Notes under the pieces: model-generated
What the model was told of the DNA's origin: nothing
Databases searched by the model: none
The model's input: only the letters and a program-made list of their open reading frames with translations
From: Candidatus Saccharimonadia bacterium
GTDB taxonomy: Bacteria; Patescibacteriota; Saccharimonadia; Saccharimonadales; JALRHH01
DNA: 64,000 nucleotides
NCBI GenBank assembly: GCA_023253175.1
Contig: JALRHH010000002.1
Span: forward strand, 128,199-192,198
Direction: 5' to 3'
Translations under genes and position numbers: made by a program
In this document: positions 1-64,000 of the stretch, piece by piece
How positions within the stretch are numbered: the stretch's first letter is position 1
Layout: each line of letters starts with the position of its first letter

Positions 1-131
1 TCGAGCAGCTGCGCCTTCATGTCGCGCTTCTGGACGGTGCCGGTCATTTCGAGCAAACGGTCAGCTAAAGTCGACTTGCCGTGGTCAATATGGGCAATAA
101 TACAAAAATTACGAATATGAGATTGATTCAT
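1..131 (-). CDS. lepA: Translation elongation factor 4 (LepA), first 43 codons only; gene runs off the left edge
   Basis: Hand translation of the reverse strand from ATG at 131-129 gives [43 protein letters not shown]. This matches the LepA N-terminus with the GTPase G1 motif AHIDHGKST. Confidence 0.85.
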
Positions 132-177
132 TACTGGCCAAGTATACGCTACTTACCCCTGTTATACAATGAGGCAA

Positions 178-1800
178 CTACTGGACGCGAATTGGTTTGA
201 GGATAATTTGCTTGGCCTTAGCCACAACTGGCTTGGCTTCGCTCAGTCCAAAGAGCAGTGAAATGCCGAGGTGCACTGCAAATGTCACGCCAGCAATTGC
301 AGTTAGCTTAGACGCAAAGGTGATGAAACCAACATCGCTAGAACTAAGTGGTAGTACCGAAATCATCGTATATGCTGCGATCACGCTAAATCCAGTGACC
401 GACATGATCTTAACCAAGGCACCCCAGAATTCCATATTAAATAATTTATGATCGCGGATCAGCATAATTGCGACGAGGATCGCGACTTCAACCGCCGCAA
501 CAATTGACTGTGCCATTGCAAGCCCTGCAATGCCGTACGAATCTGGTTGCGACAGATTGTACGCAAGGTAAATATTAAGTCCAATCGTAAACAGTGACAC
601 AAATAGCGGGGTACGCGTATCTTTCTGGGCATAAAACCAACGAGAAATAATTGCGTAAATCGTGCGGAAGAAAATGGCTCCGGCCAGGTACCCAAATATC
701 AGCGTAATTTGCGATACACCCTCCGCGAAGATAACACGGGACAGGTAGCCACGCGCAAAGTAACAAATAACCACGATTGGCATCATGACCCAGATCATGG
801 CACGGAGCACCATCAAGAAATCTTTACGGAACAAGTCTGTCCTGCCAGAAGATAGCCGCTGCGTTAGACGCGGAAATGCTGCGGTTGCAACAGTCGTTCC
901 GACCAGCTGAATTGGCACGGTATGCAGTGTATAGGCATTTTCATAGTATGAGATATTTCCCGTACCGAGACGACTCGCAAATCTTGTTTCAACCATACTG
1001 TTAATAGAATCAATTCCTTGGTCAATTGAACGGGCGGGCAGGCGCTGCAAAATCATCTTTAGGTCACTTGTCTTGAATATCTTTGGTCGCCATTTGAACT
1101 GAGTTCCCTGCATGCCAAACAATACAACCAACAGCTGCAAGATTGCACCAGCGAGCGCACCAATACCGAGTCCGACTAACCCAATTCCACCAGGGCCGCC
1201 ATCATTTGGCTCAATTGAGCTGAATATCAATGCACTTACAATAATTGCCCCGTTATAAAAGAATGGTGCAATCGCAAAGAAAAAGAATCTGCCCATGGTC
1301 TGCTGCACTGCGGTCACAAGCCCCGACAGCGTAAAGAGCAGCGGGTTGAACGCGATAAGCCGCATGATTGTTGCGGCAGTATGTGCCTGCTCAGAAGTAA
1401 GCCCCGGAGCAACCAATTCAAGCAGCTGATCTGCAAAGACTAAAATAATAACACCGACAGCAAACATAAAAATCGCCAATAGGTTCAAAAGACTGACCGC
1501 AAGATCCATTGCCCGGCGGCGGTCTTTCTTTTCAAGCAAATCGGTAAAAACAGGAATAAAGGCTACACCAAGCGCACCAGCGGTAATGGTATAGAAGAAA
1601 AAGTCTGGGATTTTAAATGCTGCAAAAAACGCATCGGTGCTCTGCGGACCGAACTCATCAAAGTTGGCGTTAATAAGCTTAATCCTAAGGAATCCTAGGA
1701 TCTGTCCAAACAATGCAGCACCAATAAGTAGTGCAGCAGCACCGCCGAGTGATACACGCTTATTTGCTCGCCGTAATAATTTTTTATGTGGACGTTCCAT
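178..1800 (-). CDS. murJ: Lipid II flippase, MurJ/MviN family
   Basis: 540-aa polytopic membrane ORF. The N-terminus (GQILGFLRIKLINANFD) and overall layout are typical of MurJ/MviN (MOP superfamily). Confidence 0.8.
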   Translation of the reverse strand: MERPHKKLLRRANKRVSLGGAAALLIGAALFGQILGFLRIKLINANFDEFGPQSTDAFFAAFKIPDFFFYTITAGALGVAFIPVFTDLLEKKDRRRAMDLAVSLLNLLAIFMFAVGVIILVFADQLLELVAPGLTSEQAHTAATIMRLIAFNPLLFTLSGLVTAVQQTMGRFFFFAIAPFFYNGAIIVSALIFSSIEPNDGGPGGIGLVGLGIGALAGAILQLLVVLFGMQGTQFKWRPKIFKTSDLKMILQRLPARSIDQGIDSINSMVETRFASRLGTGNISYYENAYTLHTVPIQLVGTTVATAAFPRLTQRLSSGRTDLFRKDFLMVLRAMIWVMMPIVVICYFARGYLSRVIFAEGVSQITLIFGYLAGAIFFRTIYAIISRWFYAQKDTRTPLFVSLFTIGLNIYLAYNLSQPDSYGIAGLAMAQSIVAAVEVAILVAIMLIRDHKLFNMEFWGALVKIMSVTGFSVIAAYTMISVLPLSSSDVGFITFASKLTAIAGVTFAVHLGISLLFGLSEAKPVVAKAKQIILKPIRVQ

Positions 1801-1889
1801 ATCTGAAGCATATTATAGCTGCTGATAGTCATCAGGGATACTAAAAAATGCGCCCATATTGGACGCATTTTTTATAAGGGAATCACCTT

Positions 1890-3764
1890 CTAGTACAGTG
1901 CGGCTGCTTTTGGAAGAATTGATCCGTTCAGGATTTCAATGACTTCTTCAGCTTCTACGGTTTCCTTCTCAAGCAAGGCCTTCTTTAGCTCCTCGAGCTT
2001 TGGCTTATTCGCCTTGATCACTTCGCGGGCGCGCACGGCAGCCTCGGTAATCAATGCTTCAACCTCATCATCAATAACCTTGGCTGTTTCATCGGAATAT
2101 TGCTTTTCGTGAACCATGCGCTCCAGCATCATACCTTCTTCAACATGGAATACCTGATCACGAAGCTTTTGACCCATTCCTTGGTTAACAACCATTTCCC
2201 GGGCTAGTTCAGCCGCTTTCTGAAGATCAGACCCAGCACCAGTCGTTACTCGGTCCTTACCATACATAACTTCTTCGGCGATACGACCACCAAGCATACG
2301 CGCGAGCACATCCTTGTATTCAACAATACTGTGGTAACTCTTGTCTTCTGGTGGAATAAACCATGTTACGCCACCAGTACCACCACGTGGAATAATTGTC
2401 ACCTTGTGCACCATGTCGCTGTCAGGAAGTACATGACCAACAATCGCGTGACCAGCTTCGTGATACGCAGTCAGCTCCTTTTCCTTGTCGCTCATGATCT
2501 TGCCCTTGCGCTCTGGACCAATCGCAACCTTCTCAAAGGCTGCAGTTACGTCAGCTTGGGTAATTTCTTTACTGTTGTGACGCGCTGCAACAATTGCAGA
2601 TTCGTTTGCAATATTTGCGAGATCAGCACCAGATGAGCCAGCAGTCTTTGCAGCCAAAGCATCAAGATCAACAGACTTAGATGCAGGCTTTTTCTCAAAG
2701 TGCTTCTTAAGAATTGCCTCGCGCTCCTTGCGGTCTGGCAAACCAACGGTCACACGGCGATCGAAACGGCCCGGACGAAGCAGTGCTGGATCAAGCACGT
2801 CAACACGGTTGGTTGCAGCGATCACGATAACATTCGCACCTTGCTCGAATCCGTCCATCTCGGTCAAGATCTGGTTAAGTGTCTGTTCACGCTCGTCATG
2901 TCCACCGCCCATTCCAGAACCACGGCGACGTCCAACCGCATCAATCTCATCAATAAAGATAATGCACGGTGCATTCTTTTTGGCCTTCGCAAATAGGTCA
3001 CGAACACGGCTTGCACCCACACCAACAAACATTTCCACAAATTCTGAACCAGAAATACTAAAGAATGGTACGTCAGCTTCACCAGCAACTGCGCGGGCGA
3101 TCATCGTCTTACCGGTTCCAGGAGGGCCAACTAACAGCACTCCCTTTGGAATCTTAGCGCCAACAGATTCAAATTTTTTAGGGAACTTCAGGAATTCTAC
3201 AACTTCTTCGAGATCCTGCTTTGACTCCTGGTAGCCAGCAATATCCTTGAAACTAACCTTACCCTTTTCGTTTCCGTATAAACGAGCTCTGCTCTTACCA
3301 AAGCTCATCGCCTGGTTACCCTGACCCTGGGCGCTGCGCATCATGAACAGCAGCACACCGATAATCAACACGACTGGCAACATGGTCAGCAGTACACTAC
3401 CCCATATCGAACCTGACTTTGATTCTTCTTTGTATTCGACATCAACCTTACCGTAGTCAACGCCTTCTTCTCGGAGACTCACGTTCGAGTTAACGCGTGA
3501 CTTTAATGTGGGCTCGTTCTTTCCCTGTTCTGTAATTTCCAGAGCAGCACCAGTAACTACGATTTTCTTATACTTACCATCATTAACTTGTTGAATTACT
3601 TCACTAAGGTCAACTTCTTTAAGCTGCTGCTTGTTATTGCCATAGGAGCCAAAAATGATTAATCCGATAAGTACGAGCAACGCGATGAAACCAGCGTTCT
3701 TAATCGTACGCTTTTTCTGGTCACCCCCACTTTTCTTTGATGTGCGAAAAGGTTTTTTATCCAT
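1890..3764 (-). CDS. ftsH: ATP-dependent zinc metalloprotease FtsH
   Basis: Walker A GPPGTGKT, Walker B IIFIDEID, second region of homology, HEAGH zinc site, N-terminal TM segments. Confidence 0.96.
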
Positions 3765-3798
3765 GTCTATCCATTATACAGATGAGATTACTTGTTGG

Positions 3799-4686
3799 CT
3801 AGCGGTCAGGATGCTCGAGTGCCAGGTACGTCTTATGGATTCGCATCTTCACGCCTTTTTGCACATCCACTATTGCGCCCGGGAAGAATGTCTTACCCGC
3901 AACGACTAATCTTTCGAGAGTCTTTTGATCAAAATCACGAATGCCCTGCTGCCTCAGCCATGCAGCCATGACTTCTCGGGAAACGGCATGAGATAGCCTG
4001 TTGAATTGGCGCCTATCAACCGTGCCCCCTTTTGATTGCAAGTGAAGAAAATGCAGCAGCTGCTCATCGAGATCATCGTTAACTTGGTGCATCCGTTTAA
4101 TAACCTCGCCGAGCCGCTGCCTGTCTTCCGGTGCAAGCTGCGGTAGAATTTTGTGCCGGATGTAATTTCTAAGCAACCGAATATCGGTATTCGTACTATC
4201 CTCGCGCCAAACAAGACCCTGGTCCTGCGCATAGCGGCGAATATCATCTTTTGCTATGTGCAGTATTGGTCGATGGATATTTGTCCGCGACCGAAGTGCA
4301 GTCAGGCCCTTCCTGTTTGTGCCGCGCAGCATATTAAGCACTGCTGTCTCAAGCGCATCGTTATGGTGATGGGCGGTAATAATAGCCTTAGCGCCACTCG
4401 CCCTCCGGACATTGTGCAAGAATTCATACCTTGCTCTACGGGCTACATCTTCACTCGCCGCTGGTCCTAGGTTGCCTTCGTGGTACACGAATGGAATACC
4501 GTACTGCTCAGAAGCGTGCTGCACAAGCTGCCTATCCAAATGTGAGTCACTCCGGATACCATGATCGAAATGGGCGGCAATAAGTTTTAGATCCGGCTGA
4601 TTTGCAAGCGCATGAAGTAGCGCCATACTGTCGACCCCACCCGACACGGCCACCACATATAACCCTGGCTGTACATCCACCTTCAT
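3799..4686 (-). CDS. tilS: tRNA(Ile)-lysidine synthase TilS
   Basis: PP-loop motif VAVSGGVDS near the N-terminus, and the conserved tilS-ftsH neighbourhood. Start placed at MKVDVQPG (ATG 4686) to avoid a 27-nt head-on overlap with the divergent gene. The track start 4737 is the alternative. Confidence 0.8.
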   Translation of the reverse strand: MKVDVQPGLYVVAVSGGVDSMALLHALANQPDLKLIAAHFDHGIRSDSHLDRQLVQHASEQYGIPFVYHEGNLGPAASEDVARRARYEFLHNVRRASGAKAIITAHHHNDALETAVLNMLRGTNRKGLTALRSRTNIHRPILHIAKDDIRRYAQDQGLVWREDSTNTDIRLLRNYIRHKILPQLAPEDRQRLGEVIKRMHQVNDDLDEQLLHFLHLQSKGGTVDRRQFNRLSHAVSREVMAAWLRQQGIRDFDQKTLERLVVAGKTFFPGAIVDVQKGVKMRIHKTYLALEHPDR

Positions 4687-4710
4687 ATCTGAAACAATTG
4701 TAGCATTATT

Positions 4711-5238
4711 ATGAAGACACTTTATTTTATGCGGCACGGATTAACCGAGATGAATGTCGCCGGCAAATGGTCGGGCAGAACCGAAACCTCTCTTACCCAA
4801 GAAGGACGAGACCAGGCAAAGCTTGCGGGCAAAGCTGCCAAAGATCTTTCTATTGATGCAATTGTCTGCTCAACGATGGGCCGCGCTGTAGAAACCGCCG
4901 AGATTGTGGCTAAGGAGATCGGTTACCCACTTGATCAAATACATAAGAGTAGCTTGCTCATCGAGCGAGATTTTGGCTCGTTCGAAGGCACGCCATGGCA
5001 ACCAGATCTGGACCTTGATGGATTTGCAGATGTGGAATCAGTGGATACCCTAAAAAACAGAGCGATCCTGGCCCTGGAATGGGTTGAATCAATCCCAGGC
5101 GATACTATACTGATTGTCAGCCACGGCGCGACCGGAAGAATGCTCCGCCATGTCGTCGATTCAAGTATCCCCTTCAAAGGAGCGAGTAGATTTAGCAATG
5201 CCGAGATCCACGAACTCAAGCGAACCCCAGAGGTTTAA
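4711..5238 (+). CDS. Histidine phosphatase (phosphoglycerate mutase) family protein
   Basis: Catalytic RHG motif (YFMRHGLTEMN) and distal SHG (IVSHGATGR). Confidence 0.8.
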   Translation: MKTLYFMRHGLTEMNVAGKWSGRTETSLTQEGRDQAKLAGKAAKDLSIDAIVCSTMGRAVETAEIVAKEIGYPLDQIHKSSLLIERDFGSFEGTPWQPDLDLDGFADVESVDTLKNRAILALEWVESIPGDTILIVSHGATGRMLRHVVDSSIPFKGASRFSNAEIHELKRTPEV

Positions 5239-5251
5239 GCCTGAAAAATAC

Positions 5252-5280
5252 TAGCCAACAGATGTAAAATCTGCTATATT
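5252..5280 (+). promoter_or_regulatory. Candidate sigma70-type promoter of the tRNA(CAT) locus
   Basis: TAGCCA (5252-5257), 17-nt spacer, TATATT (5275-5280). It lies 17 nt upstream of the first tRNA-derived base at 5297. Confidence 0.4.
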
Positions 5281-5325
5281 AACGGCTGATTCTCATGGCG
5301 GCGTAGCTCAGTTGGTTAGAGCGCA

Positions 5326-5443
5326 TTAATAATTCAGAATTTTTTTGGGGCGGCGTAGCTCAGTTGGTTAGAGCGCAGGACTCATAAGCCTGAGGTCACA
5401 GGTTCGAACCCCGTCGCCGCTACCAAAAAAGCGCTGAATTATT
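5326..5443 (+). repeat. Insert 1 of the dissected tRNA: inverted-repeat-bounded segment that carries the intact tRNA
   Basis: Perfect 11-bp inverted repeat TAATAATTCAG (5327-5337) / CTGAATTATTA (5434-5444). A T7 run (5340-5346) and an A-run (5425-5430) immediately flank the tRNA. Confidence 0.75.
5349..5425 (+). tRNA. tRNA with CAT anticodon (elongator Met or lysidine-dependent Ile2), CCA encoded
   Basis: Hand-folded cloverleaf: acceptor GGCGGCG/CGCCGCT, D arm GCTC-AGTTGGTTA-GAGC, anticodon loop CTCATAA, T arm ACAGG-TTCGAAC-CCCGT, then ACCA. There is one A-G mismatch at 31-39. Confidence 0.9.
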
Positions 5444-5673
5444 AGGACTCATATTCGAGGACGCGCGCAGGGGCTTGCGCCGAGCACGCCGCAAGAATAT
5501 ATGCAATATAAGCCTGTCGCGCCTTGCGCTCAGCATCTGTGATATATAAAGTTAACGCGTATTAGTTCGCCGACACCACTCACCCGTCCAATTAGCGTGA
5601 ACTCAGAAACTTCCCAAGTTTCTTCAGGTCACAGGTTCGAACCCCGTCGCCGCTACCATATAGAATATTTGTG

Positions 5674-5705
5674 AAAATGACGACTTTTTGGTCGTCATTT
5701 TTGTG
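5674..5705 (+). terminator. Intrinsic terminator after the tRNA locus
   Basis: Stem ATGACGAC (5677-5684) / GTCGTCAT (5691-5698), loop TTTTTG, followed by a T-run and preceded by an A-run. Confidence 0.7.
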
Positions 5706-5719
5706 TTTTTATACTACTT

Positions 5720-6736
5720 ATGGTGTTTAATATGCAATTCGTTTACAAAATAACAAGGATCGTTGCAAAGTATTTCAACCGGGCGTATATCAGAAGTAGG
5801 ACTTCTGAAGCCATGTCAGAGCTAAACAAACATTTAGAAACAATAAAAGGTCCCTTACTCACCGCTGGAATTGCCTCGGCAATTGGTGCGATTACCTTTA
5901 AAGCGGATCAATATTTCGGATCCAAAAGTGCCCACAGCGAACATGGGCCAGAATTAGACCTAGCGATTACCGAAAGACTAGGCGCCACCAAAACACTTGT
6001 CTTGCTTGGGGGCCTGTGTATGAATGGCGAGGAACTGGCATCGCAGTATCAAAAGGAGCTAGCAGATGACGTCAATCTCATTACGCCCGTATATGACAGT
6101 AATGGCTTCGACGGACCGTCGTTATTCGAGCAACTATATGACCAACTTGATAACACACCCACCGATGATATCGTCATCGCAGGCTTGTCTATGGGTGGCC
6201 TCATTGCTTGGGATATGATCGATTACGGTATAAAAAATGGCAGGCAGGACACGACCGAAAAGATATCTCATGTCATATTGCGCGGTGTGCCTGTTTGTCC
6301 AAAATCTATACGGCCCGGGCCGAGACTGTTACTCAACACAGTACAGCGCCTCGGCTACAGCTATGCACTCGATCATAGCCGACCCCTACTCCGCCGCTGG
6401 AACTGTGTCTCTCTACTCAAGGCAACACCCGCTGCGATTGTAGAACAGTGCAGATACCTCGCAGGCCCGCATACCAACAACCTAGAATCTTTACCGGATC
6501 AAGTAACTTTTGTGCGCGGAGTATTGCCGGATCCTGTCGTTGATGAAAGCATTGCAATCGGCACCTTGCAGCGACAGCTAGGCCGCCCGGTTCATGAAGT
6601 TATCGATAGTGAATACCTACTCCCTGTTCACGCGCCAACAGACAGACAGTCGGTGAGGTTCATGTTAGAGCAGCTCGGCATCGCCAAATCCCACACGCAG
6701 CAAATACCCGCTATTTCTCTACAAGTAGCAGCCTAG
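5720..6736 (+). CDS. Alpha/beta-hydrolase-fold protein (putative esterase/lipase); start uncertain
   Basis: Nucleophile-elbow motif GLSMGG within IVIAGLSMGGLIAW. Alternative starts are 5732 and 5813. Confidence 0.55.
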   Translation: MVFNMQFVYKITRIVAKYFNRAYIRSRTSEAMSELNKHLETIKGPLLTAGIASAIGAITFKADQYFGSKSAHSEHGPELDLAITERLGATKTLVLLGGLCMNGEELASQYQKELADDVNLITPVYDSNGFDGPSLFEQLYDQLDNTPTDDIVIAGLSMGGLIAWDMIDYGIKNGRQDTTEKISHVILRGVPVCPKSIRPGPRLLLNTVQRLGYSYALDHSRPLLRRWNCVSLLKATPAAIVEQCRYLAGPHTNNLESLPDQVTFVRGVLPDPVVDESIAIGTLQRQLGRPVHEVIDSEYLLPVHAPTDRQSVRFMLEQLGIAKSHTQQIPAISLQVAA

Positions 6737-6787
6737 TGTTGACACAGGGGTGTATACTCAAATGTAGAGTACATCAGAGAAATAAAC

Positions 6788-7270
6788 ATGAGTTCTCCTG
6801 AACAACCAACCATTATTTCCACCCGAGTGATCGTAGAGCACGGTCCTGACATCGCCCTGCTTCGGCGCGCCTCCACCGGTGAATTTGCAGGTGCATGGGA
6901 ATTGCCGGGTGGAAAAGTTGAACCCGGAGAAGACATTGCGGCTGGCGCGCGCCGGGAAACCGAAGAAGAGATGGGCATTAGCATTGATCTTCTTCCCTTC
7001 CAGCCAGAAATGATAGACAATCGTCCTATACTCGATGGAAAACATCGGGGTAAGTGGTACAAAGCATATGGCTTCATTGCCGCAGCCGCAAGCCGAGATC
7101 TGACACTAGATCCAGAAGAACATGAAGACAGTATATGGATACCACCGTACGAAGCGCTGGCACTTGCGACACTTTCACAGACCTCAAGAAAAGCCATCCT
7201 AGAACTGGGTGCACTGTGCAGTAGCCAAATTAAAAAGCCCTCCACGCGGGAGGGCTTTGTTATCAGTTAG
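6788..7270 (+). CDS. Nudix hydrolase
   Basis: Nudix box [24 protein letters not shown]. Confidence 0.85.
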
Positions 7271-7636
7271 CGATTACAATGTATCTTTTGGTTCTACTGA
7301 CCCGAAGTTTACGTTGTTTTTGCATGGGTTTAATGTCTTGTATCAACATAGTGGTTTATTGTTTAGCCAAAGATATCGTTTAGATCTGCATCTAATGCCA
7401 GTATCTCTTGACTCGAAGTTGGTAACAGTTCGTATGCCAACTGCGTCGAAAGCGCGAATACGCTCACGATAGTTCCTTTCTGGTTAGGACGTGCCTCGGT
7501 CAGTCAGGTAAGGTTTGTCTTTTGATTGAGTGTTATACGAGAAACACGGAGGAAAATGAAGCTTGCTTCTATTATCCGAGTATTTCGTCGTAAACTTTTG
7601 TTATAGTTTTTGTTTTACCGCGATATAACACTTACT

Positions 7637-7664
7637 ATTATACATGAAGTTGCATATTTGTCAA
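7637..7664 (-). promoter_or_regulatory. Near-consensus sigma70 promoter firing leftwards into a gene-poor region
   Basis: Reverse strand reads TTGACA (7664-7659), 16-nt spacer, TATAAT (7642-7637). No long ORF lies downstream before 7270. Confidence 0.45.
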
Positions 7665-7674
7665 TATGCTTATG

Positions 7675-7935
7675 CTATGGATTTAGTAAGAACTCTTTGG
7701 GAGACTCCCATTCCTGACGGATCAACAGCGCCACCTCTTCTGTTCTGGTTACAAAATCTATGCGCGAATCGAATAACTCATCTGCAGGAAATTGACGAAG
7801 GAAAGAAATGACTTCAGGCCGGAAATTCCACATTCTGGCTACACGCACTATTTGTGCACGATTCGCCGGGTACGAACGCACAAGCGTACTAAGCCGCTCC
7901 ATATCTCGCAAATTAGGGAGCTGTTTCGTGTACAT
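7675..7935 (-). CDS. Small hypothetical protein, DUF2795-like
   Basis: The 86-aa pattern YPANRAQIVRVARMWNFRPEVISFLRQFPADELFDSRIDF resembles DUF2795, recalled from memory. SD GGAGG lies 5 nt before the ATG. Confidence 0.5.
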   Translation of the reverse strand: MYTKQLPNLRDMERLSTLVRSYPANRAQIVRVARMWNFRPEVISFLRQFPADELFDSRIDFVTRTEEVALLIRQEWESPKEFLLNP

Positions 7936-8209
7936 ACCTACCTCCGTATTACACCATCAGCATACCAAGCAGCGGAGGCTACTTTCAGTTGGAATTATTA
8001 CAACCTATGTATTATTTGCCGCGGCGAGCAATATTACTTAGGCGCATTTTTGCCTGGGGTATTTGCGGGGCAAAACCGGTACGACCCTGCATCTTTGCTA
8101 TATTCTTAGAAAATTTGTCAGCGCTGTGTTTACCCATATTTTGCCCTTTGTTTAGTAGACAATACTATATGCCCGTAGCGTAAAATTCTCAGTGATTTTT
8201 CTCACGAGT

Positions 8210-9799
8210 TTAATGAGTAGCTTCGGACGCCATCGCATCCTTGTGATCACCGCCTAGCGGCTGCTCGCGGAGGAACAGAGCTACGATAAAGGCAGCAACC
8301 GCAAATGGGATGGCATACATAAACATATCCTGGAACGCGGACACATACCCGGCCAGTACCTGCTGTTTAACCGCATCTGGCAGGTGCGCTACGCCGCTCG
8401 CAATTACCGACCCTTCACCCCCGCCCGTGTTCACACCCGCGCCGCCAAGGTAGTGTGTTAATCGGGCAACAAGAATACTTCCAAATATCGCACCACCCAA
8501 ACTTCCACCAATACTTCTAAAGAATGTCACAGATGAGGTTGCCGCACCAAGATCAGATTTAGCGGCAGAATTCTGTACTGCCAAAATTGCAACCTGCATA
8601 AAGCTACCAAGTCCCGCACCAATTACCAGCATCCATAGCGACATCGTACGGTGGCTTGTTGTTAATGTTAGGTGACTAAAGAGCCAGAGCCCGAACGTTA
8701 AAAGTGCTGTGCCGATTAGTGGGAATTTTCGGTACTTGCCAGTCTTAGAAATGATCCGACCAGAAATGATCGACGCGCTCAGAATTCCCAGAACAAGTGG
8801 CAGCATCAATAGCCCAGATTCTGTCGGAGAATTACCGCGTACAATCTGCTGATACTGCGGGATGTACAAAATACTTGCGAACATGGCGATTCCAGAAAGA
8901 ATCGAAAGCAGAGTCGATGTGACGAAAATATCATTTTTAAATAACCGCAGTGGGATGATCGGCTCTGCGGCGCGAGATTCCTGCCATATAAACAGACCCG
9001 TAAAGACAACAGCCGTAATGGCTAATCCAATTATTTCGGCCGAAGCCCATGCGTACTGTAAACCACCCCAAACCGATACCAGTAGCAAGCTAACGGCTGC
9101 AACAGACAGCAGCGCAGCCCCCGTATAATCGATGCGGTGTGGACTGCGCCTTACCGGCAAATGCAGCTGCGTACTAATTGCGTACAGTGCCAAAAGTCCA
9201 AGCGGCACATTAATAAAGAAGATCCAGTGCCAGCTGAGGTGGTCCGTAAAGAGGCCACCGAGCAGTGGACCAGCCACACTGGATATCGCAAAGACCGCCC
9301 CAAAATAACCCTGGTACTTACCTCGCTGTTTCATTGGCACAACCTCGCCAACAATTGCAAACACAAGTGCCATCAGACCACCACCGCCCAGTCCCTGAAT
9401 TGCACGAAAGGCAATGAGCTGTTCCATATTCTGCGCCAGACCACACAGCACTGATCCAATTAGGAATATTGAAATTGCTGTTAGGAATATTTTCTTGCGG
9501 CCAAACATATCACCTAACTTGCCGTAAATTGGCGTCACGATTGCACTAGCCAGGAGGTACGATGTTGCCACCCATGACAGTTTGTCGAGGCCATGCAAAT
9601 CAACCGCAATCTGCGGCAATGCAGTCGAAACAATTGTTTGATCCAACGATGCTAGCAGCATCGCGAGCATCAATGCACCAATCACCACCATAATTTCTCG
9701 GTGACTGCGCTCGTAGTTTTCATCTGTGTGCGGGTGCGGCTCTTTTTGAGCGCGACCTGCTTCTTTGCGCCTTTTAACAAGCGCTTTTATCTTTTCCAT
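8210..9799 (-). CDS. MFS transporter, DHA2 (EmrB/QacA-like, 14-TMS) drug:H+ antiporter family
   Basis: Motif GKLGDMFGRKK and about 14 hydrophobic segments. Start moved to MEKIK (ATG 9799), because the track start 9850 overlaps the upstream marR gene. Confidence 0.85.
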   Translation of the reverse strand: MEKIKALVKRRKEAGRAQKEPHPHTDENYERSHREIMVVIGALMLAMLLASLDQTIVSTALPQIAVDLHGLDKLSWVATSYLLASAIVTPIYGKLGDMFGRKKIFLTAISIFLIGSVLCGLAQNMEQLIAFRAIQGLGGGGLMALVFAIVGEVVPMKQRGKYQGYFGAVFAISSVAGPLLGGLFTDHLSWHWIFFINVPLGLLALYAISTQLHLPVRRSPHRIDYTGAALLSVAAVSLLLVSVWGGLQYAWASAEIIGLAITAVVFTGLFIWQESRAAEPIIPLRLFKNDIFVTSTLLSILSGIAMFASILYIPQYQQIVRGNSPTESGLLMLPLVLGILSASIISGRIISKTGKYRKFPLIGTALLTFGLWLFSHLTLTTSHRTMSLWMLVIGAGLGSFMQVAILAVQNSAAKSDLGAATSSVTFFRSIGGSLGGAIFGSILVARLTHYLGGAGVNTGGGEGSVIASGVAHLPDAVKQQVLAGYVSAFQDMFMYAIPFAVAAFIVALFLREQPLGGDHKDAMASEATH

Positions 9800-9809
9800 G
9801 CTATTCCCT

Positions 9810-10238
9810 TTACTGTTCGAGCTGGCGAAGCATAGCTTCTTGAATCTCAATTCCAGCCTTTAGTTGTTTTTCACTCAGCTCGCAGACTAATTCATCAAAG
9901 ATTGCGCGGCGCTGCTTCTCAAGCCGTTTTAGTACATTGTTGCCTTTTTTAGACAAGCTAATGTGAATAATTCGCCTATCCTTTTCATCCTCTGTGCGCT
10001 CTATATAGCCAGGCTCTGCTAGGCCATCAATTAACTGCGCAACAGCACTCCGGGTAATGTGCATGTGCTTCGCCAAATCTTTACTGATGACTGACTTTTT
10101 TTCATGAATCATAAATAGTAAACCCATTTGGGCAATTGATATATGTTCGTTTTCAAATGCAGCAAGCACGCGGTGCTTCCACGCACGTTGCATTGTGGTC
10201 GACAGTGTAAAGTATTGATTTATAAGTTCTTCACGCAT
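9810..10238 (-). CDS. MarR family transcriptional regulator
   Basis: Winged-helix MarR pattern (ISIAQMGLLFMI...LAKHMHITRSAVAQLIDGLAEPGYIERTEDEKDRR), cotranscribed with the MFS efflux gene. Confidence 0.85.
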   Translation of the reverse strand: MREELINQYFTLSTTMQRAWKHRVLAAFENEHISIAQMGLLFMIHEKKSVISKDLAKHMHITRSAVAQLIDGLAEPGYIERTEDEKDRRIIHISLSKKGNNVLKRLEKQRRAIFDELVCELSEKQLKAGIEIQEAMLRQLEQ

Positions 10239-10249
10239 AACATTTACCG

Positions 10250-10292
10250 ATTAGCTACTTAACAGTTTAGTAGCTAATCTATTATTTGTCAA
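10250..10292 (-). promoter_or_regulatory. marR promoter with overlapping palindromic operator
   Basis: Perfect 10-bp inverted repeat ATTAGCTACT (10250-10259) / AGTAGCTAAT (10269-10278). On the reverse strand: TTGACA (10292-10287), 17 nt, TAAACT (10269-10264). Confidence 0.5.
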
Positions 10293-10330
10293 TAATAAAA
10301 GGACTCCCTTGATGAAAGTCCTTTTATTAT
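10292..10330 (-). terminator. Hairpin terminator after the ABC transporter operon
   Basis: Perfect 14-bp stem ATAATAAAAGGACT (10292-10305) / AGTCCTTTTATTAT (10317-10330), T-rich on both sides. Confidence 0.6.
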
Positions 10331-10352
10331 GAAGTGCCCCTGCCTGATAAAA

Positions 10353-11018
10353 CTACACCAGCGATCCATCCTTTAGGGTAAAAGTCACGTCAGTCTTACC
10401 TGCAATTGACAAGTCGTGAGTCACTGCCACGATTGTGGTGTTTTCCGATTTTGCAAGATCGTGCAGTAGATCAAAAATCATCTTACCTGTTTGACTATCC
10501 AAGTTACCTGTTGGCTCATCTGCTAAGATCAAGCTCGGCTTATTTGATAATGCGCGGGCAATCGCCACACGTTGCTGCTCACCACCCGATAAACGAGATG
10601 GCTTACGCTTTTGTTTATCTGCGGTAATCCCCACTTGATCTAGTAGTTCCACCGCACGTCGTTTACGTTCATTTGGAGAAACATGGGCGAACTCCATAGG
10701 TAACATGACGTTCTCGATCGCAGTCAGATTTGGCACAAGGTTGTAGTTTTGAAATACAAAACCAATTTCTTTACCGCGGTACTTAATAAGCCGGTGGTCA
10801 TGCATCTTTGTAACGTCATGCCCGCCCACCTCTATCTTGCCGGAAGTTGGTTTGTCGAGCGCACCAAGCAGTGATAAAAGTGTGCTTTTACCACTACCAC
10901 TTTTCCCTATGATTGACGCAAACTGACCTTCCGGGACTTCGAAACTAATGTCACTTACTGCTGTCACCTTACCGCTCGCGCCGTTAAATTGTTTTACGAG
11001 ATTTGAAACTTTTAACAT
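10353..11018 (-). CDS. ABC transporter ATP-binding protein (MacB/LolD/FtsE-like)
   Basis: Walker [10 protein letters not shown], signature [15 protein letters not shown], Walker [10 protein letters not shown]. Confidence 0.9.
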
Positions 11019-11027
11019 GCTATTCTC

Positions 11028-12410
11028 CTATTCCGCCCGCATTACTTCGGCTGGCCGAACTTTACTAATCATAAGAGCTGGCAACGCACTGCCAAGGACC
11101 GCGATCAATGCTGCCGCACCAACACCGTAGGCTACGATATCGAGACCAACGTCTGCCTGAACACTGCGCGCACTACTCAGCGCATTACCACCAACACCGC
11201 GCACAAACCGCGCACCACCAGGGCCACCTTGAACCGTCTGCGTCGTTGATGTAGAGCTGTTATTTACAAGTACCTTCGTCAGTGGGTTCGCTGCCGCTAC
11301 TCCAATAATCAGGCCAACAATCATTGCCAGCACAGTCAATGTTAACGCTTCGCTAATGAACTGGAACATGATTCGAATATTTGATGCACCGATAGCCTTG
11401 TAGACACCAATCTCTCGCCTTCGTTCACGAACGATCATAACCATGGTTAATAGAATGATGACTGCGCCCGCTATAACTGCTCCGATGAGGCTAAATGTAG
11501 AGATGGTTTTTACACTTTCAAGAGGCTCGACGGCTTGCTTTGCTGACTCCTGATTGTTCGTGACATCAGCAGTGTCGCCTAGCGCAGTTTCGATAGCTGT
11601 CGTTGCGCTATCGATGTTGTCGATTGAATCAACCGTCGCTGTTGCGCTCGTAACCTGACCGGTTTGCCCCGAAAGGCGCTGCAGGCTACTTAGTGACATA
11701 ATTACGCCGTTATTAGAGAATGTATTGCCCGTATCGTAGACACCTTTTACGGTAATCATCTTGCCGTATGCAGTAAAGGTAGAGCCGACTGACAGGTTGT
11801 TCTTTTCCGCTAAGGCCTTACCGACAACCGCAACGTCTTCATCTTTTGACACATCAATTGCCTCACCAGATGTATAGGTTATGCTGTCACCGCCATATGT
11901 GGTGGTCGACAGGACACTGGCCCCAGTGATTGTCACGGGAGGAGTGAACGTCCTCGTAATTTGCGTAGACGAACCAGTGCCGGATGTACTCGTCTCGTTT
12001 CTTATTGGCATATCCGCGGGTGGCGCCTGAAAGCCAACCCCGTTGTTGCCAGCCTGACGATTACCGAGTGAACCCGCCTCAATAGCCGACACAAGATTCG
12101 TATTAGTCGAAGTCAGGCGATCACTGAGTGTTTGCGTGACTGATGTCACATGATCTACCTTTGCAACACCTGCAAGCTGTTCACTGGTTAACGGCTCGCC
12201 TCCACCCTCAAAACCACGCGATCCTGCCGGGGAGATCGTAATCGTATTGCCAATGGAACTCTTCACCGATTCTATTTTCGTGCTCACAGACGCCCTGGCA
12301 ACGAGCATCGCTAGCGCCAAGCCAATACTTAAACCTAATATCAGGACAATCGAAAATGTCCGTATGCTATTCCGGAATGCGTTTCGCACACCACGAGATA
12401 TCACATTCAA
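11028..12410 (-). CDS. ABC transporter permease, MacB/FtsX-like with large extracytoplasmic domain
   Basis: N-terminal TM, roughly 280-aa external domain, C-terminal FtsX-type 3-TM bundle. It lies adjacent to the ATPase gene. Confidence 0.8.
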   Translation of the reverse strand: MNVISRGVRNAFRNSIRTFSIVLILGLSIGLALAMLVARASVSTKIESVKSSIGNTITISPAGSRGFEGGGEPLTSEQLAGVAKVDHVTSVTQTLSDRLTSTNTNLVSAIEAGSLGNRQAGNNGVGFQAPPADMPIRNETSTSGTGSSTQITRTFTPPVTITGASVLSTTTYGGDSITYTSGEAIDVSKDEDVAVVGKALAEKNNLSVGSTFTAYGKMITVKGVYDTGNTFSNNGVIMSLSSLQRLSGQTGQVTSATATVDSIDNIDSATTAIETALGDTADVTNNQESAKQAVEPLESVKTISTFSLIGAVIAGAVIILLTMVMIVRERRREIGVYKAIGASNIRIMFQFISEALTLTVLAMIVGLIIGVAAANPLTKVLVNNSSTSTTQTVQGGPGGARFVRGVGGNALSSARSVQADVGLDIVAYGVGAAALIAVLGSALPALMISKVRPAEVMRAE

Positions 12411-12583
12411 TGTCTTATACCTTTCTTATTTATAGCGGCAATAGTAACCCAGGAATCCTGAGAGGTTTCTGAAGTGCACGTAAGCATTTTCACTTTTGCT
12501 GCGTGACATCCCTTACAGCCAATAGTTCGTAAGCTGAATATACTAAATTACATATTTGCTAACGTTTCAAAAGGAGGATCACT

Positions 12584-12994
12584 ATGAACAAATTCATGTT
12601 GTTTATAACCTTTGTGTCGCTGGGATTCCTCACTGTCCTGAGCACTATTGACCCAAATAGCTCTGCCGTTTGGCTCGCATCGCCAGACCAGTCATTTGAC
12701 ATCCTACGGAGTGGCGTTATGGTAGTACTACTCGTATTAATGTTCACAAATCCTCCTCGCAACGTTGTACTTCGAACTATTGTAGGAATTAGTGCAATTG
12801 CCCTGACTAGTTGGAGTGGATATATGGCATATGAAAGTGCCATCCAGATCTTAGACGGTCTCGTTCTGCTAGCAGCTGGTATCACTTCCCTTGTTGCAGT
12901 ACTTGAATTTGAAGGCGAAGACGCATTTTCAAAACCAATTGTTTCTCCAAATTACAAAAAGAGCCATAAAAATAAGCACGTCCACGCTGCTTGA
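12584..12994 (+). CDS. Hypothetical small membrane protein
   Basis: SD AAGGAGG lies 7 nt upstream of the ATG. About four hydrophobic segments. Confidence 0.6.
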   Translation: MNKFMLFITFVSLGFLTVLSTIDPNSSAVWLASPDQSFDILRSGVMVVLLVLMFTNPPRNVVLRTIVGISAIALTSWSGYMAYESAIQILDGLVLLAAGITSLVAVLEFEGEDAFSKPIVSPNYKKSHKNKHVHAA

Positions 12995-13019
12995 CATATC
13001 TACCCCTGTTTGGTACTAT
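12991..13019 (+). promoter_or_regulatory. Promoter of tRNA-fMet
   Basis: TTGACA (12991-12996), 17-nt spacer containing CTACCCCTGTT, TACTAT (13014-13019). Confidence 0.5.
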
Positions 13020-13073
13020 TTGTTAGCTAAACAGCCGCGGATACATGCTCAAGGTTCTCGTATCCGCTAGTAA

Positions 13074-13148
13074 CGCGGGGTAGAGCAGTGGCAGCTCGTG
13101 TGGCTCATAACCACAAGGTCGCAGGTTCGAGTCCTGCCCCCGCTACCA
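13074..13148 (+). tRNA. Initiator tRNA-fMet (CAT), CCA encoded
   Basis: 5' CGCGGGG with a C1-U72 mismatch, D arm GAGC-AGTGGCA-GCTC, anticodon loop CTCATAA, T arm GCAGG-TTCGAGT-CCTGC. Close resemblance to E. coli tRNA-fMet. Confidence 0.9.
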
Positions 13149-13155
13149 AGAAAAG

Positions 13156-13183
13156 AGTCCGATCGAAAGATTGGGCTTTTTTC
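13156..13183 (+). terminator. Intrinsic terminator of tRNA-fMet
   Basis: Stem AGTCCGATC / GATTGGGCT (two G-U pairs), GAAA tetraloop, then a T6 run. Confidence 0.7.
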
Positions 13184-13231
13184 TTGGTCATGAAGCTGAT
13201 ACGGATCTGTGACCAACCAGCTTTAGCTGGC

Positions 13232-13321
13232 AAGGTCGTAGGTTCGGTCGACAAGCCTGCTCACAGGAATTCATTCCGAGAACAAGTGCAGTCGTGCGCT
13301 GCCTGCCCCCGCTATCACAGG
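13232..13321 (+). pseudogene. Broken duplicates of the 3' half of tRNA-fMet
   Basis: AAGGTCGTAGGTTCGGTC...CCTGC (13232-13260) and CCTGCCCCCGCTATCA (13302-13317) match the tRNA's AAGGTCGCAGGTTCGAGTCCTGCCCCCGCTACCA with 3 substitutions and inserted segments. Both parts are followed by TCACAGG. Confidence 0.6.
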
Positions 13322-13374
13322 CCTTTGACCCATGGAAATCAGGGTCTTTCTACTTTGTCTGCTATCATGTGCTT

Positions 13375-13908
13375 ATGGATGAAGAGCTAGTAGATATTCT
13401 TGATGATAGTGAAAATGTCTTGCGACAAGAGTTCAAAACAGAAGCCCATAAGCATGGATGGAAGCACAAAACGGTTATAGGTTACTTAAAGTTTGGCGAT
13501 GATTGGTCTTTAGTGAGGCAGGCAGCAGACAGACAAGATGCTGGTCAACTAGTTGCACCTGTCGGAGGTCACGTTAAAGCTGGTGAAGCAGAGATAGATG
13601 CCCTACTGCGTGAAGCAGAAGAAGAGATTGGTACTCGCAACATTACATATAAATATGTAGGCAGCAAGGTTTTTCATCGCAGTATTATCGGTAGAGACGA
13701 GAACCATTTATTCGCCATCTATGAGATAGGAACAGACGACCCTATTGTACTCAACGAAGAGTCAGTCGCGATCGAACGATTTAAGCCAGAAGAATTAAAG
13801 AAAGCCCTCGATGAACATCCTGAAAATTTTGGGGATGCTTATTATTTCGTTCTCGAATCCTTTTATCCAGATTATTTACCTGCAGGTTATACTAAGCGCT
13901 GGTCCTAG
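13375..13908 (+). CDS. Nudix hydrolase
   Basis: Nudix box GGHVKAGEAEIDALLREAEEEIGT. Start moved to MDEELV (13375), because the track start 13294 lies inside the tRNA-fragment region. Confidence 0.75.
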   Translation: MDEELVDILDDSENVLRQEFKTEAHKHGWKHKTVIGYLKFGDDWSLVRQAADRQDAGQLVAPVGGHVKAGEAEIDALLREAEEEIGTRNITYKYVGSKVFHRSIIGRDENHLFAIYEIGTDDPIVLNEESVAIERFKPEELKKALDEHPENFGDAYYFVLESFYPDYLPAGYTKRWS

Positions 13909-14076
13909 ATTGTAGTAGAGTCATTTATTTACTTGATCGCTAGACAAGCCTAGCTTTGCAGTACTTATCTCTTTAAATACTCAACGTTATACTTAAGAGA
14001 AAAATATTACAGAGCTTTATTACGGTTATCAGTTAAATACAGTGGTGGTACGCGCTAACACTGGAGAATTTCTTTT

Positions 14077-14604
14077 ATGATTCGGCCATACTCGCTCGAC
14101 AAGCCTTTGGCGGCGCTGGTTGCAAAATTACCCAGATCTATTAAGCCATTGATGGACTTTGGATCATTTATTGCCGCCCCTATTCCGATGGCGTGCATTT
14201 TACTCGTGTATATACTCTCCTCTTTCATCAGAGCAGATTATGATTACGTACATTTGTATGTATTAGTCGTACTTGCCGCCCCTATCGCAGAGCTGTCGAA
14301 ATTTATTACTCGCAGGAAACGACCTGAAACACTTTATGCAGAACAGATGCGCTTTAAGACATACAGTTTTCCAAGTGGACATACCTATATTGCAACTTTG
14401 GTGTTTGGATTTTTGACGATCGTATTTGGTAATCTCCATACCTTTGGCTTGATCATAGCAACATTACTTGTGCTACTAATTTTTATGGTCGGGGTTTCGA
14501 GAGTATATTTAGGCGCGCATTTTCCAAGTGATGTCATTGCAGGATGGCTGCTTGGAGGCATGATATTATTTACGGTCAGTGCTGTAGAAGGAGTGCTATT
14601 TTGA
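14077..14604 (+). CDS. PAP2 family phosphatase (lipid phosphate / undecaprenyl-diphosphate phosphatase type)
   Basis: Tripartite PAP2 motif: KFITRRKRP, PSGHT, SRVYLGAHFPSD. Confidence 0.85.
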   Translation: MIRPYSLDKPLAALVAKLPRSIKPLMDFGSFIAAPIPMACILLVYILSSFIRADYDYVHLYVLVVLAAPIAELSKFITRRKRPETLYAEQMRFKTYSFPSGHTYIATLVFGFLTIVFGNLHTFGLIIATLLVLLIFMVGVSRVYLGAHFPSDVIAGWLLGGMILFTVSAVEGVLF

Positions 14605-15494
14605 CAAACAAAGGCAAAAAACAATACGTTCTTGTCGTAAACCTTAAATCAAGGCAGTCTGCGGAGGCTATTGATAAAGTTGAAGAGCTTTTCATGAGTA
14701 GAGATGTACTGCTGAAGGTCATAAAAGTAAAAAATCCAAGACGTATTAAAGAGGCATTCGAGGAAGCGCTCAGTGCTAACGCTGATACGATAATTCTTGG
14801 CGGCGGTGATGGAACCTTAATCAGTGGGATAGAATATTTGTCACTGAAAGACTACCAGAAACCAATCGGCCTACTTCCACTCGGCACCGCTAATTATCTG
14901 GCGCGCAATCTCGATATTCCACTCGATCTTGACGGTAGTATTGAAAATCTTTTGAATGGCTCGACTCGTCTTATTCCTATTGGCGTAGCAAATGATAAAT
15001 TCTTTGCGCTGACATTTATCGTTGGATTAACGCAGAAAGTTGCAGCAGAAGTTTCCGACAACCTTAAACGTAAGTTTGGGCAACTCGCATACATATTAGA
15101 ACTTATTAAACAGACAAGGAAACATAAAGCTTTTAGGTATACGATTGAATCCCCTGATCTGAAAAAGCCCCTCAAAGGACTGACGCATCAGATCATTGTG
15201 TACAATTCTGATATTAACCTTCAGCTAAAGTTAGTGCCGGATCATAGCCTGGAACGCACATCACTCAAAGTGGTGGTCATTAAGTGCGGCAAGAGTAAAT
15301 TCAAACTCTATGTAGGATTTTTAGTTCACATACTCACTGCAGGAAAGCTAAAGCCATACATGAAAGTTTTCGAGACACAGTCTCTCAAGATAACCACAGA
15401 TCCAGTACTGGCCGCAGACTATGATGGTGAACCATACAATCACAGCCCTTTCAATGTAGAACTATATAAAAGAAAAGTGCACATCATCTGCTAA
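14601..15494 (+). CDS. Lipid kinase, diacylglycerol-kinase catalytic-domain family (YegS/BmrU-like)
   Basis: Motifs ILGGGDGTL and LPLGTANYLARNL. Proposed TTG start at 14601 overlaps the PAP2 stop (TTGA), and SD GAAGGAG lies 7 nt upstream. Confidence 0.8.
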   Translation: MTNKGKKQYVLVVNLKSRQSAEAIDKVEELFMSRDVLLKVIKVKNPRRIKEAFEEALSANADTIILGGGDGTLISGIEYLSLKDYQKPIGLLPLGTANYLARNLDIPLDLDGSIENLLNGSTRLIPIGVANDKFFALTFIVGLTQKVAAEVSDNLKRKFGQLAYILELIKQTRKHKAFRYTIESPDLKKPLKGLTHQIIVYNSDINLQLKLVPDHSLERTSLKVVVIKCGKSKFKLYVGFLVHILTAGKLKPYMKVFETQSLKITTDPVLAADYDGEPYNHSPFNVELYKRKVHIIC

Positions 15495-15632
15495 AAAGTC
15501 AGTTTTTATCCATACCACCATATATAGCGTGTGGATAACAGCTACACTACACCGCTACGGAAATTTTTACTGCACAAAGTCTCATGAAGGCGCATGCTAG
15601 TAGAACCATAGACCTAATTAAAGGAGGCGCAT

Positions 15633-15827
15633 ATGGCTAATAACAATCGTGGATTCGCATCAATGGACGAGAACAAGCAAAAGGAAATCGCGAGCATGGG
15701 TGGTCAAGCTAGCAGTGGTAATTTCAAGAATGACCCACAGCGAGCAAGTAAAGCCGGTAAAAAAGGAGCCGAGGCGCAACCTACCGAGGCAAAGCAACGA
15801 GGCGGACAGAATAGTCACCGCAGCTAG
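15633..15827 (+). CDS. KGG-repeat general stress protein (YciG-like)
   Basis: GNFKNDPQRASKAGKKG and RGFASMD..KQKEIASMGG match the YciG/KGG stress-protein repeats. SD AAAGGAGG precedes the start. Confidence 0.8.
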   Translation: MANNNRGFASMDENKQKEIASMGGQASSGNFKNDPQRASKAGKKGAEAQPTEAKQRGGQNSHRS

Positions 15828-15848
15828 CTTCTAATTCCTATACACGAG

Positions 15849-15878
15849 AGGAGGCTCTTCTGAGTCTCCTTTTTATTT
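15849..15878 (+). terminator. Intrinsic terminator
   Basis: Stem AGGAGGCTC / GAGTCTCCT, loop TTCT, then TTTTTATTT. Confidence 0.7.
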
Positions 15879-15937
15879 CTTGTGAAAAATCCCCTTGACA
15901 GCCACTATCCCCAGACAACTCTGATAGGATATTCTCC

Positions 15938-16786
15938 CTAAAATTCAGGGATAGGGGCATCTAGCAAATTGTTCTTTGTACTTTCTTCGTCATCCATGAC
16001 AGGCCGCTCTTGCCCGACCGTACGTGATCTCTCAGCATCAATTCCATCCCGCAGTGTATCAAGCTCTTGGCGGCGTTTTCTTTTGAGCATGTTGTTCTCT
16101 GCTGCCTCAAGGAGTGATCCATTGAACCTGTTCTGCAGGACTATTGATAAGCTGCCCAGTGCAAGTGCAGCAGACGAAACAAACTCATCATCAGTGCTGG
16201 ATTCGGGATGCATAAATCTACCGAATGTACTGTGCAACCTCTCAAGTGCATACCTACCATCAGAAATGAGCCTCAGCGGGCCTTTTGCATAGGACGGCTC
16301 CCTCAGAACAATATGCAGGCCGTCTTCAAACGGGGCAAAATCCCACATTTTCCACGTAAGATAGTCGGGTCTGTACGTCTCGGGTACCCGTCCGCCCATC
16401 TGATCAACCAAGACTCTATCTAGCCCTCCGATACTCTCATCCCAGGTCCAGGCATTTGTGCCCGAGTAGTGTTCTACCGCTTCTCGCGCAATATCCCTCA
16501 GTGCAATGTTTCGTAAAGCGCCAGCTGCCGTAATGTAGTAAAGTACGTCGCCGGCTTCTGAGATCTTATCAGCATCAAGCTGCTCCGAAACACTCTGGTC
16601 AACTTCAATGCCCCATAATTTTGAAGTTAGTTCCAACGGATATCGCTCGTCCGTTAATAATTCACCAACTTCTTCATTAAATCCCTGGTGTACAATCTTA
16701 AGCTGCTCTTTTTCTGATTCAGCCCCCAGAAAGAATGCCGTGTTACGGGCATCGTACGCGTAGTCATCAAAAGTAAGCTTGTTCAC
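15938..16786 (-). CDS. Hypothetical protein with N-terminal MazG-like NTP-pyrophosphohydrolase fold
   Basis: EEVGELLTDE ... EAGDVLYYI spacing resembles the MazG EExxE...D motif. The C-terminal half is unassigned. Confidence 0.45.
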   Translation of the reverse strand: MNKLTFDDYAYDARNTAFFLGAESEKEQLKIVHQGFNEEVGELLTDERYPLELTSKLWGIEVDQSVSEQLDADKISEAGDVLYYITAAGALRNIALRDIAREAVEHYSGTNAWTWDESIGGLDRVLVDQMGGRVPETYRPDYLTWKMWDFAPFEDGLHIVLREPSYAKGPLRLISDGRYALERLHSTFGRFMHPESSTDDEFVSSAALALGSLSIVLQNRFNGSLLEAAENNMLKRKRRQELDTLRDGIDAERSRTVGQERPVMDDEESTKNNLLDAPIPEF

Positions 16787-16965
16787 TAAGTTATATTAAA
16801 CAATAAGAAGCTCATATAACCATGAGCGGCTCGTGCTAATTTGTCGATGCCTAGTCTTCCTTGGCACAAAGTATATGTCATAATATGAGATTAGTTACTT
16901 GTCAATATCTCCTGTATAGTTAATACCAGAAGTAATCAAACTACGACTCGCGAGGAGTACACAAT

Positions 16966-17019
16966 ATGTCCAGGGACAAAGGCCGCAAAGAAGCTAAAAA
17001 ACCCAAAAAGGCCAAATAG
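16966..17019 (+). CDS. Tiny lysine-rich ORF (17 aa, MSRDKGRKEAKKPKKAK)
   Basis: Hand-found, below the track cutoff. SD GAGGAG lies 8-9 nt upstream. Its stop is 2 nt before the next ATG. Confidence 0.3.
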   Translation: MSRDKGRKEAKKPKKAK

Positions 17020-17021
17020 CC

Positions 17022-17279
17022 ATGGCACAAAGTATTAAACGTAGGACTGACTTTCTGGAGTCCCAGGCAGGGATTGAGGCAAGAGAAATATTAGAGCAAA
17101 TGGTATCTGATAGCTCATACAACACTGCATCAACGTATAGTTCCAATGCAGACCTCTACCCCGACAATCTGATGCCATTCATTGATAAACACATGGATTA
17201 CATGTGTACCCACACCGAATTAAACCCGCGCCTCTATCTGTCAAACCTCAGACTTATGTCACGAAGCAGGAACGGCTAA
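17022..17279 (+). CDS. Hypothetical protein (85 aa)
   Basis: ORF only, with no recognisable motif. It lies upstream of the ABC-2 transporter pair. Confidence 0.45.
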   Translation: MAQSIKRRTDFLESQAGIEAREILEQMVSDSSYNTASTYSSNADLYPDNLMPFIDKHMDYMCTHTELNPRLYLSNLRLMSRSRNG

Positions 17280-17345
17280 GGCCGGATCTAGAGGCTTATA
17301 GTTAGGTTTTTCATTCCTATTACGTTTATCTGATACCATACATAT

Positions 17346-18236
17346 ATGGACAAGCAGAGCACTTTACTAGAAGTTACCAACCTGACGAAAGACTTTGGAA
17401 ATAGTAAGGGTATTTTTGACGTAAACTTCTCTGCTGGACCCGGCGAGATCATCGGATTTGTTGGACCAAATGGTGCCGGCAAAAGCACCACTATCAATAT
17501 CCTAACGGGCCTTATAAGCGCTGATTCCGGTAATGTGGAAATTCTTAATACATCAGTCACCCCTACTTCGGCACATCAACTCATGAAACAGCTCGGCATC
17601 ATGTATTCTGAATCTACGCTTGATGAATCAAAGACCGCCGCACAAGTATTCAAAGATACTGAAAGACTGATCGGCAAAGATTGTTCCGAGGCCTGGCAAT
17701 CCATAGCAAAACAGTTCGAGCTGGACATTACAAAACGTATTAAAAAATTGAGCCTTGGCAATAAAAAGAAGGTTGCCGCAATCCGGGCATTGATGCACAA
17801 ACCGGAACTGATCATCATGGATGAGCCAACCTCTGGGCTGGACCCGATTATTAAAGACGGGTTCATGAATATGCTCCGTAGTGCCGCTAATCAGGGCGCA
17901 ACCGTGCTACTTTCCTCCCACGATCTCTCAGAAGTACAACATATCTGTACACGAATCATCATGATAAAGAATGGCAAGATTATTATCGATGATACAACAA
18001 GTGATATTCTCGGCAAGCTGCAGCGCCGATTCAGGCTTATTAAACCAGACAAGGCGCTGGTTGACGCAATTACAAAACAGACAGGTGCCGAAGACGTACA
18101 GACCAGTGACGATCAATTAATCATTCACACGAGTGAATACCAAAAAGTTATAGAAATCATGGAAAAGGCAAAATTCTATGACTATTTTATTGAGCAGCCA
18201 TCACTGGAAGATGCCTTTAAGGAGAAATATGTTTAG
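17346..18236 (+). CDS. ABC transporter ATP-binding protein (ABC-2 subfamily)
   Basis: Walker A GPNGAGKST, signature LSLGNKKKVA, Walker B LIIMDEPTSGLD. Confidence 0.9.
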   Translation: MDKQSTLLEVTNLTKDFGNSKGIFDVNFSAGPGEIIGFVGPNGAGKSTTINILTGLISADSGNVEILNTSVTPTSAHQLMKQLGIMYSESTLDESKTAAQVFKDTERLIGKDCSEAWQSIAKQFELDITKRIKKLSLGNKKKVAAIRALMHKPELIIMDEPTSGLDPIIKDGFMNMLRSAANQGATVLLSSHDLSEVQHICTRIIMIKNGKIIIDDTTSDILGKLQRRFRLIKPDKALVDAITKQTGAEDVQTSDDQLIIHTSEYQKVIEIMEKAKFYDYFIEQPSLEDAFKEKYV

Positions 18237-19044
18237 TATCCGACTATTATTACAAGAACTCCGCGCCAGGCGGCGACTACTGATCACCTGGAGCATCATC
18301 TGGTCGCTACTGTTGGTATTTTTCACCAGCGTCTTTAATTCCTTTAGCAAGGATGCAGCCCAGAACGCACAGCTCTTCGAACAGCTACCAAAAGGATTCT
18401 TTGACGCACTCAATATCAACCCGTCACTGTATTTGTCGCAAATTGAACAGTTTATATCAGGACAATTCTTATTCGTATACTTACTAGCCGGCTGTATCTT
18501 TGCATTTAGCATGGGCGTTGGAGCCATCGGTAAACGCGTAGACAACCGCACCATCGCACTGCTCCTGACATCACCGCTATCACGGGGCAAAATATACATG
18601 ACGCAGCTTGTCGCCAACCTACTCTTCTTTGTAGTTAGCGGTACACTCCTTTGCGTCGTTTCTCTACTCGCCATGAATAACCTTTTAAGCCATCAGGAAG
18701 TCGTATCAATGGCCTATTTTGTGTGCCTATTTGCAGGCTCTAGCCTGCTGTTCAGCACTTTTAGCGCGCTTGGGCAGCTTATAGGTCTGCTTACCAACGG
18801 AGAACACGCCACGCAGATTGGTGCAGGCATCGTGGTGGTCAGCTGGTTTACAACAAGCCTAGGAAACCTGGTAAACATTCCAGCAGTATTGCAGCATCTG
18901 TCACTCTTTCAGTATTTTGATACGACCTTATTACGAGACAACTTCACATTAAGCACGAGCGGCAGCATAGTGCTATTTTCTGTAATTATTGCCCTGGCAG
19001 TGGCTGGCACGATTGCATTCCGAAGGAAAAATATATACTTATAG
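18229..19044 (+). CDS. ABC-2 type transporter permease
   Basis: Six-TM hydrophobic protein. Start ATG 18229 overlaps the ATPase stop by 8 nt. The track start 18178 lies inside the ATPase gene. Confidence 0.75.
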   Translation: MFSIRLLLQELRARRRLLITWSIIWSLLLVFFTSVFNSFSKDAAQNAQLFEQLPKGFFDALNINPSLYLSQIEQFISGQFLFVYLLAGCIFAFSMGVGAIGKRVDNRTIALLLTSPLSRGKIYMTQLVANLLFFVVSGTLLCVVSLLAMNNLLSHQEVVSMAYFVCLFAGSSLLFSTFSALGQLIGLLTNGEHATQIGAGIVVVSWFTTSLGNLVNIPAVLQHLSLFQYFDTTLLRDNFTLSTSGSIVLFSVIIALAVAGTIAFRRKNIYL

Positions 19045-19049
19045 GTCAT

Positions 19050-19676
19050 ATGAAGATTATTGTTTTTGGGGCAAATGGTAGGGTTGGCAGCTTAGTAGTT
19101 AAACGTTGTCTTGAGCAAGGCCATAACGTCACCGCATTTGTACGCGGTAACCATACATTTCAATCCAGTCCCAATCTATCAATTGTGCAAGGTGACATAT
19201 ACGACTCGTCATCAATTGAAAGCGCCATACCTGGTCACAATGCAGTAATAAGTTGCCTAGGCAGTTGGGGCACACCAAAGAAAGACATCCTTGCTACGGC
19301 AATGCGAACCATTGTGCCGACAATGGAAGCGCATGGCGTACAAAGGCTCGTATCTTTAACTGGTAGCGATGCAAGAGCATCGGGTGATACCATTGATCTG
19401 ATCAATAGAATCACGCACCCTATCTTTTCACTACTTGCACCTAAAATCATGCGTGACGGCGAAGAACATATACAGATAATCAGCAAGAGTAATCTCTCTT
19501 GGACCGTTTTGCGGTCGCCAGTCATGAATGATAAAGGACGCACCATGTACAAACTACGAGACCGGCGACCAAAGCCGTGGCACACGATTAATCGAAATGC
19601 CGTTGCTCATGCGCTCGTTGACCTAGCAGCAACGAATGACCATCTGAAATCTTCGCCCTACATATATAGGGACTAG
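19050..19676 (+). CDS. NAD(P)H-binding oxidoreductase (atypical SDR / NmrA-like)
   Basis: N-terminal Rossmann motif MKIIVFGANGRVGSLVV. Confidence 0.8.
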   Translation: MKIIVFGANGRVGSLVVKRCLEQGHNVTAFVRGNHTFQSSPNLSIVQGDIYDSSSIESAIPGHNAVISCLGSWGTPKKDILATAMRTIVPTMEAHGVQRLVSLTGSDARASGDTIDLINRITHPIFSLLAPKIMRDGEEHIQIISKSNLSWTVLRSPVMNDKGRTMYKLRDRRPKPWHTINRNAVAHALVDLAATNDHLKSSPYIYRD

Positions 19677-19921
19677 ATATTCAGAGCTTGCTTGAACTTT
19701 GCTTGATCAAATCCCATGATTTTTGTCTGCGTCCCGTCATCGGCCGTTATGACCGTAAAAGGCACACCAATCATGCCGTCATTTACTGACATAAATTCAT
19801 CCATAGCCGGTTCGTCAACATCTGTATTCTTCTTGACGAAAGGCACCTGATTTTTATCCAACCAGTTCGTTACAAGGTGACATGTTGCACAGGTTGTTGT
19901 TGAGTAAATTGTTACGTTCAT
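19673..19921 (-). CDS. Glutaredoxin-like protein (NrdH/thioredoxin fold)
   Basis: 82 aa with VTIYSTTTCATCHLV, a CxxC after beta-1. Confidence 0.75.
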   Translation of the reverse strand: MNVTIYSTTTCATCHLVTNWLDKNQVPFVKKNTDVDEPAMDEFMSVNDGMIGVPFTVITADDGTQTKIMGFDQAKFKQALNI

Positions 19922-19931
19922 AGTTTCTCCT

Positions 19932-21632
19932 TTAACTTCCGAATGTAAATGCGTTTAGTTCGACGCCGTTTGGAACCCTAAGCTCCAGTATGCCGCCCTC
20001 TTTGAATGAATCGTATTTGACGATCCGGTACAGGCGATATTCGCCGACCATGACATTGCTCTGCTTAACATCATCACCGCCAACGCCATCCATACTTATT
20101 GGTTGATTGTTCAACTGAACAGCTACCTTCGCTGGGTCCATTGAACCCATTACTACATACGCTTCTTTGGCTGAAATATTAAACCGAAGGATACTATCGC
20201 CGCGCGCAATAATCTTTTTATCCTGTACCTCCCATGTGCCGCCAAGTGTCCAGTGATTCTTGGTCAGATTATCGGCTGCCGTGAAGGTCTGCGTTTTTAC
20301 TGCACCCAGTGCTTTGTCGTTCTGGAAGTTACTTGCCCTGGTAAGGCCGAGGTAGGTTTCGGGCGTTTGGCGATTTGTGACCGGGACATTACTTGAGCCA
20401 CTGGTTGTATTCACCCCCTTTAGATTTGTACCCTTTTCTTCAAGTAGCAACCTAATTGCCTGTTCGGTCTTGTCGTACTCGCCTTCACCTTCGTGAATAC
20501 GACGTACCTTCCCTTCTGCGTCAATCAAGTATCCAGCCGGCCAAGACCTATTCTGGAAAGCAGCCCAGGTAGAAAAATCATTATCAAGTGCAACTGGGTA
20601 CGGAATCTTTTGGTCTTTTACGGCCTTTTGCACGTTGCTAGCGTTTTTCTCAAAAGCAAACTCTGGTGCATGGACTCCGACGATCACAAACCCTTTGTCT
20701 TTATAGGTGTTATACCACTCAATAAGATACGGATTATTTCGGATGCAGTTTATGCAGCTGTACGTCCAAAAATCGACTAGTACAACTTTGCCCTTAAGAT
20801 CATCTTTTGTTAGTGGCTTACCATTAATCCAGTCTGTCAGTCCTGTAAATTCGGGGGCTGCATATGGATCAGACACATTCAAAACTTCACTATTAGTTTC
20901 CCTGCCGGACGGCAGTAATTTACTACTAAGGCTATCGAAATTAAACGGTGTATGAGTGGATACCCAAGTTTGGAATCTTTTGTCATACCCAGTGATGATG
21001 AAAATACCCACCACAATAAACAATATCGCAATTGCCCGTTGGAACTTACCCTTAGGATCGCTGGCAAACCGAATCTTTGATACAAACCGCTGACCATAGT
21101 AACCGATAAGCAATAACACCAAACTTAGGCCCAGAATATAAAAGACAATGTAGGCCATAGCCTGCCCAAAATTAACTGGCAAAACTGTCGCAAGAATATA
21201 TGCATACACGGGGCTGCAACTAGAAAATACCGGGCCAAGTGCTGCACCAATTATGATTGGACCGAGGTATTTGCGCTGATCTTTATAACCTTTACTGAGC
21301 GTAGTTTGTGCACGCTGTTCAATACCAAGTCTCGCAATGATCCTGGCATACACTGAGGGGAACAGCGTGAGCAGACCAAGCCCAATAATGATGACGCCAG
21401 ATGCATAGGTAAATGTGAGTGGAGAAACATCAATGAAAAGTGTTGTTGCCTTTAATGCCAGTGTGAAAATAAATAATGAGACAGCTAATGATAGCGCGAT
21501 TATTATTGGACGTTTCTTGTCCTTAACATCTCCACTTACCGAACCTCCGATAATGATAGGCAATAGCGCCAGCACACAAGGTGCTAAAACAGTTAGCACA
21601 CCCGCGATAAATGAACCGAATAATAGCAACAT
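19932..21632 (-). CDS. DipZ-like fusion: CcdA/DsbD membrane thiol-electron transporter + TlpA-like thioredoxin + C-terminal beta domain
   Basis: TM cysteines (LAPCVLALLP and SSCSPVYAY), thioredoxin motif FWTYSCINCIRNNPYL, 566 aa. Confidence 0.85.
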   Translation of the reverse strand: MLLLFGSFIAGVLTVLAPCVLALLPIIIGGSVSGDVKDKKRPIIIALSLAVSLFIFTLALKATTLFIDVSPLTFTYASGVIIIGLGLLTLFPSVYARIIARLGIEQRAQTTLSKGYKDQRKYLGPIIIGAALGPVFSSCSPVYAYILATVLPVNFGQAMAYIVFYILGLSLVLLLIGYYGQRFVSKIRFASDPKGKFQRAIAILFIVVGIFIITGYDKRFQTWVSTHTPFNFDSLSSKLLPSGRETNSEVLNVSDPYAAPEFTGLTDWINGKPLTKDDLKGKVVLVDFWTYSCINCIRNNPYLIEWYNTYKDKGFVIVGVHAPEFAFEKNASNVQKAVKDQKIPYPVALDNDFSTWAAFQNRSWPAGYLIDAEGKVRRIHEGEGEYDKTEQAIRLLLEEKGTNLKGVNTTSGSSNVPVTNRQTPETYLGLTRASNFQNDKALGAVKTQTFTAADNLTKNHWTLGGTWEVQDKKIIARGDSILRFNISAKEAYVVMGSMDPAKVAVQLNNQPISMDGVGGDDVKQSNVMVGEYRLYRIVKYDSFKEGGILELRVPNGVELNAFTFGS

Positions 21633-21650
21633 TTGTTTCCTTACTAGCTA

Positions 21651-21684
21651 TTATTGGCCGCGCTAGTGAGGGCGCGGCCAATAA
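21651..21684 (-). other. Strong intergenic hairpin between the fasciclin gene and dipZ-like gene
   Basis: Perfect 13-bp stem TTATTGGCCGCGC (21651-21663) / GCGCGGCCAATAA (21672-21684), 8-nt loop, no U-tract. Confidence 0.5.
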
Positions 21685-21697
21685 ATATCTGGGTATT

Positions 21698-22333
21698 TTA
21701 TAGAGTAGATGGGTCTACTGGGAGTAATACGTTCTTGATCACATGGGTCACACCGTTGCTTGAGATAACATCTGCTGTCTCGATTTCAACTTGCTGACCA
21801 GCTACATCAGTAATGTAAACTTTGTTGTCCTTGACGACGAATCCAAGTTCAGCACCCTGTACGGTCTTAACTTTTTCGCCCTTTGCAGCCATTGCACGAA
21901 GATCTGCAGTTGTGTAAGTACCAGGAACAACGTGGTATGTAAGTACCGTTGTTAGGAGATCGTTGCTGCCTGCAACCTTATCAAGTGTTGCCTTTGGTAC
22001 TGCTTCAAACGCAGCGTTATTTGGACCAAATACCGTGAATGGACCTGTGCCCTTAAGCGTCTCAACAAGGTTCGCCTTCTTAACAAGATCAACGACCGTT
22101 GTGACGTTCTTTGCGTTAGCTGCGTTATCGACGATATCAAGATTAGAAACCATCTTTGCGCCGCCAACAGTTACACCGTCACCGCTCATTGATGTATCGC
22201 TTTTCATGCTCGTTTCAGAAGACTTAGAGTCATCTGATTTGTTGTTACCGGCAGCGTAACCAATACCACCACCGAGTAGCACGCCAACTACTAATGTAAT
22301 GATTACTGCGCCCATTTTATGTGAGTCTGCCAT
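21698..22333 (-). CDS. Fasciclin (FAS1) domain protein, membrane anchored
   Basis: FAS1 H1/H2 motifs TVFGPNNAAFEAVP and VLTYHVVPG. Start placed at MADSHK (22333), with SD AAGGAGG just upstream. Confidence 0.85.
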   Translation of the reverse strand: MADSHKMGAVIITLVVGVLLGGGIGYAAGNNKSDDSKSSETSMKSDTSMSGDGVTVGGAKMVSNLDIVDNAANAKNVTTVVDLVKKANLVETLKGTGPFTVFGPNNAAFEAVPKATLDKVAGSNDLLTTVLTYHVVPGTYTTADLRAMAAKGEKVKTVQGAELGFVVKDNKVYITDVAGQQVEIETADVISSNGVTHVIKNVLLPVDPSTL

Positions 22334-22367
22334 ATATCCTCCTTGCAACCTTTGCTGCATTAATTAG

Positions 22368-22402
22368 GTTTACTTGACTCAGTAAACTATATTTGATAGT
22401 AT
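22368..22402 (+). promoter_or_regulatory. Promoter/operator of the MarR-like gene
   Basis: TTGACT (22374-22379), 17 nt, TAGTAT (22397-22402). A 7-bp inverted repeat GTTTACT/AGTAAAC (22368-22387) overlaps the -35. The ATG lies only 10 nt after the -10. Confidence 0.4.
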
Positions 22403-22412
22403 AATAGCTGTA

Positions 22413-22883
22413 ATGAGTGTGTCAAATGGAAAATTTCACAATGTGAATTCCCTCAGTGAGCTACAAACGTATCACGTGGGGGTTATTGAAGCTGCTGCAC
22501 ACAGGGCCCTCAGGCAGCATAAAGATTCCCTACTCAAGGGTTACGACTTAACAGGTGTAGAATGGTATATTATCGGTACCGTTGCCGATGCCGGTACTTC
22601 TGGAATCCGTACCACCGATCTTGCGAATATACTGGGCACCACACTGGGATTTCTAACGAAGACGATTGCCCTACTCGAAGCAAAAGATTACCTCTTTAAA
22701 AAAGCGAATGCCGAAGATGCGCGGTCAAGCTTCATTTGTTTCAACGAAAAGAAACGTAAAGTCATCGATGAAATAGAAATTGCACTGCGCGTTAAGCTTC
22801 GAGAATCTATTTACGATCAAGTTTCGCCCGAAGAGCTCATGACATACATAAAAGTCATGCAAAAGTTCTCTCAAATCAAATAA
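22413..22883 (+). CDS. MarR-like winged-helix transcriptional regulator
   Basis: Size and the pattern LTGVEWYIIGTVADAG..IRTTDLANILGTTLGFLTKTIALLEAKDYL. Confidence 0.7.
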   Translation: MSVSNGKFHNVNSLSELQTYHVGVIEAAAHRALRQHKDSLLKGYDLTGVEWYIIGTVADAGTSGIRTTDLANILGTTLGFLTKTIALLEAKDYLFKKANAEDARSSFICFNEKKRKVIDEIEIALRVKLRESIYDQVSPEELMTYIKVMQKFSQIK

Positions 22884-22905
22884 TTCTGTTTTAAGACAGT
22901 TATTG

Positions 22906-23340
22906 CTACATAGCCTTAGATCGGGTACATAGTTGGCAGTAGCCTTCTATTTCGAACAAGTGTCCCTTCACGGCAAAATCGTGCTTCCCAGCCACGCTAG
23001 TAATAAAATCTTCGATATGTTGCTCGTCCTCGATATCAGTAACCGAGCCGCACGATAGACATACCAAGTGATGGTGGTGATCAGTAAAAATATCTGACAG
23101 CTCTACTTTATATTTCCAGCCAATATAGACCTTCCGGGCGATACCGAGTGACTCAAACAGTTCGATATTGCGGTAAATACTCACTCGATCAACATCACCG
23201 GAAGCGCGCGAGATAAGCTGATTCATTGACTGCGGTTCACTGCCGAGCAGCAACTCGAAAGTCTTCAGCCGCGCCTTCGTAAGGCTTTGCTTATTATCAG
23301 ATAAAATCTGTTTAAATTTCTGTAGTTTATCTTGTGACAT
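22906..23340 (-). CDS. Fur family metalloregulator (Fur/Zur/PerR)
   Basis: DNA-binding helix plus HHHHLVCLSCG...CQLC metal sites. Start moved to MSQDKL (23340) so that the palindrome at 23355-23379 is upstream. Confidence 0.8.
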   Translation of the reverse strand: MSQDKLQKFKQILSDNKQSLTKARLKTFELLLGSEPQSMNQLISRASGDVDRVSIYRNIELFESLGIARKVYIGWKYKVELSDIFTDHHHHLVCLSCGSVTDIEDEQHIEDFITSVAGKHDFAVKGHLFEIEGYCQLCTRSKAM

Positions 23341-23354
23341 GACGCCAGTATCAT

Positions 23355-23379
23355 ATATATGCAACAAAATTGCAAATAT
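23355..23379. promoter_or_regulatory. Candidate Fur-type operator
   Basis: ATATATGCAA-caaaa-TTGCAAATAT, with 9 of 10 arm positions complementary. It lies in the divergent intergenic region. Confidence 0.4.
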
Positions 23380-23424
23380 ACTCACTCTATGCCAGCAAAG
23401 CTAATCTGAGTTATACTATCTGTA

Positions 23425-23670
23425 ATGACAGGTGAGTTTGCACATCAACCAGAAATAGACCCGGAACTACTCGAAGACGCACAAGCGGTTTTGGACGATG
23501 CCGGAGTTGGGCACCTTGCAAATGTACTGATCAACAAGGGCGGTGAAACGAGCACTGTACTACATGGCCTGGCAGAGCGAATTGACAGGATTGAGGAAGC
23601 CGGCATGACAAGTAGACAAGTAGGCCAGTATGTTGAAGATCTTGTTGAAAAGTTCCGCGCCGAATCTTAG
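23425..23670 (+). CDS. Hypothetical acidic protein (81 aa)
   Basis: ORF only. TATACT lies 7 nt before the ATG, a leaderless-type arrangement. Confidence 0.4.
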   Translation: MTGEFAHQPEIDPELLEDAQAVLDDAGVGHLANVLINKGGETSTVLHGLAERIDRIEEAGMTSRQVGQYVEDLVEKFRAES

Positions 23671-25043
23671 GCAGGAGCGTATCTTTTGCTCAAAAGCGCA
23701 AGTAAGTAGCGGCTCGCTTTCTCTTTGATCGGCAACTGGGATTGGGGCTTGTGGTGGAAAAACTTAAATTCATGTGTCCCCAACAGGTTAAACGACTCTC
23801 GTTGATCTATTACTTCGTCTACCGCTAAGATCAGCTCACTTACTTTTACTTCAATTATCGTCAAAAACTCTGCACGCATTTCTTCGGGCAATTCCCTTAC
23901 TAAATGCTCCACGATCGGTGTAATTTCCTCCATGACAGTTGCCTGATCATGACCCCGACCCATGATCTCAACTATAGTTTCATTTAGCTTAGATACAGCA
24001 TCCATAATCACCTGCGTTTCGTGGGGTATACTCTCAACATAAGGCAACAATACATCTTGGAGAACAGTCGTTTCTTCTTTTGGCCGCTGTTCATCTGGTC
24101 CTAAGATTTCATTTATAGACCTTGCGGAAATCTCTGACTCGGGCAGCATATTGCTATCAACAGATATGACCTCTACAGGAGAGTCCTTACGTGGCGCCAC
24201 ATTACTTGCAGTTTCCGTGGTTATGTCTGACACCAACTCCTCGGTATGCTGCGGAGCATTCACCTGGGGTTGAGCTCTGTCTGAAAGTTCGAGAAAATCT
24301 TGCTCTGTCGGTAACGTGCGTTCGATAGACGATGCCTCATTACTAGGTTCCACGTGTATGGTCATCGCCGGAGCTAATGCGTCCACCAACTTTTCATCTA
24401 TATGGCGAACAGGCGGTAATTTTAGCTCATGAGAAGTACTGCCACCTTGGAGTCCATAATCTTTGTTTTTGCTGCCTTTCGTGGCTACTTCTTCCTGTAC
24501 ATCCAAGGGTTTCGATACGGACAGTTCCAAAGCTAGGGTCACTTTTCCACTAGATTCCTGTTCTACGGGCGTAGATACTGTCTGCATTTCTAGAAGGGCT
24601 CGATCTGTCTTGGGCTCAAAAACATTTCGGGCAGCCTCCAGAACACGGCCTTCAGCAAGACTAGCCGCGGGTGTCGGCTCTGGTCGTGCTTCCCCTAACT
24701 GGGCACGCATACGACGACGCTCTTCGCGGATCTCCTTAACCGAACGACCTTCTTGGATCGTCGGCACACCCCCAATCTCCACATGTTGTCCGACACCAAG
24801 CTTACCCATGAGAAATGGGCACTTGCTTGGGTCACCCTTCATGGCGTGCGCTTCAATCCCACCGTCAGCTACAACCCGTTCGAGTACATCACTTGTCTCC
24901 TGCGTCTGAGCTGCCTCTACCTTGCGTAGTAAAGTCTTGATCTCATCCGCAGATATGGCTTCCTGATGCGCCATAGCCTCACGAGCCTCATCAAGTTGCC
25001 TGCTATCATTTGCTTGAATTTCAGCACTAACAGTATCCATCAT
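23667..25043 (-). CDS. Hypothetical highly acidic protein (458 aa)
   Basis: Long ORF rich in E/D/P/S/T with no recognisable motif. Start placed at MMDTV (25043) to clear the upstream ftsB-like stop. Confidence 0.55.
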   Translation of the reverse strand: MMDTVSAEIQANDSRQLDEAREAMAHQEAISADEIKTLLRKVEAAQTQETSDVLERVVADGGIEAHAMKGDPSKCPFLMGKLGVGQHVEIGGVPTIQEGRSVKEIREERRRMRAQLGEARPEPTPAASLAEGRVLEAARNVFEPKTDRALLEMQTVSTPVEQESSGKVTLALELSVSKPLDVQEEVATKGSKNKDYGLQGGSTSHELKLPPVRHIDEKLVDALAPAMTIHVEPSNEASSIERTLPTEQDFLELSDRAQPQVNAPQHTEELVSDITTETASNVAPRKDSPVEVISVDSNMLPESEISARSINEILGPDEQRPKEETTVLQDVLLPYVESIPHETQVIMDAVSKLNETIVEIMGRGHDQATVMEEITPIVEHLVRELPEEMRAEFLTIIEVKVSELILAVDEVIDQRESFNLLGTHEFKFFHHKPQSQLPIKEKASRYLLALLSKRYAPA

Positions 25044-25069
25044 TACTCTTATGGTAACAGAATACGGCG

Positions 25070-25519
25070 CTACTCTGAACGGTGAGTAAAGAAATCCACC
25101 CAAGCTTCGATATTTTTCTGGATGAATGGTTTTTTCAAGGTTGGAGTGGCTGTTTCGGCCACCACTTCTTTTGGAATTTCTGGCGCGTATTTCAGTGCTA
25201 CGCTTTCGGGTACAAGCAGCAGCTTCTCACCCGGCTGTCCTTTTCCAAACTGGCGGCGCGCCGTTAGCTCCAAGTATTGATCAGTATTGTAGTAGTCATT
25301 TTGAAGTTTCAGATTATTGTTTTCAAGCTGGCGGACCTGATTTTCTTGCTCTAGTTTTGAGACCTGTTTCTGCAGTTCGTAGTTAGTTTCAATGACTGAA
25401 ATACCACTCCATGTGACCAGTAGCACGAGTACGCCAAACACCACAAATCCCGTGAAACGTACGTCCCGGAATTGCTGCACGAATGCGTGATTATAGTATT
25501 TTTGTATTTTTTCTAGCAT
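25070..25519 (-). CDS. Septum formation initiator, FtsB/DivIC family
   Basis: N-terminal TM followed by a leucine-zipper coiled coil (LQKQVSKLEQENQVRQLENNNLKLQNDY), then YLELTARRQFG. Confidence 0.75.
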   Translation of the reverse strand: MLEKIQKYYNHAFVQQFRDVRFTGFVVFGVLVLLVTWSGISVIETNYELQKQVSKLEQENQVRQLENNNLKLQNDYYNTDQYLELTARRQFGKGQPGEKLLLVPESVALKYAPEIPKEVVAETATPTLKKPFIQKNIEAWVDFFTHRSE

Positions 25520-25590
25520 GGACTATCGTTCATTATACATGAAATGGTATACTCACATCTGTTACCCAGAGAGAGTACACATCACACCAT

Positions 25591-25666
25591 GGGGGTGTAG
25601 CTCAGGGGTTAGAGCAGTCGGCTCATAACCGATTGGTCGCTGGTTCGAACCCAGCCACCCCCACCA
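25591..25666 (+). tRNA. tRNA with CAT anticodon (elongator Met or Ile2), CCA encoded
   Basis: Acceptor GGGGGTG/CACCCCC, D arm GCTC-AGGGGTTA-GAGC, anticodon arm GTCGG-CTCATAA-CCGAT, T arm GCTGG-TTCGAAC-CCAGC. Confidence 0.9.
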
Positions 25667-25735
25667 AAAAATCTTTTGCTCATAACTCATTAGTTATCGA
25701 TCAAGTAAGTATCGCCAATACTATCAATTTTTATT

Positions 25736-26440
25736 TCAGTAAAGGGCACCTGTCTTCGTCAACTTAAGGGCACCAAAATCAGGAATCTCTTCCTCTACTT
25801 TACGATAAAAGTCGACCATAATACCGCACAACCCTTCTGGACTAATTGGCCGAATACCTATGGATTGAAGCATTTGGTATATTTTAAGGTAATGCTCGAC
25901 TTCTTTCGAATACCCGTGACTATTGAATTCTTGCTTCTGAGTATTATTCACTATTCTCATGAAACACGAACCAACCACCTGAAGCCAGGGATAATCAGCA
26001 CGGTCATGACTGAACTTGGGATACCAATCTCGTAAACCAAGAAGGCGCTCGGTTTCAAGCAACAACCCTTCAATAGAATTAAAATGCACTATACTTACTA
26101 GGCGTGCCGGATGATCCCATAGCAACGAATCCTCTGAGGCAACATCATGAAAAGGGTCGGCCGGTATGTCCGGAATACCTACATAGGGTCTCATCGACTC
26201 ACCTATCATGACTCGCCCCCACTTGCTGAACTTTTGCAGTCCTCTGTTCCACGAGTCGTCTTGGAATTTCTCTGCGATCTCCTGAGTAGCAACAACCAGA
26301 TCCGTGCTATTATTCGGAACAAAATCGATGCACACATCATACCCAAGATGCTGCAGAGCCTCTAGCTGAATAAGCCCATCATTGTATGGGTCTGCTGGAT
26401 AAAATCCTATTAGCGCCTCACGATCCTCAATAAAGTTCAT
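25736..26440 (-). CDS. Hypothetical protein
   Basis: ORF only. Start moved to MNFIED (26440), because TTGCTT-18-TATAAT lies within the track's N-terminal extension, 9 nt from this ATG. Confidence 0.5.
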   Translation of the reverse strand: MNFIEDREALIGFYPADPYNDGLIQLEALQHLGYDVCIDFVPNNSTDLVVATQEIAEKFQDDSWNRGLQKFSKWGRVMIGESMRPYVGIPDIPADPFHDVASEDSLLWDHPARLVSIVHFNSIEGLLLETERLLGLRDWYPKFSHDRADYPWLQVVGSCFMRIVNNTQKQEFNSHGYSKEVEHYLKIYQMLQSIGIRPISPEGLCGIMVDFYRKVEEEIPDFGALKLTKTGALY

Positions 26441-26547
26441 ATTGAAAATATTATAATAACTAATTTGTATATTAAGCAATGTTATTACTAAATGTGATGT
26501 TGTAAAAAGTATTTTCTGATCAGAGCGAAAAGTGTACAATACTGCTT

Positions 26548-26853
26548 ATGAATACAATTCCACAGATAGTGGCGGCCAGCAACGCTACGGCAGACATTGC
26601 ATACTACGTATGTATTGTTTCGTTCTTTATTGCTGGCGGGGTGGCAATTTTTCTACTCTGGGATAAAGTACAGGAGCACAACAAGCAAAGCGGCAAGAAA
26701 ACTGCTCGTGTCGTAAAGCCAAGTGCCAAAAGAGCACCTGCGAAGAAAGCTGCGGCAAAAGCAGCACCAAAGAAAGCCGTAGCCAAAAAGGCACCTGCGA
26801 AGAAGCCTGCTACTAAAAAGGCACCTGCAAAGCGCACAGCTAAAAAGAAATAG
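26548..26853 (+). CDS. Membrane-anchored protein with histone-H1-like Lys/Ala/Pro-rich tail
   Basis: One TM (YYVCIVSFFIAGGVAIFLLW), then about 55 aa of AKKAAAKAAPKKAVAKKAPAKK repeats. Confidence 0.6.
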   Translation: MNTIPQIVAASNATADIAYYVCIVSFFIAGGVAIFLLWDKVQEHNKQSGKKTARVVKPSAKRAPAKKAAAKAAPKKAVAKKAPAKKPATKKAPAKRTAKKK

Positions 26854-26872
26854 GTAGAGAAAACCTATCTAC

Positions 26873-26905
26873 GAAAATACGGCCTCCAACGGGCCGTATT
26901 TTTAT
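26873..26905. terminator. Bidirectional intrinsic terminator
   Basis: Stem ATACGGCC (26877-26884) / GGCCGTAT (26892-26899), with an A-run before and a T-run after, between convergent genes. Confidence 0.7.
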
Positions 26906-26924
26906 GGGATGAGGGGGACAGTAT

Positions 26925-27281
26925 TTAAACGGGGTCTCGGCGGCCAATACTGACAAGTCGTACCGCGATACCTATAATTACCGCATAGAACAACATGGCG
27001 ATCAGCGTCTCAAACTCAAACCTTGAGACTCCGAACTGAGGAGTGTAGTTAAATAAGCCAAAGAATGGTGCTACTAATGGATGACTTGTATCATATATGA
27101 AATTCGCGAAGGCGTTTGTTTGATTTGCCCCGAACAGTGACAAAACAAATCGGAATGCCAAAAGTGCAAAAATAATAAATCCAGCTAGGCTGATGAGTCT
27201 CGCCAACATATTAGATCCGCGGCTCACCCCATCTTCCCTATCAACTAAAACTGCTCTGTCTGCATGATGTGCGTGTGCCAT
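26925..27281 (-). CDS. YggT-like small membrane protein
   Basis: Two TM segments flank a segment (IYDTSHPLVAPFFGLF) reminiscent of YggT. SD AAGGAGG lies 5 nt upstream. Confidence 0.5.
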   Translation of the reverse strand: MAHAHHADRAVLVDREDGVSRGSNMLARLISLAGFIIFALLAFRFVLSLFGANQTNAFANFIYDTSHPLVAPFFGLFNYTPQFGVSRFEFETLIAMLFYAVIIGIAVRLVSIGRRDPV

Positions 27282-27345
27282 GTAAACCTCCTTTAGTTAC
27301 TACTAAAAGTCTACAGTTATCTAACTATTCACGCTGTGAGGTTTT

Positions 27346-28350
27346 TTACGCTGACTGCAATGCGAGGGCTTCGTTGAGCGTATCAATCAGTTGCTGCGCG
27401 GATTCGGCAGCCATCAGTACCTCACGGAGCTCTTTTGCTCCATCAAAGTCACTGATGTACACCTTGCAGAACTTATTCAATGTGTGAATTGGGCGCTCAC
27501 CATCCTGCCACTGCGCCGCGAATAATGTCACGTGCTGCTTATACAGATTAATCCTCGTCTCGCGGTCAATATCTGCCCACGGTGACTGCGGCGCAAATGC
27601 ATATGGATCTTGGAAAATACCACGGCCAATCATCAGTCCATCAAGACCATACTTCTGAGCGAGTTCCAGGCCATGCTCATGACTCATCACATCACCGTTT
27701 CCGACAATAATGGTGTCAGGGGAGATGCGATCACGGAGCTTCACGCCCTCTCCAATAAGTTCCCAATTAGCTGGTACTTTGCTCATTTGTTTCTTGGTCC
27801 GGCCATGAATCGTTAACATGTTAAGCTTTTGTTCAAGCAAGAACTCAATCCATGTCATGTCGACTTCGTTGAAGCCCACACGTGTCTTCACACTGATTGG
27901 CAGCTGGCCAGCAAGCCCCGCCTTAGTAGCATTAATGATCTCAAGCGCCAGTGGCCTATTTTTGATGAGTGCACTACAGGTACCGTTTTTGACCTCTGAT
28001 TTCGCAGGACAACCCATATTAAGATCCACGCCCGCAAAGTTTACGCCCTCCGGCAAGCCCAACTCACGCGCCAGACTGCCATCAGCCACCTGCTCTGCCG
28101 TTTTACGGAAATTTTCGGGGTTCTTGCCCCACAGCTGAATAACAAGCGGTCCTTCTGTCTCTGTAAAACGAACTTTTTTGAGCAGCTTTGGGCGGCCAAC
28201 GCTCTGCAGACCGTCAACATTTACAAACTCAGTAAAATATAGGTCTGCCGGCGCGGTTGCATGCACCATACGGCGAAACACCGTGTCAGTCACATCATCC
28301 ATAGGTGCCAAAATAAAAAAAGGCTTCGGTAAGGTTTCCAATAAATTCAC
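27346..28350 (-). CDS. tRNA-dihydrouridine synthase (Dus family)
   Basis: FILAPMDDVTDTVFRRM, the NMGCP catalytic-Cys region, TIM-barrel length. Confidence 0.9.
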   Translation of the reverse strand: MNLLETLPKPFFILAPMDDVTDTVFRRMVHATAPADLYFTEFVNVDGLQSVGRPKLLKKVRFTETEGPLVIQLWGKNPENFRKTAEQVADGSLARELGLPEGVNFAGVDLNMGCPAKSEVKNGTCSALIKNRPLALEIINATKAGLAGQLPISVKTRVGFNEVDMTWIEFLLEQKLNMLTIHGRTKKQMSKVPANWELIGEGVKLRDRISPDTIIVGNGDVMSHEHGLELAQKYGLDGLMIGRGIFQDPYAFAPQSPWADIDRETRINLYKQHVTLFAAQWQDGERPIHTLNKFCKVYISDFDGAKELREVLMAAESAQQLIDTLNEALALQSA

Positions 28351-28359
28351 AGCAGTTTA

Positions 28360-29541
28360 TTATACCGCCATAGAGTGATTTGGTACAGGTTCGTAAATCC
28401 TATTCAAGGTATCTGCTGCAAGCTGGCTAAATCCATCCTGCTTATTAACACTTTGGAATACTTTTTGCCAGAATAGCTCGCGGAGCGCCTGGTCTTTGAT
28501 TGCATCAATAATAATGGGACGCGCCTTATGCACAGTTGTCTGCATGCTAACAGCGAGTATATGTGCCGCCGTCTCTTCATCAGGAGCCAGCAGTGTGTAC
28601 TTGTCACCGACTGTCTTGTGTTTGGCCATGTCATCAGTTTGTCGATCAGTTTTCGTGCGCAGTGGGTCAGAACTAAAGTGAGCTGGGTGTTCCCTAAAGT
28701 CGATTAGGTCTACATAGCGTACAAGCGCTGCGATATCGTAGGTTTGCCCGTCCCGCGGCTTAGTCGCAGCCCGTAGACTAGAACTCTGGTTGGCAGTGCG
28801 CGCCATAAACTGCAACTTACGAAGCTCCATCTGAGAATGACGAGCATTCTGCAGATAATCCGCCCACTCATTCACTACACTCATGACAGCATTCATGCCA
28901 GAAGTCTTGATTTCCTCACCCTTTAATCCATTGTTTTGGGCTATTTTCTGCTGCCTCATAAAGATCATGTTCAGGTATTCATTAATACCCTCTGGATACC
29001 TTGGATTATGGACGAACTCGAGTAGTTTTACAGCCTGGTTCTTTTCCTGATTGGTTGTCGGCAAGAAGCCAGCCCGCTCGTCATCGCGTAAAATAATAAG
29101 TTTGTCACTTGGATCCCTTATGGGTTCTACTTCAGCAACTAACTCACGGGGGAATATAGGTGGGTTAGTACGTTCATTGATACGTCGGGCTGAATCAAGC
29201 TGGGCTGCTCGTAACTTAGCTGCCTCCCAATTACTGTCCTTCACTGGACCAAAATCAGGCAAAAAATCGCCGGGCCGCAGACCCTCTAAGTAACTTTCAC
29301 CTCGAGATAGTGGTGAGTGCTTACCAGCCTGTCCCTCCCTGCGGTGCTGTGTTTTAAGCCTTTCGGCAGCAACTGCCTGCGTAGTCCCTTCAAGCGTCAA
29401 CGCTTCAGGCTGTACGGTTACTTCTGCAAATGACCCTTCCGGATACACACCAATAATCTCAGCAGGAGCTGTTCTACTTATAGCGACATGTAATAATTCG
29501 CCTTGTTCAGATGATTCTTCCTGTTGCCGAGGAGAGGTCAT
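28360..29541 (-). CDS. Hypothetical protein (393 aa)
   Basis: Long ORF immediately upstream of dus. No motif recognised. Confidence 0.55.
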   Translation of the reverse strand: MTSPRQQEESSEQGELLHVAISRTAPAEIIGVYPEGSFAEVTVQPEALTLEGTTQAVAAERLKTQHRREGQAGKHSPLSRGESYLEGLRPGDFLPDFGPVKDSNWEAAKLRAAQLDSARRINERTNPPIFPRELVAEVEPIRDPSDKLIILRDDERAGFLPTTNQEKNQAVKLLEFVHNPRYPEGINEYLNMIFMRQQKIAQNNGLKGEEIKTSGMNAVMSVVNEWADYLQNARHSQMELRKLQFMARTANQSSSLRAATKPRDGQTYDIAALVRYVDLIDFREHPAHFSSDPLRTKTDRQTDDMAKHKTVGDKYTLLAPDEETAAHILAVSMQTTVHKARPIIIDAIKDQALRELFWQKVFQSVNKQDGFSQLAADTLNRIYEPVPNHSMAV

Positions 29542-29583
29542 AATAGGCGTATTATATCACGCTTATGCAGATTTTGCAATAGC

Positions 29584-30318
29584 TTAGTTGTCGACTACTC
29601 TATTGTAGCCGCGCTTTTCCAGGCCAATACCGATCCCTGGCAGGTGAGCCAACCCCCATATTAACGTAAATGAAGCATCGGCATTATCCTGCAGTGCTCG
29701 TTCAACCGCCTGAAGCGCCACCTCATTCCGGTCGCCAACAATCACCTTTTCATATACGGCGGCGTGAGGATCATCCGGGACAGGATCATCAAGTGTTCCC
29801 TCTTCCAGAATGAATTCACGCAGTCCTTTTCGTTGGTCGGGTCGGAGTCCCCGAACCAAAGATAGCACTTCCGTCATACGCCGAGCCCTTTCCGTAAGGC
29901 ACTGAGATGGTAGTCTCTGGACAATTTCCAGCGCAGTCAAGTCATGGTTTTCCCAGCCTCTCGTATCCATATTGTCATTGCCATGGTAGCGAAAGCCCTG
30001 GTGATCAGTCTGATGAGTGAGCTCAAGTAAGTCAGCAATGTGCCGTGCGGCACGTTCGCGGCGCTGTAGGGCATCGTATTTAAGCTTTGTGAGTCGATCT
30101 ACCTGCTCCAGCTCGTCTTCTTCGGCGGAAAGGATGAGTTCATAATGAATGGTACTGCCGGCATCCTGCCTGGCAGCGATATATTGATAAGCCTCATCAT
30201 ATGGCGTCGGATCTGGCAGCCAGTGAACCATGCCAACAAGCGCTACATCACCGGCTCTTTCGGGATGCTGATATCGTACAATCGGTAAGCCACTTTCAAT
30301 CTGAAGTCTATCTGACAT
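29584..30318 (-). CDS. TraB/GumN-family-like protein
   Basis: N-terminal VALVGMVHWLPD and C-terminal VGDRNEVALQAVERAL...LIWGLAHLPGIGIGLEKRGY resemble the TraB/GumN pattern, recalled from memory. Confidence 0.5.
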   Translation of the reverse strand: MSDRLQIESGLPIVRYQHPERAGDVALVGMVHWLPDPTPYDEAYQYIAARQDAGSTIHYELILSAEEDELEQVDRLTKLKYDALQRRERAARHIADLLELTHQTDHQGFRYHGNDNMDTRGWENHDLTALEIVQRLPSQCLTERARRMTEVLSLVRGLRPDQRKGLREFILEEGTLDDPVPDDPHAAVYEKVIVGDRNEVALQAVERALQDNADASFTLIWGLAHLPGIGIGLEKRGYNRVVDN

Positions 30319-30343
30319 ATATTGTATATATTATACAATATTT

Positions 30344-31459
30344 TTACTCCCAGCGGAAGACCTTGAAGGCAATCAGGTAGATGATGACCGTCCAGCCGAG
30401 CATAATACCGATCTCTGGGGCAAGATCAATAAGGTTGGCATTCTCTGTAATTGTCAATCGAACCGCATCAACAACAGAGGTAAGCGGAATGAACTGCGTA
30501 ACCTTTTGAAGAAGCTCCGGCATGAGGAAGGTCGGGAAAAATACCCCCGACAGAAACATCATTGGAAGGGTCACAAGCTGCGCGAGTGGTGCCGCCTGGT
30601 TTTCGTTCTTTGCCCATCCACCAAGTGCTAAACCAATTCCAAAGAGCATGACTGTACCCAGTATAACCACCAGTGCAAGCACCAGATAATTACCGCGCAT
30701 ATTGAGATCGAACATCGTGACCGCCACGGCGAACATCATACCGACCGCGAGCAGACCAATGAAGGCATTAGATATAACATTGGCCACAAAGTACTGCCAC
30801 ACCTTGAGGGTAGTCGTGTGGTATCGACGTAGTACGCCGCGCTGCTTTAGCCGCGGAAATACCTGCGTTGGGCCAAAGATGCCAAGCGACAATAACGTAA
30901 ACCCAAGAATACCAGAGAAGGTGTAATCGAACTTGGTCAGCCCCTTTGTATCGGTTGTTTCCGCCTTCACAGAAAACGGTACGTCATGTGGCACCAGTTT
31001 ATCGTTTATCTCGCCAAAGATACTCTCCATTATTGAGGTAAGGGTCTGAGCGGCCTGCTCATTACTCTTGTCATACAAAACCTGTGCCTGTCCGGCTGGA
31101 TACTTGTTATTCTTTATCTGTCCAAAGGTATCAGGCAAGATGATTGTTGCGTCCAGCTGTCCTCTGTTCATCTTCTCGCGGGCGTCATCAACCGACACGA
31201 CCTCTTTATCAATATCGAACACATCGTTTGAGCGTAGCTGCTTTTCAAAATCCTTTGCAAAGTCTGCTTGTGACTGGTTGACGAGACCAACCTTGAAGGA
31301 TACATCACTGGTGTTATTGAAAATACTTCCAAAAATAATTAAGAAAATCAGTGGAAAGAAAAAGACAAAGAAAATAGCCACTTTGTCACGAAATAGACGT
31401 TTAATATCAATTTTTGCAAACACAATAATGGGTAAGAGTGCTTTTTTAATACGATTCAT
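30344..31459 (-). CDS. ABC-2 type transporter permease
   Basis: N-terminal TM, external domain, C-terminal 5-TM ABC-2 membrane domain. Its start lies 1 nt after the ATPase stop. Confidence 0.8.
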   Translation of the reverse strand: MNRIKKALLPIIVFAKIDIKRLFRDKVAIFFVFFFPLIFLIIFGSIFNNTSDVSFKVGLVNQSQADFAKDFEKQLRSNDVFDIDKEVVSVDDAREKMNRGQLDATIILPDTFGQIKNNKYPAGQAQVLYDKSNEQAAQTLTSIMESIFGEINDKLVPHDVPFSVKAETTDTKGLTKFDYTFSGILGFTLLSLGIFGPTQVFPRLKQRGVLRRYHTTTLKVWQYFVANVISNAFIGLLAVGMMFAVAVTMFDLNMRGNYLVLALVVILGTVMLFGIGLALGGWAKNENQAAPLAQLVTLPMMFLSGVFFPTFLMPELLQKVTQFIPLTSVVDAVRLTITENANLIDLAPEIGIMLGWTVIIYLIAFKVFRWE

Positions 31460-31460
31460 G

Positions 31461-32228
31461 TTAGTCCCTCAATGCCTTTCCTGTCAGATCAATAAAGACA
31501 TCTTCAAGGTTAGCCTGTTCGACATGCTGTTCCTTTTTGAAGCCACGCCTTAAGAGATCTTTGACTAAATTCTTTGGGGTATCGAGCGCAATGATCTTGC
31601 CATGATCCATAACTGCGATACGGTCACAGAGCAGCTCCGCCTCGTCCATGTAGTGCGTCGTGAGAATGACGCTGACGCCGCGGTCTCGCACCTCTTTGAT
31701 CAAATCCCAGAGGTTCCGGCGTGCCTGCGGGTCAAGGCCTGTTGTTGGCTCATCAAGGAAGAAAACTTTTGGACCGTGCACCAGCGCTGCCGCAATTGAG
31801 AATCGTTGGCGCTGGCCGCCGGATAGCTGTTCTGGATATGCATTGGCTTTCTCGAGAAGTTGTACGTCCTCAAGGAACGCTTTGGCATCGACTTTTTCGC
31901 CATATGTTGCGGCGAAGAATTCAATCAGTTCGACCAGTTTTGTTTTTTCTTCGAAGGAAGGAGTTTGCGGTTGCACGCCAATGAGCGCCCTAATCTTGTC
32001 TGGATTTTTGGCGACATCGATACCCGTAATGGTGGCTGTGCCGCCATCGATTGGCCGCATCGCCTCAAGCATTTCGAGTGTCGTAGTCTTACCCGCCCCA
32101 TTAGGACCGAGGATTCCAAAGACTTCTCCCTCTTTTACATCAAATGAGATCCCGTCAACAACGTTCTTTTTGTCATACGTTTTGACGAGATCGGTTACTG
32201 TTACGATCGTTTTATCAGTTTTTCCCAT
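31461..32228 (-). CDS. ABC transporter ATP-binding protein (ABC-2 subfamily)
   Basis: Walker A GPNGAGKTT, signature LSGGQRQRFSIA, Walker B VFFLDEPTTGLD. Start placed at MGKTDK (32228), because the terminator at 32267-32289 overlaps the longer version. Confidence 0.9.
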   Translation of the reverse strand: MGKTDKTIVTVTDLVKTYDKKNVVDGISFDVKEGEVFGILGPNGAGKTTTLEMLEAMRPIDGGTATITGIDVAKNPDKIRALIGVQPQTPSFEEKTKLVELIEFFAATYGEKVDAKAFLEDVQLLEKANAYPEQLSGGQRQRFSIAAALVHGPKVFFLDEPTTGLDPQARRNLWDLIKEVRDRGVSVILTTHYMDEAELLCDRIAVMDHGKIIALDTPKNLVKDLLRRGFKKEQHVEQANLEDVFIDLTGKALRD

Positions 32229-32266
32229 GAGTTCTACTGTATCAGATGTTTCCACTGAATAGAAAA

Positions 32267-32294
32267 ACACCCCGTGCGAGCCAGGGTGTTTTCG
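32267..32294. terminator. Hairpin terminator after the 65-aa gene
   Basis: ACACCC (32267-32272) / GGGTGT (32284-32289), flanked by A- and T-runs. Confidence 0.5.
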
Positions 32295-32315
32295 GTTGTG
32301 CTATTTAGGGCTAAA

Positions 32316-32513
32316 TTAGCCGCGCTTTACAGTCAAGAAACCGTTGCGTGGGTTTTCGTTAACTACAAAACCTGCAGGAAGGTCAGTCGCTTCTGGGCGC
32401 TCGTCCTTGCTGAAGTAGTAGATTGTCTGTTCCTTGCCACCACGAAGAACAACGTTCTTTGAGTTTAGGTAGTAAGTAACACCCTTCGAGTTCGTGTGCT
32501 TGTATCCAGCCAT
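32316..32513 (-). CDS. Small conserved-looking hypothetical protein (65 aa)
   Basis: ORF with upstream TTGACA-18-TATGGT on the reverse strand. No function recognised. Confidence 0.55.
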   Translation of the reverse strand: MAGYKHTNSKGVTYYLNSKNVVLRGGKEQTIYYFSKDERPEATDLPAGFVVNENPRNGFLTVKRG

Positions 32514-32604
32514 GTAGATTCCCTCTCTTACATTATGTGTTGGTACTTCCTACCATACTCTGGGGTAATTTTATTTGTCAACAATTTTTACAGATAATAA
32601 CACC

Positions 32605-32633
32605 TTGAGTCATCAGCCTACCCCTGTTATATA
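32605..32633 (+). promoter_or_regulatory. Candidate promoter of the 32749 gene
   Basis: TTGAGT (32605-32610), 17-nt spacer containing CTACCCCTGT, TATATA (32628-32633). Confidence 0.4.
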
Positions 32634-32748
32634 ACAAAACATTTTTATTGCATGAATACTGTATCCACAGGAATTTAGAGATAGATATTGCACAGCATGG
32701 CGCTTATGCATTACACTACCCCTATTGTTAAGGAAAGGTGGATAACAC

Positions 32749-33402
32749 ATGGAGTGGATGAATCGCGGCGATCAGCGCCAAGGTCAACCTGCTGGGCAGC
32801 AAAGTGCCCCCGCAGCTCAAACAGCTGCAAAACAAAAAGTAAGTCTTAAGGCGATTAGGTCGCTTAAGATTGCACAAGTTGCATTACTCTTCAGCGTAAC
32901 GGTTCTTATCGTTGCAGTTGTATGGTTTGTGGCTCTTGGCAATAGTGGCAGCAAAGAAGCTGGCTACGTAGATAAGAGTAAGCTTCAGGCAGTCTTCCTA
33001 AACGGCGGACAGGTTTACTTTGGCAACATCAACGATCTTAACGGCAAATTCCTCAGCATGGAGAACATTTACTACCTCCGTGTTAATCAGCAGGTTCAGC
33101 CTAACCAGTCTAACAACACAAGTAACGACATTTCACTTGTAAAGCTTGGTTGTGAGCTTCACGGTCCACAGGACAGTATGGTCATCAACCGCGAACAGAT
33201 TATCTTCTGGGAAAACCTAAAGGATGACGGCCAGGTAGCTAAGGCAGTTGCTAACTACAAGGAACAGAACCCTGGTGAGCAGAAGTGTGAAACAAACAGC
33301 GGAAGTAGCAGTACTAACTCTACAACTACAAACAGTAGTTCCACTGGTAACAACACAACTACAAACTCAAACAACTCTACTACAAACAGCTCTAATCGCT
33401 AG
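32749..33402 (+). CDS. Hypothetical membrane-anchored exported protein with Asn/Ser/Thr-rich tail
   Basis: N-terminal TM (VALLFSVTVLIVAVVWFVAL), globular domain, C-terminal low-complexity NSTTTN repeats. Confidence 0.6.
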   Translation: MEWMNRGDQRQGQPAGQQSAPAAQTAAKQKVSLKAIRSLKIAQVALLFSVTVLIVAVVWFVALGNSGSKEAGYVDKSKLQAVFLNGGQVYFGNINDLNGKFLSMENIYYLRVNQQVQPNQSNNTSNDISLVKLGCELHGPQDSMVINREQIIFWENLKDDGQVAKAVANYKEQNPGEQKCETNSGSSSTNSTTTNSSSTGNNTTTNSNNSTTNSSNR

Positions 33403-33417
33403 TTCGTAGAATCTACC

Positions 33418-33453
33418 AAAAATATCCCCGATCTACGGGGATATTTTTATTAT
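33418..33453. terminator. Bidirectional intrinsic terminator
   Basis: ATATCCCCG (33422-33430) / CGGGGATAT (33436-33444), loop ATCTA, with an A-run before and a T-run after. Confidence 0.75.
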
Positions 33454-33563
33454 TCAGGTGAAACACCCTAATCTGGCTGGATGTAAACCAGTGAAACTGG
33501 GACAGACTGAGATTAGCCCGGATGGCCAGGTAAAGATATACCGGGCGTAAGCTAAGGGCATCT

Positions 33564-34166
33564 TTACTGCTGCAAGTTATGCTTGAGCCACAGCACTGAT
33601 AGTGACCGCACTATCGCCAGAAAGACAAGGAACGCGAGCAGTACAATACTCCATCCAGCCAGATCAGGCGACCATGCTGGTGAAGCAAAATCGAACTTAT
33701 ACAAACTATCAGGGATCGGTTTACTACTCATGGTCCCATGGGTTGTCATATAGTCCTCAATACACTGGATACGATTGAGCGAACGGCCAGTTGGGATTTG
33801 CGACTCACAGTAAGCCTGGGCCTGAGTAGCAAGCGCGCCGTTATTGGGCTCTGCAGCTTTTTGCGCAGCCATGAGCCTTTCGTATCGATACTTGAGCTGA
33901 ACGGGAGGATACGCGCCGTTAGGAGATGATAGCTCCGTATTCATGTGAGCATACACATATTCTCGTAGGTCGCGGAGCGCCTTCTCGACATCGCCATTTT
34001 CCTGATCCACCTTCAAAACCTCATCGCGGAGCGCTATGGCATTAAGATTGTTTTGACGCAGCGAATAGACGGCAACACCGGCAGTAACAATGATAGCAGC
34101 CACGAAATACCATGCCGAAACGCGCTTTATCTGCTTAAGCAAGTGATGTAAGTGTCTTTTATGCAT
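33564..34166 (-). CDS. Hypothetical protein with N- and C-terminal TM anchors
   Basis: ORF with hydrophobic segments at both ends. No motif recognised. Confidence 0.6.
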   Translation of the reverse strand: MHKRHLHHLLKQIKRVSAWYFVAAIIVTAGVAVYSLRQNNLNAIALRDEVLKVDQENGDVEKALRDLREYVYAHMNTELSSPNGAYPPVQLKYRYERLMAAQKAAEPNNGALATQAQAYCESQIPTGRSLNRIQCIEDYMTTHGTMSSKPIPDSLYKFDFASPAWSPDLAGWSIVLLAFLVFLAIVRSLSVLWLKHNLQQ

Positions 34167-34174
34167 AATTTCCC

Positions 34175-35383
34175 CTACTTATGGTTATACACCGCAAATC
34201 GTTCTTTTGTTATACCCAGTGATGCAATCGCAGCTATGAAAAATGACAAAATCAGTACTGTCTGCAGACTCATCACCGTTGCAAGCAGTGCCAGAATGAA
34301 CCAAACCGTAGCCTTAACGATACTGCCGGCGCACTCCAAAGAAGCGATATAGGCAATCCTATGACCCGGTAAATCATCAGCTGCCGCATATAAACCTTTC
34401 ATAAACGGCATACGATAGCCAGACGTAACTGCTTCGTTAGCGATGTTCACCGCAAGAACACCCGGCACCGTACTAACCAGGGGCCTGAAACAGTGGATAA
34501 GTGCATTTAAGATCAAGTTGATTCTCATCACTGGGCGGGCTAAATACGTATCAGATACTCTGCCGATGAGTTTTGCAGACACAATGGCAATCAGCACGCC
34601 AAGCGCCGTCAAAAGCCCGAGCTGTGCATACACCGCACCTGATAACACAAAGATCGCAACATAAAATGGCCAAGTGTTTTGACACAGCGTGTTCTCTATG
34701 CCCAGACAAGCATTCGCAAAAATATCACGCTTAATCTTCTCAACAGGCAGTGTCTTGAAGCTTATTTTTTGATGTGTCTTGGTTGGCTCGCTTGTCATAA
34801 AGAGCGGCCATAGACTGAGTGCAAGGAGCAGCGAAGCTGTCATAAAGATGTACTCTGCCCCAAGAACCGACCCGACGACACCACCTACGAGCGGTCCAAG
34901 CATAAATCCAATCTTTTCAAAAATTTGCATATGACCCAGCTCTGCCCCGGCTTTTGGGGTGTGCTTTATCTTTGAGAAACTGACGTGATACGAGATAAAG
35001 AAGAAGCTCTGTGCAATGCCAAACGGTAGGGCAATCAACGCCACGTGCCAGTGCTGCTGCGGAACAGTCAAAAGTAATGAAGCGCTGATAATCTGAAAGA
35101 TATTACTTACAATCATTGAATGCTTTGGGCCAAACCGTGCAACAAAAAAGCCAGCAGTAATGTCAAAAACTGCACGAACCATAAAAAAGAGGCCGTAGAA
35201 ACTCAGTATTGCAGCCGGACTATAGCCATGCTGATACAGATAAAACGGGATAAACACGAAGAAAATCGTGAGCGCAACACTTCGCAGCATATTGCTGATA
35301 TACAGCTCACTTAATTCATCAAAACCGGCATCACGCCAGAAGTGGGACTTCCGCAGGAATGAATGGACTGCTCTTTTTAACAT
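34175..35383 (-). CDS. MFS transporter
   Basis: 402 aa with about 12 hydrophobic segments and MFS-like loop patterns. Confidence 0.75.
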   Translation of the reverse strand: MLKRAVHSFLRKSHFWRDAGFDELSELYISNMLRSVALTIFFVFIPFYLYQHGYSPAAILSFYGLFFMVRAVFDITAGFFVARFGPKHSMIVSNIFQIISASLLLTVPQQHWHVALIALPFGIAQSFFFISYHVSFSKIKHTPKAGAELGHMQIFEKIGFMLGPLVGGVVGSVLGAEYIFMTASLLLALSLWPLFMTSEPTKTHQKISFKTLPVEKIKRDIFANACLGIENTLCQNTWPFYVAIFVLSGAVYAQLGLLTALGVLIAIVSAKLIGRVSDTYLARPVMRINLILNALIHCFRPLVSTVPGVLAVNIANEAVTSGYRMPFMKGLYAAADDLPGHRIAYIASLECAGSIVKATVWFILALLATVMSLQTVLILSFFIAAIASLGITKERFAVYNHK

Positions 35384-35459
35384 TTCTTTATTTTGTTTAC
35401 GTTTACTTCAGTGTACAACAAAACACTGCCCTGGACTAGGATTCGGTTATACTACGTAC

Positions 35460-36749
35460 ATGCATATTTACTTCTCAGGAATTGGCGGGGCTGGCATTGG
35501 ACCACTCGCACTCGTCGCAAAGCAAGCTGGATACGAAGTGTCAGGCTCGGATAAACAAATGTCGAGCTACATTGAATACTTGCAGGGTCAGGATGTTACT
35601 AATATTCATATCGGTCAAACTACTGAGGATATTGCGAGTGTTAACGAACGAAATCCAATTGACTGGCTGGTGTACAGCTCGGCACTACCGATGGAAAATC
35701 CAAACCATCCAGAACTGGTGTACGCGCGTGAAAATGGCATTAAGGCAACCAAGCGTGACGAATTTATCACCCAGTTCCTGAAGGATACGGGCTTGAAGAT
35801 GATCGCTATCGCCGGAACGCACGGAAAAACCACTACCACCGCTATGACGGTATGGCTCATGCAGGAGCTTGGGCTGCCGATCAGTTATCTACTGCCCGCC
35901 AAGACTTCTTTCGCGAGTCTCGGTGCCTATGACTCCAGTTCAGAGTATTTTGTCTATGAATGTGATGAATACGACCGCAACTTCTTGGCATATTCGCCTG
36001 CCCTAAGCCTTATTACAGGTATCGATTGGGACCATCCTGATATTTACCCTACCCGAGAAGAATACAATAAAGCATTCCAGGATTTTATTAGCCAATCCGC
36101 CTACACTTACATATGGCAACCCGATGCCGAACGCGCCGGCATCACGGAATCAAGCAGTTGTTCCATCATGCATATTGAAGATTATCCTGGTAGCACCCTG
36201 CCAGGTGAGGTTAATCGCCAGAATGCAGCCTTGGTTGCCCAAGGAGTGCTCGATATTACCAAGCAGGATGATATTACTGCCTTGTTTGATATCCTGAACC
36301 GTTTTCCAGGTGTTTCAAGACGATTTGAGCAGATTATACCTGGACTATACACCGACTACGCCCATACGCCGCCAAAAGTCGCTGGGGCCCTCCAGCTGGG
36401 CAAAGAAGTTGCGGGTGATCGGCTTGTCGTTGTCTACGAAGGCCTACACAACACCCGTCAGCACTTTATCAAAGATGAACTAAAGCACTTATTTGATGAC
36501 ATACAAAGACTCTATATCGTACCAAGCTATCTTGCACGTGAGGATGAGTCGCTACCGCTCTTATCACCTGCGGACCTTAAGAGCCTCTTGTCCGAAGAAG
36601 CCCAGAGATTTACCGTCCCAAGCCAACTTGATGAAAATTTTGAGAATGCGCTACGAGAACATATAGAGTTTGGTGATACCGTGCTCTGCCTCACTGCCGG
36701 TGGTGGTGGTAGCCTCGATGAGTGGCTCCGCAAAACCTTTTCTAATTAG
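35460..36749 (+). CDS. murC: Mur ligase family, UDP-N-acetylmuramate--L-alanine ligase-like (MurC/Mpl)
   Basis: N-terminal HIYFSGIGGAGIGPLA and ATP-binding IAGTHGKTTTTAM. Start placed at MHIYF (35460). The track extension overlaps the divergent MFS gene. Confidence 0.75.
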   Translation: MHIYFSGIGGAGIGPLALVAKQAGYEVSGSDKQMSSYIEYLQGQDVTNIHIGQTTEDIASVNERNPIDWLVYSSALPMENPNHPELVYARENGIKATKRDEFITQFLKDTGLKMIAIAGTHGKTTTTAMTVWLMQELGLPISYLLPAKTSFASLGAYDSSSEYFVYECDEYDRNFLAYSPALSLITGIDWDHPDIYPTREEYNKAFQDFISQSAYTYIWQPDAERAGITESSSCSIMHIEDYPGSTLPGEVNRQNAALVAQGVLDITKQDDITALFDILNRFPGVSRRFEQIIPGLYTDYAHTPPKVAGALQLGKEVAGDRLVVVYEGLHNTRQHFIKDELKHLFDDIQRLYIVPSYLAREDESLPLLSPADLKSLLSEEAQRFTVPSQLDENFENALREHIEFGDTVLCLTAGGGGSLDEWLRKTFSN

Positions 36750-37078
36750 CGATTATCACCTGAGCCCTTTTGAACTCCACGCTCCTTACGGCTTGCTAGC
36801 TTATCAAGATTTAGCTGCGCAATGTCTTCTAGTTTCAACCCTAAGCTCTCAGCGAACAGAGCAATATACCAAAGCACATCGCCGAGCTCTTTTTTCAGCT
36901 CTTCAATATCTTCGCTTGTTATGACACCATCGCGATAGGCGACAAGCTTTTTCCATTTTTCAACAACTTCACCTGCTTCCCCGACAATACCAAGTACCCA
37001 AATAGTCTTATCCATCAAATCATCAGGATGATTAAGCGCAGTTGTTAGCGCTTTGTTCTGATAGTCATTAAATTGCAT
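36746..37078 (-). CDS. MazG-like nucleotide pyrophosphohydrolase (single-domain)
   Basis: GEAGEVVEKWKK ... ELGDVLWYIA motifs. Start placed at MQFNDYQ (37078). Confidence 0.8.
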   Translation of the reverse strand: MQFNDYQNKALTTALNHPDDLMDKTIWVLGIVGEAGEVVEKWKKLVAYRDGVITSEDIEELKKELGDVLWYIALFAESLGLKLEDIAQLNLDKLASRKERGVQKGSGDNR

Positions 37079-37652
37079 GTGTGTCCACCTCTCCTGATTT
37101 AGTAATAATAGCTGCACCCTGCCTGAGCACTTCTATGGTGTCGTCAACCACTCTGATAATCGTTGACGGCTCTCTGCCTGATAGATCACCACCATCTTGA
37201 TAAAAATCAACGGTGTCAGAGAAATAATGCTTTGCTTCATTAATGTTTACGGCTGGAGTTTCGCCTGGCTGGTTGGCACTACTTGTCAGGAGTGGACCTG
37301 TTTGGAGTAGTACATCCCTAAACTGTTCATCACCTGGCACACGAACTGCGATTGAACCCTTTCCTTGATGAAGGTATGGCAATTTTAGCCCGAGTGGGAT
37401 GACGATACTAATTGCCCCAGGCCAATAATCCTGGACAGCAACAAGATAGCGCCTGGGAATACCAAGCTCGACTAACTGATCTACGCTTGCGGCAACAAGC
37501 GTCCCGGGTTTCATTTCACGGGATTTTAGTTGATAGAGTCGCTGCACAGATTGCTCCTTAGCGGCGCTACAAACTAATCCGTACACAGTATCTGTTGGCA
37601 AGACGCCAACCGCGCCGTGTTTAATCGCTTCTATGACTTCGGTATTATTCAT
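37068..37652 (-). CDS. tsaC: L-threonylcarbamoyladenylate synthase (TsaC/YrdC/Sua5 family)
   Basis: VLPTDTVYGLVC and SIAVRVP...LLTSSANQPGE motifs. Confidence 0.85.
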   Translation of the reverse strand: MNNTEVIEAIKHGAVGVLPTDTVYGLVCSAAKEQSVQRLYQLKSREMKPGTLVAASVDQLVELGIPRRYLVAVQDYWPGAISIVIPLGLKLPYLHQGKGSIAVRVPGDEQFRDVLLQTGPLLTSSANQPGETPAVNINEAKHYFSDTVDFYQDGGDLSGREPSTIIRVVDDTIEVLRQGAAIITKSGEVDTHAI

Positions 37653-37676
37653 ACCAAACTAGTATATCAGCGCTGG

Positions 37677-38198
37677 CTATAAACCGAGTGTTGTATCACT
37701 CACGGCATTGTCGTTGTAATCAGCCGTGTCGTCAATCGTCTTCAAGCTATCGTCAATGGCAGCATTGGTACTGTCGACATCATCTGTCGTAGCTTTAGAA
37801 GCGGCTGCTGGTTGCTGGCTCGCTTGGGGTGCTGTAGTGGTATCCCTTGGCTCTTGACTCCCTAGAAAGGCATAGACAGCAAGCGCAGCAAAAGTGCCTG
37901 CTACCACTACTGCACATACAACCGCCAGAATTGGGGTACGATGCTTTTGCTTCGGCTGCGCAACAGCTGCAAGAACTGGGGCTTCAGGAACAGCAGCTTC
38001 ATTACTCGTCTCTACGTCTTGATCCCGTGGTGCTTCTTGCACCTCATTTACCTCTGTTGGTGGTGCATTCACCTCTTCAACTGACTGTACTGAGACAGGC
38101 TGAGATACTTGAGCATCAGATTGTGGCACCTGTTCGGGCTGCTTAGGAGGCTGAATGTCCATAACTTGATTTGGCTTTGGAGTGTTGTTTTCTTCCAT
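37677..38198 (-). CDS. Hypothetical Pro/Gln/Glu-rich membrane protein
   Basis: Low-complexity N-terminal region with one TM (ILAVVCAVVVAGTFAALAVYAF). The upstream gene's stop overlaps this gene's ATG (TAATG). Confidence 0.5.
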   Translation of the reverse strand: MEENNTPKPNQVMDIQPPKQPEQVPQSDAQVSQPVSVQSVEEVNAPPTEVNEVQEAPRDQDVETSNEAAVPEAPVLAAVAQPKQKHRTPILAVVCAVVVAGTFAALAVYAFLGSQEPRDTTTAPQASQQPAAASKATTDDVDSTNAAIDDSLKTIDDTADYNDNAVSDTTLGL

Positions 38199-38854
38199 TA
38201 TTCTGCCTTTGCCTCTGCTAATTTAGTTTTGGCTGCAACTAATGCTGGCTTGACCTTTTGGTTGGTAATGGTGCGGATATTTGTAGCATCACTGCGAACT
38301 TTCTGAAGAGCAGTTCGTGCGCTTGTTAGTGAAGCCTGAAACGCAACCGAGTCGGCCTGACAGTCTAGCTCGGCCGCATCTTTCACTGCCTGCTCATAAG
38401 CACTACTGTTTGTTTTAAACGATTCGATTGCAGCCTTAAGCTCTGTTACAGTGGCATCAATTTGAGCTGTGTCAACGTTGGCTGCGGTTAGCTTTGGCTG
38501 GAGTTCAGCAATTCGATCAAGCAGCTTAGTGTAAATCTTTTCTCGATTTTGTTGTACAGCGGCAGTCCTCTGCGTTACTGACTGCAGCTTACCCTGTGCG
38601 TTCTTACACCTGTTTTGGAGCCTTGTCTGCTGCGCATTTGTGAGTTTCGTTTTAAGTTCTGCTTTGCGCTTTTCAATGCGGTCTTTCATAGCAGACTGAG
38701 TGGTTGTATTTGTCGTTGTTTGTTGCGTTACCGGGGTCGGCTCTGCAGTTTGTGTCTCCGCGTCCTCGCTAACTTGAGCGTACACCGGCACGGTGAATGC
38801 AAGCACAGCTACAAAAGCAGCTGCACCTACTGGTAAAAATTTCAATGTCTTCAT
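38198..38854 (-). CDS. Hypothetical secreted coiled-coil protein
   Basis: Signal-peptide-like N-terminus (MKTLKFLPVGAAAFVAVLAFTVPVYA), then helical heptad-rich sequence. Confidence 0.55.
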   Translation of the reverse strand: MKTLKFLPVGAAAFVAVLAFTVPVYAQVSEDAETQTAEPTPVTQQTTTNTTTQSAMKDRIEKRKAELKTKLTNAQQTRLQNRCKNAQGKLQSVTQRTAAVQQNREKIYTKLLDRIAELQPKLTAANVDTAQIDATVTELKAAIESFKTNSSAYEQAVKDAAELDCQADSVAFQASLTSARTALQKVRSDATNIRTITNQKVKPALVAAKTKLAEAKAE

Positions 38855-38884
38855 AATAGCTAAATTGTACCATAAGCGGTAAAG

Positions 38885-39697
38885 CTAAAGATGCAGTATA
38901 TTACCAGAACGACCAACCAAACCTTCTGTAGTTAAGTCAGATAAAACCGCTTCAAAACGATCGTCTGCAATTTCTTGTTTTACTGATTCATAGTCGTGTG
39001 GACCCGCAGTAAGAAGTTTAATAACCCTTCCTCTTATCTGCCGCTTGGACCCCTCAAATTTAGATTGCTTAACATAATGAGTGCTGTATCTTGAGCCATT
39101 ACCAACTGTTTTCTTTAGGAATGTGCCGTAATCCATAAGGGCCCAGTACCACTCCCTGGGATGCTCGTGATCAACGGTATCTACAATGAACGGTAATAAT
39201 TCTTTATCATGAACAGCCTCAGCGCCTTGGAAAAAGTGATGAATATAGACCGTTCTAATATTTGTTTCGACAAACGTTACAGGTTGGTTATAGGCATACG
39301 CAAGCACGGCACGTGCCGTGTTCACCCCAACGCCAGGCAATGACGTGAGCTCCGAATCGGATGCTGGTACCTGGCCGTCAAAATCATTCACGACGGTCTG
39401 AGCAGCCTGCCACAAAAACTTGGCGCGCCGGTTGTAGCCCAGACCACTCCACTGCAGTAGCACCGCTTCAAGTGGAGCTGCAGCTAGCGACTGTACGTCA
39501 GGAAAAACACGCAGGAAATCTAGGTACTTAGGAATAACCCGTTGAGCTTGAGTTTGCTGCAGCATTATTTCACTAACCAAAATTTTGTAAGGATCTATTT
39601 GGTCGTTACCATCGACATGTCTCCACGGTAAATCCCTACTGTTCTTGTGATAGAAATCCCAGACTATCTCGATAAATTCGCGCAATTGGTCGTTCAT
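38885..39697 (-). CDS. HhH-GPD DNA glycosylase, MutY/Nth-like, apparently without Fe-S cluster loop
   Basis: PYKILVSEIMLQQTQAQRV, the HhH LPGVGVNTARAVL, and a catalytic-Asp region. The Cx6Cx2Cx5C motif is absent, with no Cys in the C-terminal half. Confidence 0.75.
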   Translation of the reverse strand: MNDQLREFIEIVWDFYHKNSRDLPWRHVDGNDQIDPYKILVSEIMLQQTQAQRVIPKYLDFLRVFPDVQSLAAAPLEAVLLQWSGLGYNRRAKFLWQAAQTVVNDFDGQVPASDSELTSLPGVGVNTARAVLAYAYNQPVTFVETNIRTVYIHHFFQGAEAVHDKELLPFIVDTVDHEHPREWYWALMDYGTFLKKTVGNGSRYSTHYVKQSKFEGSKRQIRGRVIKLLTAGPHDYESVKQEIADDRFEAVLSDLTTEGLVGRSGNILHL

Positions 39698-39732
39698 GAG
39701 ATCTTATTGTAACAGCGTACAGCAGGGAGATT

Positions 39733-41931
39733 CTAGTAAGACCAAGCCTCGATGCCATCGCTATTTGTAACATCAACGATCTTATGGCTCGTACCACCAG
39801 TCACCGACAGTACATAGTCTGCCGTCTCTTTAGCAGAACTGACCCTATAGACAATGGTTGTCTCGTTAATCCAGCGCACCGGACCGCGCAAGCCGGATTC
39901 AGACAAGACTACGTTATCTGACTTTTTCGTTTGGTCATAAAGCATAAGCGTGCCCTTGCCATCATGGTTATCAATCCAAATACTGTACTTGCTATCAGGG
40001 CTATCGGTGTAAAGTCTTGATGTTGTATCAGTTGGTTGTCCAGAAAGCTTCTCTGGCTCGTTTTTACCAGCAGTTAAGCGGTACCATTCTTGCTGCACCG
40101 CAATAGCCAACGTATCATGACCAGTTCTAAACATGTTCCAAGCTTCCTTATCAAGGATAGCGTCTTTACCACTACCATCTGCATGAACGGCGAATACACC
40201 ATTATTGATACCATTTTGATATGCACTCGATGGTGCGTAGAATATTTTGCCGCTCATCGGGATAACACTATTGAAGTAGTTTGCGGCGGCAAGTTGGCGA
40301 TTGTCACCAGAGGTAAAGTCATAGCTCATGAGCTTGTACCTCGACGTGCTGTCTTGTGCGGCCGAATCATCCAACATAACATACACGAGCCGTGTACCGA
40401 TCCATTCAATTGGCTTGAGCTGCGATGAACTCGTGACCGTTTTGGTGATACTGTCTTTGAGGTTAACGTACGTTAATGCCTGCTTGAGTGTTCCGTCTGC
40501 GCCGTAGCTTCCATCCCTTGTTGATAACAGTACTGCGGCGCTGTGTGTTGGGTGCTGAATAAGCGTGATATTGTTCGATTCCTTGCCACTACCCTTTAGA
40601 ACCAAAGACTCATTTTTACCATCAACGTCTGTCTTGTAGACGTCGTAGGTACCGGTACGCTTTGATACGAAGGCCACCTGACGTGACGGCGTCATGGTGA
40701 CGGTTGCCGGCTCCTTGTTCGAAAGCTTGAGCTTGAGCTCTTGCTTGCGGTAATCCTGGGCGGTAAATACCACCGTAACCTCATCAGCCTCGACTTTATC
40801 AAGGGCAAGCTTGATTTCACCTTTTTCATTGGCGGTTGCGGTAAACTCACCAACTGCGGCTTCAACTTCAGTTATTGGCTTGCCTGAAAAGACATCATTA
40901 ACCTGGAATGTGTACTGAACGCCCTGCGGCTTTAATGTGACATCCTTGAGCGGATTGCTGCCCCAACCGACGGTTACTTTTTGTCTTTCGGTTGCGTATG
41001 CTCGCTTCTCAATGACAATCTCGCTTGGGCCAAGTGCTAGATTACTCAGACTTGCCTTGCCATTTTCGTCAGAAGAAACTGTTTGACCAGCCAAGCTTAC
41101 CTTTACATTCTTAAGTGGCCTGAGGGTACTCTGATCCGTAATGACCACTGATGCAGTACTCTTCACACCTGCTTTGTTAAGCAGTAGGTAGCGGGTCTTT
41201 GGATATGCGCCCACAAAGATTAGTCCGATCACGATGATCGCGAATAAGGTCCAGCGGAACGATGGGCTCCGAAGGATGAGGCTCAGGAGACTGGGCGAAT
41301 CTTTTTTAGGCCTGTTTGGCGTGCGATCCGGCAAGGGCGCACTGTCCTGAACGGCAAGCAGCTCATCACCTTCCTGGGCAATAATATCTGAAACTGCTTT
41401 ATTGGTAGCCTCCGACTCTATCTCTGGCTCGAGCGGTGACGAACGCTCCATGAGCTCGCCAACCGTAGCGCTAGTGTCTACTTCCTGAATCGCTTCTGAT
41501 GCCTGAGCCTCAGATTCAACGGCTTTTAGTTCGCTAACTGGTTCTTCGGTTTTTTCGGGCTCAGCTAGTGTTTCAGCTGATTCCTCAGGAACAGCCTCTT
41601 CATCATCATGATGCACAACAGTAAGTTTTATGGGTGCCTTTTTAGTCTTTTGACTAGGTACTAACGGAGCGGTACCCACTTCGCGGGCGAGCTGCTCATT
41701 GGCGGCATCAATCGCTGCTGCAAGCTCAGCATCATTTACTTCTTCTTTTGCAGCTTCAACAGGTGCATCATCGGCATGTGTAATTGCGATTGATTTTGAT
41801 TTTTTGACTGGCTCTTTTGATGCCTCAACTTTTGGTTCATCAGGCGCGTTAATATCCATCATATCGTGGACATGTTGTTCGAGTGCCGCTTCTTCGGGAC
41901 TCTGTAAATCTGGTTTTCTTTCTTTGGCCAT
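39733..41931 (-). CDS. Large hypothetical envelope protein: acidic N-terminal region, one TM, beta-sandwich repeats, beta-propeller-like C-terminus
   Basis: TM WTLFAIIVIGLIFVGAY, two CarboxypepD_reg-like segments (VKVSLAGQTVSSDENGKASL..., ATANEKGEIKL...), and TolB/PD40-like repeats towards the C-terminus. Confidence 0.6.
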   Translation of the reverse strand: MAKERKPDLQSPEEAALEQHVHDMMDINAPDEPKVEASKEPVKKSKSIAITHADDAPVEAAKEEVNDAELAAAIDAANEQLAREVGTAPLVPSQKTKKAPIKLTVVHHDDEEAVPEESAETLAEPEKTEEPVSELKAVESEAQASEAIQEVDTSATVGELMERSSPLEPEIESEATNKAVSDIIAQEGDELLAVQDSAPLPDRTPNRPKKDSPSLLSLILRSPSFRWTLFAIIVIGLIFVGAYPKTRYLLLNKAGVKSTASVVITDQSTLRPLKNVKVSLAGQTVSSDENGKASLSNLALGPSEIVIEKRAYATERQKVTVGWGSNPLKDVTLKPQGVQYTFQVNDVFSGKPITEVEAAVGEFTATANEKGEIKLALDKVEADEVTVVFTAQDYRKQELKLKLSNKEPATVTMTPSRQVAFVSKRTGTYDVYKTDVDGKNESLVLKGSGKESNNITLIQHPTHSAAVLLSTRDGSYGADGTLKQALTYVNLKDSITKTVTSSSQLKPIEWIGTRLVYVMLDDSAAQDSTSRYKLMSYDFTSGDNRQLAAANYFNSVIPMSGKIFYAPSSAYQNGINNGVFAVHADGSGKDAILDKEAWNMFRTGHDTLAIAVQQEWYRLTAGKNEPEKLSGQPTDTTSRLYTDSPDSKYSIWIDNHDGKGTLMLYDQTKKSDNVVLSESGLRGPVRWINETTIVYRVSSAKETADYVLSVTGGTSHKIVDVTNSDGIEAWSY

Positions 41932-41977
41932 ATTTCTGTGTATAAACGCTTATGCTATTTGCACACAGTGTACCACG

Positions 41978-42409
41978 TTAGCGCTTCGCTTGTCGCTTGC
42001 GCCGCGATGTTTTTTTACCTGTTGGCTTTGGTTTTGCTGTAGGCTTTTTAGGTTTCTCAGTGGCAGCCGGTTCTGACTCCTCGACAACCTCTTGGACGGT
42101 ATCCCAGACCTGATTACGAATTCTGATCCATAGTACTATCGCAACAACCACTGCAAATACGAATGCAAATGGAACGATCCAATCTGTAGGTGATGTGCCT
42201 GGGCTATATGTTTGAGATTTGATACTCGGATCGGTCTGAGCTGACTGTACCCGCAGTCCGGTGCTCGGTGCGTTTTGGCTCAGTGTCGTGAAGACATTTG
42301 ATGACGTAGCCGGGCTGCCACTTTGTTGAAGATTAGAACTATTCTGCTGAAGGCCGCCGCCAACTTGTTGCTGCAGCGAAGTCTGTCCCGAAGTAAGTTG
42401 ATCTTGCAT
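41978..42409 (-). CDS. Hypothetical low-complexity membrane protein
   Basis: Gln/Ser-rich N-terminus, one TM, Lys-rich C-terminal tail. Confidence 0.5.
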   Translation of the reverse strand: MQDQLTSGQTSLQQQVGGGLQQNSSNLQQSGSPATSSNVFTTLSQNAPSTGLRVQSAQTDPSIKSQTYSPGTSPTDWIVPFAFVFAVVVAIVLWIRIRNQVWDTVQEVVEESEPAATEKPKKPTAKPKPTGKKTSRRKRQAKR

Positions 42410-42470
42410 ATATAAAAGTATTACAGGTTTGGCAGTTCATGCAAAGCCGAATCTAGGCTAGACTAACAAT

Positions 42471-43103
42471 ATGAGCAATGACTGGCAAACTACCCTTCGG
42501 AATGCAGAAGACGCCCTTTCAAGGGTGGATCCGGTCATAGCGTCGCTCATCACCATACATGGGCCCTGCCAGCTGTCACCACATACCGATTACTACCAGC
42601 AGCTCGTTCGTTCAATTATTGGCCAGCAGCTGTCCGTGAAAGCAGCCGCCACGATATATAATCGCTTTCTGGACTTATTCGATGGCAGTATGCCAACACC
42701 AGAACAAATCATTACGACAAGCGCAGAGGAGTTTCGTGCCATCGGTTGCAGCTATTCAAAGGCTAGTTATATCCATGACCTTGCCCTACATATATTGGAT
42801 GGGCGACTTGATTTAGCTCACATTGCCACACTTCAAAACGAAGAAATTATCAGACAGCTTGTTGCAGTCAAAGGCATCGGCGAATGGTCTGCGCACATGT
42901 TCATGATGTTTAGCCTCGGCCGCCTAGACATCCTACCCACAGGTGACCTTGGCATCAGAAAAGCAATGATGATTCAGTATGAACTCGCTGAGCTTCCAAA
43001 ACCTGCCGAGATGCTAGGATTAGCGCTCGAACATGGATGGTCACCGTATCAGTCCGTTGCGAGCTGGTACTTATGGCGCAGCTTGGACAACGAGCCGGCA
43101 TAG
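42471..43103 (+). CDS. DNA-3-methyladenine glycosylase II-like (AlkA, HhH-GPD)
   Basis: IIGQQLSVKAAATIYNRF, the HhH VKGIGEWSAHMFMMF, and catalytic D in PTGDLGIRKA. Confidence 0.8.
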   Translation: MSNDWQTTLRNAEDALSRVDPVIASLITIHGPCQLSPHTDYYQQLVRSIIGQQLSVKAAATIYNRFLDLFDGSMPTPEQIITTSAEEFRAIGCSYSKASYIHDLALHILDGRLDLAHIATLQNEEIIRQLVAVKGIGEWSAHMFMMFSLGRLDILPTGDLGIRKAMMIQYELAELPKPAEMLGLALEHGWSPYQSVASWYLWRSLDNEPA

Positions 43104-43119
43104 CGGTATCATAACGGTA

Positions 43120-43785
43120 ATGTTTATATCAAAACTCCCGCATGTAACCAGAAGCGAACTATTCTTAGCTCAGCTTGTGCTGTACATTGCTGTCGGACTA
43201 CAGGTTACGACCTGGGTAACAAGCGGTGATCTTTCATACGGCCCACACCCTTTGATCATTATCAGTGAATTGGTGCTTGTAACCGTTCTGGGTCTCAGTG
43301 CCCGGCACCCAGAAACACTCAAACGATCAACATACCGCACCTTGTCCTTCGCAATGCTTGGCCTTATTTCTGTCGAGAACATTAGCTCCATGATCATCGT
43401 TCTTCGACTACTGATTACAGAGGCTGATATTATTAGCGGCTATAACCTACTCGCCTCCGCACTGGCTATATTCCTCACTAACATCATCGTGTTCTCGTTG
43501 TGGTACTGGGAGATAGACAGTCCGGGCCTTTCTGGAAAAAAATGGTCAAAACACGACAAAGATTTTCAGTTTACGCAGCAGGACCACCCGACAGAATTCA
43601 AAAACTGGCAGCCTTCATTTCCTGACTATCTCTATCTTTCTGTAACAAATGCAATCAACTTTGCCGCGGCCGACGCGCGGCCAATCACCCATCAGGCGAA
43701 GCTACTCATGGGTATTCAAGCACTCGTTTCTTTAGCGACACTTGCACTCGTTATTGCCCGTTCTGTCAGTATTCTTGGCCAATAA
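43120..43785 (+). CDS. Hypothetical polytopic membrane protein (DUF1345-like)
   Basis: About 5 TM segments. The FPDYLYLSVTNAINFAAADA segment is reminiscent of DUF1345, recalled from memory. Start placed at MFISK (43120). Confidence 0.5.
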   Translation: MFISKLPHVTRSELFLAQLVLYIAVGLQVTTWVTSGDLSYGPHPLIIISELVLVTVLGLSARHPETLKRSTYRTLSFAMLGLISVENISSMIIVLRLLITEADIISGYNLLASALAIFLTNIIVFSLWYWEIDSPGLSGKKWSKHDKDFQFTQQDHPTEFKNWQPSFPDYLYLSVTNAINFAAADARPITHQAKLLMGIQALVSLATLALVIARSVSILGQ

Positions 43786-43917
43786 TCATTTCTGTGATTC
43801 AATAAGGTTAATGTAGCGTCATCAACGGATATGCACTTTGGCCGTATCAAGTGAACAACATATTCCAAGACAACCATGCTACGAACGGCTCTTTACAACG
43901 TAATAAGGAGTCATCTT

Positions 43918-44085
43918 ATGGCAAAAATGTCACAAGAAGAACAGCTCGATTGGTATGACCGTACGCACAAACATTGGCGAGCGTGGGGATCATGGTTCAG
44001 CTGGGGTTCACCTGTAGGGCTTGGATTATTCTTCCTAGCCTGCGCAGGAACAATCTGGATCCTCGCCCAAGCCTTCGGCTGGTAA
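43918..44085 (+). CDS. Small Trp-rich membrane protein (55 aa)
   Basis: SD AAGGAG lies 7 nt before ATG 43918. One C-terminal TM segment. Confidence 0.5.
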   Translation: MAKMSQEEQLDWYDRTHKHWRAWGSWFSWGSPVGLGLFFLACAGTIWILAQAFGW

Positions 44086-44110
44086 TAAATAGCACCCTAA
44101 GACCAGGGTG

Positions 44111-45652
44111 CTATTTTATTTCTATGTCTTCGCCGAAGTGTTTTTCTAGTCTCTTTTTGATGCTGCCTGGATGGCGGCCGAAATGATTACTTAACATGTT
44201 AAGTGTTTCTTTGTTTTCAAATCTTGACTTCAACTCTTCATCGTCCGCTTCTTTCCACGGCATGTAGGCATTTGGGAATTCTTCGCGCATTTTGGCGAGC
44301 TTTTCCGACCAATCAGATTTTGGCTTTTCAGGTACCTCTTCTTCTGGCTGATCCTTTCGCTTTTCCTCGTCCTGGTGCCACTTTTCAATGACCGCAGCAT
44401 AGGTTGCCAGCGCATCATCGCTGCGTTTCCGCAGTTCACTGTCAATTTGCCTTGCGAGCGGGCTTGTCTTTAGTGCCATACCATTCAGTCCATCCAGCGC
44501 CAGCTGTTTCATGCTCTTCACACGAGAAAGCGCAACATACCCCATGCCTTCGACAAACGCGCGGCGCAGGTCAATATGTGCTGCATCCAACGTCATGCCC
44601 TGGCTCTTGTGCACTGTGATCGCCCATGCAAGGCGAATTGGTAGCTGCGTCAGTGTTGCCCGGCGCTTGTCGCCATCAACGAGCTCCCAAGTCTCAGGTG
44701 AAATCGTTAGCTTGCGGCCATTATTTAGTTGCACAATTGGATACTCAGTTTCATCATCAAACCCTACCACCACACCAAGCGATCCATTCACGTATTTGCG
44801 GTCCTGGCTGTTTTTAATACACATGACGTGCGCGCCTTTTTTCAGGAACAGAACTTCGGGCGCCAAGCATGATCGCATTAACTGCTCTACATATTTTTTG
44901 CCGCCACTTGTTTCCATGCTGTATTCGTACATGTCACCATCAAGTCTCTGCAGTTCGCCGTCATTAATGCGATCAACATCAGCATTGGTTGTCAGCAACC
45001 TTGTACGAGGCGTGAATGGATCAAGGGCAACTTCAATCCTATCCTGCAGAGCGGTTAGTTGATTACGCGTCAGTACGCCGCCACGGATGCCGTTTAGGAT
45101 TTGGGCATAGGTGTCGTCTTCACTCTGACGATACTGCTTCTCCAGGTAGCAGACTGCAAAATCCCCATCTTGCCATGCACTCGAAGACAGCACAAAACTA
45201 CCACTGCGGCCCTCTGATCGGTTTACTGGAGGCAACTGGAAGAAATCACCGACCAGCACGACCTGTAGCCCGCCAAACGGCTCGGCATTTCCGCGGACGT
45301 ACCGAGTAACTTCCTCGATCATGTCCAACCGAAAGTCATGGAGCATACTGATCTCGTCGATAATTAGAATATCTGCCTTGGCTATCAAACCTTGCCGCTG
45401 CTTACCAAGCTTCTGAAAAAAGAGCTGCGGAAGCTCGTCATGTACACCGATGCCTGCCCATGCATGAATAGTGGCACCGTTCAGGTGCGTCGCAGCCAGT
45501 CCGGTCGTGGCTGTTACGGCGATGCTCTTGCCCCGGCGTTTGCTACGACGAATAAACTCATTCATGAGATACGTCTTACCGGTACCAGCTGCACCTGTTA
45601 ACAGGACCGACTGGCCCGACTCTAAAATAGCTAAAGCTTCTGCCTGCGTCAT
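44111..45652 (-). CDS. PIF1/RecD-type superfamily-1 DNA helicase
   Basis: Walker A LLTGAAGTGKTY, Walker B ILIIDEISM, LVGDFFQLPPV, and C-terminal ITVHKSQGMT motifs. Confidence 0.85.
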   Translation of the reverse strand: MTQAEALAILESGQSVLLTGAAGTGKTYLMNEFIRRSKRRGKSIAVTATTGLAATHLNGATIHAWAGIGVHDELPQLFFQKLGKQRQGLIAKADILIIDEISMLHDFRLDMIEEVTRYVRGNAEPFGGLQVVLVGDFFQLPPVNRSEGRSGSFVLSSSAWQDGDFAVCYLEKQYRQSEDDTYAQILNGIRGGVLTRNQLTALQDRIEVALDPFTPRTRLLTTNADVDRINDGELQRLDGDMYEYSMETSGGKKYVEQLMRSCLAPEVLFLKKGAHVMCIKNSQDRKYVNGSLGVVVGFDDETEYPIVQLNNGRKLTISPETWELVDGDKRRATLTQLPIRLAWAITVHKSQGMTLDAAHIDLRRAFVEGMGYVALSRVKSMKQLALDGLNGMALKTSPLARQIDSELRKRSDDALATYAAVIEKWHQDEEKRKDQPEEEVPEKPKSDWSEKLAKMREEFPNAYMPWKEADDEELKSRFENKETLNMLSNHFGRHPGSIKKRLEKHFGEDIEIK

Positions 45653-45666
45653 TACTACTTATTGTA

Positions 45667-45728
45667 CTGAAATTCACCGAAGTTTACTGATGTAATTTCA
45701 GACATTAGCACTTTTTATTTCCTGAAAT
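45667..45728. promoter_or_regulatory. Inverted and direct CTGAAAT(T) repeats in the helicase / PafA-like divergent intergenic region
   Basis: CTGAAATT (45667-45674) and its exact complement AATTTCAG (45694-45701), plus a third CTGAAAT (45722-45728) next to SD AAGGAG. Confidence 0.4.
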
Positions 45729-45748
45729 AAGGAGTATGGTGCGTAATT

Positions 45749-47110
45749 ATGAACGTTTTTATGGATCGTATTCACGGTACGGAGATGGAATGGGGAGCAA
45801 TGGTGGTCCACCCCAAGCAGAGTATGCAATTCCAGCTTAACGGCAATGTCCTCGAGGATCATGTCAAAGAAGCGATGACCAAAAATGGAACTGCTTTCAT
45901 CGGCCGAAATAATGACCACTATCTAGAAAATGGAGCACGTCTTTATCGTGATGGCTACGAGCGCTGGGAATATGCCACTCCGGAAGATATATCTTATGCA
46001 GGCACAACCGCAAACGAGTTTGCGGGCGAACGTTATTTAGCAGACACTGCCGCCCTGTACAAAGAAGAGACGGGGAATAATATTTCGTTTACTAAGCGAG
46101 TTATTGATGATAAGGAACGAAGCTGCGGGTATCACGTCAGCTATTGCCTAGACGCCAAAAAAGTTAAGATCACCGAGGATGCGCTTGCCTTGTATGGCGT
46201 ATTTGCGGCCACTAGAAGTGTGGTATTTGGATCAGGCGCTCTGCTCCCTGGCGGAAAATTCATACTCGGCCAAAAGGCGTTTACTGCAAACTGCGATTAT
46301 AGCCCCCACACCATACGCCAAAAGCCAGTTGTTAACCTCAGGGATGAACCTCTTGCAAACCCTGATAAATTTACCCGTTTTCATGACACCCTAATTGATC
46401 CGAGCATGTCCCCCTGGTCATCACGTGTAAAGATTGCGGCCGGATCGATTGTTGCTCGTATGGTTGAGGCCAACGAACACATGCCCTGGCTCAGGTTCGA
46501 CAGCCCGCTTTGTCTGGTTGCCCGCAATACCAGTGCCGATAACAGGCTTGCACTTCAACATCGACTCATCAGTGGCAACTACATATCTGCCATTGATGTA
46601 CAGCAAATTATAGTAAAACACGCTCGACACCTTGCAGAAGAGAGCACTATCAGCTTGAACGATGAAGAACAATGGGCACTCGAAGAGTGGGAGGGCGCGC
46701 TCAAAGACTTGGCGCAAAATCCCGCACTTACTAACAGAAGAATAGAGTGGATTGATAGGCTGAAAATCCTGGACCGCCAGCACGAAAGGCATGGATACGG
46801 CTGGGATAGCGAGTATTTGCGCTACAAGGACAGGCAGTTTAGTGAAATTGCCACTCAAGGAATAGCTAAGGCGCTCCGGGAAACTATCTGGTCAGAATAC
46901 ATGCCAGAAAATTCACTCATTAAAGAAAGAATGCATCGTCCACCCGCAACGCGGGCAGCCATTAGGGGCAGGTTTATACAGAAAGTAGCAGACCGGCCCA
47001 ATGCTAACTTATCAAGAATTATGTGGAGTAATATTCGATACAGGGGCGTGGACTATCAACTGTCCGACCCGTATCAGTCCACCGACCAAGACCTTGATGC
47101 TATTGCGTAA
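45749..47110 (+). CDS. Pup-ligase/deamidase family protein (PafA/Dop homolog)
   Basis: [53 protein letters not shown] and [12 protein letters not shown] align with M. tuberculosis PafA segments [51 protein letters not shown] and TTRARLRGEFI, recalled from memory. Alternative start 45761 (MDRIHG). Confidence 0.8.
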   Translation: [453 protein letters not shown]

Positions 47111-48857
47111 CGATCGCCATCGATAGTTCGTCGAGTTGCTGCTCATCAACAACGCTTGGGGAGTTCATCATGAGGTCAACACCTGAGCCGTTCTTTGGGA
47201 AGGCTACAACTTCACGAACATTGCTTTCGCCGACTAGTTCCATCAGCATACGGTCGATACCAAATGCACAACCAGCGTGCGGAGGGGCACCAAACTTAAA
47301 TGCGTTAATCATCGCGCCGAAGCGGTCTTCTACGTACTGCTTGTCATACCCTAGTACACCGAACACTTCATACAGCACTTCTGGGTTGTGATTACGGACA
47401 CCACCAGAACAGATTTCGTAGCCATTCATGACCATGTCGTACTGGTCGGCTAGAATTGCCTGCTTGTCCTCTGCCGCCAATGACTCAAGGCCGCCCTTCG
47501 GCATGCTGAATGGGTTGTGACCAAAGTCGAGCTTTTTAGCCCTTTCGTCGTATTCGTAGAATGGGAAATCAACAATCCATGCTAATGCGATAACGTTTGG
47601 ATCCTTCAATTCAAAATGAGTAGCAAATTCATTCCGAAGCCTTCCGAGCACTTTGTTGACAACGGCCCTAGTGTCAGCGCCGAAGAATACGGTGTCGCCA
47701 TCCTGGGCGCCAGTCTTTTGTTGAATTGCAGCGAGTTCTGATTCGGTTAGGAACTTGGCAATCGGCGATTTAACCTCACCGTTTTCATATGTGATGTACG
47801 CGAGACCACCAGCACCCTCTGATTTAGCGATATCAGTAAACTTATCAATCTGAGAGCGTGAAAGTGAAGCACCATTTTCTACGCGAATCGCTTTAACCGC
47901 GCCGCCACTTGTCAGCGGGTTCTTGAATACACCAAATTCACTTGCAGACAGTTCTTCGGACAGATCAATTAATTCCATGCCAAAACGTAGATCTGGTTTG
48001 TCGGAACCAAATCGTTCCATCGCCTCTTGATACGGAATACGTGGCACTTCTTCTGAGAGTATTTTTTTGCCAGCAAAATCAGTTACTAAATTCTTGATAA
48101 GCGGGTCCATTAGGCTACGGACTTCTTCGCCGTCTTCGACAAACGACATTTCAAGGTCAAGCTGATAGAACTCGCCGTAGAGGCGATCCGCACGCGGGTC
48201 TTCATCGCGGAAACATGCGGCTAGCTGATAGTACCGTGGTACGCCGCCAACCATAAGTAGCTGCTTGAACTGCTGTGGGGCCTGAGGTAATGCGTAGAAT
48301 TTACCAGCCTGAAGTCGTGATGGAATTAAGAAATCACGTGCACCCTCTGGGCTGCTGTTAGCAAGAATTGGCGTAGTGACCTCTGTAAATTCTTGCTCTT
48401 CCATGTAAGTACGCATAACTTTGTACATTTGGGCGCGTTTTTTGAGCATAGACTGCATCTTGTCGCGGCGCAGGTCAAGGAATCGGTACCGAAGGCGCTG
48501 TTCCTCACTGCTAATGTTTTCGCCGTGCAGCTGAATCGGAAGTGGCTCTGCTCTGTTTAAAATACTTAACTTGTTAAGTATTATTTCAACACCGCCTGTT
48601 GGGATGTTTGGATTCTTCAGTCCGTCCTCGCGTTCGGCAACTTGGCCGGTTGCACTAATCACGAACTCGTCACGGAGCTCTTCCGCGATCTTGAAGCCCT
48701 CTTCGTTGTCTGGACGGATCACAAGCTGGACAATACCAGTATGGTCGCGCAGATCAATAAAAATAAGCCCACCGTGATCACGACGTGACTGTACCCAACC
48801 TTTAACAGTAATTTCAGAACCAATCTGTTCTGGTGCAGCAACTGCGTATGTTCTCAT
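47100..48857 (-). CDS. aspS: Aspartate--tRNA ligase
   Basis: 585 aa: OB-fold N-terminus (VKGWVQSRRDHGGLIFIDLRD), class II motifs (FRDEDPRADR, GAPPHAGCAFGIDR), bacterial insertion domain. Confidence 0.95.
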   Translation of the reverse strand: MRTYAVAAPEQIGSEITVKGWVQSRRDHGGLIFIDLRDHTGIVQLVIRPDNEEGFKIAEELRDEFVISATGQVAEREDGLKNPNIPTGGVEIILNKLSILNRAEPLPIQLHGENISSEEQRLRYRFLDLRRDKMQSMLKKRAQMYKVMRTYMEEQEFTEVTTPILANSSPEGARDFLIPSRLQAGKFYALPQAPQQFKQLLMVGGVPRYYQLAACFRDEDPRADRLYGEFYQLDLEMSFVEDGEEVRSLMDPLIKNLVTDFAGKKILSEEVPRIPYQEAMERFGSDKPDLRFGMELIDLSEELSASEFGVFKNPLTSGGAVKAIRVENGASLSRSQIDKFTDIAKSEGAGGLAYITYENGEVKSPIAKFLTESELAAIQQKTGAQDGDTVFFGADTRAVVNKVLGRLRNEFATHFELKDPNVIALAWIVDFPFYEYDERAKKLDFGHNPFSMPKGGLESLAAEDKQAILADQYDMVMNGYEICSGGVRNHNPEVLYEVFGVLGYDKQYVEDRFGAMINAFKFGAPPHAGCAFGIDRMLMELVGESNVREVVAFPKNGSGVDLMMNSPSVVDEQQLDELSMAIVTQ

Positions 48858-48865
48858 ATGTAATT

Positions 48866-48948
48866 CCTCGGGGAGTTAGTTAGTTCAGGCTGTGATTTCA
48901 GGGTCGATTGCAGCAAAAATCGCTCGGCTAATTGCTGCCGACCCGAGG
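48866..48948 (-). promoter_or_regulatory. Nested inverted repeats in the aspS leader (possible SD-sequestering structure)
   Basis: Outer CCTCGGG (48866-48872) / CCCGAGG (48942-48948); inner GGGTCG..GCAGCAA (48901-48916) / TTGCTGC-CGACCC (48932-48944). The outer arm nearest the ATG contains the GAGGA SD. Confidence 0.4.
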
Positions 48949-48983
48949 ATTACTGTTATTATTCGCCTGAAGAGTCATTACGG

Positions 48984-50054
48984 CTATTTTACCACCTCTG
49001 TTACTTCCTGTACACTCTCGATGTTTTCGTGCGGTGTATCGTGCACTATATGCGCTTTGTGCTCTTTTTCGGCCATTTTGGCTGCTACGGCGCGGAGATC
49101 TTCATATTCGTCAAACTCGTCAACGATCTGCTTGCCAATCGCTGCCTCCATAACATCTTCGATCGTAATAATACCGACATACTCCTCAAAGCTATTTACT
49201 ACTACAAAGAGTTGCTGGTGCGTCTTAAGGATTGCCTGGAGCGCCTCTGTAAGCGGCTGGTCTTCATGCACATAACAAACCTGCTGGCTCATTGATTTCT
49301 GGATAGCGCCACCAGATTTAGCGCGAACTGCTTGGCGCAAAAATAGAATTCCCACGATATTGTCATGCTTGCCGTCGTATACCGGAAACCTCGAGTGACC
49401 ACTCTTGTGTAAATCATCCAGAAGCAGTGGACCGATCTCATCATTGGCAGATACGGCCTTGACTACCCTACGAGGCACCACAATGTCCGATACTTTCTTG
49501 CCACCGAATGACAAAGCTTGTTCGACAATTGCCAGCACATCCTGCCCGATGCGATTATCGGATTGGACCTTCTGACGGGCAAACAGATCCTGCAAATCCT
49601 CTACATCATACAAGCCCGTATGCACAGATACTGGACGATGCTTTAACACAAAACGACTGACCTTTTGAAAGAGTGGGTGCAGATATTCCAGCAACTTGGC
49701 AAATAGTGGTGCTAATTGCTCTGCCAGCCAGAGGCTGAGCCTTGTAGCCTCGCGGGCAGGCAACCACACAAATCCGAACCAAAGGACGAATCCAATAGCT
49801 AAAAAGGCGAACCAGGCCGCCGTTTCCTTAGATAAAACGAGAAAGAGTAGCGAACCAAAGCCCAAGATAAGTGCCCAAAGGAGCGCCCGGAGGCTCGACC
49901 CATACGCCGCAGCCTTGAACAGAGCAGCCGCAACCACATCACCCGACCTCGCACGCTTTCGCAATTCCTTAACAGGCAGGCTTCCGTAGCTCCTCTGCAA
50001 GCTAATAGTCAGTAATGTAACGCCGGCCAGTAGGATAATGCCAAGAAATGTCAT
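48984..50054 (-). CDS. DUF21 + CBS-pair domain protein (CNNM/CorC/HlyC family, putative Mg/Co efflux)
   Basis: 4-TM DUF21 N-terminus, then tandem CBS (VSDIVVPRRVVKAV ... GIITIEDVMEAAIG). Confidence 0.85.
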   Translation of the reverse strand: MTFLGIILLAGVTLLTISLQRSYGSLPVKELRKRARSGDVVAAALFKAAAYGSSLRALLWALILGFGSLLFLVLSKETAAWFAFLAIGFVLWFGFVWLPAREATRLSLWLAEQLAPLFAKLLEYLHPLFQKVSRFVLKHRPVSVHTGLYDVEDLQDLFARQKVQSDNRIGQDVLAIVEQALSFGGKKVSDIVVPRRVVKAVSANDEIGPLLLDDLHKSGHSRFPVYDGKHDNIVGILFLRQAVRAKSGGAIQKSMSQQVCYVHEDQPLTEALQAILKTHQQLFVVVNSFEEYVGIITIEDVMEAAIGKQIVDEFDEYEDLRAVAAKMAEKEHKAHIVHDTPHENIESVQEVTEVVK

Positions 50055-50141
50055 GCCTAAAGTGTAAAACAGGTAAGACGCTTTTGAAAGAGCCGAGCAA
50101 ATTGCTACAATGTGATGTATCAGACTAATAAGTGAGGGAAC

Positions 50142-50786
50142 ATGAAATCACGTTTTGGGTTTATACTCATCGCCTGCGTTGTGGTATTCGGCGCTATTTT
50201 ATTTTTACAAAAGAAGGATGCATCTGCGCCTAATGATGATGGCAAGGCCGGAAACACGACCAGCCAACACGTAAAGGGAGAGAACGCCAAGAAAGTTACA
50301 CTTACTGAATACGGTGACTTCCAATGTCCTGCGTGTGGCGGTTACTACCCGATTGTTGAATCAGTAGTCGAGAAATACAAGGCTGACATTGAGTTCCAGT
50401 TTGTAAACTTCCCACTCACCCAGATTCACCCTAATGCCATGCTTGCGCACCGCAGCGCAGAGGCAGCCAGCAACCAAGGTAAGTTCTGGGAAATGTACAA
50501 ACTTCTTTACGAAAACCAGACAACCTGGACTAGCATGGCCAGCACACAGGCAGCTTCTGCATTCCGAAGCTATGCAGAGAGCCTCAACCTAGACATGAGC
50601 AAATTTGACACTGACCAGAAGAGCTCAGCAGTTAACGAGCTTATCAACGCCGACATTAGCAAGGGCAAGGGTCTCGGCGTGACGAGCACTCCTTCATTCT
50701 TCGTAAACGGCAAGAAAATTGAGAATCCAAAGGATCAGGACGCCTTCAATAAAGTCATCGAAGACGCGATCAAAGCAGCTCAGTAA
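50142..50786 (+). CDS. DsbA-family thiol:disulfide oxidoreductase, membrane anchored
   Basis: N-terminal TM, thioredoxin-fold CPAC active site (YGDFQCPACGGYYP), C-terminal GVTSTPSFFVNG. Confidence 0.8.
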   Translation: MKSRFGFILIACVVVFGAILFLQKKDASAPNDDGKAGNTTSQHVKGENAKKVTLTEYGDFQCPACGGYYPIVESVVEKYKADIEFQFVNFPLTQIHPNAMLAHRSAEAASNQGKFWEMYKLLYENQTTWTSMASTQAASAFRSYAESLNLDMSKFDTDQKSSAVNELINADISKGKGLGVTSTPSFFVNGKKIENPKDQDAFNKVIEDAIKAAQ

Positions 50787-50802
50787 GCAGCCGCAATAAA
50801 CT

Positions 50803-50840
50803 AAAAACCAGTCACCTCGCTATCGTGACTGGTTTTTTAT
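50803..50840 (+). terminator. Intrinsic terminator
   Basis: CCAGTCAC (50808-50815) / GTGACTGG (50825-50832), with an A5 run before and a T6 run after. Confidence 0.75.
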
Positions 50841-50858
50841 TTGTTTTGGTCTACTTGG

Positions 50859-50951
50859 CTAGTACTGCAAAAATTGCTGCCAAGAGGGACGTCGTACTCG
50901 TACTTCCACGCGTGTTCCCCTGGAATTCATTACTTTTATTTTTACGGGCAT
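50859..50951 (-). CDS. Candidate 30-aa ORF (MPVKIKVMNSRGTRVEVRVRRPSWQQFLQY)
   Basis: Strong SD GGAGGTGA lies 7 nt upstream of ATG 50951. This is the shorter version of track ORF 50859..51044. No homolog recognised. Confidence 0.3.
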   Translation of the reverse strand: MPVKIKVMNSRGTRVEVRVRRPSWQQFLQY

Positions 50952-51101
50952 GCCGTTATCACCTCCGAAAACCTCGCTAGTACCACTCCACGTAAGTACC
51001 ATCAGTTTTTGTGTTTTGTTGTTTTTGTGTTCGCTAAGTAGCAACCTACTCGTTGAAGTAAGTGGATTTTCTCATAAGCATGAGCGTATTGTCAAGAAAA
51101 T

Positions 51102-51668
51102 TTACTGCTGGTTTTTGGGATCGAGTTCTTGTTCGAGCTGCCTAATAAGCTCGGCGCTATCAATTGGCTTGAGCATTTTCTGAAGCTCTGGGTCATCCTT
51201 GATGTTCACACCCTGCTTTTCAAGCAGTACTGCCATAAGATTCATCAGCTTTGTGAGCTCGCCCTCAGAGATAGTATTAAGCTGCAACTCGATCTCTTCA
51301 CGGAGCTCATTAACACGGCCTTCTCTGTTCTGGGAAATCAATACGATAATTGCCAGGACAATCGCCTCTAGTGACACTACCATCGTCAGAAAACCAAATG
51401 GGTATGGATCGAACGGCTTAATACCTGGCACGTGACCAGTGTTAATCAGTATCCAGGCCGCAAACCAAAGTACATTGATAATCAAAAATGCAATTGAACC
51501 AAATTTTACCGTCAATAGATCTGCAAACTTCTCGGACTTTGATCGCTTTGCGTCAGCCTTTGCCTTGAAAGTACGAATCACCTTACGGCGGCGGCGCATC
51601 GTCTCCTGGTGCGATAGCAGCGGAGATATAACATTCAATGGATTGAGGGGGTTAAGTGGGTTCTGCAT
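51102..51668 (-). CDS. DUF1003 family membrane protein
   Basis: FGSIAFLIINVLWFAAWILIN...FDPYPFGFLTMVVSLEAIVLAIIVLISQNR, followed by a coiled-coil tail. Confidence 0.7.
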   Translation of the reverse strand: MQNPLNPLNPLNVISPLLSHQETMRRRRKVIRTFKAKADAKRSKSEKFADLLTVKFGSIAFLIINVLWFAAWILINTGHVPGIKPFDPYPFGFLTMVVSLEAIVLAIIVLISQNREGRVNELREEIELQLNTISEGELTKLMNLMAVLLEKQGVNIKDDPELQKMLKPIDSAELIRQLEQELDPKNQQ

Positions 51669-51730
51669 AAATTGCCTAAATGGTTATCCTTACGTATAAT
51701 ATACGCTATAACAATTACAAAAACGAACAT

Positions 51731-53488
51731 ATGCTAACAAACATTCTCGGCTACCTAGGACAACCATTAAATTTATCGGAAGTTTTACACGGCAATGTCT
51801 TTGCTGAGCTGAGCTTTGCAATCGGTATTGCAGCGATTATGGCGCTGATTATGCGGCTAATAAAACAGCCATTACTGCTTGGATATATTCTTGCCGGGCT
51901 GATCGTAGGACCGTCCGTACTGGGAGTAATTAGCCCCGCAAACCAGGAAATGTTCGACACATTCTCTCATATTGGCATTGCCCTACTACTCTTCATTATT
52001 GGCCTGGGCATGAATGTATCCGAGCTCAGAAAACAAGGTAAATCAGTACTTCTAACGGCAATTGTCGCGCTCATCACTATGGTATCGCTTGGATTTACCG
52101 CTGCGTCACTGCTTGGCTTCATGCATACCGAAGCACTGATTATCGGATTCGCTCTGTTCTTTAGTAGCACCATTGTGATCGTCAAGGTCCTGAGTGACCG
52201 CAAAGAAACCAACCGACTTCATGGGCACCTTGCTATTGGTGTCATTCTATTTGATGACCTTGTGGCAACACTGGCGCTGGTCGTCATTGCGGCCGGCAAG
52301 GGTGGTGGGCTTGAGCTAGAGCAGTTTGTATTCTTATTCCTTAAGGGGATCGCTCTTATGGCACTCCTTGCCTTCGCAAGCATGAAACTACTCGGCAAAA
52401 TTACCCGTTTCATGGCCTCTTCACAGGAGCTGCTGTTCCTATTCGCCCTTGCTTGGGGGTTCGGCGTTGGAACGCTGTTCGAGTTTGCAGGATTCTCACT
52501 TGAAGTCGGTGCATTGTTTGCCGGTGTTGCCCTCGGATCTGTACCGTATGCCCAGGAGATCACCGCTCGCCTCAAACCGCTTCGTGACTTCTTTGTCGTA
52601 TTGTTCTTTATTACGCTCGGCGAAAGCCTTGACCTTGGCGGCCTCAGTGGTGTTATCCTGCCGGCGCTACTATTATCAGTGCTCGTCATGATTGCTAAGC
52701 CAACAATTATTACACTGACCCTCGGCCTGCTTGGCTACACCAAACGCGTCAGCTTCAAAGCTGGCGTTAACCTATCCCAGATTAGTGAATTCTCTATTAT
52801 TATGACGGTACTTGCCGCCTCGAGCGGTATGGTTAGTGAAGATGTCGCTGCGGTTATAACCTTAGTTGCAATGATAACCATCGCCGCTTCTACCTATCTG
52901 ATGCACTACGACGAAAAACTCTTCCTGCTGTTTGATAAGATCAACTTCAAGCTATTTGACCGTGAATCAAAATACAAAGAGCACATTAGGCGCAAAAGCT
53001 ATCCGTTCGTCTTATTTGGGTACCACAAGGGCGGCCATCAGTTTATTAATACTTTCCAAAATATGAACAAGCGCTTCATCGTCGTTGATTATGACCCCGC
53101 TGTCGCAGAAACCCTCGAACGACAAGACGTACCGTATATCTATGGTGACGCAACCGATCCAGAACTGATGGAGGAGGTCGGCGTCGAGCATGCCAAGGTA
53201 ATTATTAGCACCTTTACTGACTTCACGATCACTGAGCAGCTCGTGAGCTACGTCAGCAAGGTTAATCAGAAAGCTGTAATCATCTGCCATGCAACTAACC
53301 AAGAAGAGGCCATTAAGTTATACGAGCTTGGTGCCACTTACGTCATGATTCCGCACTATATCGGCAGTGAAAAAGTCAGTTCATTCCTCAAGAAAAATGG
53401 CGGCGACAAGGCTGAATTTGATCAGTTCAAAGAAAAACATCTCAATTACCTAGAGAACCATTTTACGCAGTCTGCGCCAGACATGTAG
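51731..53488 (+). CDS. Cation:proton antiporter (CPA2/Kef-type) with C-terminal TrkA-N (RCK) domain
   Basis: About 12 TM Na_H_exchanger-like core (LLLGYILAGLIVGPSVLG), then a Rossmann-like VLFGYHKGGHQF segment. Start placed at MLTNIL (51731). Confidence 0.85.
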   Translation: MLTNILGYLGQPLNLSEVLHGNVFAELSFAIGIAAIMALIMRLIKQPLLLGYILAGLIVGPSVLGVISPANQEMFDTFSHIGIALLLFIIGLGMNVSELRKQGKSVLLTAIVALITMVSLGFTAASLLGFMHTEALIIGFALFFSSTIVIVKVLSDRKETNRLHGHLAIGVILFDDLVATLALVVIAAGKGGGLELEQFVFLFLKGIALMALLAFASMKLLGKITRFMASSQELLFLFALAWGFGVGTLFEFAGFSLEVGALFAGVALGSVPYAQEITARLKPLRDFFVVLFFITLGESLDLGGLSGVILPALLLSVLVMIAKPTIITLTLGLLGYTKRVSFKAGVNLSQISEFSIIMTVLAASSGMVSEDVAAVITLVAMITIAASTYLMHYDEKLFLLFDKINFKLFDRESKYKEHIRRKSYPFVLFGYHKGGHQFINTFQNMNKRFIVVDYDPAVAETLERQDVPYIYGDATDPELMEEVGVEHAKVIISTFTDFTITEQLVSYVSKVNQKAVIICHATNQEEAIKLYELGATYVMIPHYIGSEKVSSFLKKNGGDKAEFDQFKEKHLNYLENHFTQSAPDM

Positions 53489-53496
53489 CACCTGAT

Positions 53497-54081
53497 TTAC
53501 TGGTGATACAAACCGTTTTTCTGAATATACTCGAATACCTCAAACGAAACCGCCTTTGGTCGTTTGCCTAACTTGAGCTGGCTTCTGATGTATGAGTTAT
53601 TGTGCGTTTCGTAATCTGGGGGCAACAAGCTATATGGCAGTTTCAGTTTCTTAGTCTCTATAAGTTCGTCAATTGTTGCCCTTGATGGCCTACCGGCACG
53701 CTGGGCAATCACAAATGTAGGAGCTTGCTTGCCAAATTCAGTTGTGTGGGGCCATGCAGCCAGACGCGTGACCGCACTATTACCCAGTAGCATATATAAA
53801 TCCTCGCCAAGAAATCTGGACGTGATCGCCGGCCAAATATAGCGCACGTCAAACTCTTGTGTCGTCAGTGATATAACACCAAATTCTGGAATATTAGCCA
53901 GTGCGAGATGCACCATGTTCGTGCGGTGCTGCAGCGCTTTTACGCCTTGCTTATGACGCGGTTTTGGTTCTGGCAGGAAATATATCTTATCAAGACTAAA
54001 CGTCTCGGCAGCGGCCCTCGCAAATGCGATATGGCCATCATGGATCGGATCAAATGCCGCAGGATAAATTCCTATGCGCAT
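53497..54081 (-). CDS. Nicotinate/nicotinamide-nucleotide adenylyltransferase-like (NadD family cytidylyltransferase fold)
   Basis: N-terminal IGIYPAAFDPIHDGHIAF (HxGH motif), 194 aa. Confidence 0.75.
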   Translation of the reverse strand: MRIGIYPAAFDPIHDGHIAFARAAAETFSLDKIYFLPEPKPRHKQGVKALQHRTNMVHLALANIPEFGVISLTTQEFDVRYIWPAITSRFLGEDLYMLLGNSAVTRLAAWPHTTEFGKQAPTFVIAQRAGRPSRATIDELIETKKLKLPYSLLPPDYETHNNSYIRSQLKLGKRPKAVSFEVFEYIQKNGLYHQ

Positions 54082-54255
54082 TTAATCTTGAGGAGCCCCT
54101 TCGCAGCATTTTGTGATTGCATGGCACGCCTCACACATAAAGTGCCCGTGCACCGGCATTAATGGGTAGTGGCCGCAGACCTCACAAAAGAATTCTGGAG
54201 ACCGCTCCTTCACGAGTTCCTGATAGATTTCATCGTCCTGTTGTATTTGATTCAT
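54082..54255 (-). CDS. Small cysteine-rich zinc-ribbon-like protein (57 aa)
   Basis: Hand-found, below the track cutoff: MNQIQQDDEIYQELVKERSPEFFCEVCGHYPLMPVHGHFMCEACHAITKCCEGAPQD. Its stop directly abuts the nadD-like ATG. Confidence 0.55.
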   Translation of the reverse strand: MNQIQQDDEIYQELVKERSPEFFCEVCGHYPLMPVHGHFMCEACHAITKCCEGAPQD

Positions 54256-54264
54256 GATTCTATT

Positions 54265-55836
54265 TTACGCTGCCAGAGTAAAAATTGACGGCTTTTGTTG
54301 GGCCTTCGGTTTCTTCTTTGGTTCAATAATTTTTGAGTCTACCTTCTTAAAACCACAGCCACAGAACGCATCTGATGTTTCAGCATTGTAATAAACCTTT
54401 CCTATGCTTTTGCAGCCAGGACACCAAGCCTTATCATATGAGACAAGCTTGCTTAATTCAGAAGGCTTAATGCCAAGCTCACGTGCCGCCGCTAAATCCT
54501 CTATGCTATTTGGGTCAGCTGCCTTAAGCCCGCAGGCTCCGCCGGCACAACCACCGCCAACCTTAACATCTTGACTAGCGATCGATCGATCGATTTCGTT
54601 TAGATTACTCATTGATGTCATTACAGAATTTACATCTTCGTGAGCAGCTTGCTTAATTCGCTGTACAGTCTGAGTATCAACCTGATCAATCACCTTAACG
54701 TTATCTGTCACAATTCCAGCCTTTGTCGCAATAATATTTCGCTTTGCCTTTTCAACTAAAGCTGCGAGCTCCCTGGTCATGATATATCTAGTACCCCGCC
54801 TGTGACTCTCTACTCTTTGTTTAATGTAATCTTCCCACTCTTGTGAAACATTATCTATAAAGCTTGTTACAGCGTCCGTGCTCATACCTTGTTCAAGGCT
54901 CGCCGCGAGCTCCAGAGATGATTCATACCATTCCTGTGAGAAAAACTTTGCTTTCTCCTCATATAGACATTGATCCTGACGGAAACGCTCAAGCTGGGAC
55001 TTTACAGAATCTCTTATGTCTTGATCGTGAATATAGGGCAAAACCGAAGAAACAATTGTCACTGGGCCTTCTTGAACCTGCTCTAGTGGCAACTCGAGCT
55101 CACTGAAAGCCTCCATGACAGATAGTGCGGAACCTTTATCCTCTAACTGGATCGATTTGCTAAATATATTCTGATCGTCTTCAAGCATTGCTACCCATGC
55201 ATCAAGTGGTATGTCGCGGACCAGCAGCGACTCCATCACTCTATAAGATTCATTTCCATGGCTATCTGTTAACAGGTAGGACGCTCGTATAGAGTCTTCT
55301 TCGTGCAAGTGCTCCGCGGCAGCAATATATGCAGGCGCATCAGTGTCAGACATGCGTGGTGATATGAAGAATTGTACGCGTCCGGGCTGCAATGTTTCCT
55401 GCGTATGGATAGCTTCAGCAACCTCAATATCAACCCGCTTAGCTGCTTGCTTTGAAAAATGAAAATCGTAACCACTCTCTGCAACGCTAGTAGCCGTACG
55501 CCCCAGCCAGCGGAAGACACGTTCCATTTTTTGAGCCTCCGGAATATATACCTGCTCCACTCTGTGCGCTGTGCGCGTCACTGCGTACGGCATTGCGATT
55601 TCGCTAAGCGCTGTTTGCTTGTTAACCAACACGTCGTCTCTAATCTCGTTAGGTACATACCCGAACTCTTTGAGAGATGATGCAAGGTGGTCAACCTCCG
55701 TCAATAAGCGGCTGATCTCAATATCGGGCAGAACTTCACTACCATCAATGGTAGCCTGCAACGTCTCGACACTAGCTACAGATACCACTCTCGGGGTTTC
55801 TTGACTTAAGGCGGCTAGCTCGACCACTGATTCCAT
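54265..55836 (-). CDS. Hypothetical protein with C-terminal cysteine cluster
   Basis: Start placed at MESVV (55836), with SD GAGGG 7 nt upstream. The C-terminus has GGGCAGGACG and WCPGCKS...FCGCGF motifs. Confidence 0.6.
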   Translation of the reverse strand: MESVVELAALSQETPRVVSVASVETLQATIDGSEVLPDIEISRLLTEVDHLASSLKEFGYVPNEIRDDVLVNKQTALSEIAMPYAVTRTAHRVEQVYIPEAQKMERVFRWLGRTATSVAESGYDFHFSKQAAKRVDIEVAEAIHTQETLQPGRVQFFISPRMSDTDAPAYIAAAEHLHEEDSIRASYLLTDSHGNESYRVMESLLVRDIPLDAWVAMLEDDQNIFSKSIQLEDKGSALSVMEAFSELELPLEQVQEGPVTIVSSVLPYIHDQDIRDSVKSQLERFRQDQCLYEEKAKFFSQEWYESSLELAASLEQGMSTDAVTSFIDNVSQEWEDYIKQRVESHRRGTRYIMTRELAALVEKAKRNIIATKAGIVTDNVKVIDQVDTQTVQRIKQAAHEDVNSVMTSMSNLNEIDRSIASQDVKVGGGCAGGACGLKAADPNSIEDLAAARELGIKPSELSKLVSYDKAWCPGCKSIGKVYYNAETSDAFCGCGFKKVDSKIIEPKKKPKAQQKPSIFTLAA

Positions 55837-56085
55837 AAAAATACCCTCATTCTCTGATGCGAAAATGAGGGGACTAAAATACTTAGGCACTTCACTCTTG
55901 CTCGAGAGATTTTATCGCTGTATCGGACTTTAACCGTTGCGGCACAGTTCAGGAATTTCACCTGCTTCCAGCTCTATGTTTTTGTAAAAGTTACGCTTAT
56001 CTTATCACGAAAATAGGACGCTAGATGTAGTAGTATACGCTACAGCTAGTGCCCTATTTGTATGTCATACACCAGGGGTGGTGTA

Positions 56086-56760
56086 TTACGGAGTTACTGC
56101 CGCTGTTGGGCCAACTAAGATTAAGAGATCAACGTCAGCTTGCTTATCTTCACCAGCAGGTAATGTACCTACGCTACCCTTTACGATTTCCGCCAGCTTC
56201 TTAGCTTGCTCGCCATTGGTACCTTTAACGTCAACAACGGTTACGCCGCTCAGCTGCGTCTTGCTTGCGCCGCCTGATGTGAAGGTTAGCTGGTTGTCAG
56301 TCAGGAGCTTTTCAATAGATGCCCTTTCGGCGTCAGAACCAACCGTGCGAATGCTCAGTCCGTTCTCTACGTTCACGGGACCAACCTTAACCAACTTCTT
56401 GGTCGCAGGACGATACAAGATAGCCAGTTTAGCTTCCTTGTAAATCAGAACGACATCGTTGTTCTCTGCCTGATCAAAGAATGGATACTGCTTCTTAAGC
56501 GCCTCTTTGTCTTTTACGGTCGCAACATCTGGCTTCTCGTTTGCGGGTAGGCTATAGAGCTTACCAACCTCACTAATCGTCTGATCAACCTGCGCTTGCT
56601 GCAGCTTTTCTGGATTCGCGTTCTTAGCGTCCTGGTACTTCTTAAAGAAAAGACCTGTTGTGCCAGCCAGTACGAGCAATGCCACGATGTTTAGCGCAAT
56701 AAGCGCCCTTTTACCTGTAAATAATTTCTTTTTTGATTTATCACTTGCCATTATATTCAC
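56086..56760 (-). CDS. Membrane-anchored hypothetical protein, LytR_C-like C-terminus
   Basis: N-terminal TM. The C-terminal VTVVDVKGTNGEQAKKLAEIV...DVDLLILVG resembles the LytR C-terminal domain pattern, recalled from memory. Confidence 0.45.
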   Translation of the reverse strand: MNIMASDKSKKKLFTGKRALIALNIVALLVLAGTTGLFFKKYQDAKNANPEKLQQAQVDQTISEVGKLYSLPANEKPDVATVKDKEALKKQYPFFDQAENNDVVLIYKEAKLAILYRPATKKLVKVGPVNVENGLSIRTVGSDAERASIEKLLTDNQLTFTSGGASKTQLSGVTVVDVKGTNGEQAKKLAEIVKGSVGTLPAGEDKQADVDLLILVGPTAAVTP

Positions 56761-56775
56761 CTTTTATGCTTACGA

Positions 56776-57603
56776 TTATGATAGCACACCGGTCGCAAGA
56801 AGTACTATCAGCACACCTCCAAGTACCACACGGTAGAGAATAAAGCTCTTAAAGGAGTGTCCAGCAATAAACTTCAGCAGCCACGCCACCGCTACATACG
56901 CAACAAAAAATGAAACAACGGTAGCTACAATCGTCGGTACCCAGCCCACGCGTTCTCCAATATCTGATGCGTGCGTCGTGACCTGTAAAATACCTGCTGC
57001 CATCAATGCTGGTATCGACAAGAAAAATGCCAACCTTGTTGCAGTCAAGCGATCAAATCCGCGCATAAACGACGCCGAAATCGTTGCACCAGACCGGGAC
57101 ACACCAGGTACGAGCGCCAAACACTGCACCACACCCACAAATAGCGTATCTTTCCATGTTACCTGCTTTTCGCTGCGGTCTTGTTTGGCGTAACGTTCCG
57201 TCACGTACATAACCGCGCTCCAGACGAGTAAACCGATTGCCACAAGCCACATACTCCTGAGCGTCGTTTCAATCTGATCCTTAAAGGTTATGCCGACAAT
57301 TGCGATAGGTATTGAGCCGATAATCACACCCCAACCCAATCGATAGTCAGCATTTCTTGCCCTTGGACTACGGAAACCCCTAATCCACGCAATAAATACT
57401 CGCTTAATATCTTCTCTAAAATAGAGCACTGTTGCGAGCGTAGCACCTGTCTGTATAAAGGCAGTAAACGCGGTGATAGCGGGGTCGTTAATGTCGTAAC
57501 CCAAAAGCCGTTCAGTGATTGTTAGGTGACCTGTGCTGGATATTGGTAGGAACTCGGTGATTCCTTCAACAATTCCGAGCAAAATTGCGTGCAGTATGTC
57601 CAT
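56776..57603 (-). CDS. uppP: Undecaprenyl-diphosphate phosphatase UppP (BacA)
   Basis: LGIVEGITEFLPISSTGHL and the PGVSRSGATI motif, 8 TM. Confidence 0.95.
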   Translation of the reverse strand: MDILHAILLGIVEGITEFLPISSTGHLTITERLLGYDINDPAITAFTAFIQTGATLATVLYFREDIKRVFIAWIRGFRSPRARNADYRLGWGVIIGSIPIAIVGITFKDQIETTLRSMWLVAIGLLVWSAVMYVTERYAKQDRSEKQVTWKDTLFVGVVQCLALVPGVSRSGATISASFMRGFDRLTATRLAFFLSIPALMAAGILQVTTHASDIGERVGWVPTIVATVVSFFVAYVAVAWLLKFIAGHSFKSFILYRVVLGGVLIVLLATGVLS

Positions 57604-57604
57604 A

Positions 57605-58051
57605 CTACGAAGCCACCTTTAGTTCAGATAATCTTGGGATAAAGGAATGTGCCGCCCCGTCCAGACCGAGCACCTTTAAAGCACCAATTAATACATATAG
57701 TTCATCGAGCTGTTTCTGGGTAAGACTAGACGATTCGGCCTCACTAAACAACAATTCAACTTTTTGCACCAGCCACTTCTCCTCTGATGGCTTTACTGAT
57801 ACCGGTGCCGCAGTCTCCTTAGCGCTTGCAACGACCTCAATAGAGCGCGCTGAATGGTCACGCTTGATTAAATGTCCCCGCTTAATCAGGCTATTTACAT
57901 GCAGCGCCACCGTAGCCACCGAGTTGTACCCAAGGCCGCTCATAATCTCACGGTAACTTGGGCTGTAGCCGTGCTCGCTAATAAAACCTTCGATATAGGT
58001 CAATAGTTCACGCTGTTTTTTAGTTGGTCGTACGTTCGTTGTATCAGGCAT
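57605..58051 (-). CDS. LexA-type winged-helix DNA-binding domain protein lacking the S24 peptidase domain
   Basis: The N-terminal 70 aa (TKKQRELLTYIEGFISEHGYSPSYREIMSGLGYNSVATVALHVNSLIKRGHLIK) match the LexA N-domain. The C-terminal 75 aa have no Ala-Gly site or Ser/Lys dyad. Confidence 0.65.
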   Translation of the reverse strand: MPDTTNVRPTKKQRELLTYIEGFISEHGYSPSYREIMSGLGYNSVATVALHVNSLIKRGHLIKRDHSARSIEVVASAKETAAPVSVKPSEEKWLVQKVELLFSEAESSSLTQKQLDELYVLIGALKVLGLDGAAHSFIPRLSELKVAS

Positions 58052-58520
58052 GGTGTTTCGTCTTTCTTATGCGCTCCTTACCCTTAAATACCCAGGCCTT
58101 GTACCAGAAATAGTTCCAAATTGTGAAGAACCCAGATGCAATAAATTGTCCGATCGCCGGCTCAATGCCAACTTGCCTCAGGCCCTCCAGGATTAAGTAG
58201 TTAAGGAGGAACGCGTTGAGTGCGGTATACACAATATATCTGATGGTTGCAACGCCAAGCTTACTCTGGCGCTTCGTCTTAAAGACCCAGTATCTGGATA
58301 TTAAGAAATTAAGAATGATTCCTACTGCATTACCCGCAAAGTTTGCCCAGAACAGCGGCACATCCTGGGCAGTCAGGACAACGATAATGATGTAACCACT
58401 CCAGAACCAGACACCACCGCTGATCATATACTCTACAAAACGAGTAACCTCTTTGCGCTGCTTTTTATTGAGTGAGTGGTGTTTCTTTGCCATTGTTTGG
58501 GTTTTGTTCAGATTATTCAT
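58044..58520 (-). CDS. GtrA family membrane protein
   Basis: 158 aa, 4 TM, motif FVEYMISGGVWFWSGY...RYWVFK. Confidence 0.8.
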   Translation of the reverse strand: MNNLNKTQTMAKKHHSLNKKQRKEVTRFVEYMISGGVWFWSGYIIIVVLTAQDVPLFWANFAGNAVGIILNFLISRYWVFKTKRQSKLGVATIRYIVYTALNAFLLNYLILEGLRQVGIEPAIGQFIASGFFTIWNYFWYKAWVFKGKERIRKTKHHA

Positions 58521-58627
58521 AGTATAACATTCGTTTACGTCGTAGTACTCGGAAAATTGAAGTAAACTTCATTTTCCTCCGTTCTATTCGTATCAGGAAT
58601 CGCCACCAGTGGTACAATGATTCTCAT

Positions 58628-60052
58628 ATGAAGAACAACGCTTCACTTGTCTACTCATTATTTCTGCTCTTTGGTGACTTCATCGCCTTGATTGCAGCGT
58701 TTGCAGCTGCGTACATACTACGTTTCCAGTATTTTGATGATGGCAAGCTGGCAGCAATTGGCGGCGAGAACTTCCTGAGGGCAATTATCAGCATTCTGCC
58801 TGTCTGGCTACTCGTGCACGCCTTCATTGGCCTGTACCGCCAAGAGATATATGAAAAGCGATTCGTGGAAATGGGCCGACTACTTGTCGGTGCATTCCTG
58901 GGCACACTCCTCATCATTGGATACGACTTTTTGTCAGAGGATCAGCTTCTTCCTGGACGACTAGTGCCATTCTATGCGCTGCTCATTGGCTTCGTACTCC
59001 TCGTGCTATTCCGAACACTTGCCCGTGCATTCCGGCATATCTTATATAGGTTTGGCGGAGGTGTCAGCAATATCCTTATCGTCGGCGATACTCGCGTGAG
59101 TGAGGACATCGCCTGGTCAATGGGAGATACCCGAAACACTGGCATTAACATAGTGGGAATTGTCGGGCGAAAATACCGTAATTACCGCAGCTTTGAGGAC
59201 TTCGAAACAGCTATCACGATGCTTAAAGACGAACAAATCCATGGCATCATCCAAACAGAGCTATACCGTGATCAGGCAAGGAACAATGCCATCCTCAGGC
59301 ACGCTCAGGAGAACCACATTGCCTACCGATTTGTACCCGGAAACGCCGATTTATTTGTTGGCAATATTACCGTTGAACTTTTTGCCGGATTACCTGTTAT
59401 TGCCGTACACCAAACCGCACTCGTTGGCTGGGGGCGCGTCGTCAAACGCGTATTCGACCTGGCTCTCACGATACCAGCAATGGTTATTGCCGTGCCGCTT
59501 ATGATCATCGTAGCTGTCGCCATGAAAATCAGCGACCCAAAATCCAGCCTCTTTTTCCGTCAAACACGCCTGACTCGCTTTAACCGTGAATTCACGGTAT
59601 ACAAATTCCGATCTCAGTACCAAAAATATGATGGCACTACCCCTGAAAAAGCCTTCTCTATGATGGGCAAACCTGAACTAGCCAAGCAGTACCGAGAGAA
59701 CGGTGATTTCCTAGAAAAAGACCCCCGCGTCACACCTATTGGCCGCTTCACCCGTGCTACGAGTCTGGATGAACTACCGCAGCTTCTCAATGTACTGAAA
59801 GGTGACATTAGCCTTGTAGGACCCCGGGCGCTCATTCCACAGGAACTTAATAAGTATGAAAAGAAGCACGCTATATTGAGCGTCAAGTCAGGCCTCACAG
59901 GACTTGCCGTTGTATCCGGAAGACGTGATATAGATTTCGACGAGCGGCGCAAACTTGACGTCTACTATGTCCAGAACTGGAGCTTCTGGCTGGATATATC
60001 AATCATCCTCCGCACCATCCGCATGGTCATTAACAGGACCGGGGCGCGGTGA
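58628..60052 (+). CDS. Polyprenyl-phosphate glycosylphosphotransferase (WbaP-type bacterial sugar transferase)
   Basis: N-terminal TM bundle plus C-terminal sugar-transferase domain ([36 protein letters not shown]). Confidence 0.9.
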
Positions 60053-61149
60053 CGGATCTCAGCAAGCTCAAGGTTGCCATAACCCATGATTGGTTAGTCG
60101 GTGGTGGTGCCGAAAAAGTCGTCCTGGAACTTCACCACATGTTCCCCGATGCGCCCATTTATACATCGTACGCAACTGATGAATGGCGCAAAAAACTAGA
60201 TAACAAAGTTGTTACTGGCTGGCTACAGCACTTTGGCAAACTTCGAAAGTTTATGGTGTTGCCACGAATTTGGTGGTTCGAACACCTTGATCTATCTGAA
60301 TATGATCTCGTCATTTCATCATCTGGCAATGGCGAGGCCTTCGCTGTTAAGACACATAAAAACACTTTACACGTTAACTATTGTCATTCCCCCACCCACT
60401 ACTACTGGAGGCACTATGACCAGTATGTTCGCGAACCTGGATTTGGTGTTTTTAATCCAGTTGTCCGCACTGCGCTAAAACTACTCCTTTCCCCACTACG
60501 AAAATGGGATTACAAAGCCGCCCAGCGCGCCGACGTCATGATCGCCAATTCAAGCCACATCCAGGCCGACATTCGACGTTATTATGACCGTGAATCAACC
60601 GTAATCTTTCCACCTGTTGATACGAAGCCATTTCAAGAGACCTCAAGCCAGAGCCGTAACGGATTTTTAGTGTTAGGCCGTCAAGTCCCGCAAAAGCGCC
60701 AAATTTTGGCCGTAGAGGCTTGTACGAACCTAGGACTACCACTAACCGTTGTAGGCAGTGGACCAGAGAATTCACGGCTCCGCACAGCAGCGGGCCCTAG
60801 CGTTTCGTTTGATACAGACGCCTCCGATCAAGACGTTCGTCAGTACATGGCAAATAGTCAGGCATTTTTATTCTGTGGAACCGATGATTTTGGTATAGCG
60901 CCTGTTGAAGCCATGGCGGCCGGCACACCCGTTATTGCATACAAGGCCGGCGGTGCCCTAGATTACGTCCAGCCAGGCATCACTGGGGAGTTCTTCGAAG
61001 AAAACTCATCTGAATCACTTTCACAAGTCCTCAGCGCATTTGATTCATCAAAATATAGCCCCGATGGTATAAAAAGAGCTTCAAACAAGTTCTCTATCGT
61101 TAGTTTCCATAAAACTTTGCAAGACCTACTCAATTCCGCGATACAATAA
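60049..61149 (+). CDS. Glycosyltransferase, GT4 (GT-B fold) family
   Basis: C-terminal EDFGIAPVEAMAAGTPVIA motif. Overlaps the upstream gene by 4 nt. Confidence 0.85.
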   Translation: MTDLSKLKVAITHDWLVGGGAEKVVLELHHMFPDAPIYTSYATDEWRKKLDNKVVTGWLQHFGKLRKFMVLPRIWWFEHLDLSEYDLVISSSGNGEAFAVKTHKNTLHVNYCHSPTHYYWRHYDQYVREPGFGVFNPVVRTALKLLLSPLRKWDYKAAQRADVMIANSSHIQADIRRYYDRESTVIFPPVDTKPFQETSSQSRNGFLVLGRQVPQKRQILAVEACTNLGLPLTVVGSGPENSRLRTAAGPSVSFDTDASDQDVRQYMANSQAFLFCGTDDFGIAPVEAMAAGTPVIAYKAGGALDYVQPGITGEFFEENSSESLSQVLSAFDSSKYSPDGIKRASNKFSIVSFHKTLQDLLNSAIQ

Positions 61150-61180
61150 AATCTCGTAACAAAGGATTTTTAGTTTATAT

Positions 61181-63010
61181 ATGTGTGGAATTGTTGGATA
61201 TATCGGTAAAACAAAAGCTGTTGATTTCGTTGTTGATGGACTGCAATCACTAGAATACCGCGGATATGATTCTGCAGGCGTCAGTACAATCATTGATGGT
61301 CAGGCCGTTACGACTAAGCAAGTCGGACGCGTTGATGCACTGCGTGTTGAACTAGAATCACTCTCGATTAACAAAACTGCCGTTGCTGTTGGCCACACTC
61401 GCTGGGCGACACACGGCATTCCAAGTGTTAACAACGCTCACCCGCACTTTAATAGTGACAAGACTATCTTTGTAGTGCACAACGGAATTATCGAAAATTA
61501 CCAAGAACTCCGCACTATGCTGCAGTCAAAAGGCTACAGCTTTGTATCGGAAACTGATACAGAGGTTATACCCCACTTGATTGATCTCAATCTGAAAACA
61601 GAAAAGTCTTTCCAGAAGGCATTTGAGAAAACTATCGAGGAATTAGATGGCGCATATGCAATTTCAGCTCTTCACGTCTCAGAACCTGATAGCTTGTATG
61701 TCGCACGTCTTTCCAGCCCTCTCGTAATCGGCGTAGGCGACGGCGAACATTTTCTCGCATCAGATGCTACCGCAATTATGGACCGGACCAAAAAGGTCAT
61801 ATATTTAGACGACTACGAGGTCGCACACATTACGCCAGATGGCCTAAAGATTCATAACATCCGGGATGCTGTGCAGGTACAGAAAGAAGCAGAACTTCTC
61901 GACTACGATGCCGAAAAAGCAGCCCTCGGTGACTACCCTAACTTTATGCTCAAGGAAATCCACGAGGCACCCCAAACTATTCAGTCAGCAATTCGTGGAC
62001 GCATCAAGCCAGAGGCAAACACCGTTAAGCTTGGCGGTCTTGATAACGTCATGGAGCAGCTTCAGTTTATTGACCGTATCGTTATTGTGGCTTGCGGCAC
62101 CTCATACTATGCCGGATTAGTTGGCGAGTACCTGATCGAGGAAATCGCCGGTATTCCAGTCGAGGTTCAACTGGCATCAGAGTTCAAATACCGTAACGAA
62201 CCGTTTTCACGCAGCACCGCTCTGCTCGCCATCTCACAATCAGGTGAAACCGCAGACACTATTGCAGCGCTTAAAAAGGTTGAAAGCTACGGTGTCCTTC
62301 GTCTGGGTATCGTAAACGCTGTCGGTTCAACCATTGCCCGTATGACTGACGCTGGTGTCTACTGTCATGCCGGTCCAGAACAATCCGTTGCCAGCACCAA
62401 GGCATTTATCGCACAGGTTACGGTACTTACCGAAATCGCGCTTAACCTCAGCGAAGGCCGTACCCCGCTATACAAGCCCCTCATGAAGGAACTACAGGCC
62501 CTTCCTGATAAGGTTAAGCAAATATTTGAATCTGATGGTGACATCGAAAAACTGGCGCATAAATATAAAGATTATGTGGACTTCCTTTTCATCGGCCGTA
62601 AATATGGCTACCCGTGCGCATTAGAAGGTGCATTAAAGCTCAAAGAAATCAGCTATATCCACGCAGAAGGCTACTCCGCGGGCGAAATGAAACATGGCCC
62701 ACTCGCTATGATTGACAAACAGTTCCCTACCTTCGCAATCGCGACAGACGGGGAGCTACTTGAAAAAACCGTGTCTAACATCGAAGAAATCCGTGCGCGA
62801 AAAGGCAAAGTCGTGGCTATTGCAACACAGGGCAACAAATCTGTCGCCAAGGTAGCAGGCGACGTTATTTACATTCCAGAAACCCTCGAGCAGACGCAGC
62901 CACTCCTCATCGCAATTGTTATGCAGCTCTTTTCATACCACGTCGCCATGGCAAAAGGTCACAACGTAGACCGCCCACGTAACCTCGCCAAATCAGTCAC
63001 CGTAGAATAA
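61181..63010 (+). CDS. glmS: Glutamine--fructose-6-phosphate aminotransferase (isomerising)
   Basis: MCGIVGYIG Ntn-amidotransferase start, two SIS domains, C-terminal NLAKSVTVE. Confidence 0.97.
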   Translation: MCGIVGYIGKTKAVDFVVDGLQSLEYRGYDSAGVSTIIDGQAVTTKQVGRVDALRVELESLSINKTAVAVGHTRWATHGIPSVNNAHPHFNSDKTIFVVHNGIIENYQELRTMLQSKGYSFVSETDTEVIPHLIDLNLKTEKSFQKAFEKTIEELDGAYAISALHVSEPDSLYVARLSSPLVIGVGDGEHFLASDATAIMDRTKKVIYLDDYEVAHITPDGLKIHNIRDAVQVQKEAELLDYDAEKAALGDYPNFMLKEIHEAPQTIQSAIRGRIKPEANTVKLGGLDNVMEQLQFIDRIVIVACGTSYYAGLVGEYLIEEIAGIPVEVQLASEFKYRNEPFSRSTALLAISQSGETADTIAALKKVESYGVLRLGIVNAVGSTIARMTDAGVYCHAGPEQSVASTKAFIAQVTVLTEIALNLSEGRTPLYKPLMKELQALPDKVKQIFESDGDIEKLAHKYKDYVDFLFIGRKYGYPCALEGALKLKEISYIHAEGYSAGEMKHGPLAMIDKQFPTFAIATDGELLEKTVSNIEEIRARKGKVVAIATQGNKSVAKVAGDVIYIPETLEQTQPLLIAIVMQLFSYHVAMAKGHNVDRPRNLAKSVTVE

Positions 63011-63013
63011 TTC

Positions 63014-64000
63014 TTAAGCAACAAGTAGACTAAGCAATTTGGCGATGAATCCTGATTCATCAAGTGCTTGGGTCACGAGGTCATCGGCACGTTCTTGGCT
63101 GTCCGCATTGGTATAGACCCTAAACTGAGGTGCATTTCCTGATGGACGAAGATGAATCACGTCACCTGACTCAAAGATCAGACGAAGCCCATCCGTAATA
63201 TCTAGCTCAGCCTTACCAAAACTAGTTCCTTCGAAAACTCTATCAGCTAGGTCCTGCATGGCCTCTTTATTACCACTCTGTACCTTGAACTGGTCAATTT
63301 GGTTTTGCGGCACATCATCGATTAAACCACCACCCGTATAACGCCTTGGCAATTCACCAAATACCTCAGAAAGTTTCTTGCCCGATTCGGAAGCAGTAAG
63401 TAGCGCACAGATAATCGGCAAGACCGCGTCCCTCGTTGGGAGCGCCTTAAGTGTTTTGCCGTTTAGCTCGATATCGTCACCCGTCAAAAAACCACCGTTT
63501 ACTTCCCATCCTACCGTTGGTGTACGGGAAGCCTGCTGCATTGCCACAATAACGTACGGTGAACCAATCTTTGTATATTCCAGGCCGATGTCATGAGCTT
63601 CGCAGAATGTGTTAACTGCATCATTAGCGCTGATTGGAACGCCAGCAAACTGCGCGCCCACGTACTTCGCCACCACAAGCCCCAGTACATCACCTCGGTG
63701 GAACGTTCCGGTCTCATCAATAACAAATGGCCTATCACTGTCACCGTCAGTTGAGACAACCGCAAAACTACCAGGATTTTGTGTTACAAAATCCCTGAAA
63801 AGCGCTGCTTCTTTTTCGGTAACGTTCTCTGTATCGATCGGTACAAACTCATCGCTTCTTGCAACAGGTATAACCGTCGCCCCTAATCTCTCGAGTAAGG
63901 TTCTGATAATATCCCTGCCAACTGCACTATGTTGATATAACACCACTTGCTTGCCAGCTAATGCGTCTTCCATGAAGACATCAGTGTATCTCCGTATATA
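63014..64000 (-). CDS. Phosphoglucomutase/phosphomannomutase family protein, C-terminal about 328 codons (5' end beyond right edge)
   Basis: Domains II-IV pattern (VSTDGDSDRPFV, GWEVNGGF, HLRPSGNAPQFRVY). The reading frame stays open from 63973 to the window end. Confidence 0.85.
   Translation of the reverse strand, partial: YIRRYTDVFMEDALAGKQVVLYQHSAVGRDIIRTLLERLGATVIPVARSDEFVPIDTENVTEKEAALFRDFVTQNPGSFAVVSTDGDSDRPFVIDETGTFHRGDVLGLVVAKYVGAQFAGVPISANDAVNTFCEAHDIGLEYTKIGSPYVIVAMQQASRTPTVGWEVNGGFLTGDDIELNGKTLKALPTRDAVLPIICALLTASESGKKLSEVFGELPRRYTGGGLIDDVPQNQIDQFKVQSGNKEAMQDLADRVFEGTSFGKAELDITDGLRLIFESGDVIHLRPSGNAPQFRVYTNADSQERADDLVTQALDESGFIAKLLSLLVA

Follow-up and report, generated by a model that had tools for sequence, protein, structure and literature searches.

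Introduction

Genomic islands and prophages that rely on tyrosine integrases enter the 3' ends of tRNA genes, leave the gene intact, are flanked by repeats that run from the T loop or the anticodon loop to the CCA end, supply their own terminator, and leave both empty and occupied sites among related genomes. Tyrosine integrases are reported to cross over in tRNA genes at two classical sublocations, the T loop and the anticodon loop. The units described here, found behind tRNA genes of Saccharibacteria, share these traits, but they measure ~150-170 nt, have neither integrase nor cargo, place one module at 15 tRNA classes, interrupt the T arm and contain an inverted tRNA half; the rule of one element family to one att site or tRNA, which holds for islands and prophages, does not hold for them.

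Casposons and similar elements also insert at tRNA 3' ends with an unusually long target duplication, said to be 14-15 bp for casposons and amounting to 16-19 nt in the units. The units differ from them in having no Cas1, polymerase or element-borne terminal inverted repeats, and in using many tRNA classes; their 'inverted repeat' is tRNA sequence, unlike casposon ends. The Mauriceville and Varkud retroplasmids of Neurospora integrate via hybrid cDNAs begun on the CCA end of a tRNA, followed by homologous recombination. Like the units, they show foreign sequence joined exactly at a tRNA CCA, accept any tRNA and have tRNA-like 3' ends, but no reverse transcriptase was found in the window, and the setting here is a bacterial chromosome, not a mitochondrial plasmid; since CCA is gene-encoded in the hosts of the units, a 'non-encoded CCA' signature would be unreadable in them.

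Intervening sequences are known from bacterial rRNA, and non-canonical introns from the hairpin loops of archaeal tRNAs. Both recall the units in that a structured hairpin occurs sporadically in the terminal loop of a conserved helix, but the module of the units occupies an incomplete copy that does not function, next to an intact gene, and shows no evidence of excision. A group I intron, with its catalytic core P3-P9, occupies more than 200 nt in the anticodon loop of a functional gene, whereas the module comprises ~75 nt within a partial copy. MITEs and REP/REPIN elements resemble the units in being short, non-coding, repeated, hairpin-rich and intergenic, with copies that recombine (as in loci L085 and L093); the units differ in that their arms are copied from the target and vary by locus, in that they have no fixed element ends and no short fixed target duplication (the repeats span 16-40 nt), and in their strict location and orientation relative to a tRNA gene.

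The unit that is the subject of this study follows a tRNA-fMet gene in a 64,000-nt stretch of DNA from a Candidatus Saccharimonadia bacterium (contig JALRHH010000002.1); this whole stretch is called the window. A preliminary description of the window had noted two pieces of the tRNA-fMet 3' half downstream of the intact gene, and had read them as scars of site-specific recombination in the T loop.

Material and methods

Relatives of the tRNA-fMet locus were obtained as 46 species-level loci via alignment of homologues of the adjacent Nudix protein, and as three further loci via exact-protein look-up. The source names of the Nudix homologues and of the related genome contigs were Candidatus Saccharibacteria. 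Exact-protein look-up of the Nudix gene product, with two alternative start codons, gave no match, and that of the upstream 136-aa protein returned identical strains only. For the wider family, metagenome contigs were scanned for one exact 24-nt module motif, GCAGGNGCTTGCNCCGAGCACGCC, taken from the stretch shared by locus L010 and the unit behind the window tRNA gene at 5349. Covariance model R1 was built from 20 units and recovered 44 module copies among the locus sequences collected. Folding energies, tRNA calls and other scores are given with the features in table 1.

Table 1. Features of the two units and their tRNA genes in the window (positions within the 64,000 nt; all on the strand read).
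Feature	Position	Strand	Evidence
Second family member, far better preserved, behind tRNA-Met(CAT) 5349-5425	5426..5659	+	R1 47.8 bits; nhmmer
Intact initiator-type tRNA-Met (CAT) gene, CCA encoded	13074..13148	+	ARAGORN; Rfam tRNA 63.8 bits
Palindromic A-run/stem/T-run hairpin, terminator-like; left end of the insert	13145..13188	+	20-nt arms, 85% complementary
Degenerate inverted copy of the tRNA-fMet 3' half	13185..13214	+	Read from sequence
Small hairpin CCAGC-TTTA-GCTGG at the position of the family's variable spacer hairpin	13217..13230	+	RNAfold -7.4 kcal/mol, z -4.8
Direct copy: variable loop, 5' strand of T stem, TTCG of T loop	13231..13247	+	15/16 to 13114-13129
Likely degenerate copy of the family's inserted module	13248..13301	+	Covariance model R1; alignments with L075 and L061 unit 2
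Repeat copy 2: 3' strand of T stem, 3' strand of acceptor, discriminator, (T)CA; right end of the insert	13302..13317	+	15/16 to 13133-13148
Weak hairpin GACCC/GGGTC, then T-rich run	13328..13357	+	RNAfold -8.6 kcal/mol, z -2.1

Results

Two fragments of tRNA-fMet downstream of the intact gene

The gene at 13074 has a C1xU72 mismatch, as read from the sequence, and its final 16 nt (13133-13148) form the first copy of the repeat. The two downstream pieces are real: a repeat search recovered CAAGGTCGTAGGTTCG (13231-13246) and CCTGCCCCCGCTATCA (13302-13317, with CCA changed to TCA), and these two 16-mers of the 226-nt spacer fall within one mismatch of the tRNA-fMet 3' half, while none of 2000 shuffles of the spacer contained even one. 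At up to three mismatches the 34-nt 3' end of tRNA-fMet had no further copy within the 64-kb window. Nine metagenome contigs of the same strain, obtained in other samples, were identical over the region, except for two differences within the tRNA in one short contig, which excludes an assembly artefact.

Occupied and empty sites in relatives

The occupied locus L010 showed the order seen in the window, with tRNA-fMet followed by a new terminator, a AGCAGGTTCGG piece and an exact 17-nt copy of the 3' end of its own tRNA. Past this repeat, its flank matched the flank of the intact tRNA-fMet gene of L021 over 51 nt (94%, E 4e-16). L058 holds a shorter version with an internal deletion and the same right end as L010, GTGCGCTG, and units of the same architecture were also found behind tRNA-fMet in L060, L061, L082 and L092. 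Empty sites, for which relatives were inspected between tRNA-fMet and the Nudix gene as the preliminary description had advised, were present in L012, L021 and the syntenic L057: there the terminator comes directly after tRNA-fMet, and in L057 the tRNA gene lies 106 nt upstream of the Nudix gene. Taken together, the occupied sites (L010, L058) and the empty ones (L012, L021, L057) mean that the window fragments bound an insert, 13149-13317. Exact deletion between the direct repeats could also yield sites that look empty, so gain is not proven over loss.

A family of units behind 15 tRNA classes

The motif scan of metagenome contigs returned 44 loci. ARAGORN placed a tRNA gene near the motif in 33 of them, and in all 33 the motif shared the strand of the tRNA and lay downstream of it; the distance from the tRNA end was 86-121 nt in 31 cases, and 30 and 211 nt in the two elongator-Met loci. 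Fifteen tRNA classes were represented (Pro, fMet, Met, Lys, Glu, Ser, Ala, Ile, Arg, Phe, Gln, Leu, Asn, Val and Tyr), and for each class the arms of the unit were copied from its own neighbouring tRNA. A repeat of the own tRNA 3' end, ending in CCA at +144 to +173, was exact over 16-19 nt in 17 of the 33 loci and shorter (10-14 nt) in six; L068 had a 40-nt tRNA repeat at +92, and the scripted search found no own-tRNA repeat of at least 10 nt in the other nine. An 805-kb contig with two units bears the NCBI label Candidatus Saccharimonadales; some of the carrier contigs at least are therefore Saccharimonadales (Saccharibacteria). Motif scans of viral contigs gave no matches.

The units begin directly past the tRNA CCA and have a uniform size of ~150-170 nt over the loci, a uniformity that is inflated by ascertainment through a single exact 24-nt motif. 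Six parts can be told apart. A palindromic A-run/stem/T-run hairpin, in which NCCA pairs with TGGN, is followed by an inverted copy of tRNA nt ~44-76 (70-90% identity), a variable hairpin, and a near-exact direct copy of nt ~44-57 that stops at the TTCG of the T loop. The conserved hairpin module of ~75 nt comes next, placed between nt 57 and 58 of the T loop, and the final 16-19 nt of the tRNA, to CCA, complete the unit and adjoin the native flank. The direct arm and the terminal repeat are nearly identical to the tRNA; the inverted arm is diverged. Not every unit regains a normal 7-nt T loop when its module is taken out.

Two traits considered for the units were discarded. Pairing of the inverted arm with the terminal repeat into an acceptor-like stem would give a full tRNA-like cloverleaf, but it is not a conserved feature, having been lost in several units (as read from the sequences, L098 keeps 4 of 7 pairs, and L060 and L067 have lost the pairing). 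A setting in rRNA spacers, where transcription would be certain, was rejected for the Ala- and Ile-linked units, the 23S gene of L088 being divergent from the tRNAs. The unit of L065 lies between two co-oriented tRNA genes.

The second unit of the window, at 5426, belongs to a variant found with elongator-type tRNA-Met(CAT). It was detected by R1 at E 6.5e-13 and by nhmmer with the module at E 6.4e-13, and shares 38 nt at 92% identity with the fMet insert of L010. A copy of the anticodon loop, GGACTCATA (5445-5453), precedes its module, and the unit ends with an exact 33-nt repeat of tRNA-Met nt 44-76 (5627-5659). In all units of this type (this one, L068 and L076) the module comes after the anticodon-loop copy, the repeat extends from nt 37 or 44 to nt 76, and there is neither a terminator nor an inverted arm. 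The third tRNA-Met gene of the window has no unit.

Structure of the conserved module

The module has the pattern GAGGACGCGCGCAGG-hairpin-CCGAGCACGCC, with the direct arm on one side and the terminal repeat on the other. RNAalifold, run on a MAFFT alignment, folded it into a long hairpin of irregular shape that the T stem closes. Over the 44 copies, 94.3% of cells were paired (81.3% in shuffles), double-sided changes occurred in 14 of 17 pairs, and covariation reached 0.366 as compared with 0.132 in shuffles (0 of 500) and 0.04-0.09 for slid partners. These values come from an alignment fitted to the model and hence biased towards the structure, with which the independent MAFFT/RNAalifold result agrees. 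The apical stem occurs as GGTG/CACC, GGAG/CTCC, GGAAT/ATTCC or a longer replacement hairpin, and the internal loops are invariant. A kink-turn reading of these loops, which came from inspection by eye, was unsupported and was dropped. On the tRNA-sense strand, G.U pairs outnumber A.C pairs by 28 to 14, a modest hint from the sequences that this strand may be the one that folds, as RNA or as single-stranded DNA.

Searches of the window and of seven well-preserved loci against Rfam 15, at gathering and at permissive thresholds (E<=10), identified no family for the module and returned tRNA and chance hairpins only. A group I intron was rejected on this result, on the ~75-nt length of the module and on the intact gene adjacent to it. 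A literature search that included the motif as a text string found no description of module or element, and the module family is apparently an element kind undescribed so far.

The insert behind tRNA-fMet of the window

The 169-nt insert starts at 13149, right after the CCA at 13146-13148. The hairpin at its left end begins inside the tRNA ACCA and finishes with TGGT (RNAfold -29.9 kcal/mol, z -7.7), and its A-run/stem/T-run design recurs in the T-loop-type family members examined. In the inverted arm, TGGT and ...ACGGATCTGTGACC stand against the reverse complement TGGTAGCGGGGGCAGGACTCGAACCTGCGACC: TGGT and ~10 of 14 positions of the T-arm part are kept, the acceptor part is gone, and the arm is weakly recognisable. 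The stretch TGGTCATGA(A/G)GC of this arm is common to the window and unit 2 of L061, and the distal unit of L060 is close to it. The small hairpin has its equivalent at the same place in L067 (CAGC-TTTA-GCTG), and the putative module includes an apical hairpin, CAGGAATTCATTCCGAG, at 13264-13280. The weak hairpin beyond the right end is probably the original terminator of tRNA-fMet in a displaced position, to judge from L010 and L021, in which the flank moved outward equals the native terminator. The unit has no ORF and no coding capacity. Gene callers place ORFs across such units.

Although position, terminator hairpin, small hairpin, direct arm and terminal repeat all agree with the family, a sequence-only module profile detected the unit at 5426 and left the fMet module undetected at E<64. 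With R1 a full-length match was obtained at 13230-13322 (16.5 bits, E ~0.01), the second best in the 64 kb, as against 13.3 bits for a bare true T arm; with the profile missing the module and the T arm alone scoring this high, membership rests on architecture plus intermediates. One of these is L075, where 17 nt at 4533-4549, flanked by the family's CGCGCAGG and CCGAGCA, are identical to the CAGGAATTCATTCCGAG hairpin and lie within a decayed, model-detected second copy of a Phe unit. Another is unit 2 of L061, with which the window insert aligned over its full length at a score of 105 (shuffles 54.8 +/- 6.4, z 7.9), so that the fragments are not absent or unalignable in all relatives, the outcome for which the preliminary description had reserved a random local duplication. 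A third, the distal remnant of L060, has the terminator and TGGT(C/T)ATGA.GC in common with the window. The best nhmmer matches of the insert lie inside other units.

The insert is thus very probably an old, decayed member of the family. Homology of 13248-13301 to the family module, as a heavily decayed copy, is likely, and the unit is probably orthologous to the distal units of L061 and L060. Two motifs to which the preliminary description had drawn attention, CCTGC (13256-13260) and the heptamer TCACAGG (13261-13267 and 13315-13321), find no support as meaningful features. Both are where it had put them, but in the cmsearch alignment 13256 falls on the 'GACGC' part of the conserved module instead of representing a T-stem copy, and the relatives have no counterpart of the heptamer.

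Turnover and recombination of units

In the three loci with tandem units (L061, L060 and L067) an intact unit adjoins the tRNA, and a decayed or truncated one lies distal to it; in L061 the pair lies behind tRNA-fMet, with the distal unit decayed, and no locus had an intact motif in a distal unit. L085 carries a chimera of the left half of a Lys unit and the right half of a Met unit, joined inside the module, and L093 has three copies within 3.8 kb. In L062 both arms read ..ATCCC and the resident tRNA ..GTCCC; the arms share a T-loop variant without a match in the resident tRNA, which indicates that they travel with the unit. Tandem order, chimeras and L062 speak for units that are gained repeatedly at the true tRNA 3' end, decay as they age and recombine with one another.

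The window ORFs and the neighbours of the 44 loci yielded no autonomous partner. Pfam identified no integrase, reverse transcriptase or transposase in any of the 60 window ORFs tested, in line with the earlier remark that no integrase is present, and no Cas1 within the window. An all-against-all comparison of the ORFs of the 44 loci gave no recurrent neighbour protein family; the recurring frames were spurious ones through the units.

Discussion

The two fragments in the window are best read as the tRNA-derived arms of an old, decaying copy from a family of small non-coding insertion elements, with a probability that we put at about 60%. That the family as a whole is a selfish insertion element and not a functional RNA gene is slightly favoured. 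The window locus is a relic, and the family matches no known kind among the resources compared.

As an insertion element, a unit would enter directly after the CCA, and its own terminator would preserve the host tRNA gene: the palindromic terminator that it brings leaves the gene intact and termination in place. A selfish, non-autonomous element of this kind may have been gained repeatedly at genuine tRNA 3' ends, new units pushing older ones outward, where they would decay as the window unit appears to have done. Saccharibacteria are naturally transformable, and spread between genomes at the same tRNA could proceed by recombination through the conserved tRNA sequence. Similarity among the modules may be maintained by exchange between units, through recombination or gene conversion, or else by a factor acting in trans that recognises the module in its folded form.

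Three candidate routes could supply the tRNA-specific arms. The first is target-templated synthesis, in which the tRNA would serve for reverse transcription or template switching; TGG, with which the inverted arm begins, directly follows the 3' end of the terminator, as snap-back extension would have it. The second would be lineages, each specific to one isotype, among which gene conversion homogenises the modules, and the third a trans-acting recombinase acting on 7-nt loops. For recombination alone, a nearly invariant module with tRNA-specific arms behind 15 classes is hard to explain.

Selfishness may not be the whole account. Compensatory changes in the sequences keep the hairpin even in decayed copies, which suggests a function under selection and not pure selfishness. 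The unit could accordingly be read as a functional, vertically inherited and immobile companion of the tRNA gene, with the fMet unit of the window as its pseudogene, an alternative that we regard as unlikely, though it is the strongest of those weighed; it keeps a minority share of the probability because the hairpin is maintained by compensatory changes. Equally unlikely is its more specific form, which takes the unit for a structured RNA or for a module that acts in cis on processing or termination. Its basis would be a mimic of the T arm and acceptor of the neighbouring tRNA, and its conserved hairpin would bind protein or act as a catalyst. Such a companion agrees with the strong covariation of the module and with internal loops that do not vary, with the excess of G.U over A.C pairs on the tRNA-sense strand, with a direct arm and terminal repeat near-identical to the tRNA beside a divergent inverted arm, and with the location of the L065 unit; fMet units occur in several species with signs of orthology (window, distal unit of L060, unit 2 of L061). 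These points are set against the lack of a unit in many relatives (L012, L021, L057) and at the third tRNA-Met of the window, the clear decay of distal tandem units and of the window unit, and an acceptor-like pairing that has not been maintained (L098, L060, L067). No promoter is evident, moreover, and a strong terminator stands ahead of the unit.

A more speculative and improbable reading of the insertion element makes the module an invader at the RNA level, a small structured RNA entering the exposed 7-nt loops of tRNAs (the T loop at 57/58 and the anticodon loop) and becoming fixed in DNA beside the tRNA gene. Reverse transcription starting at the CCA end, together with template switching and recombination, would bring about this fixation and make the element a bacterial, tRNA-templated, SINE-like retroelement. 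Such an origin would explain the sense and antisense copies of the own-tRNA 3' half, the usability of any class, and the arrival of new units exactly at the CCA.

The reading of the preliminary description as scars of site-specific recombination in the T loop, here taken as attL/attR-type remains of an integrase-borne island or prophage that has lost its interior, is improbable, even though part of it stands. Insertion took place at the tRNA 3' end, direct repeats of that end surround the insert, empty sites exist, and one junction is in the T loop; among the units, repeats begin in the T loop (16-19 nt) or in the anticodon loop or variable region (33-40 nt). A replacement terminator is carried in the insert, as integrating elements do, a 2.7-kb insert with a Fic gene extends in L056 from tRNA-fMet to a displaced tRNA-like copy, and a serine-recombinase-like fragment lies near a tRNA in L021. 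What does not stand is a residue of a classical integrase island with CCTGC as its att core. The same conserved module is found behind at least 15 tRNA classes with class-specific arms, which one attP cannot explain; the module splits the T arm, which an attP core would need intact; and the insert contains one tRNA half in inverted orientation. Neither the window ORFs nor the surroundings of the 44 loci supplied an integrase, viral contigs were without the motif, and random internal deletions would not give a uniform size of 150-170 nt.

It is very improbable that the fragments go back to a chance duplication at the locus, or to a second tRNA-fMet gene in tandem that decayed, and have no wider meaning. 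They do keep the order of the tRNA 3' half, and decayed full-length tRNA-fMet-like pseudogenes exist in L056 and L058, but the 5' half is missing, the sequence between the fragments has homologues in units at other tRNAs and in other species, and the architecture is repeated in dozens of loci.

Programs that find islands from tRNA fragments would take the units for integrase scars. If the insertion-element reading is true, Saccharibacteria carry a previously undescribed repeat element that joins the tail of the neighbouring tRNA to a folded module set in a tRNA loop, and tRNA genes would serve as landing sites in a new mode. The element would be a source of rearrangement in these tiny genomes, in which chimeric and duplicated units were seen, and its module a candidate for a new structured RNA or recombination site. 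The family would also offer a testable case of how target-specific sequence gets built into a mobile element.

Reading frames and gene order at the tRNA-fMet locus

The two mechanically called ORFs that cross the insert downstream of tRNA-fMet (13088-13390 and 13294-13908, both on the plus strand) are not genes. Similar stop-free frames run across units, the non-coding elements with tRNA-derived arms found directly 3' of tRNA genes, in 18 loci, and are present only because the DNA itself is conserved. The start of the Nudix gene most likely lies at 13375-13378.

In relatives, the gene order is tRNA-Met (−), DivIC (+), tRNA-fMet (+) and Nudix (+). In the window, DivIC and tRNA-Met (25070-25666) are located 12 kb from tRNA-fMet (13074) and in the opposite relative orientation, which suggests a rearrangement with a breakpoint directly upstream of tRNA-fMet.

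Features located in the window outside the tRNA-fMet unit
Feature	Position	Strand	Remark
29-nt copy of the tRNA-Met(CAT) 5' end	5297-5325		
DivIC	25070-25519	−	
tRNA-Met	25591	+	
AdoCbl-II (cobalamin) riboswitch aptamer	55910-55989	−	39.5 bits, exceeds gathering score

Decayed tRNA-fMet-like pseudogenes were found near the Nudix gene in two relatives. In L056 (1064-4000), a 2.7-kb segment carrying two Fic-domain genes is placed between tRNA-fMet and a full-length but decayed tRNA-fMet-like pseudogene, the latter immediately upstream of Nudix. In L058 (2795-2937), a homologous pseudogene is located after Nudix. Immediately 3' of it, the 34-nt terminator that lies behind the real tRNA-fMet of that locus is repeated without a mismatch.

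The tRNA-Met(CAT) locus and a module-like sequence

The tRNA-Met(CAT) locus (5297-5660) is more complex than that of tRNA-fMet. Besides the 5'-end copy, the intact gene (5349-5425) is flanked on both sides by an 11-nt inverted repeat, TAATAATTCAG / CTGAATTATTA, and the locus further contains an anticodon-loop copy followed by a well-preserved module (the conserved hairpin of the unit), with about 120 nt of additional sequence ahead of an exact 33-nt repeat. Elsewhere in the window, a weak module-like sequence, GGAATGAGGTGGCGCTTCAGGCGGTTGAACGAGCAC, was detected at 29694-29729 on the minus strand (nhmmer E 5); the ORF enclosing it had no Pfam match, and the resemblance is probably due to chance.

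Units and a recombinase-like ORF at other loci

In L021, a relative with an empty tRNA-fMet site, an ORF (3008-3694) adjoins tRNA-Met (3769-3842, minus strand); judged by sequence only, its putative product is similar to the zinc-ribbon/coiled-coil region at the C-terminus of large serine recombinases. In L095 (approximately 2100-2250, minus strand), a unit was observed behind an apparent tRNA 3' half (...GGTCGCTGGTTCGAATCCAGTCCCCGGAGCCA) that was not called by ARAGORN, and the upstream part of this tRNA gene may be interrupted or degenerate.

Three unit copies lie within 3.8 kb in L093 (115-315, 1150-1335 and 2075-2173), with no tRNA called. A 244-aa gene is bracketed by two near-identical copies, one of which has a longer, unrelated hairpin in place of the apical hairpin at the module tip, with the flanking conserved strands retained. 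By comparison with L081, L083 and L087, the unit at L085 380-468 is chimeric: its left half derives from a tRNA-Lys(TTT) unit and its right half from a tRNA-Met unit, with the junction within the conserved module. This chimera indicates recombination between units of different loci, and hence genome rearrangement.

Follow-up and report, generated by a model that had tools for sequence, protein, structure and literature searches.

The open reading frame at 45749..47110 of the 64-kb stretch of DNA analysed here (the window) encodes a full-length protein of the Pup-ligase/deamidase family. Comparison of sequences and gene order makes it probable that this is an intact enzyme from a pup-ligase cassette that has lost pup and retained the ligase. 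Pupylation is commonly linked to the proteasome and seen as a trait of Actinobacteria (and Nitrospirae). PafA/Dop homologs in other groups have been described as sporadic (PMC7947786). Our literature searches on PafA or Pup in connection with Saccharibacteria, Patescibacteria or UBact brought up no relevant paper, and in public annotation the Saccharibacterial enzymes are labelled 'PafA2 family' only.

The gene, its family and its fold

The gene, its upstream region and the conserved segments referred to below are as follows.

45749..47110, + strand: Pup-ligase/deamidase family gene, 453 aa, of a Saccharibacteria-specific clade without adjacent Pup (ORF, PF03136, TIGR scores, AF2, Foldseek)
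45653..45748, no strand: divergent intergenic region between helicase and ligase, 96 bp, with the Shine-Dalgarno sequence AAGGAG at 45729-45734 (sequence)
45776..45790, + strand: GhExE nucleotide/Mg motif, G10-T-E12-M-E14, equivalent to Glu8/Glu10 of A. cellulolyticus Dop (family alignment; Pfam match from residue 7)
45929..45985, + strand: active-site strand/loop N61-G-A-R-L-Y66-R-D68-G-Y-E-R-W-E74-Y-A-T-P-E79, with Mg ligands Y66 and E74 and catalytic D68 (HMMER alignment to 4b0r and 4b0t)
46133..46141, + strand: H129-V130-S131, the segment flagged in the initial annotation, H-E-N in PafA and Dop; H129 aligns with the Mg ligand His155 of Dop
46340..46384, + strand: R198-D-E-P ... R210-F-H212, equivalent to NTRDEP ... 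RRLH of PafA/Dop; H212 aligns with the Mg ligand His241 of Dop (alignment)
46949..46966, + strand: T401-R-A-A-I-R406 motif in the C-terminal part, conserved family-wide and invariant in alignment A1

The ORF runs from ATG to TAA and is present as described. The Pup_ligase profile PF03136 matches it with 224.5 bits (E 3e-66; cut-off 25 bits), far beyond chance, and the match is end to end, query residues 7-428 covering profile positions 1-439 of 441. The PafA model TIGR03686 also matches, over residues 7-452. Together these matches confirm the initial annotation in its reading of the protein as a PafA/Dop homolog along its full length, and all five strings quoted there are found in the 453-aa ORF: a 10-residue string at residue 8, a 22-residue string at residue 58, SCGYHVSYC at residue 125, a 20-residue string at residue 194 and an 11-residue string at residue 400. 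Scores against the two equivalog models are far below the curated cut-offs (162.9 versus 551.3 bits for PafA, TIGR03686; 140.1 versus 492.3 bits for Dop, TIGR03688), and the query is thus an equivalog of neither PafA nor Dop. Its AlphaFold (AF2) model (pLDDT 94, pTM 0.93) was compared with known structures using Foldseek: TM scores are 0.83-0.85 to Dop and 0.81 to PafA, the small C-terminal domain included, and the runners-up, YbdK and glutamine synthetase, reach no more than 0.46.

The neighbourhood of the gene

The ligase gene lies between a divergent PIF1/RecD2-type helicase gene (44111..45652, − strand), from which it is separated by the 96-bp spacer, and a convergent aspS (47100..48857, − strand), which overlaps it by 11 bp; ORF coordinates and profile matches agree with the neighbours as initially annotated. 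The 96-bp intergenic region contains no pup remnant. A consensus promoter scan of this region gave no promoter-like site, and a promoter/terminator scan gave nothing above shuffled expectation. The region does contain blocks conserved across six relatives, and its nucleotide identity to locus L001 is 91%, dropping to 37-60% inside the ligase ORF.

The initial annotation had also reported that Pup, proteasome and Mpa genes are missing from the neighbourhood and that no ORF ends in GGQ or GGE, and within the 64-kb window HMM, motif and Pfam scans bear this out. Pup was not found in the window by HMM, phmmer or C-terminal motif scan, and in the six-frame translation the Pup HMM nowhere exceeds 5 bits. 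Credible ORFs with a GGQ or GGE ending are absent from the window: the sole stop-to-stop segment ending in GGE has 32 codons, no Met, and lies antisense within the ORF at 43033-43785. The 250-aa membrane protein encoded by that ORF, which ends in LGQ, was itself considered as a Pup candidate and dismissed as not Pup-like. Pfam scans of ~50 window ORFs detected no proteasome subunit and no Mpa/ARC, the sole AAA protein among them being FtsH (1890-3764), and a motif-only test for a UBact-like ORF (C-terminal Gly followed by Glu/Gln) gave no plausible candidate in the window. Likewise, there is no Pup in 16 related clade loci for which the flank measures 5 kb or more, or within up to 10 kb in L011, L015 and L030; the flanks examined in these relatives extend ~10 kb to each side at most, a few percent of each genome. 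The local orphan state thus holds for the query's whole clade.

Pairing of ligase and helicase had been put forward as a possible two-gene module. Direct adjacency of the two genes is found only in close relatives that have the entire region in the same order, and is absent in L003-L005, L008-L010, L016, L020 and L031. The co-occurrence check therefore points to shared gene order and no conserved pair, and we reject the module. A PIF1 helicase recurs nearby in three other arrangements (L015, L027 and L032), which is compatible with remnant gene order.

A Saccharibacterial clade with a Pup-linked sister subclade

Searching genome contigs with the single protein matched nothing. We used an alignment-based profile search, in which all ten genome matches were Saccharibacteria MAGs; scores of 320 bits or more are reached by at least 150 representatives (at 50% identity). 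NJ bootstrapping recovers the Saccharibacterial enzymes as monophyletic in 100 of 100 replicates, and they branch outside the sampled PafA and Dop enzymes, PafA being sparsely sampled, with 25-30% identity to the sampled Dop/PafA. Given one clade placed in this way, this level of identity and no compositional anomaly, acquisition of the gene from a host, as first suggested, is not supported, at least as a recent event.

The sister group of the query's clade is a Pup-linked subclade (98 of 100 NJ bootstraps). Its ligase genes have a Pup ORF (PF05639) directly upstream in L006/L013, L014, L025, L027 and L029, and the encoded Pups end in QQGGQ, QRGGQ, QKGGQ or QQGGE. Genes for an HhH-GPD glycosylase, the PIF1 helicase and aspS/CBS/DsbA recur near both Pup-linked and Pup-less loci, and as part of our preferred explanation the two kinds of locus would be the same ancestral locus with shared remnants of gene order. 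Since the query locus keeps remnants of the gene order seen at the sister subclade's pup-ligase locus, pup has probably been lost from it, and we infer loss and not relocation. A database search that used two Saccharibacterial Pups as queries gave no clusters other than the two already known, the search being insensitive; with M. tuberculosis Pup added to the query, the matches were dominated by actinobacterial Pups.

The active site is intact

The Mg ligands of A. cellulolyticus Dop include Glu8, Glu10, His155 and His241, and its catalytic Asp has been named as well (PMC8599861). In the family and HMMER alignments the Dop Mg ligands map to E12, E14, Y66, E74, H129 and H212 of the query, and the catalytic Asp maps to D68. 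Catalytic residues are invariant or nearly so in alignments of 31 and of 185 clade members, the latter spanning ~30% identity: E12 and E14 are kept in every member having the N-terminus, Y66, D68 and E74 are invariant in alignment A1 and present in 181-184 of the 185 members, and H129 is retained in 184. R198, R210 and H212 are also invariant in A1, and the TRAAIR motif is conserved in the two Saccharibacterial subclades as well as in the Dop and PafA references. For a broader comparison we took 50 columns conserved in Pup-using references and Pup-linked Saccharibacterial enzymes; at 47 of these the Pup-less clade keeps the reference residue in 60% or more of its members. The query deviates from the clade consensus at few conserved positions, namely Y70 (for Gly), A230, I234 and A236.

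H-V-S in place of H-E-N is real in the query alignment, but the changed chemistry or non-catalytic role that the initial annotation had read into it is not borne out: in a proper alignment the His, the other Mg ligands and the catalytic Asp are all kept. Because the Mg-ligand His is retained and the next two positions vary throughout the clade, Pup-adjacent enzymes included, the altered segment does not signify lost catalysis. The residue after H129 is Glu in 93 of the 185 members, Ile in 30, Val in 26 and Ala in 15; the one after that is Asn in 114 and Ser in 71. The combination HVS occurs in 11 members, and the Saccharibacterial enzymes adjoining a canonical Pup read HIN or HMN. In the explanation that we consider probable, the query is predicted to be a catalytically competent ATP/Mg-dependent enzyme.

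Comparison with PafA, Dop and other homologs

With actinobacterial PafA (TIGR03686; 4B0T, 4BJR) the query shares the fold (TM 0.81, full-length alignment), the Mg ligands, the catalytic Asp, the C-terminal TRAxxR motif, the absence of a Dop-loop and the spacing of five residues from the catalytic Asp to the next Glu, which is four in Dop; it also has Arg where C. glutamicum PafA has Arg199. However, the two are only ~22-23% identical, most PafA-specific positions are unmatched in the query, PafA has H-E-N where the query has H-V-S, pup, pafBC, proteasome and Mpa genes are missing from the query's neighbourhood, and the query branches outside PafA and Dop together. Dop (deamidase/depupylase; TIGR03688; 4B0R, 5LRT, 7OXY) is the best structural and pairwise match (TM 0.83-0.85; phmmer 126 bits), has the same catalytic set and shares a Pro at a Dop-type position (P78). 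The query nevertheless lacks the Dop-loop of ~37 residues, the alignment to 4b0r starting at query residue 58 and Dop residue 84; it has one residue more after the catalytic Asp than the D-H-A-H-P-E spacing of Dop, and reads G-Y where Dop has His-Ala.

At the positions diagnostic for PafA and Dop (Hecht et al. 2020, Table 1; PMC7947786), the query gives a mixed picture. It is PafA-like in the insertion that follows Asp, in A76, in carrying an aromatic residue at the Phe54 position and in the Arg at the Arg199 position; P78 is Dop-like, and most others match neither. With no Dop-loop, the extra post-Asp residue and a PafA score slightly above that for Dop, the build of the query reads as PafA-like.

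The Pup-linked Saccharibacterial ligases (P0063, P0068, L014, L025 and L027; 'proteasome accessory factor PafA2 family protein' at NCBI) have the phylum-specific clade (100 of 100), the architecture, a hydrophobic residue after the Mg-ligand His and the gene-order remnants in common with the query. They are only 28-29% identical to it and, unlike the query's clade, have a canonical Pup directly upstream. PafA/Dop homologs that occur as single copies outside Actinobacteria (the Planctomycetes outgroup in Hecht et al. 2020, PMC7947786, and Armatimonadota 'PafA2' proteins) resemble the query in that each locus has one family member, which cannot be clearly assigned to PafA or to Dop. Such homologs, however, score far nearer Dop (P0077: 456 bits) than the query does and align with part of the Dop-loop, which the query does not have. 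H-E-S occurs at the flagged segment in the Armatimonadota enzymes, which may come from UBact-type systems.

Selection, divergence and broken copies

In the one pair compared, L001 versus L018, dN/dS is 0.088 at dS 0.80, which is purifying selection on the ligase gene. The ligase diverges ~4x faster than aspS; where the flanking proteins of genomes still share 70-93% identity, their ligases share only 47%. The ratio of ligase to aspS distance is 8.5 for the window versus L001 and ~4.3 for most other pairs (range 3.0-4.5), and ligase distances level off at ~0.85-0.95 irrespective of flank distance; dS is saturated for all neighbours. Special acceleration of the query lineage was considered and rejected, root-to-tip lengths being equal. 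The ligase copy is split into three ORFs in L007 and frameshifted in L021, with intact neighbouring genes in both cases, so the gene is dispensable in some relatives; L011 has an N-terminal remnant of a second copy. At almost all loci the ligase ORF is intact and full length.

What the retained enzyme may do

The ancestor of the clade would have carried pup and the ligase as a minimal cassette of two genes, with no proteasome, and the sister subclade retains this cassette; in the lineage of the window the directly upstream pup would have been lost from the locus and the ligase kept under purifying selection. The enzyme, with a predicted glutamine-synthetase-like carboxylate-amine ligase fold and a small C-terminal domain, would bind the C-terminal Gly-Gly-Glu/Gln-type tail of a partner protein in a conserved groove. 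ATP would phosphorylate the side-chain carboxylate of the tail, and the acyl group would then be passed to a lysine amine, resulting in ligation, the direction that we would expect, or the reverse/amidase reaction would take place. The partner might be a Pup whose gene has moved to another place in the genome, or some other protein.

The first of these partners amounts to conventional proteasome-independent pupylation, with a recognisable pup elsewhere in the genome and the query as that organism's Pup ligase, perhaps bifunctional; we regard this as a serious possibility, short of an even chance. It is in keeping with the retention of almost every residue conserved family-wide, in the C-terminal region and outside the metal site too, with purifying selection, and with the sister subclade, which shows that Saccharibacteria use Pup without a nearby proteasome. 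In Actinobacteria pafA and pup are not adjacent, and some Corynebacterium, a parallel case, lack the proteasome. But in each of the five Pup-linked loci pup lies immediately next to the ligase; had it merely moved in the others, short-range moves should be seen at least sometimes, and there are none among the loci examined, neither in the 16 clade loci nor in L011, L015 and L030. The Saccharibacterial-Pup database searches, insensitive as they were, add no cluster beyond the two known. If the loss of Pup is genuine, a selectively maintained, fast-diversifying PafA-like enzyme would now act on something else, a reading that we hold tentatively and rate slightly lower: another protein with C-terminal Glu/Gln or, less likely, host Pup or pupylated proteins.

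Actinobacteria, the hosts on which Saccharibacteria live as epibionts, have Pup, and fast, allele-like divergence of an enzyme directed at host Pup or pupylated host proteins after loss of the own pup could reflect an arms race. Divergence sharply confined to the ORF next to upstream DNA of 91% identity, the distance plateau and the raised ligase/aspS ratio speak circumstantially for this. Yet no signal peptide is evident, the catalytic motif beginning at residue 10, no secretion genes are seen adjoining the ligase, and a search of PADLOC-DB 2.0 with the query matched no defence-system family at E up to 0.01; because dS is saturated for all neighbours, ordinary weak constraint and deep genome divergence also explain the pattern, and we consider the host-directed enzyme very improbable. 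Hardly better are the prospects of a decaying relic, that is, a ligase left functionless by pup loss and drifting towards a pseudogene. The broken copies, the second-copy remnant and the rapid divergence would be expected of it, but not the low dN/dS, near-invariant catalytic residues in 185 members, intact ORFs at nearly all loci, the confident AF2 model and even root-to-tip lengths without special acceleration of the query. The retained, intact ligase of a former pup-ligase cassette is the explanation we prefer.

Significance

These enzymes, single members of the Pup-ligase family, form a large and very diverse clade that spans the Saccharibacteria and lies outside sampled PafA and Dop. In one subclade there is a minimal cassette of pup and one enzyme with no proteasome nearby; Gln is the last residue in most of its Pups, so this one enzyme may carry out both deamidation and ligation. 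The query's subclade keeps the enzyme without a linked Pup. The clade offers a concrete handle on the role of the ancestral, pre-duplication enzyme, and allows one to test whether the Pup-ligase fold can serve a Pup-independent function. If the target does prove to be another protein with C-terminal Glu/Gln, it would mean a new system of protein tagging in bacteria, present in ultra-small episymbionts.

A Pup-ligase family member that is neither a PafA nor a Dop equivalog

The ligase ORF (45749..47110, forward strand) runs from ATG to TAA, encodes 453 aa and has a Shine-Dalgarno sequence, AAGGAG, at 45729-45734. All peptide strings quoted in the initial annotation are found in the protein, and its assignment to the PafA/Dop family is borne out: it matches PF03136 (Pup_ligase, Pfam) end to end at 224.5 bits and aligns in full with TIGR03686, the PafA model. 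The AlphaFold2 model, computed with a 31-sequence alignment as input, is confident (pLDDT 94, pTM 0.93) and resembles the solved Dop structures 4B0R, 5LRT and 7OXY (TM 0.83-0.85) and the PafA structure 4BJR (TM 0.81), with much weaker similarity to other carboxylate-amine ligases (YbdK, TM 0.46; glutamine synthetases, ~0.3). G+C content is even across the window (44-49%), with no anomaly at this gene, and both neighbours are as initially described:

44111..45652, reverse strand, PIF1/RecD2-type helicase
47100..48857, reverse strand, aspS

The protein scores 163 bits against a curated cut-off of 551 on the PafA equivalog model and 140 bits against 492 on the Dop model. Since it falls far under both of these defining scores, it is a PF03136 member that is neither a PafA nor a Dop equivalog. 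All tested Saccharibacterial relatives lie under both cut-offs as well, each scoring slightly higher on PafA than on Dop. In neighbour-joining trees, in which PafA is sparsely sampled, the Saccharibacterial enzymes form one clade (100/100 bootstraps) apart from actinobacterial Dop, a PafA and Armatimonadota 'PafA2' proteins. The architecture appears PafA-like: the Dop-loop is missing, so that residue 58 already pairs with residue 84 of Dop, the catalytic Asp and the next Glu are five residues apart, as in PafA, whereas Dop has four, and an Arg stands where C. glutamicum PafA has Arg199. The remaining diagnostic positions of Hecht et al. 2020 (PMC7947786) are either Dop-like (P78) or unlike both.

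The family has many members: when 1.84 billion cluster representatives were searched with a profile, 6263 superfamily matches came back, and at least 150 representatives at 50% identity score at least 320 bits on the Saccharibacterial profile. All ten matches in a species-representative genome collection are Saccharibacteria (TM7) MAGs. Named database relatives appear as 'PafA2 family protein [Candidatus Saccharimonadales]'; the 'PafA2 family' naming is already in public annotation. In the literature searched, we found no paper linking PafA or Pup with Saccharibacteria or Patescibacteria.

The active site is conserved

In A. cellulolyticus Dop, Mg is coordinated by Glu8, Glu10, Tyr92, Glu99, His155 and His241, and Asp94 is catalytic (Cui et al. 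2021, PMC8599861). By alignment the ligands map to E12, E14, Y66, E74, H129 and H212, and the catalytic residue to D68. The 31-sequence alignment shows no variation at Y66, D68, E74, H129 and H212 and has E12 and E14 in at least 90% of its sequences; among 185 clade members, all seven residues are near invariant.

The initial annotation had singled out a segment in which the His-Glu-Asn of PafA reads HVS, and suggested that its chemistry might be altered or the protein non-catalytic. The residues do differ, but the proposed consequence does not follow. The His of this segment is a functional residue that has been kept, because H129 maps to a Mg ligand, and the next two positions vary throughout the clade: the first is most often E (93 of the 185 members), then I (30), V (26) and A (15); the second is either N (114) or S (71), and the triplet HVS itself occurs in 11. 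Armatimonadota homologs read HES. Saccharibacterial enzymes with a canonical Pup gene adjoining read HIN or HMN; as these deviate too, HVS is no evidence for altered function.

Pup is absent from this locus and present in a sister subclade

The suspicion that the gene is an orphan holds for the 64-kb window: a Pup HMM scores no higher than 5 bits in any of the six reading frames, there is no credible ORF ending in GGQ, GGE, GQ or GE, and Pfam scans of ~50 ORFs detect no proteasome subunit or Mpa/ARC. In the surrounding subclade (hereafter the clade without Pup; 33-51% identity to our protein), Pup is likewise missing at the 16 loci flanked by 5 kb or more of sequence. At five independent loci from a sister subclade (L006/L013, L014, L025, L027 and L029), whose ligases are 28-29% identical to ours, a canonical Pup ORF of 61-77 aa matching PF05639 lies directly upstream of the ligase. 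These Pup proteins end in QQGGQ, QRGGQ, QKGGQ or QQGGE; the ending is GGQ at four loci and GGE at L027.

Pup plus ligase cassettes in the sister subclade
L006, 9769-11389
L014, 9741-11416
L025, 5733-7324
L027, 9783-11383
L029, 9782-11413

No proteasome or Mpa gene was seen in the annotated flanks of these cassettes. Because Pup ends in Gln at most of these loci and only one enzyme is encoded there, a single protein may carry out both deamidation and ligation.

Neighbour-joining trees place the Pup-linked subclade as sister to the clade without Pup, and parts of one gene order recur at both kinds of locus, with an HhH-GPD glycosylase, the PIF1 helicase and aspS-CBS-DsbA. On the simplest reading, an ancestral two-gene cassette of pup and ligase stood here, and the lineage of the window later lost its pup at this locus. 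Adjacent Pup is also absent at three further deep members (L011, L015 and L030). L030 carries two tandem Pup_ligase paralogs of 461 and 472 aa (4621-7421) that share 45% identity, and its 16-kb contig contains no Pup; the two may have arisen by a duplication independent of, and parallel to, that of PafA/Dop.

The ligase diverges faster than its surroundings

Comparison with L001, a closely related locus, shows eleven flanking proteins at 70-93% identity (aspS 91%, helicase 90%) and the ligase at 47%. At the nucleotide level the upstream spacer is 91% identical and aspS ~80%, and the ligase ORF lies mostly at 37-60%, with one 90-bp stretch at 71%. The ratio of ligase to aspS distance is ~4.3 for most genome pairs (range 3.0-4.5) and 8.5 for this one, and ligase distances level off at 0.83-0.96 regardless of flank distance. 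This pattern suggests that alleles were replaced or that change came in an early burst; as root-to-tip lengths are even, our protein is not specially accelerated.

The window contains a second hypervariable gene. This 541-aa ORF (54265-55890, reverse strand), just downstream of an AdoCbl-II (cobalamin) riboswitch (55910-55989, reverse strand; 39.5 bits, over the gathering score), is 25% identical over 277 aa to its positional counterpart in L001, with flanking genes at 77-93%. It has no Pfam or PADLOC match and is possibly a B12-related surface or uptake protein.

The helicase is a neighbour by shared gene order

The initial annotation had raised the idea of a two-gene helicase-ligase module, which we reject. 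Direct divergent adjacency is confined to the window, L001, L002, L007, L017, L018 and L019, where the whole ~20-kb region has the same gene order; elsewhere the ligase adjoins a 161-aa unknown (upstream, L003), a malic enzyme (L031) or an S9/L13 ribosomal cluster (L004, L005, L008, L010 and L016). A PIF1 helicase recurs downstream of the ligase in L015 (~7 kb away) and L027 (2.8 kb away), and in L032 the two genes are adjacent and convergent; this fits a remnant of ancestral gene order and does not make a conserved functional pair. In L032 (9627-19483) the ligase and its convergent PIF1+HRDC helicase stand next to a toxin-antitoxin-rich island (PemK/MazE twice, PIN/PhdYeFM, BrnT/BrnA).

The helicase-ligase spacer (45653-45748) contains blocks conserved with L001, L002, L007, L017 and L019, namely CTATTGTAC beside the helicase start, and AGCACTTTTTATTTC; a consensus scan finds no sigma-70-like promoter in it.

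Elsewhere in the window, three CAT-anticodon tRNA genes fall within 21 kb (5349-5425, 13074-13148 and 25591-25666), and a PP-loop family gene (PF01171; 3799-4737, reverse strand) is possibly the lysidine synthetase TilS. One of the three tRNAs may be a lysidine-modified tRNA-Ile2 and not tRNA-Met.

Possible partners and mechanism

By homology, the enzyme would bind ATP and Mg in its beta-sheet cradle, activate the side-chain carboxylate of a partner protein's C-terminal Glu as an acyl-phosphate, and then either transfer the acyl moiety to the amine of a lysine or catalyse the amidase reaction. Ligation would be favoured, because the loop architecture is PafA-like.

What the partner might be is a matter of graded likelihood. 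We consider it possible, if tentatively so, that Pup has relocated and still serves the enzyme. Fifty columns are conserved in both Pup-using reference enzymes and the Pup-linked enzymes of Saccharibacteria; at 47 of them, at least 60% of the clade without Pup has the reference residue, and these 47 include W314, D264, Q285, T-R-A-x-x-R (401-406) and W426, away from the metal site. That the enzyme acts on a different substrate seems somewhat unlikely to us, and the version of that reading in which the substrate is host Pup seems highly improbable. We also doubt strongly that the enzyme is a relic. Purifying selection is clear in one close pair (L001 vs L018, 87% identity; dN/dS 0.088 at dS 0.80). 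On the other side, the gene is dispensable in some lineages: in L007, a Saccharibacteria MAG with the window's local gene order and flanking proteins ~60-80% identical, the ligase is split into three ORFs of 124, 243 and 93 aa (9998-11365) between an intact helicase and aspS; in L021 (12-1294) it is frameshifted near the His motif beside intact neighbours; and L011 retains, 1 kb upstream of its intact copy, an N-terminal fragment of 118 aa left from a second one (8671-9027).

The protein appears to represent a single-enzyme lineage specific to this phylum, with its cognate tag gene gone from the locus. The contrast between a clade with pup and a clade lacking it is apparently undescribed, and offers a useful lead on the evolution of pupylation.
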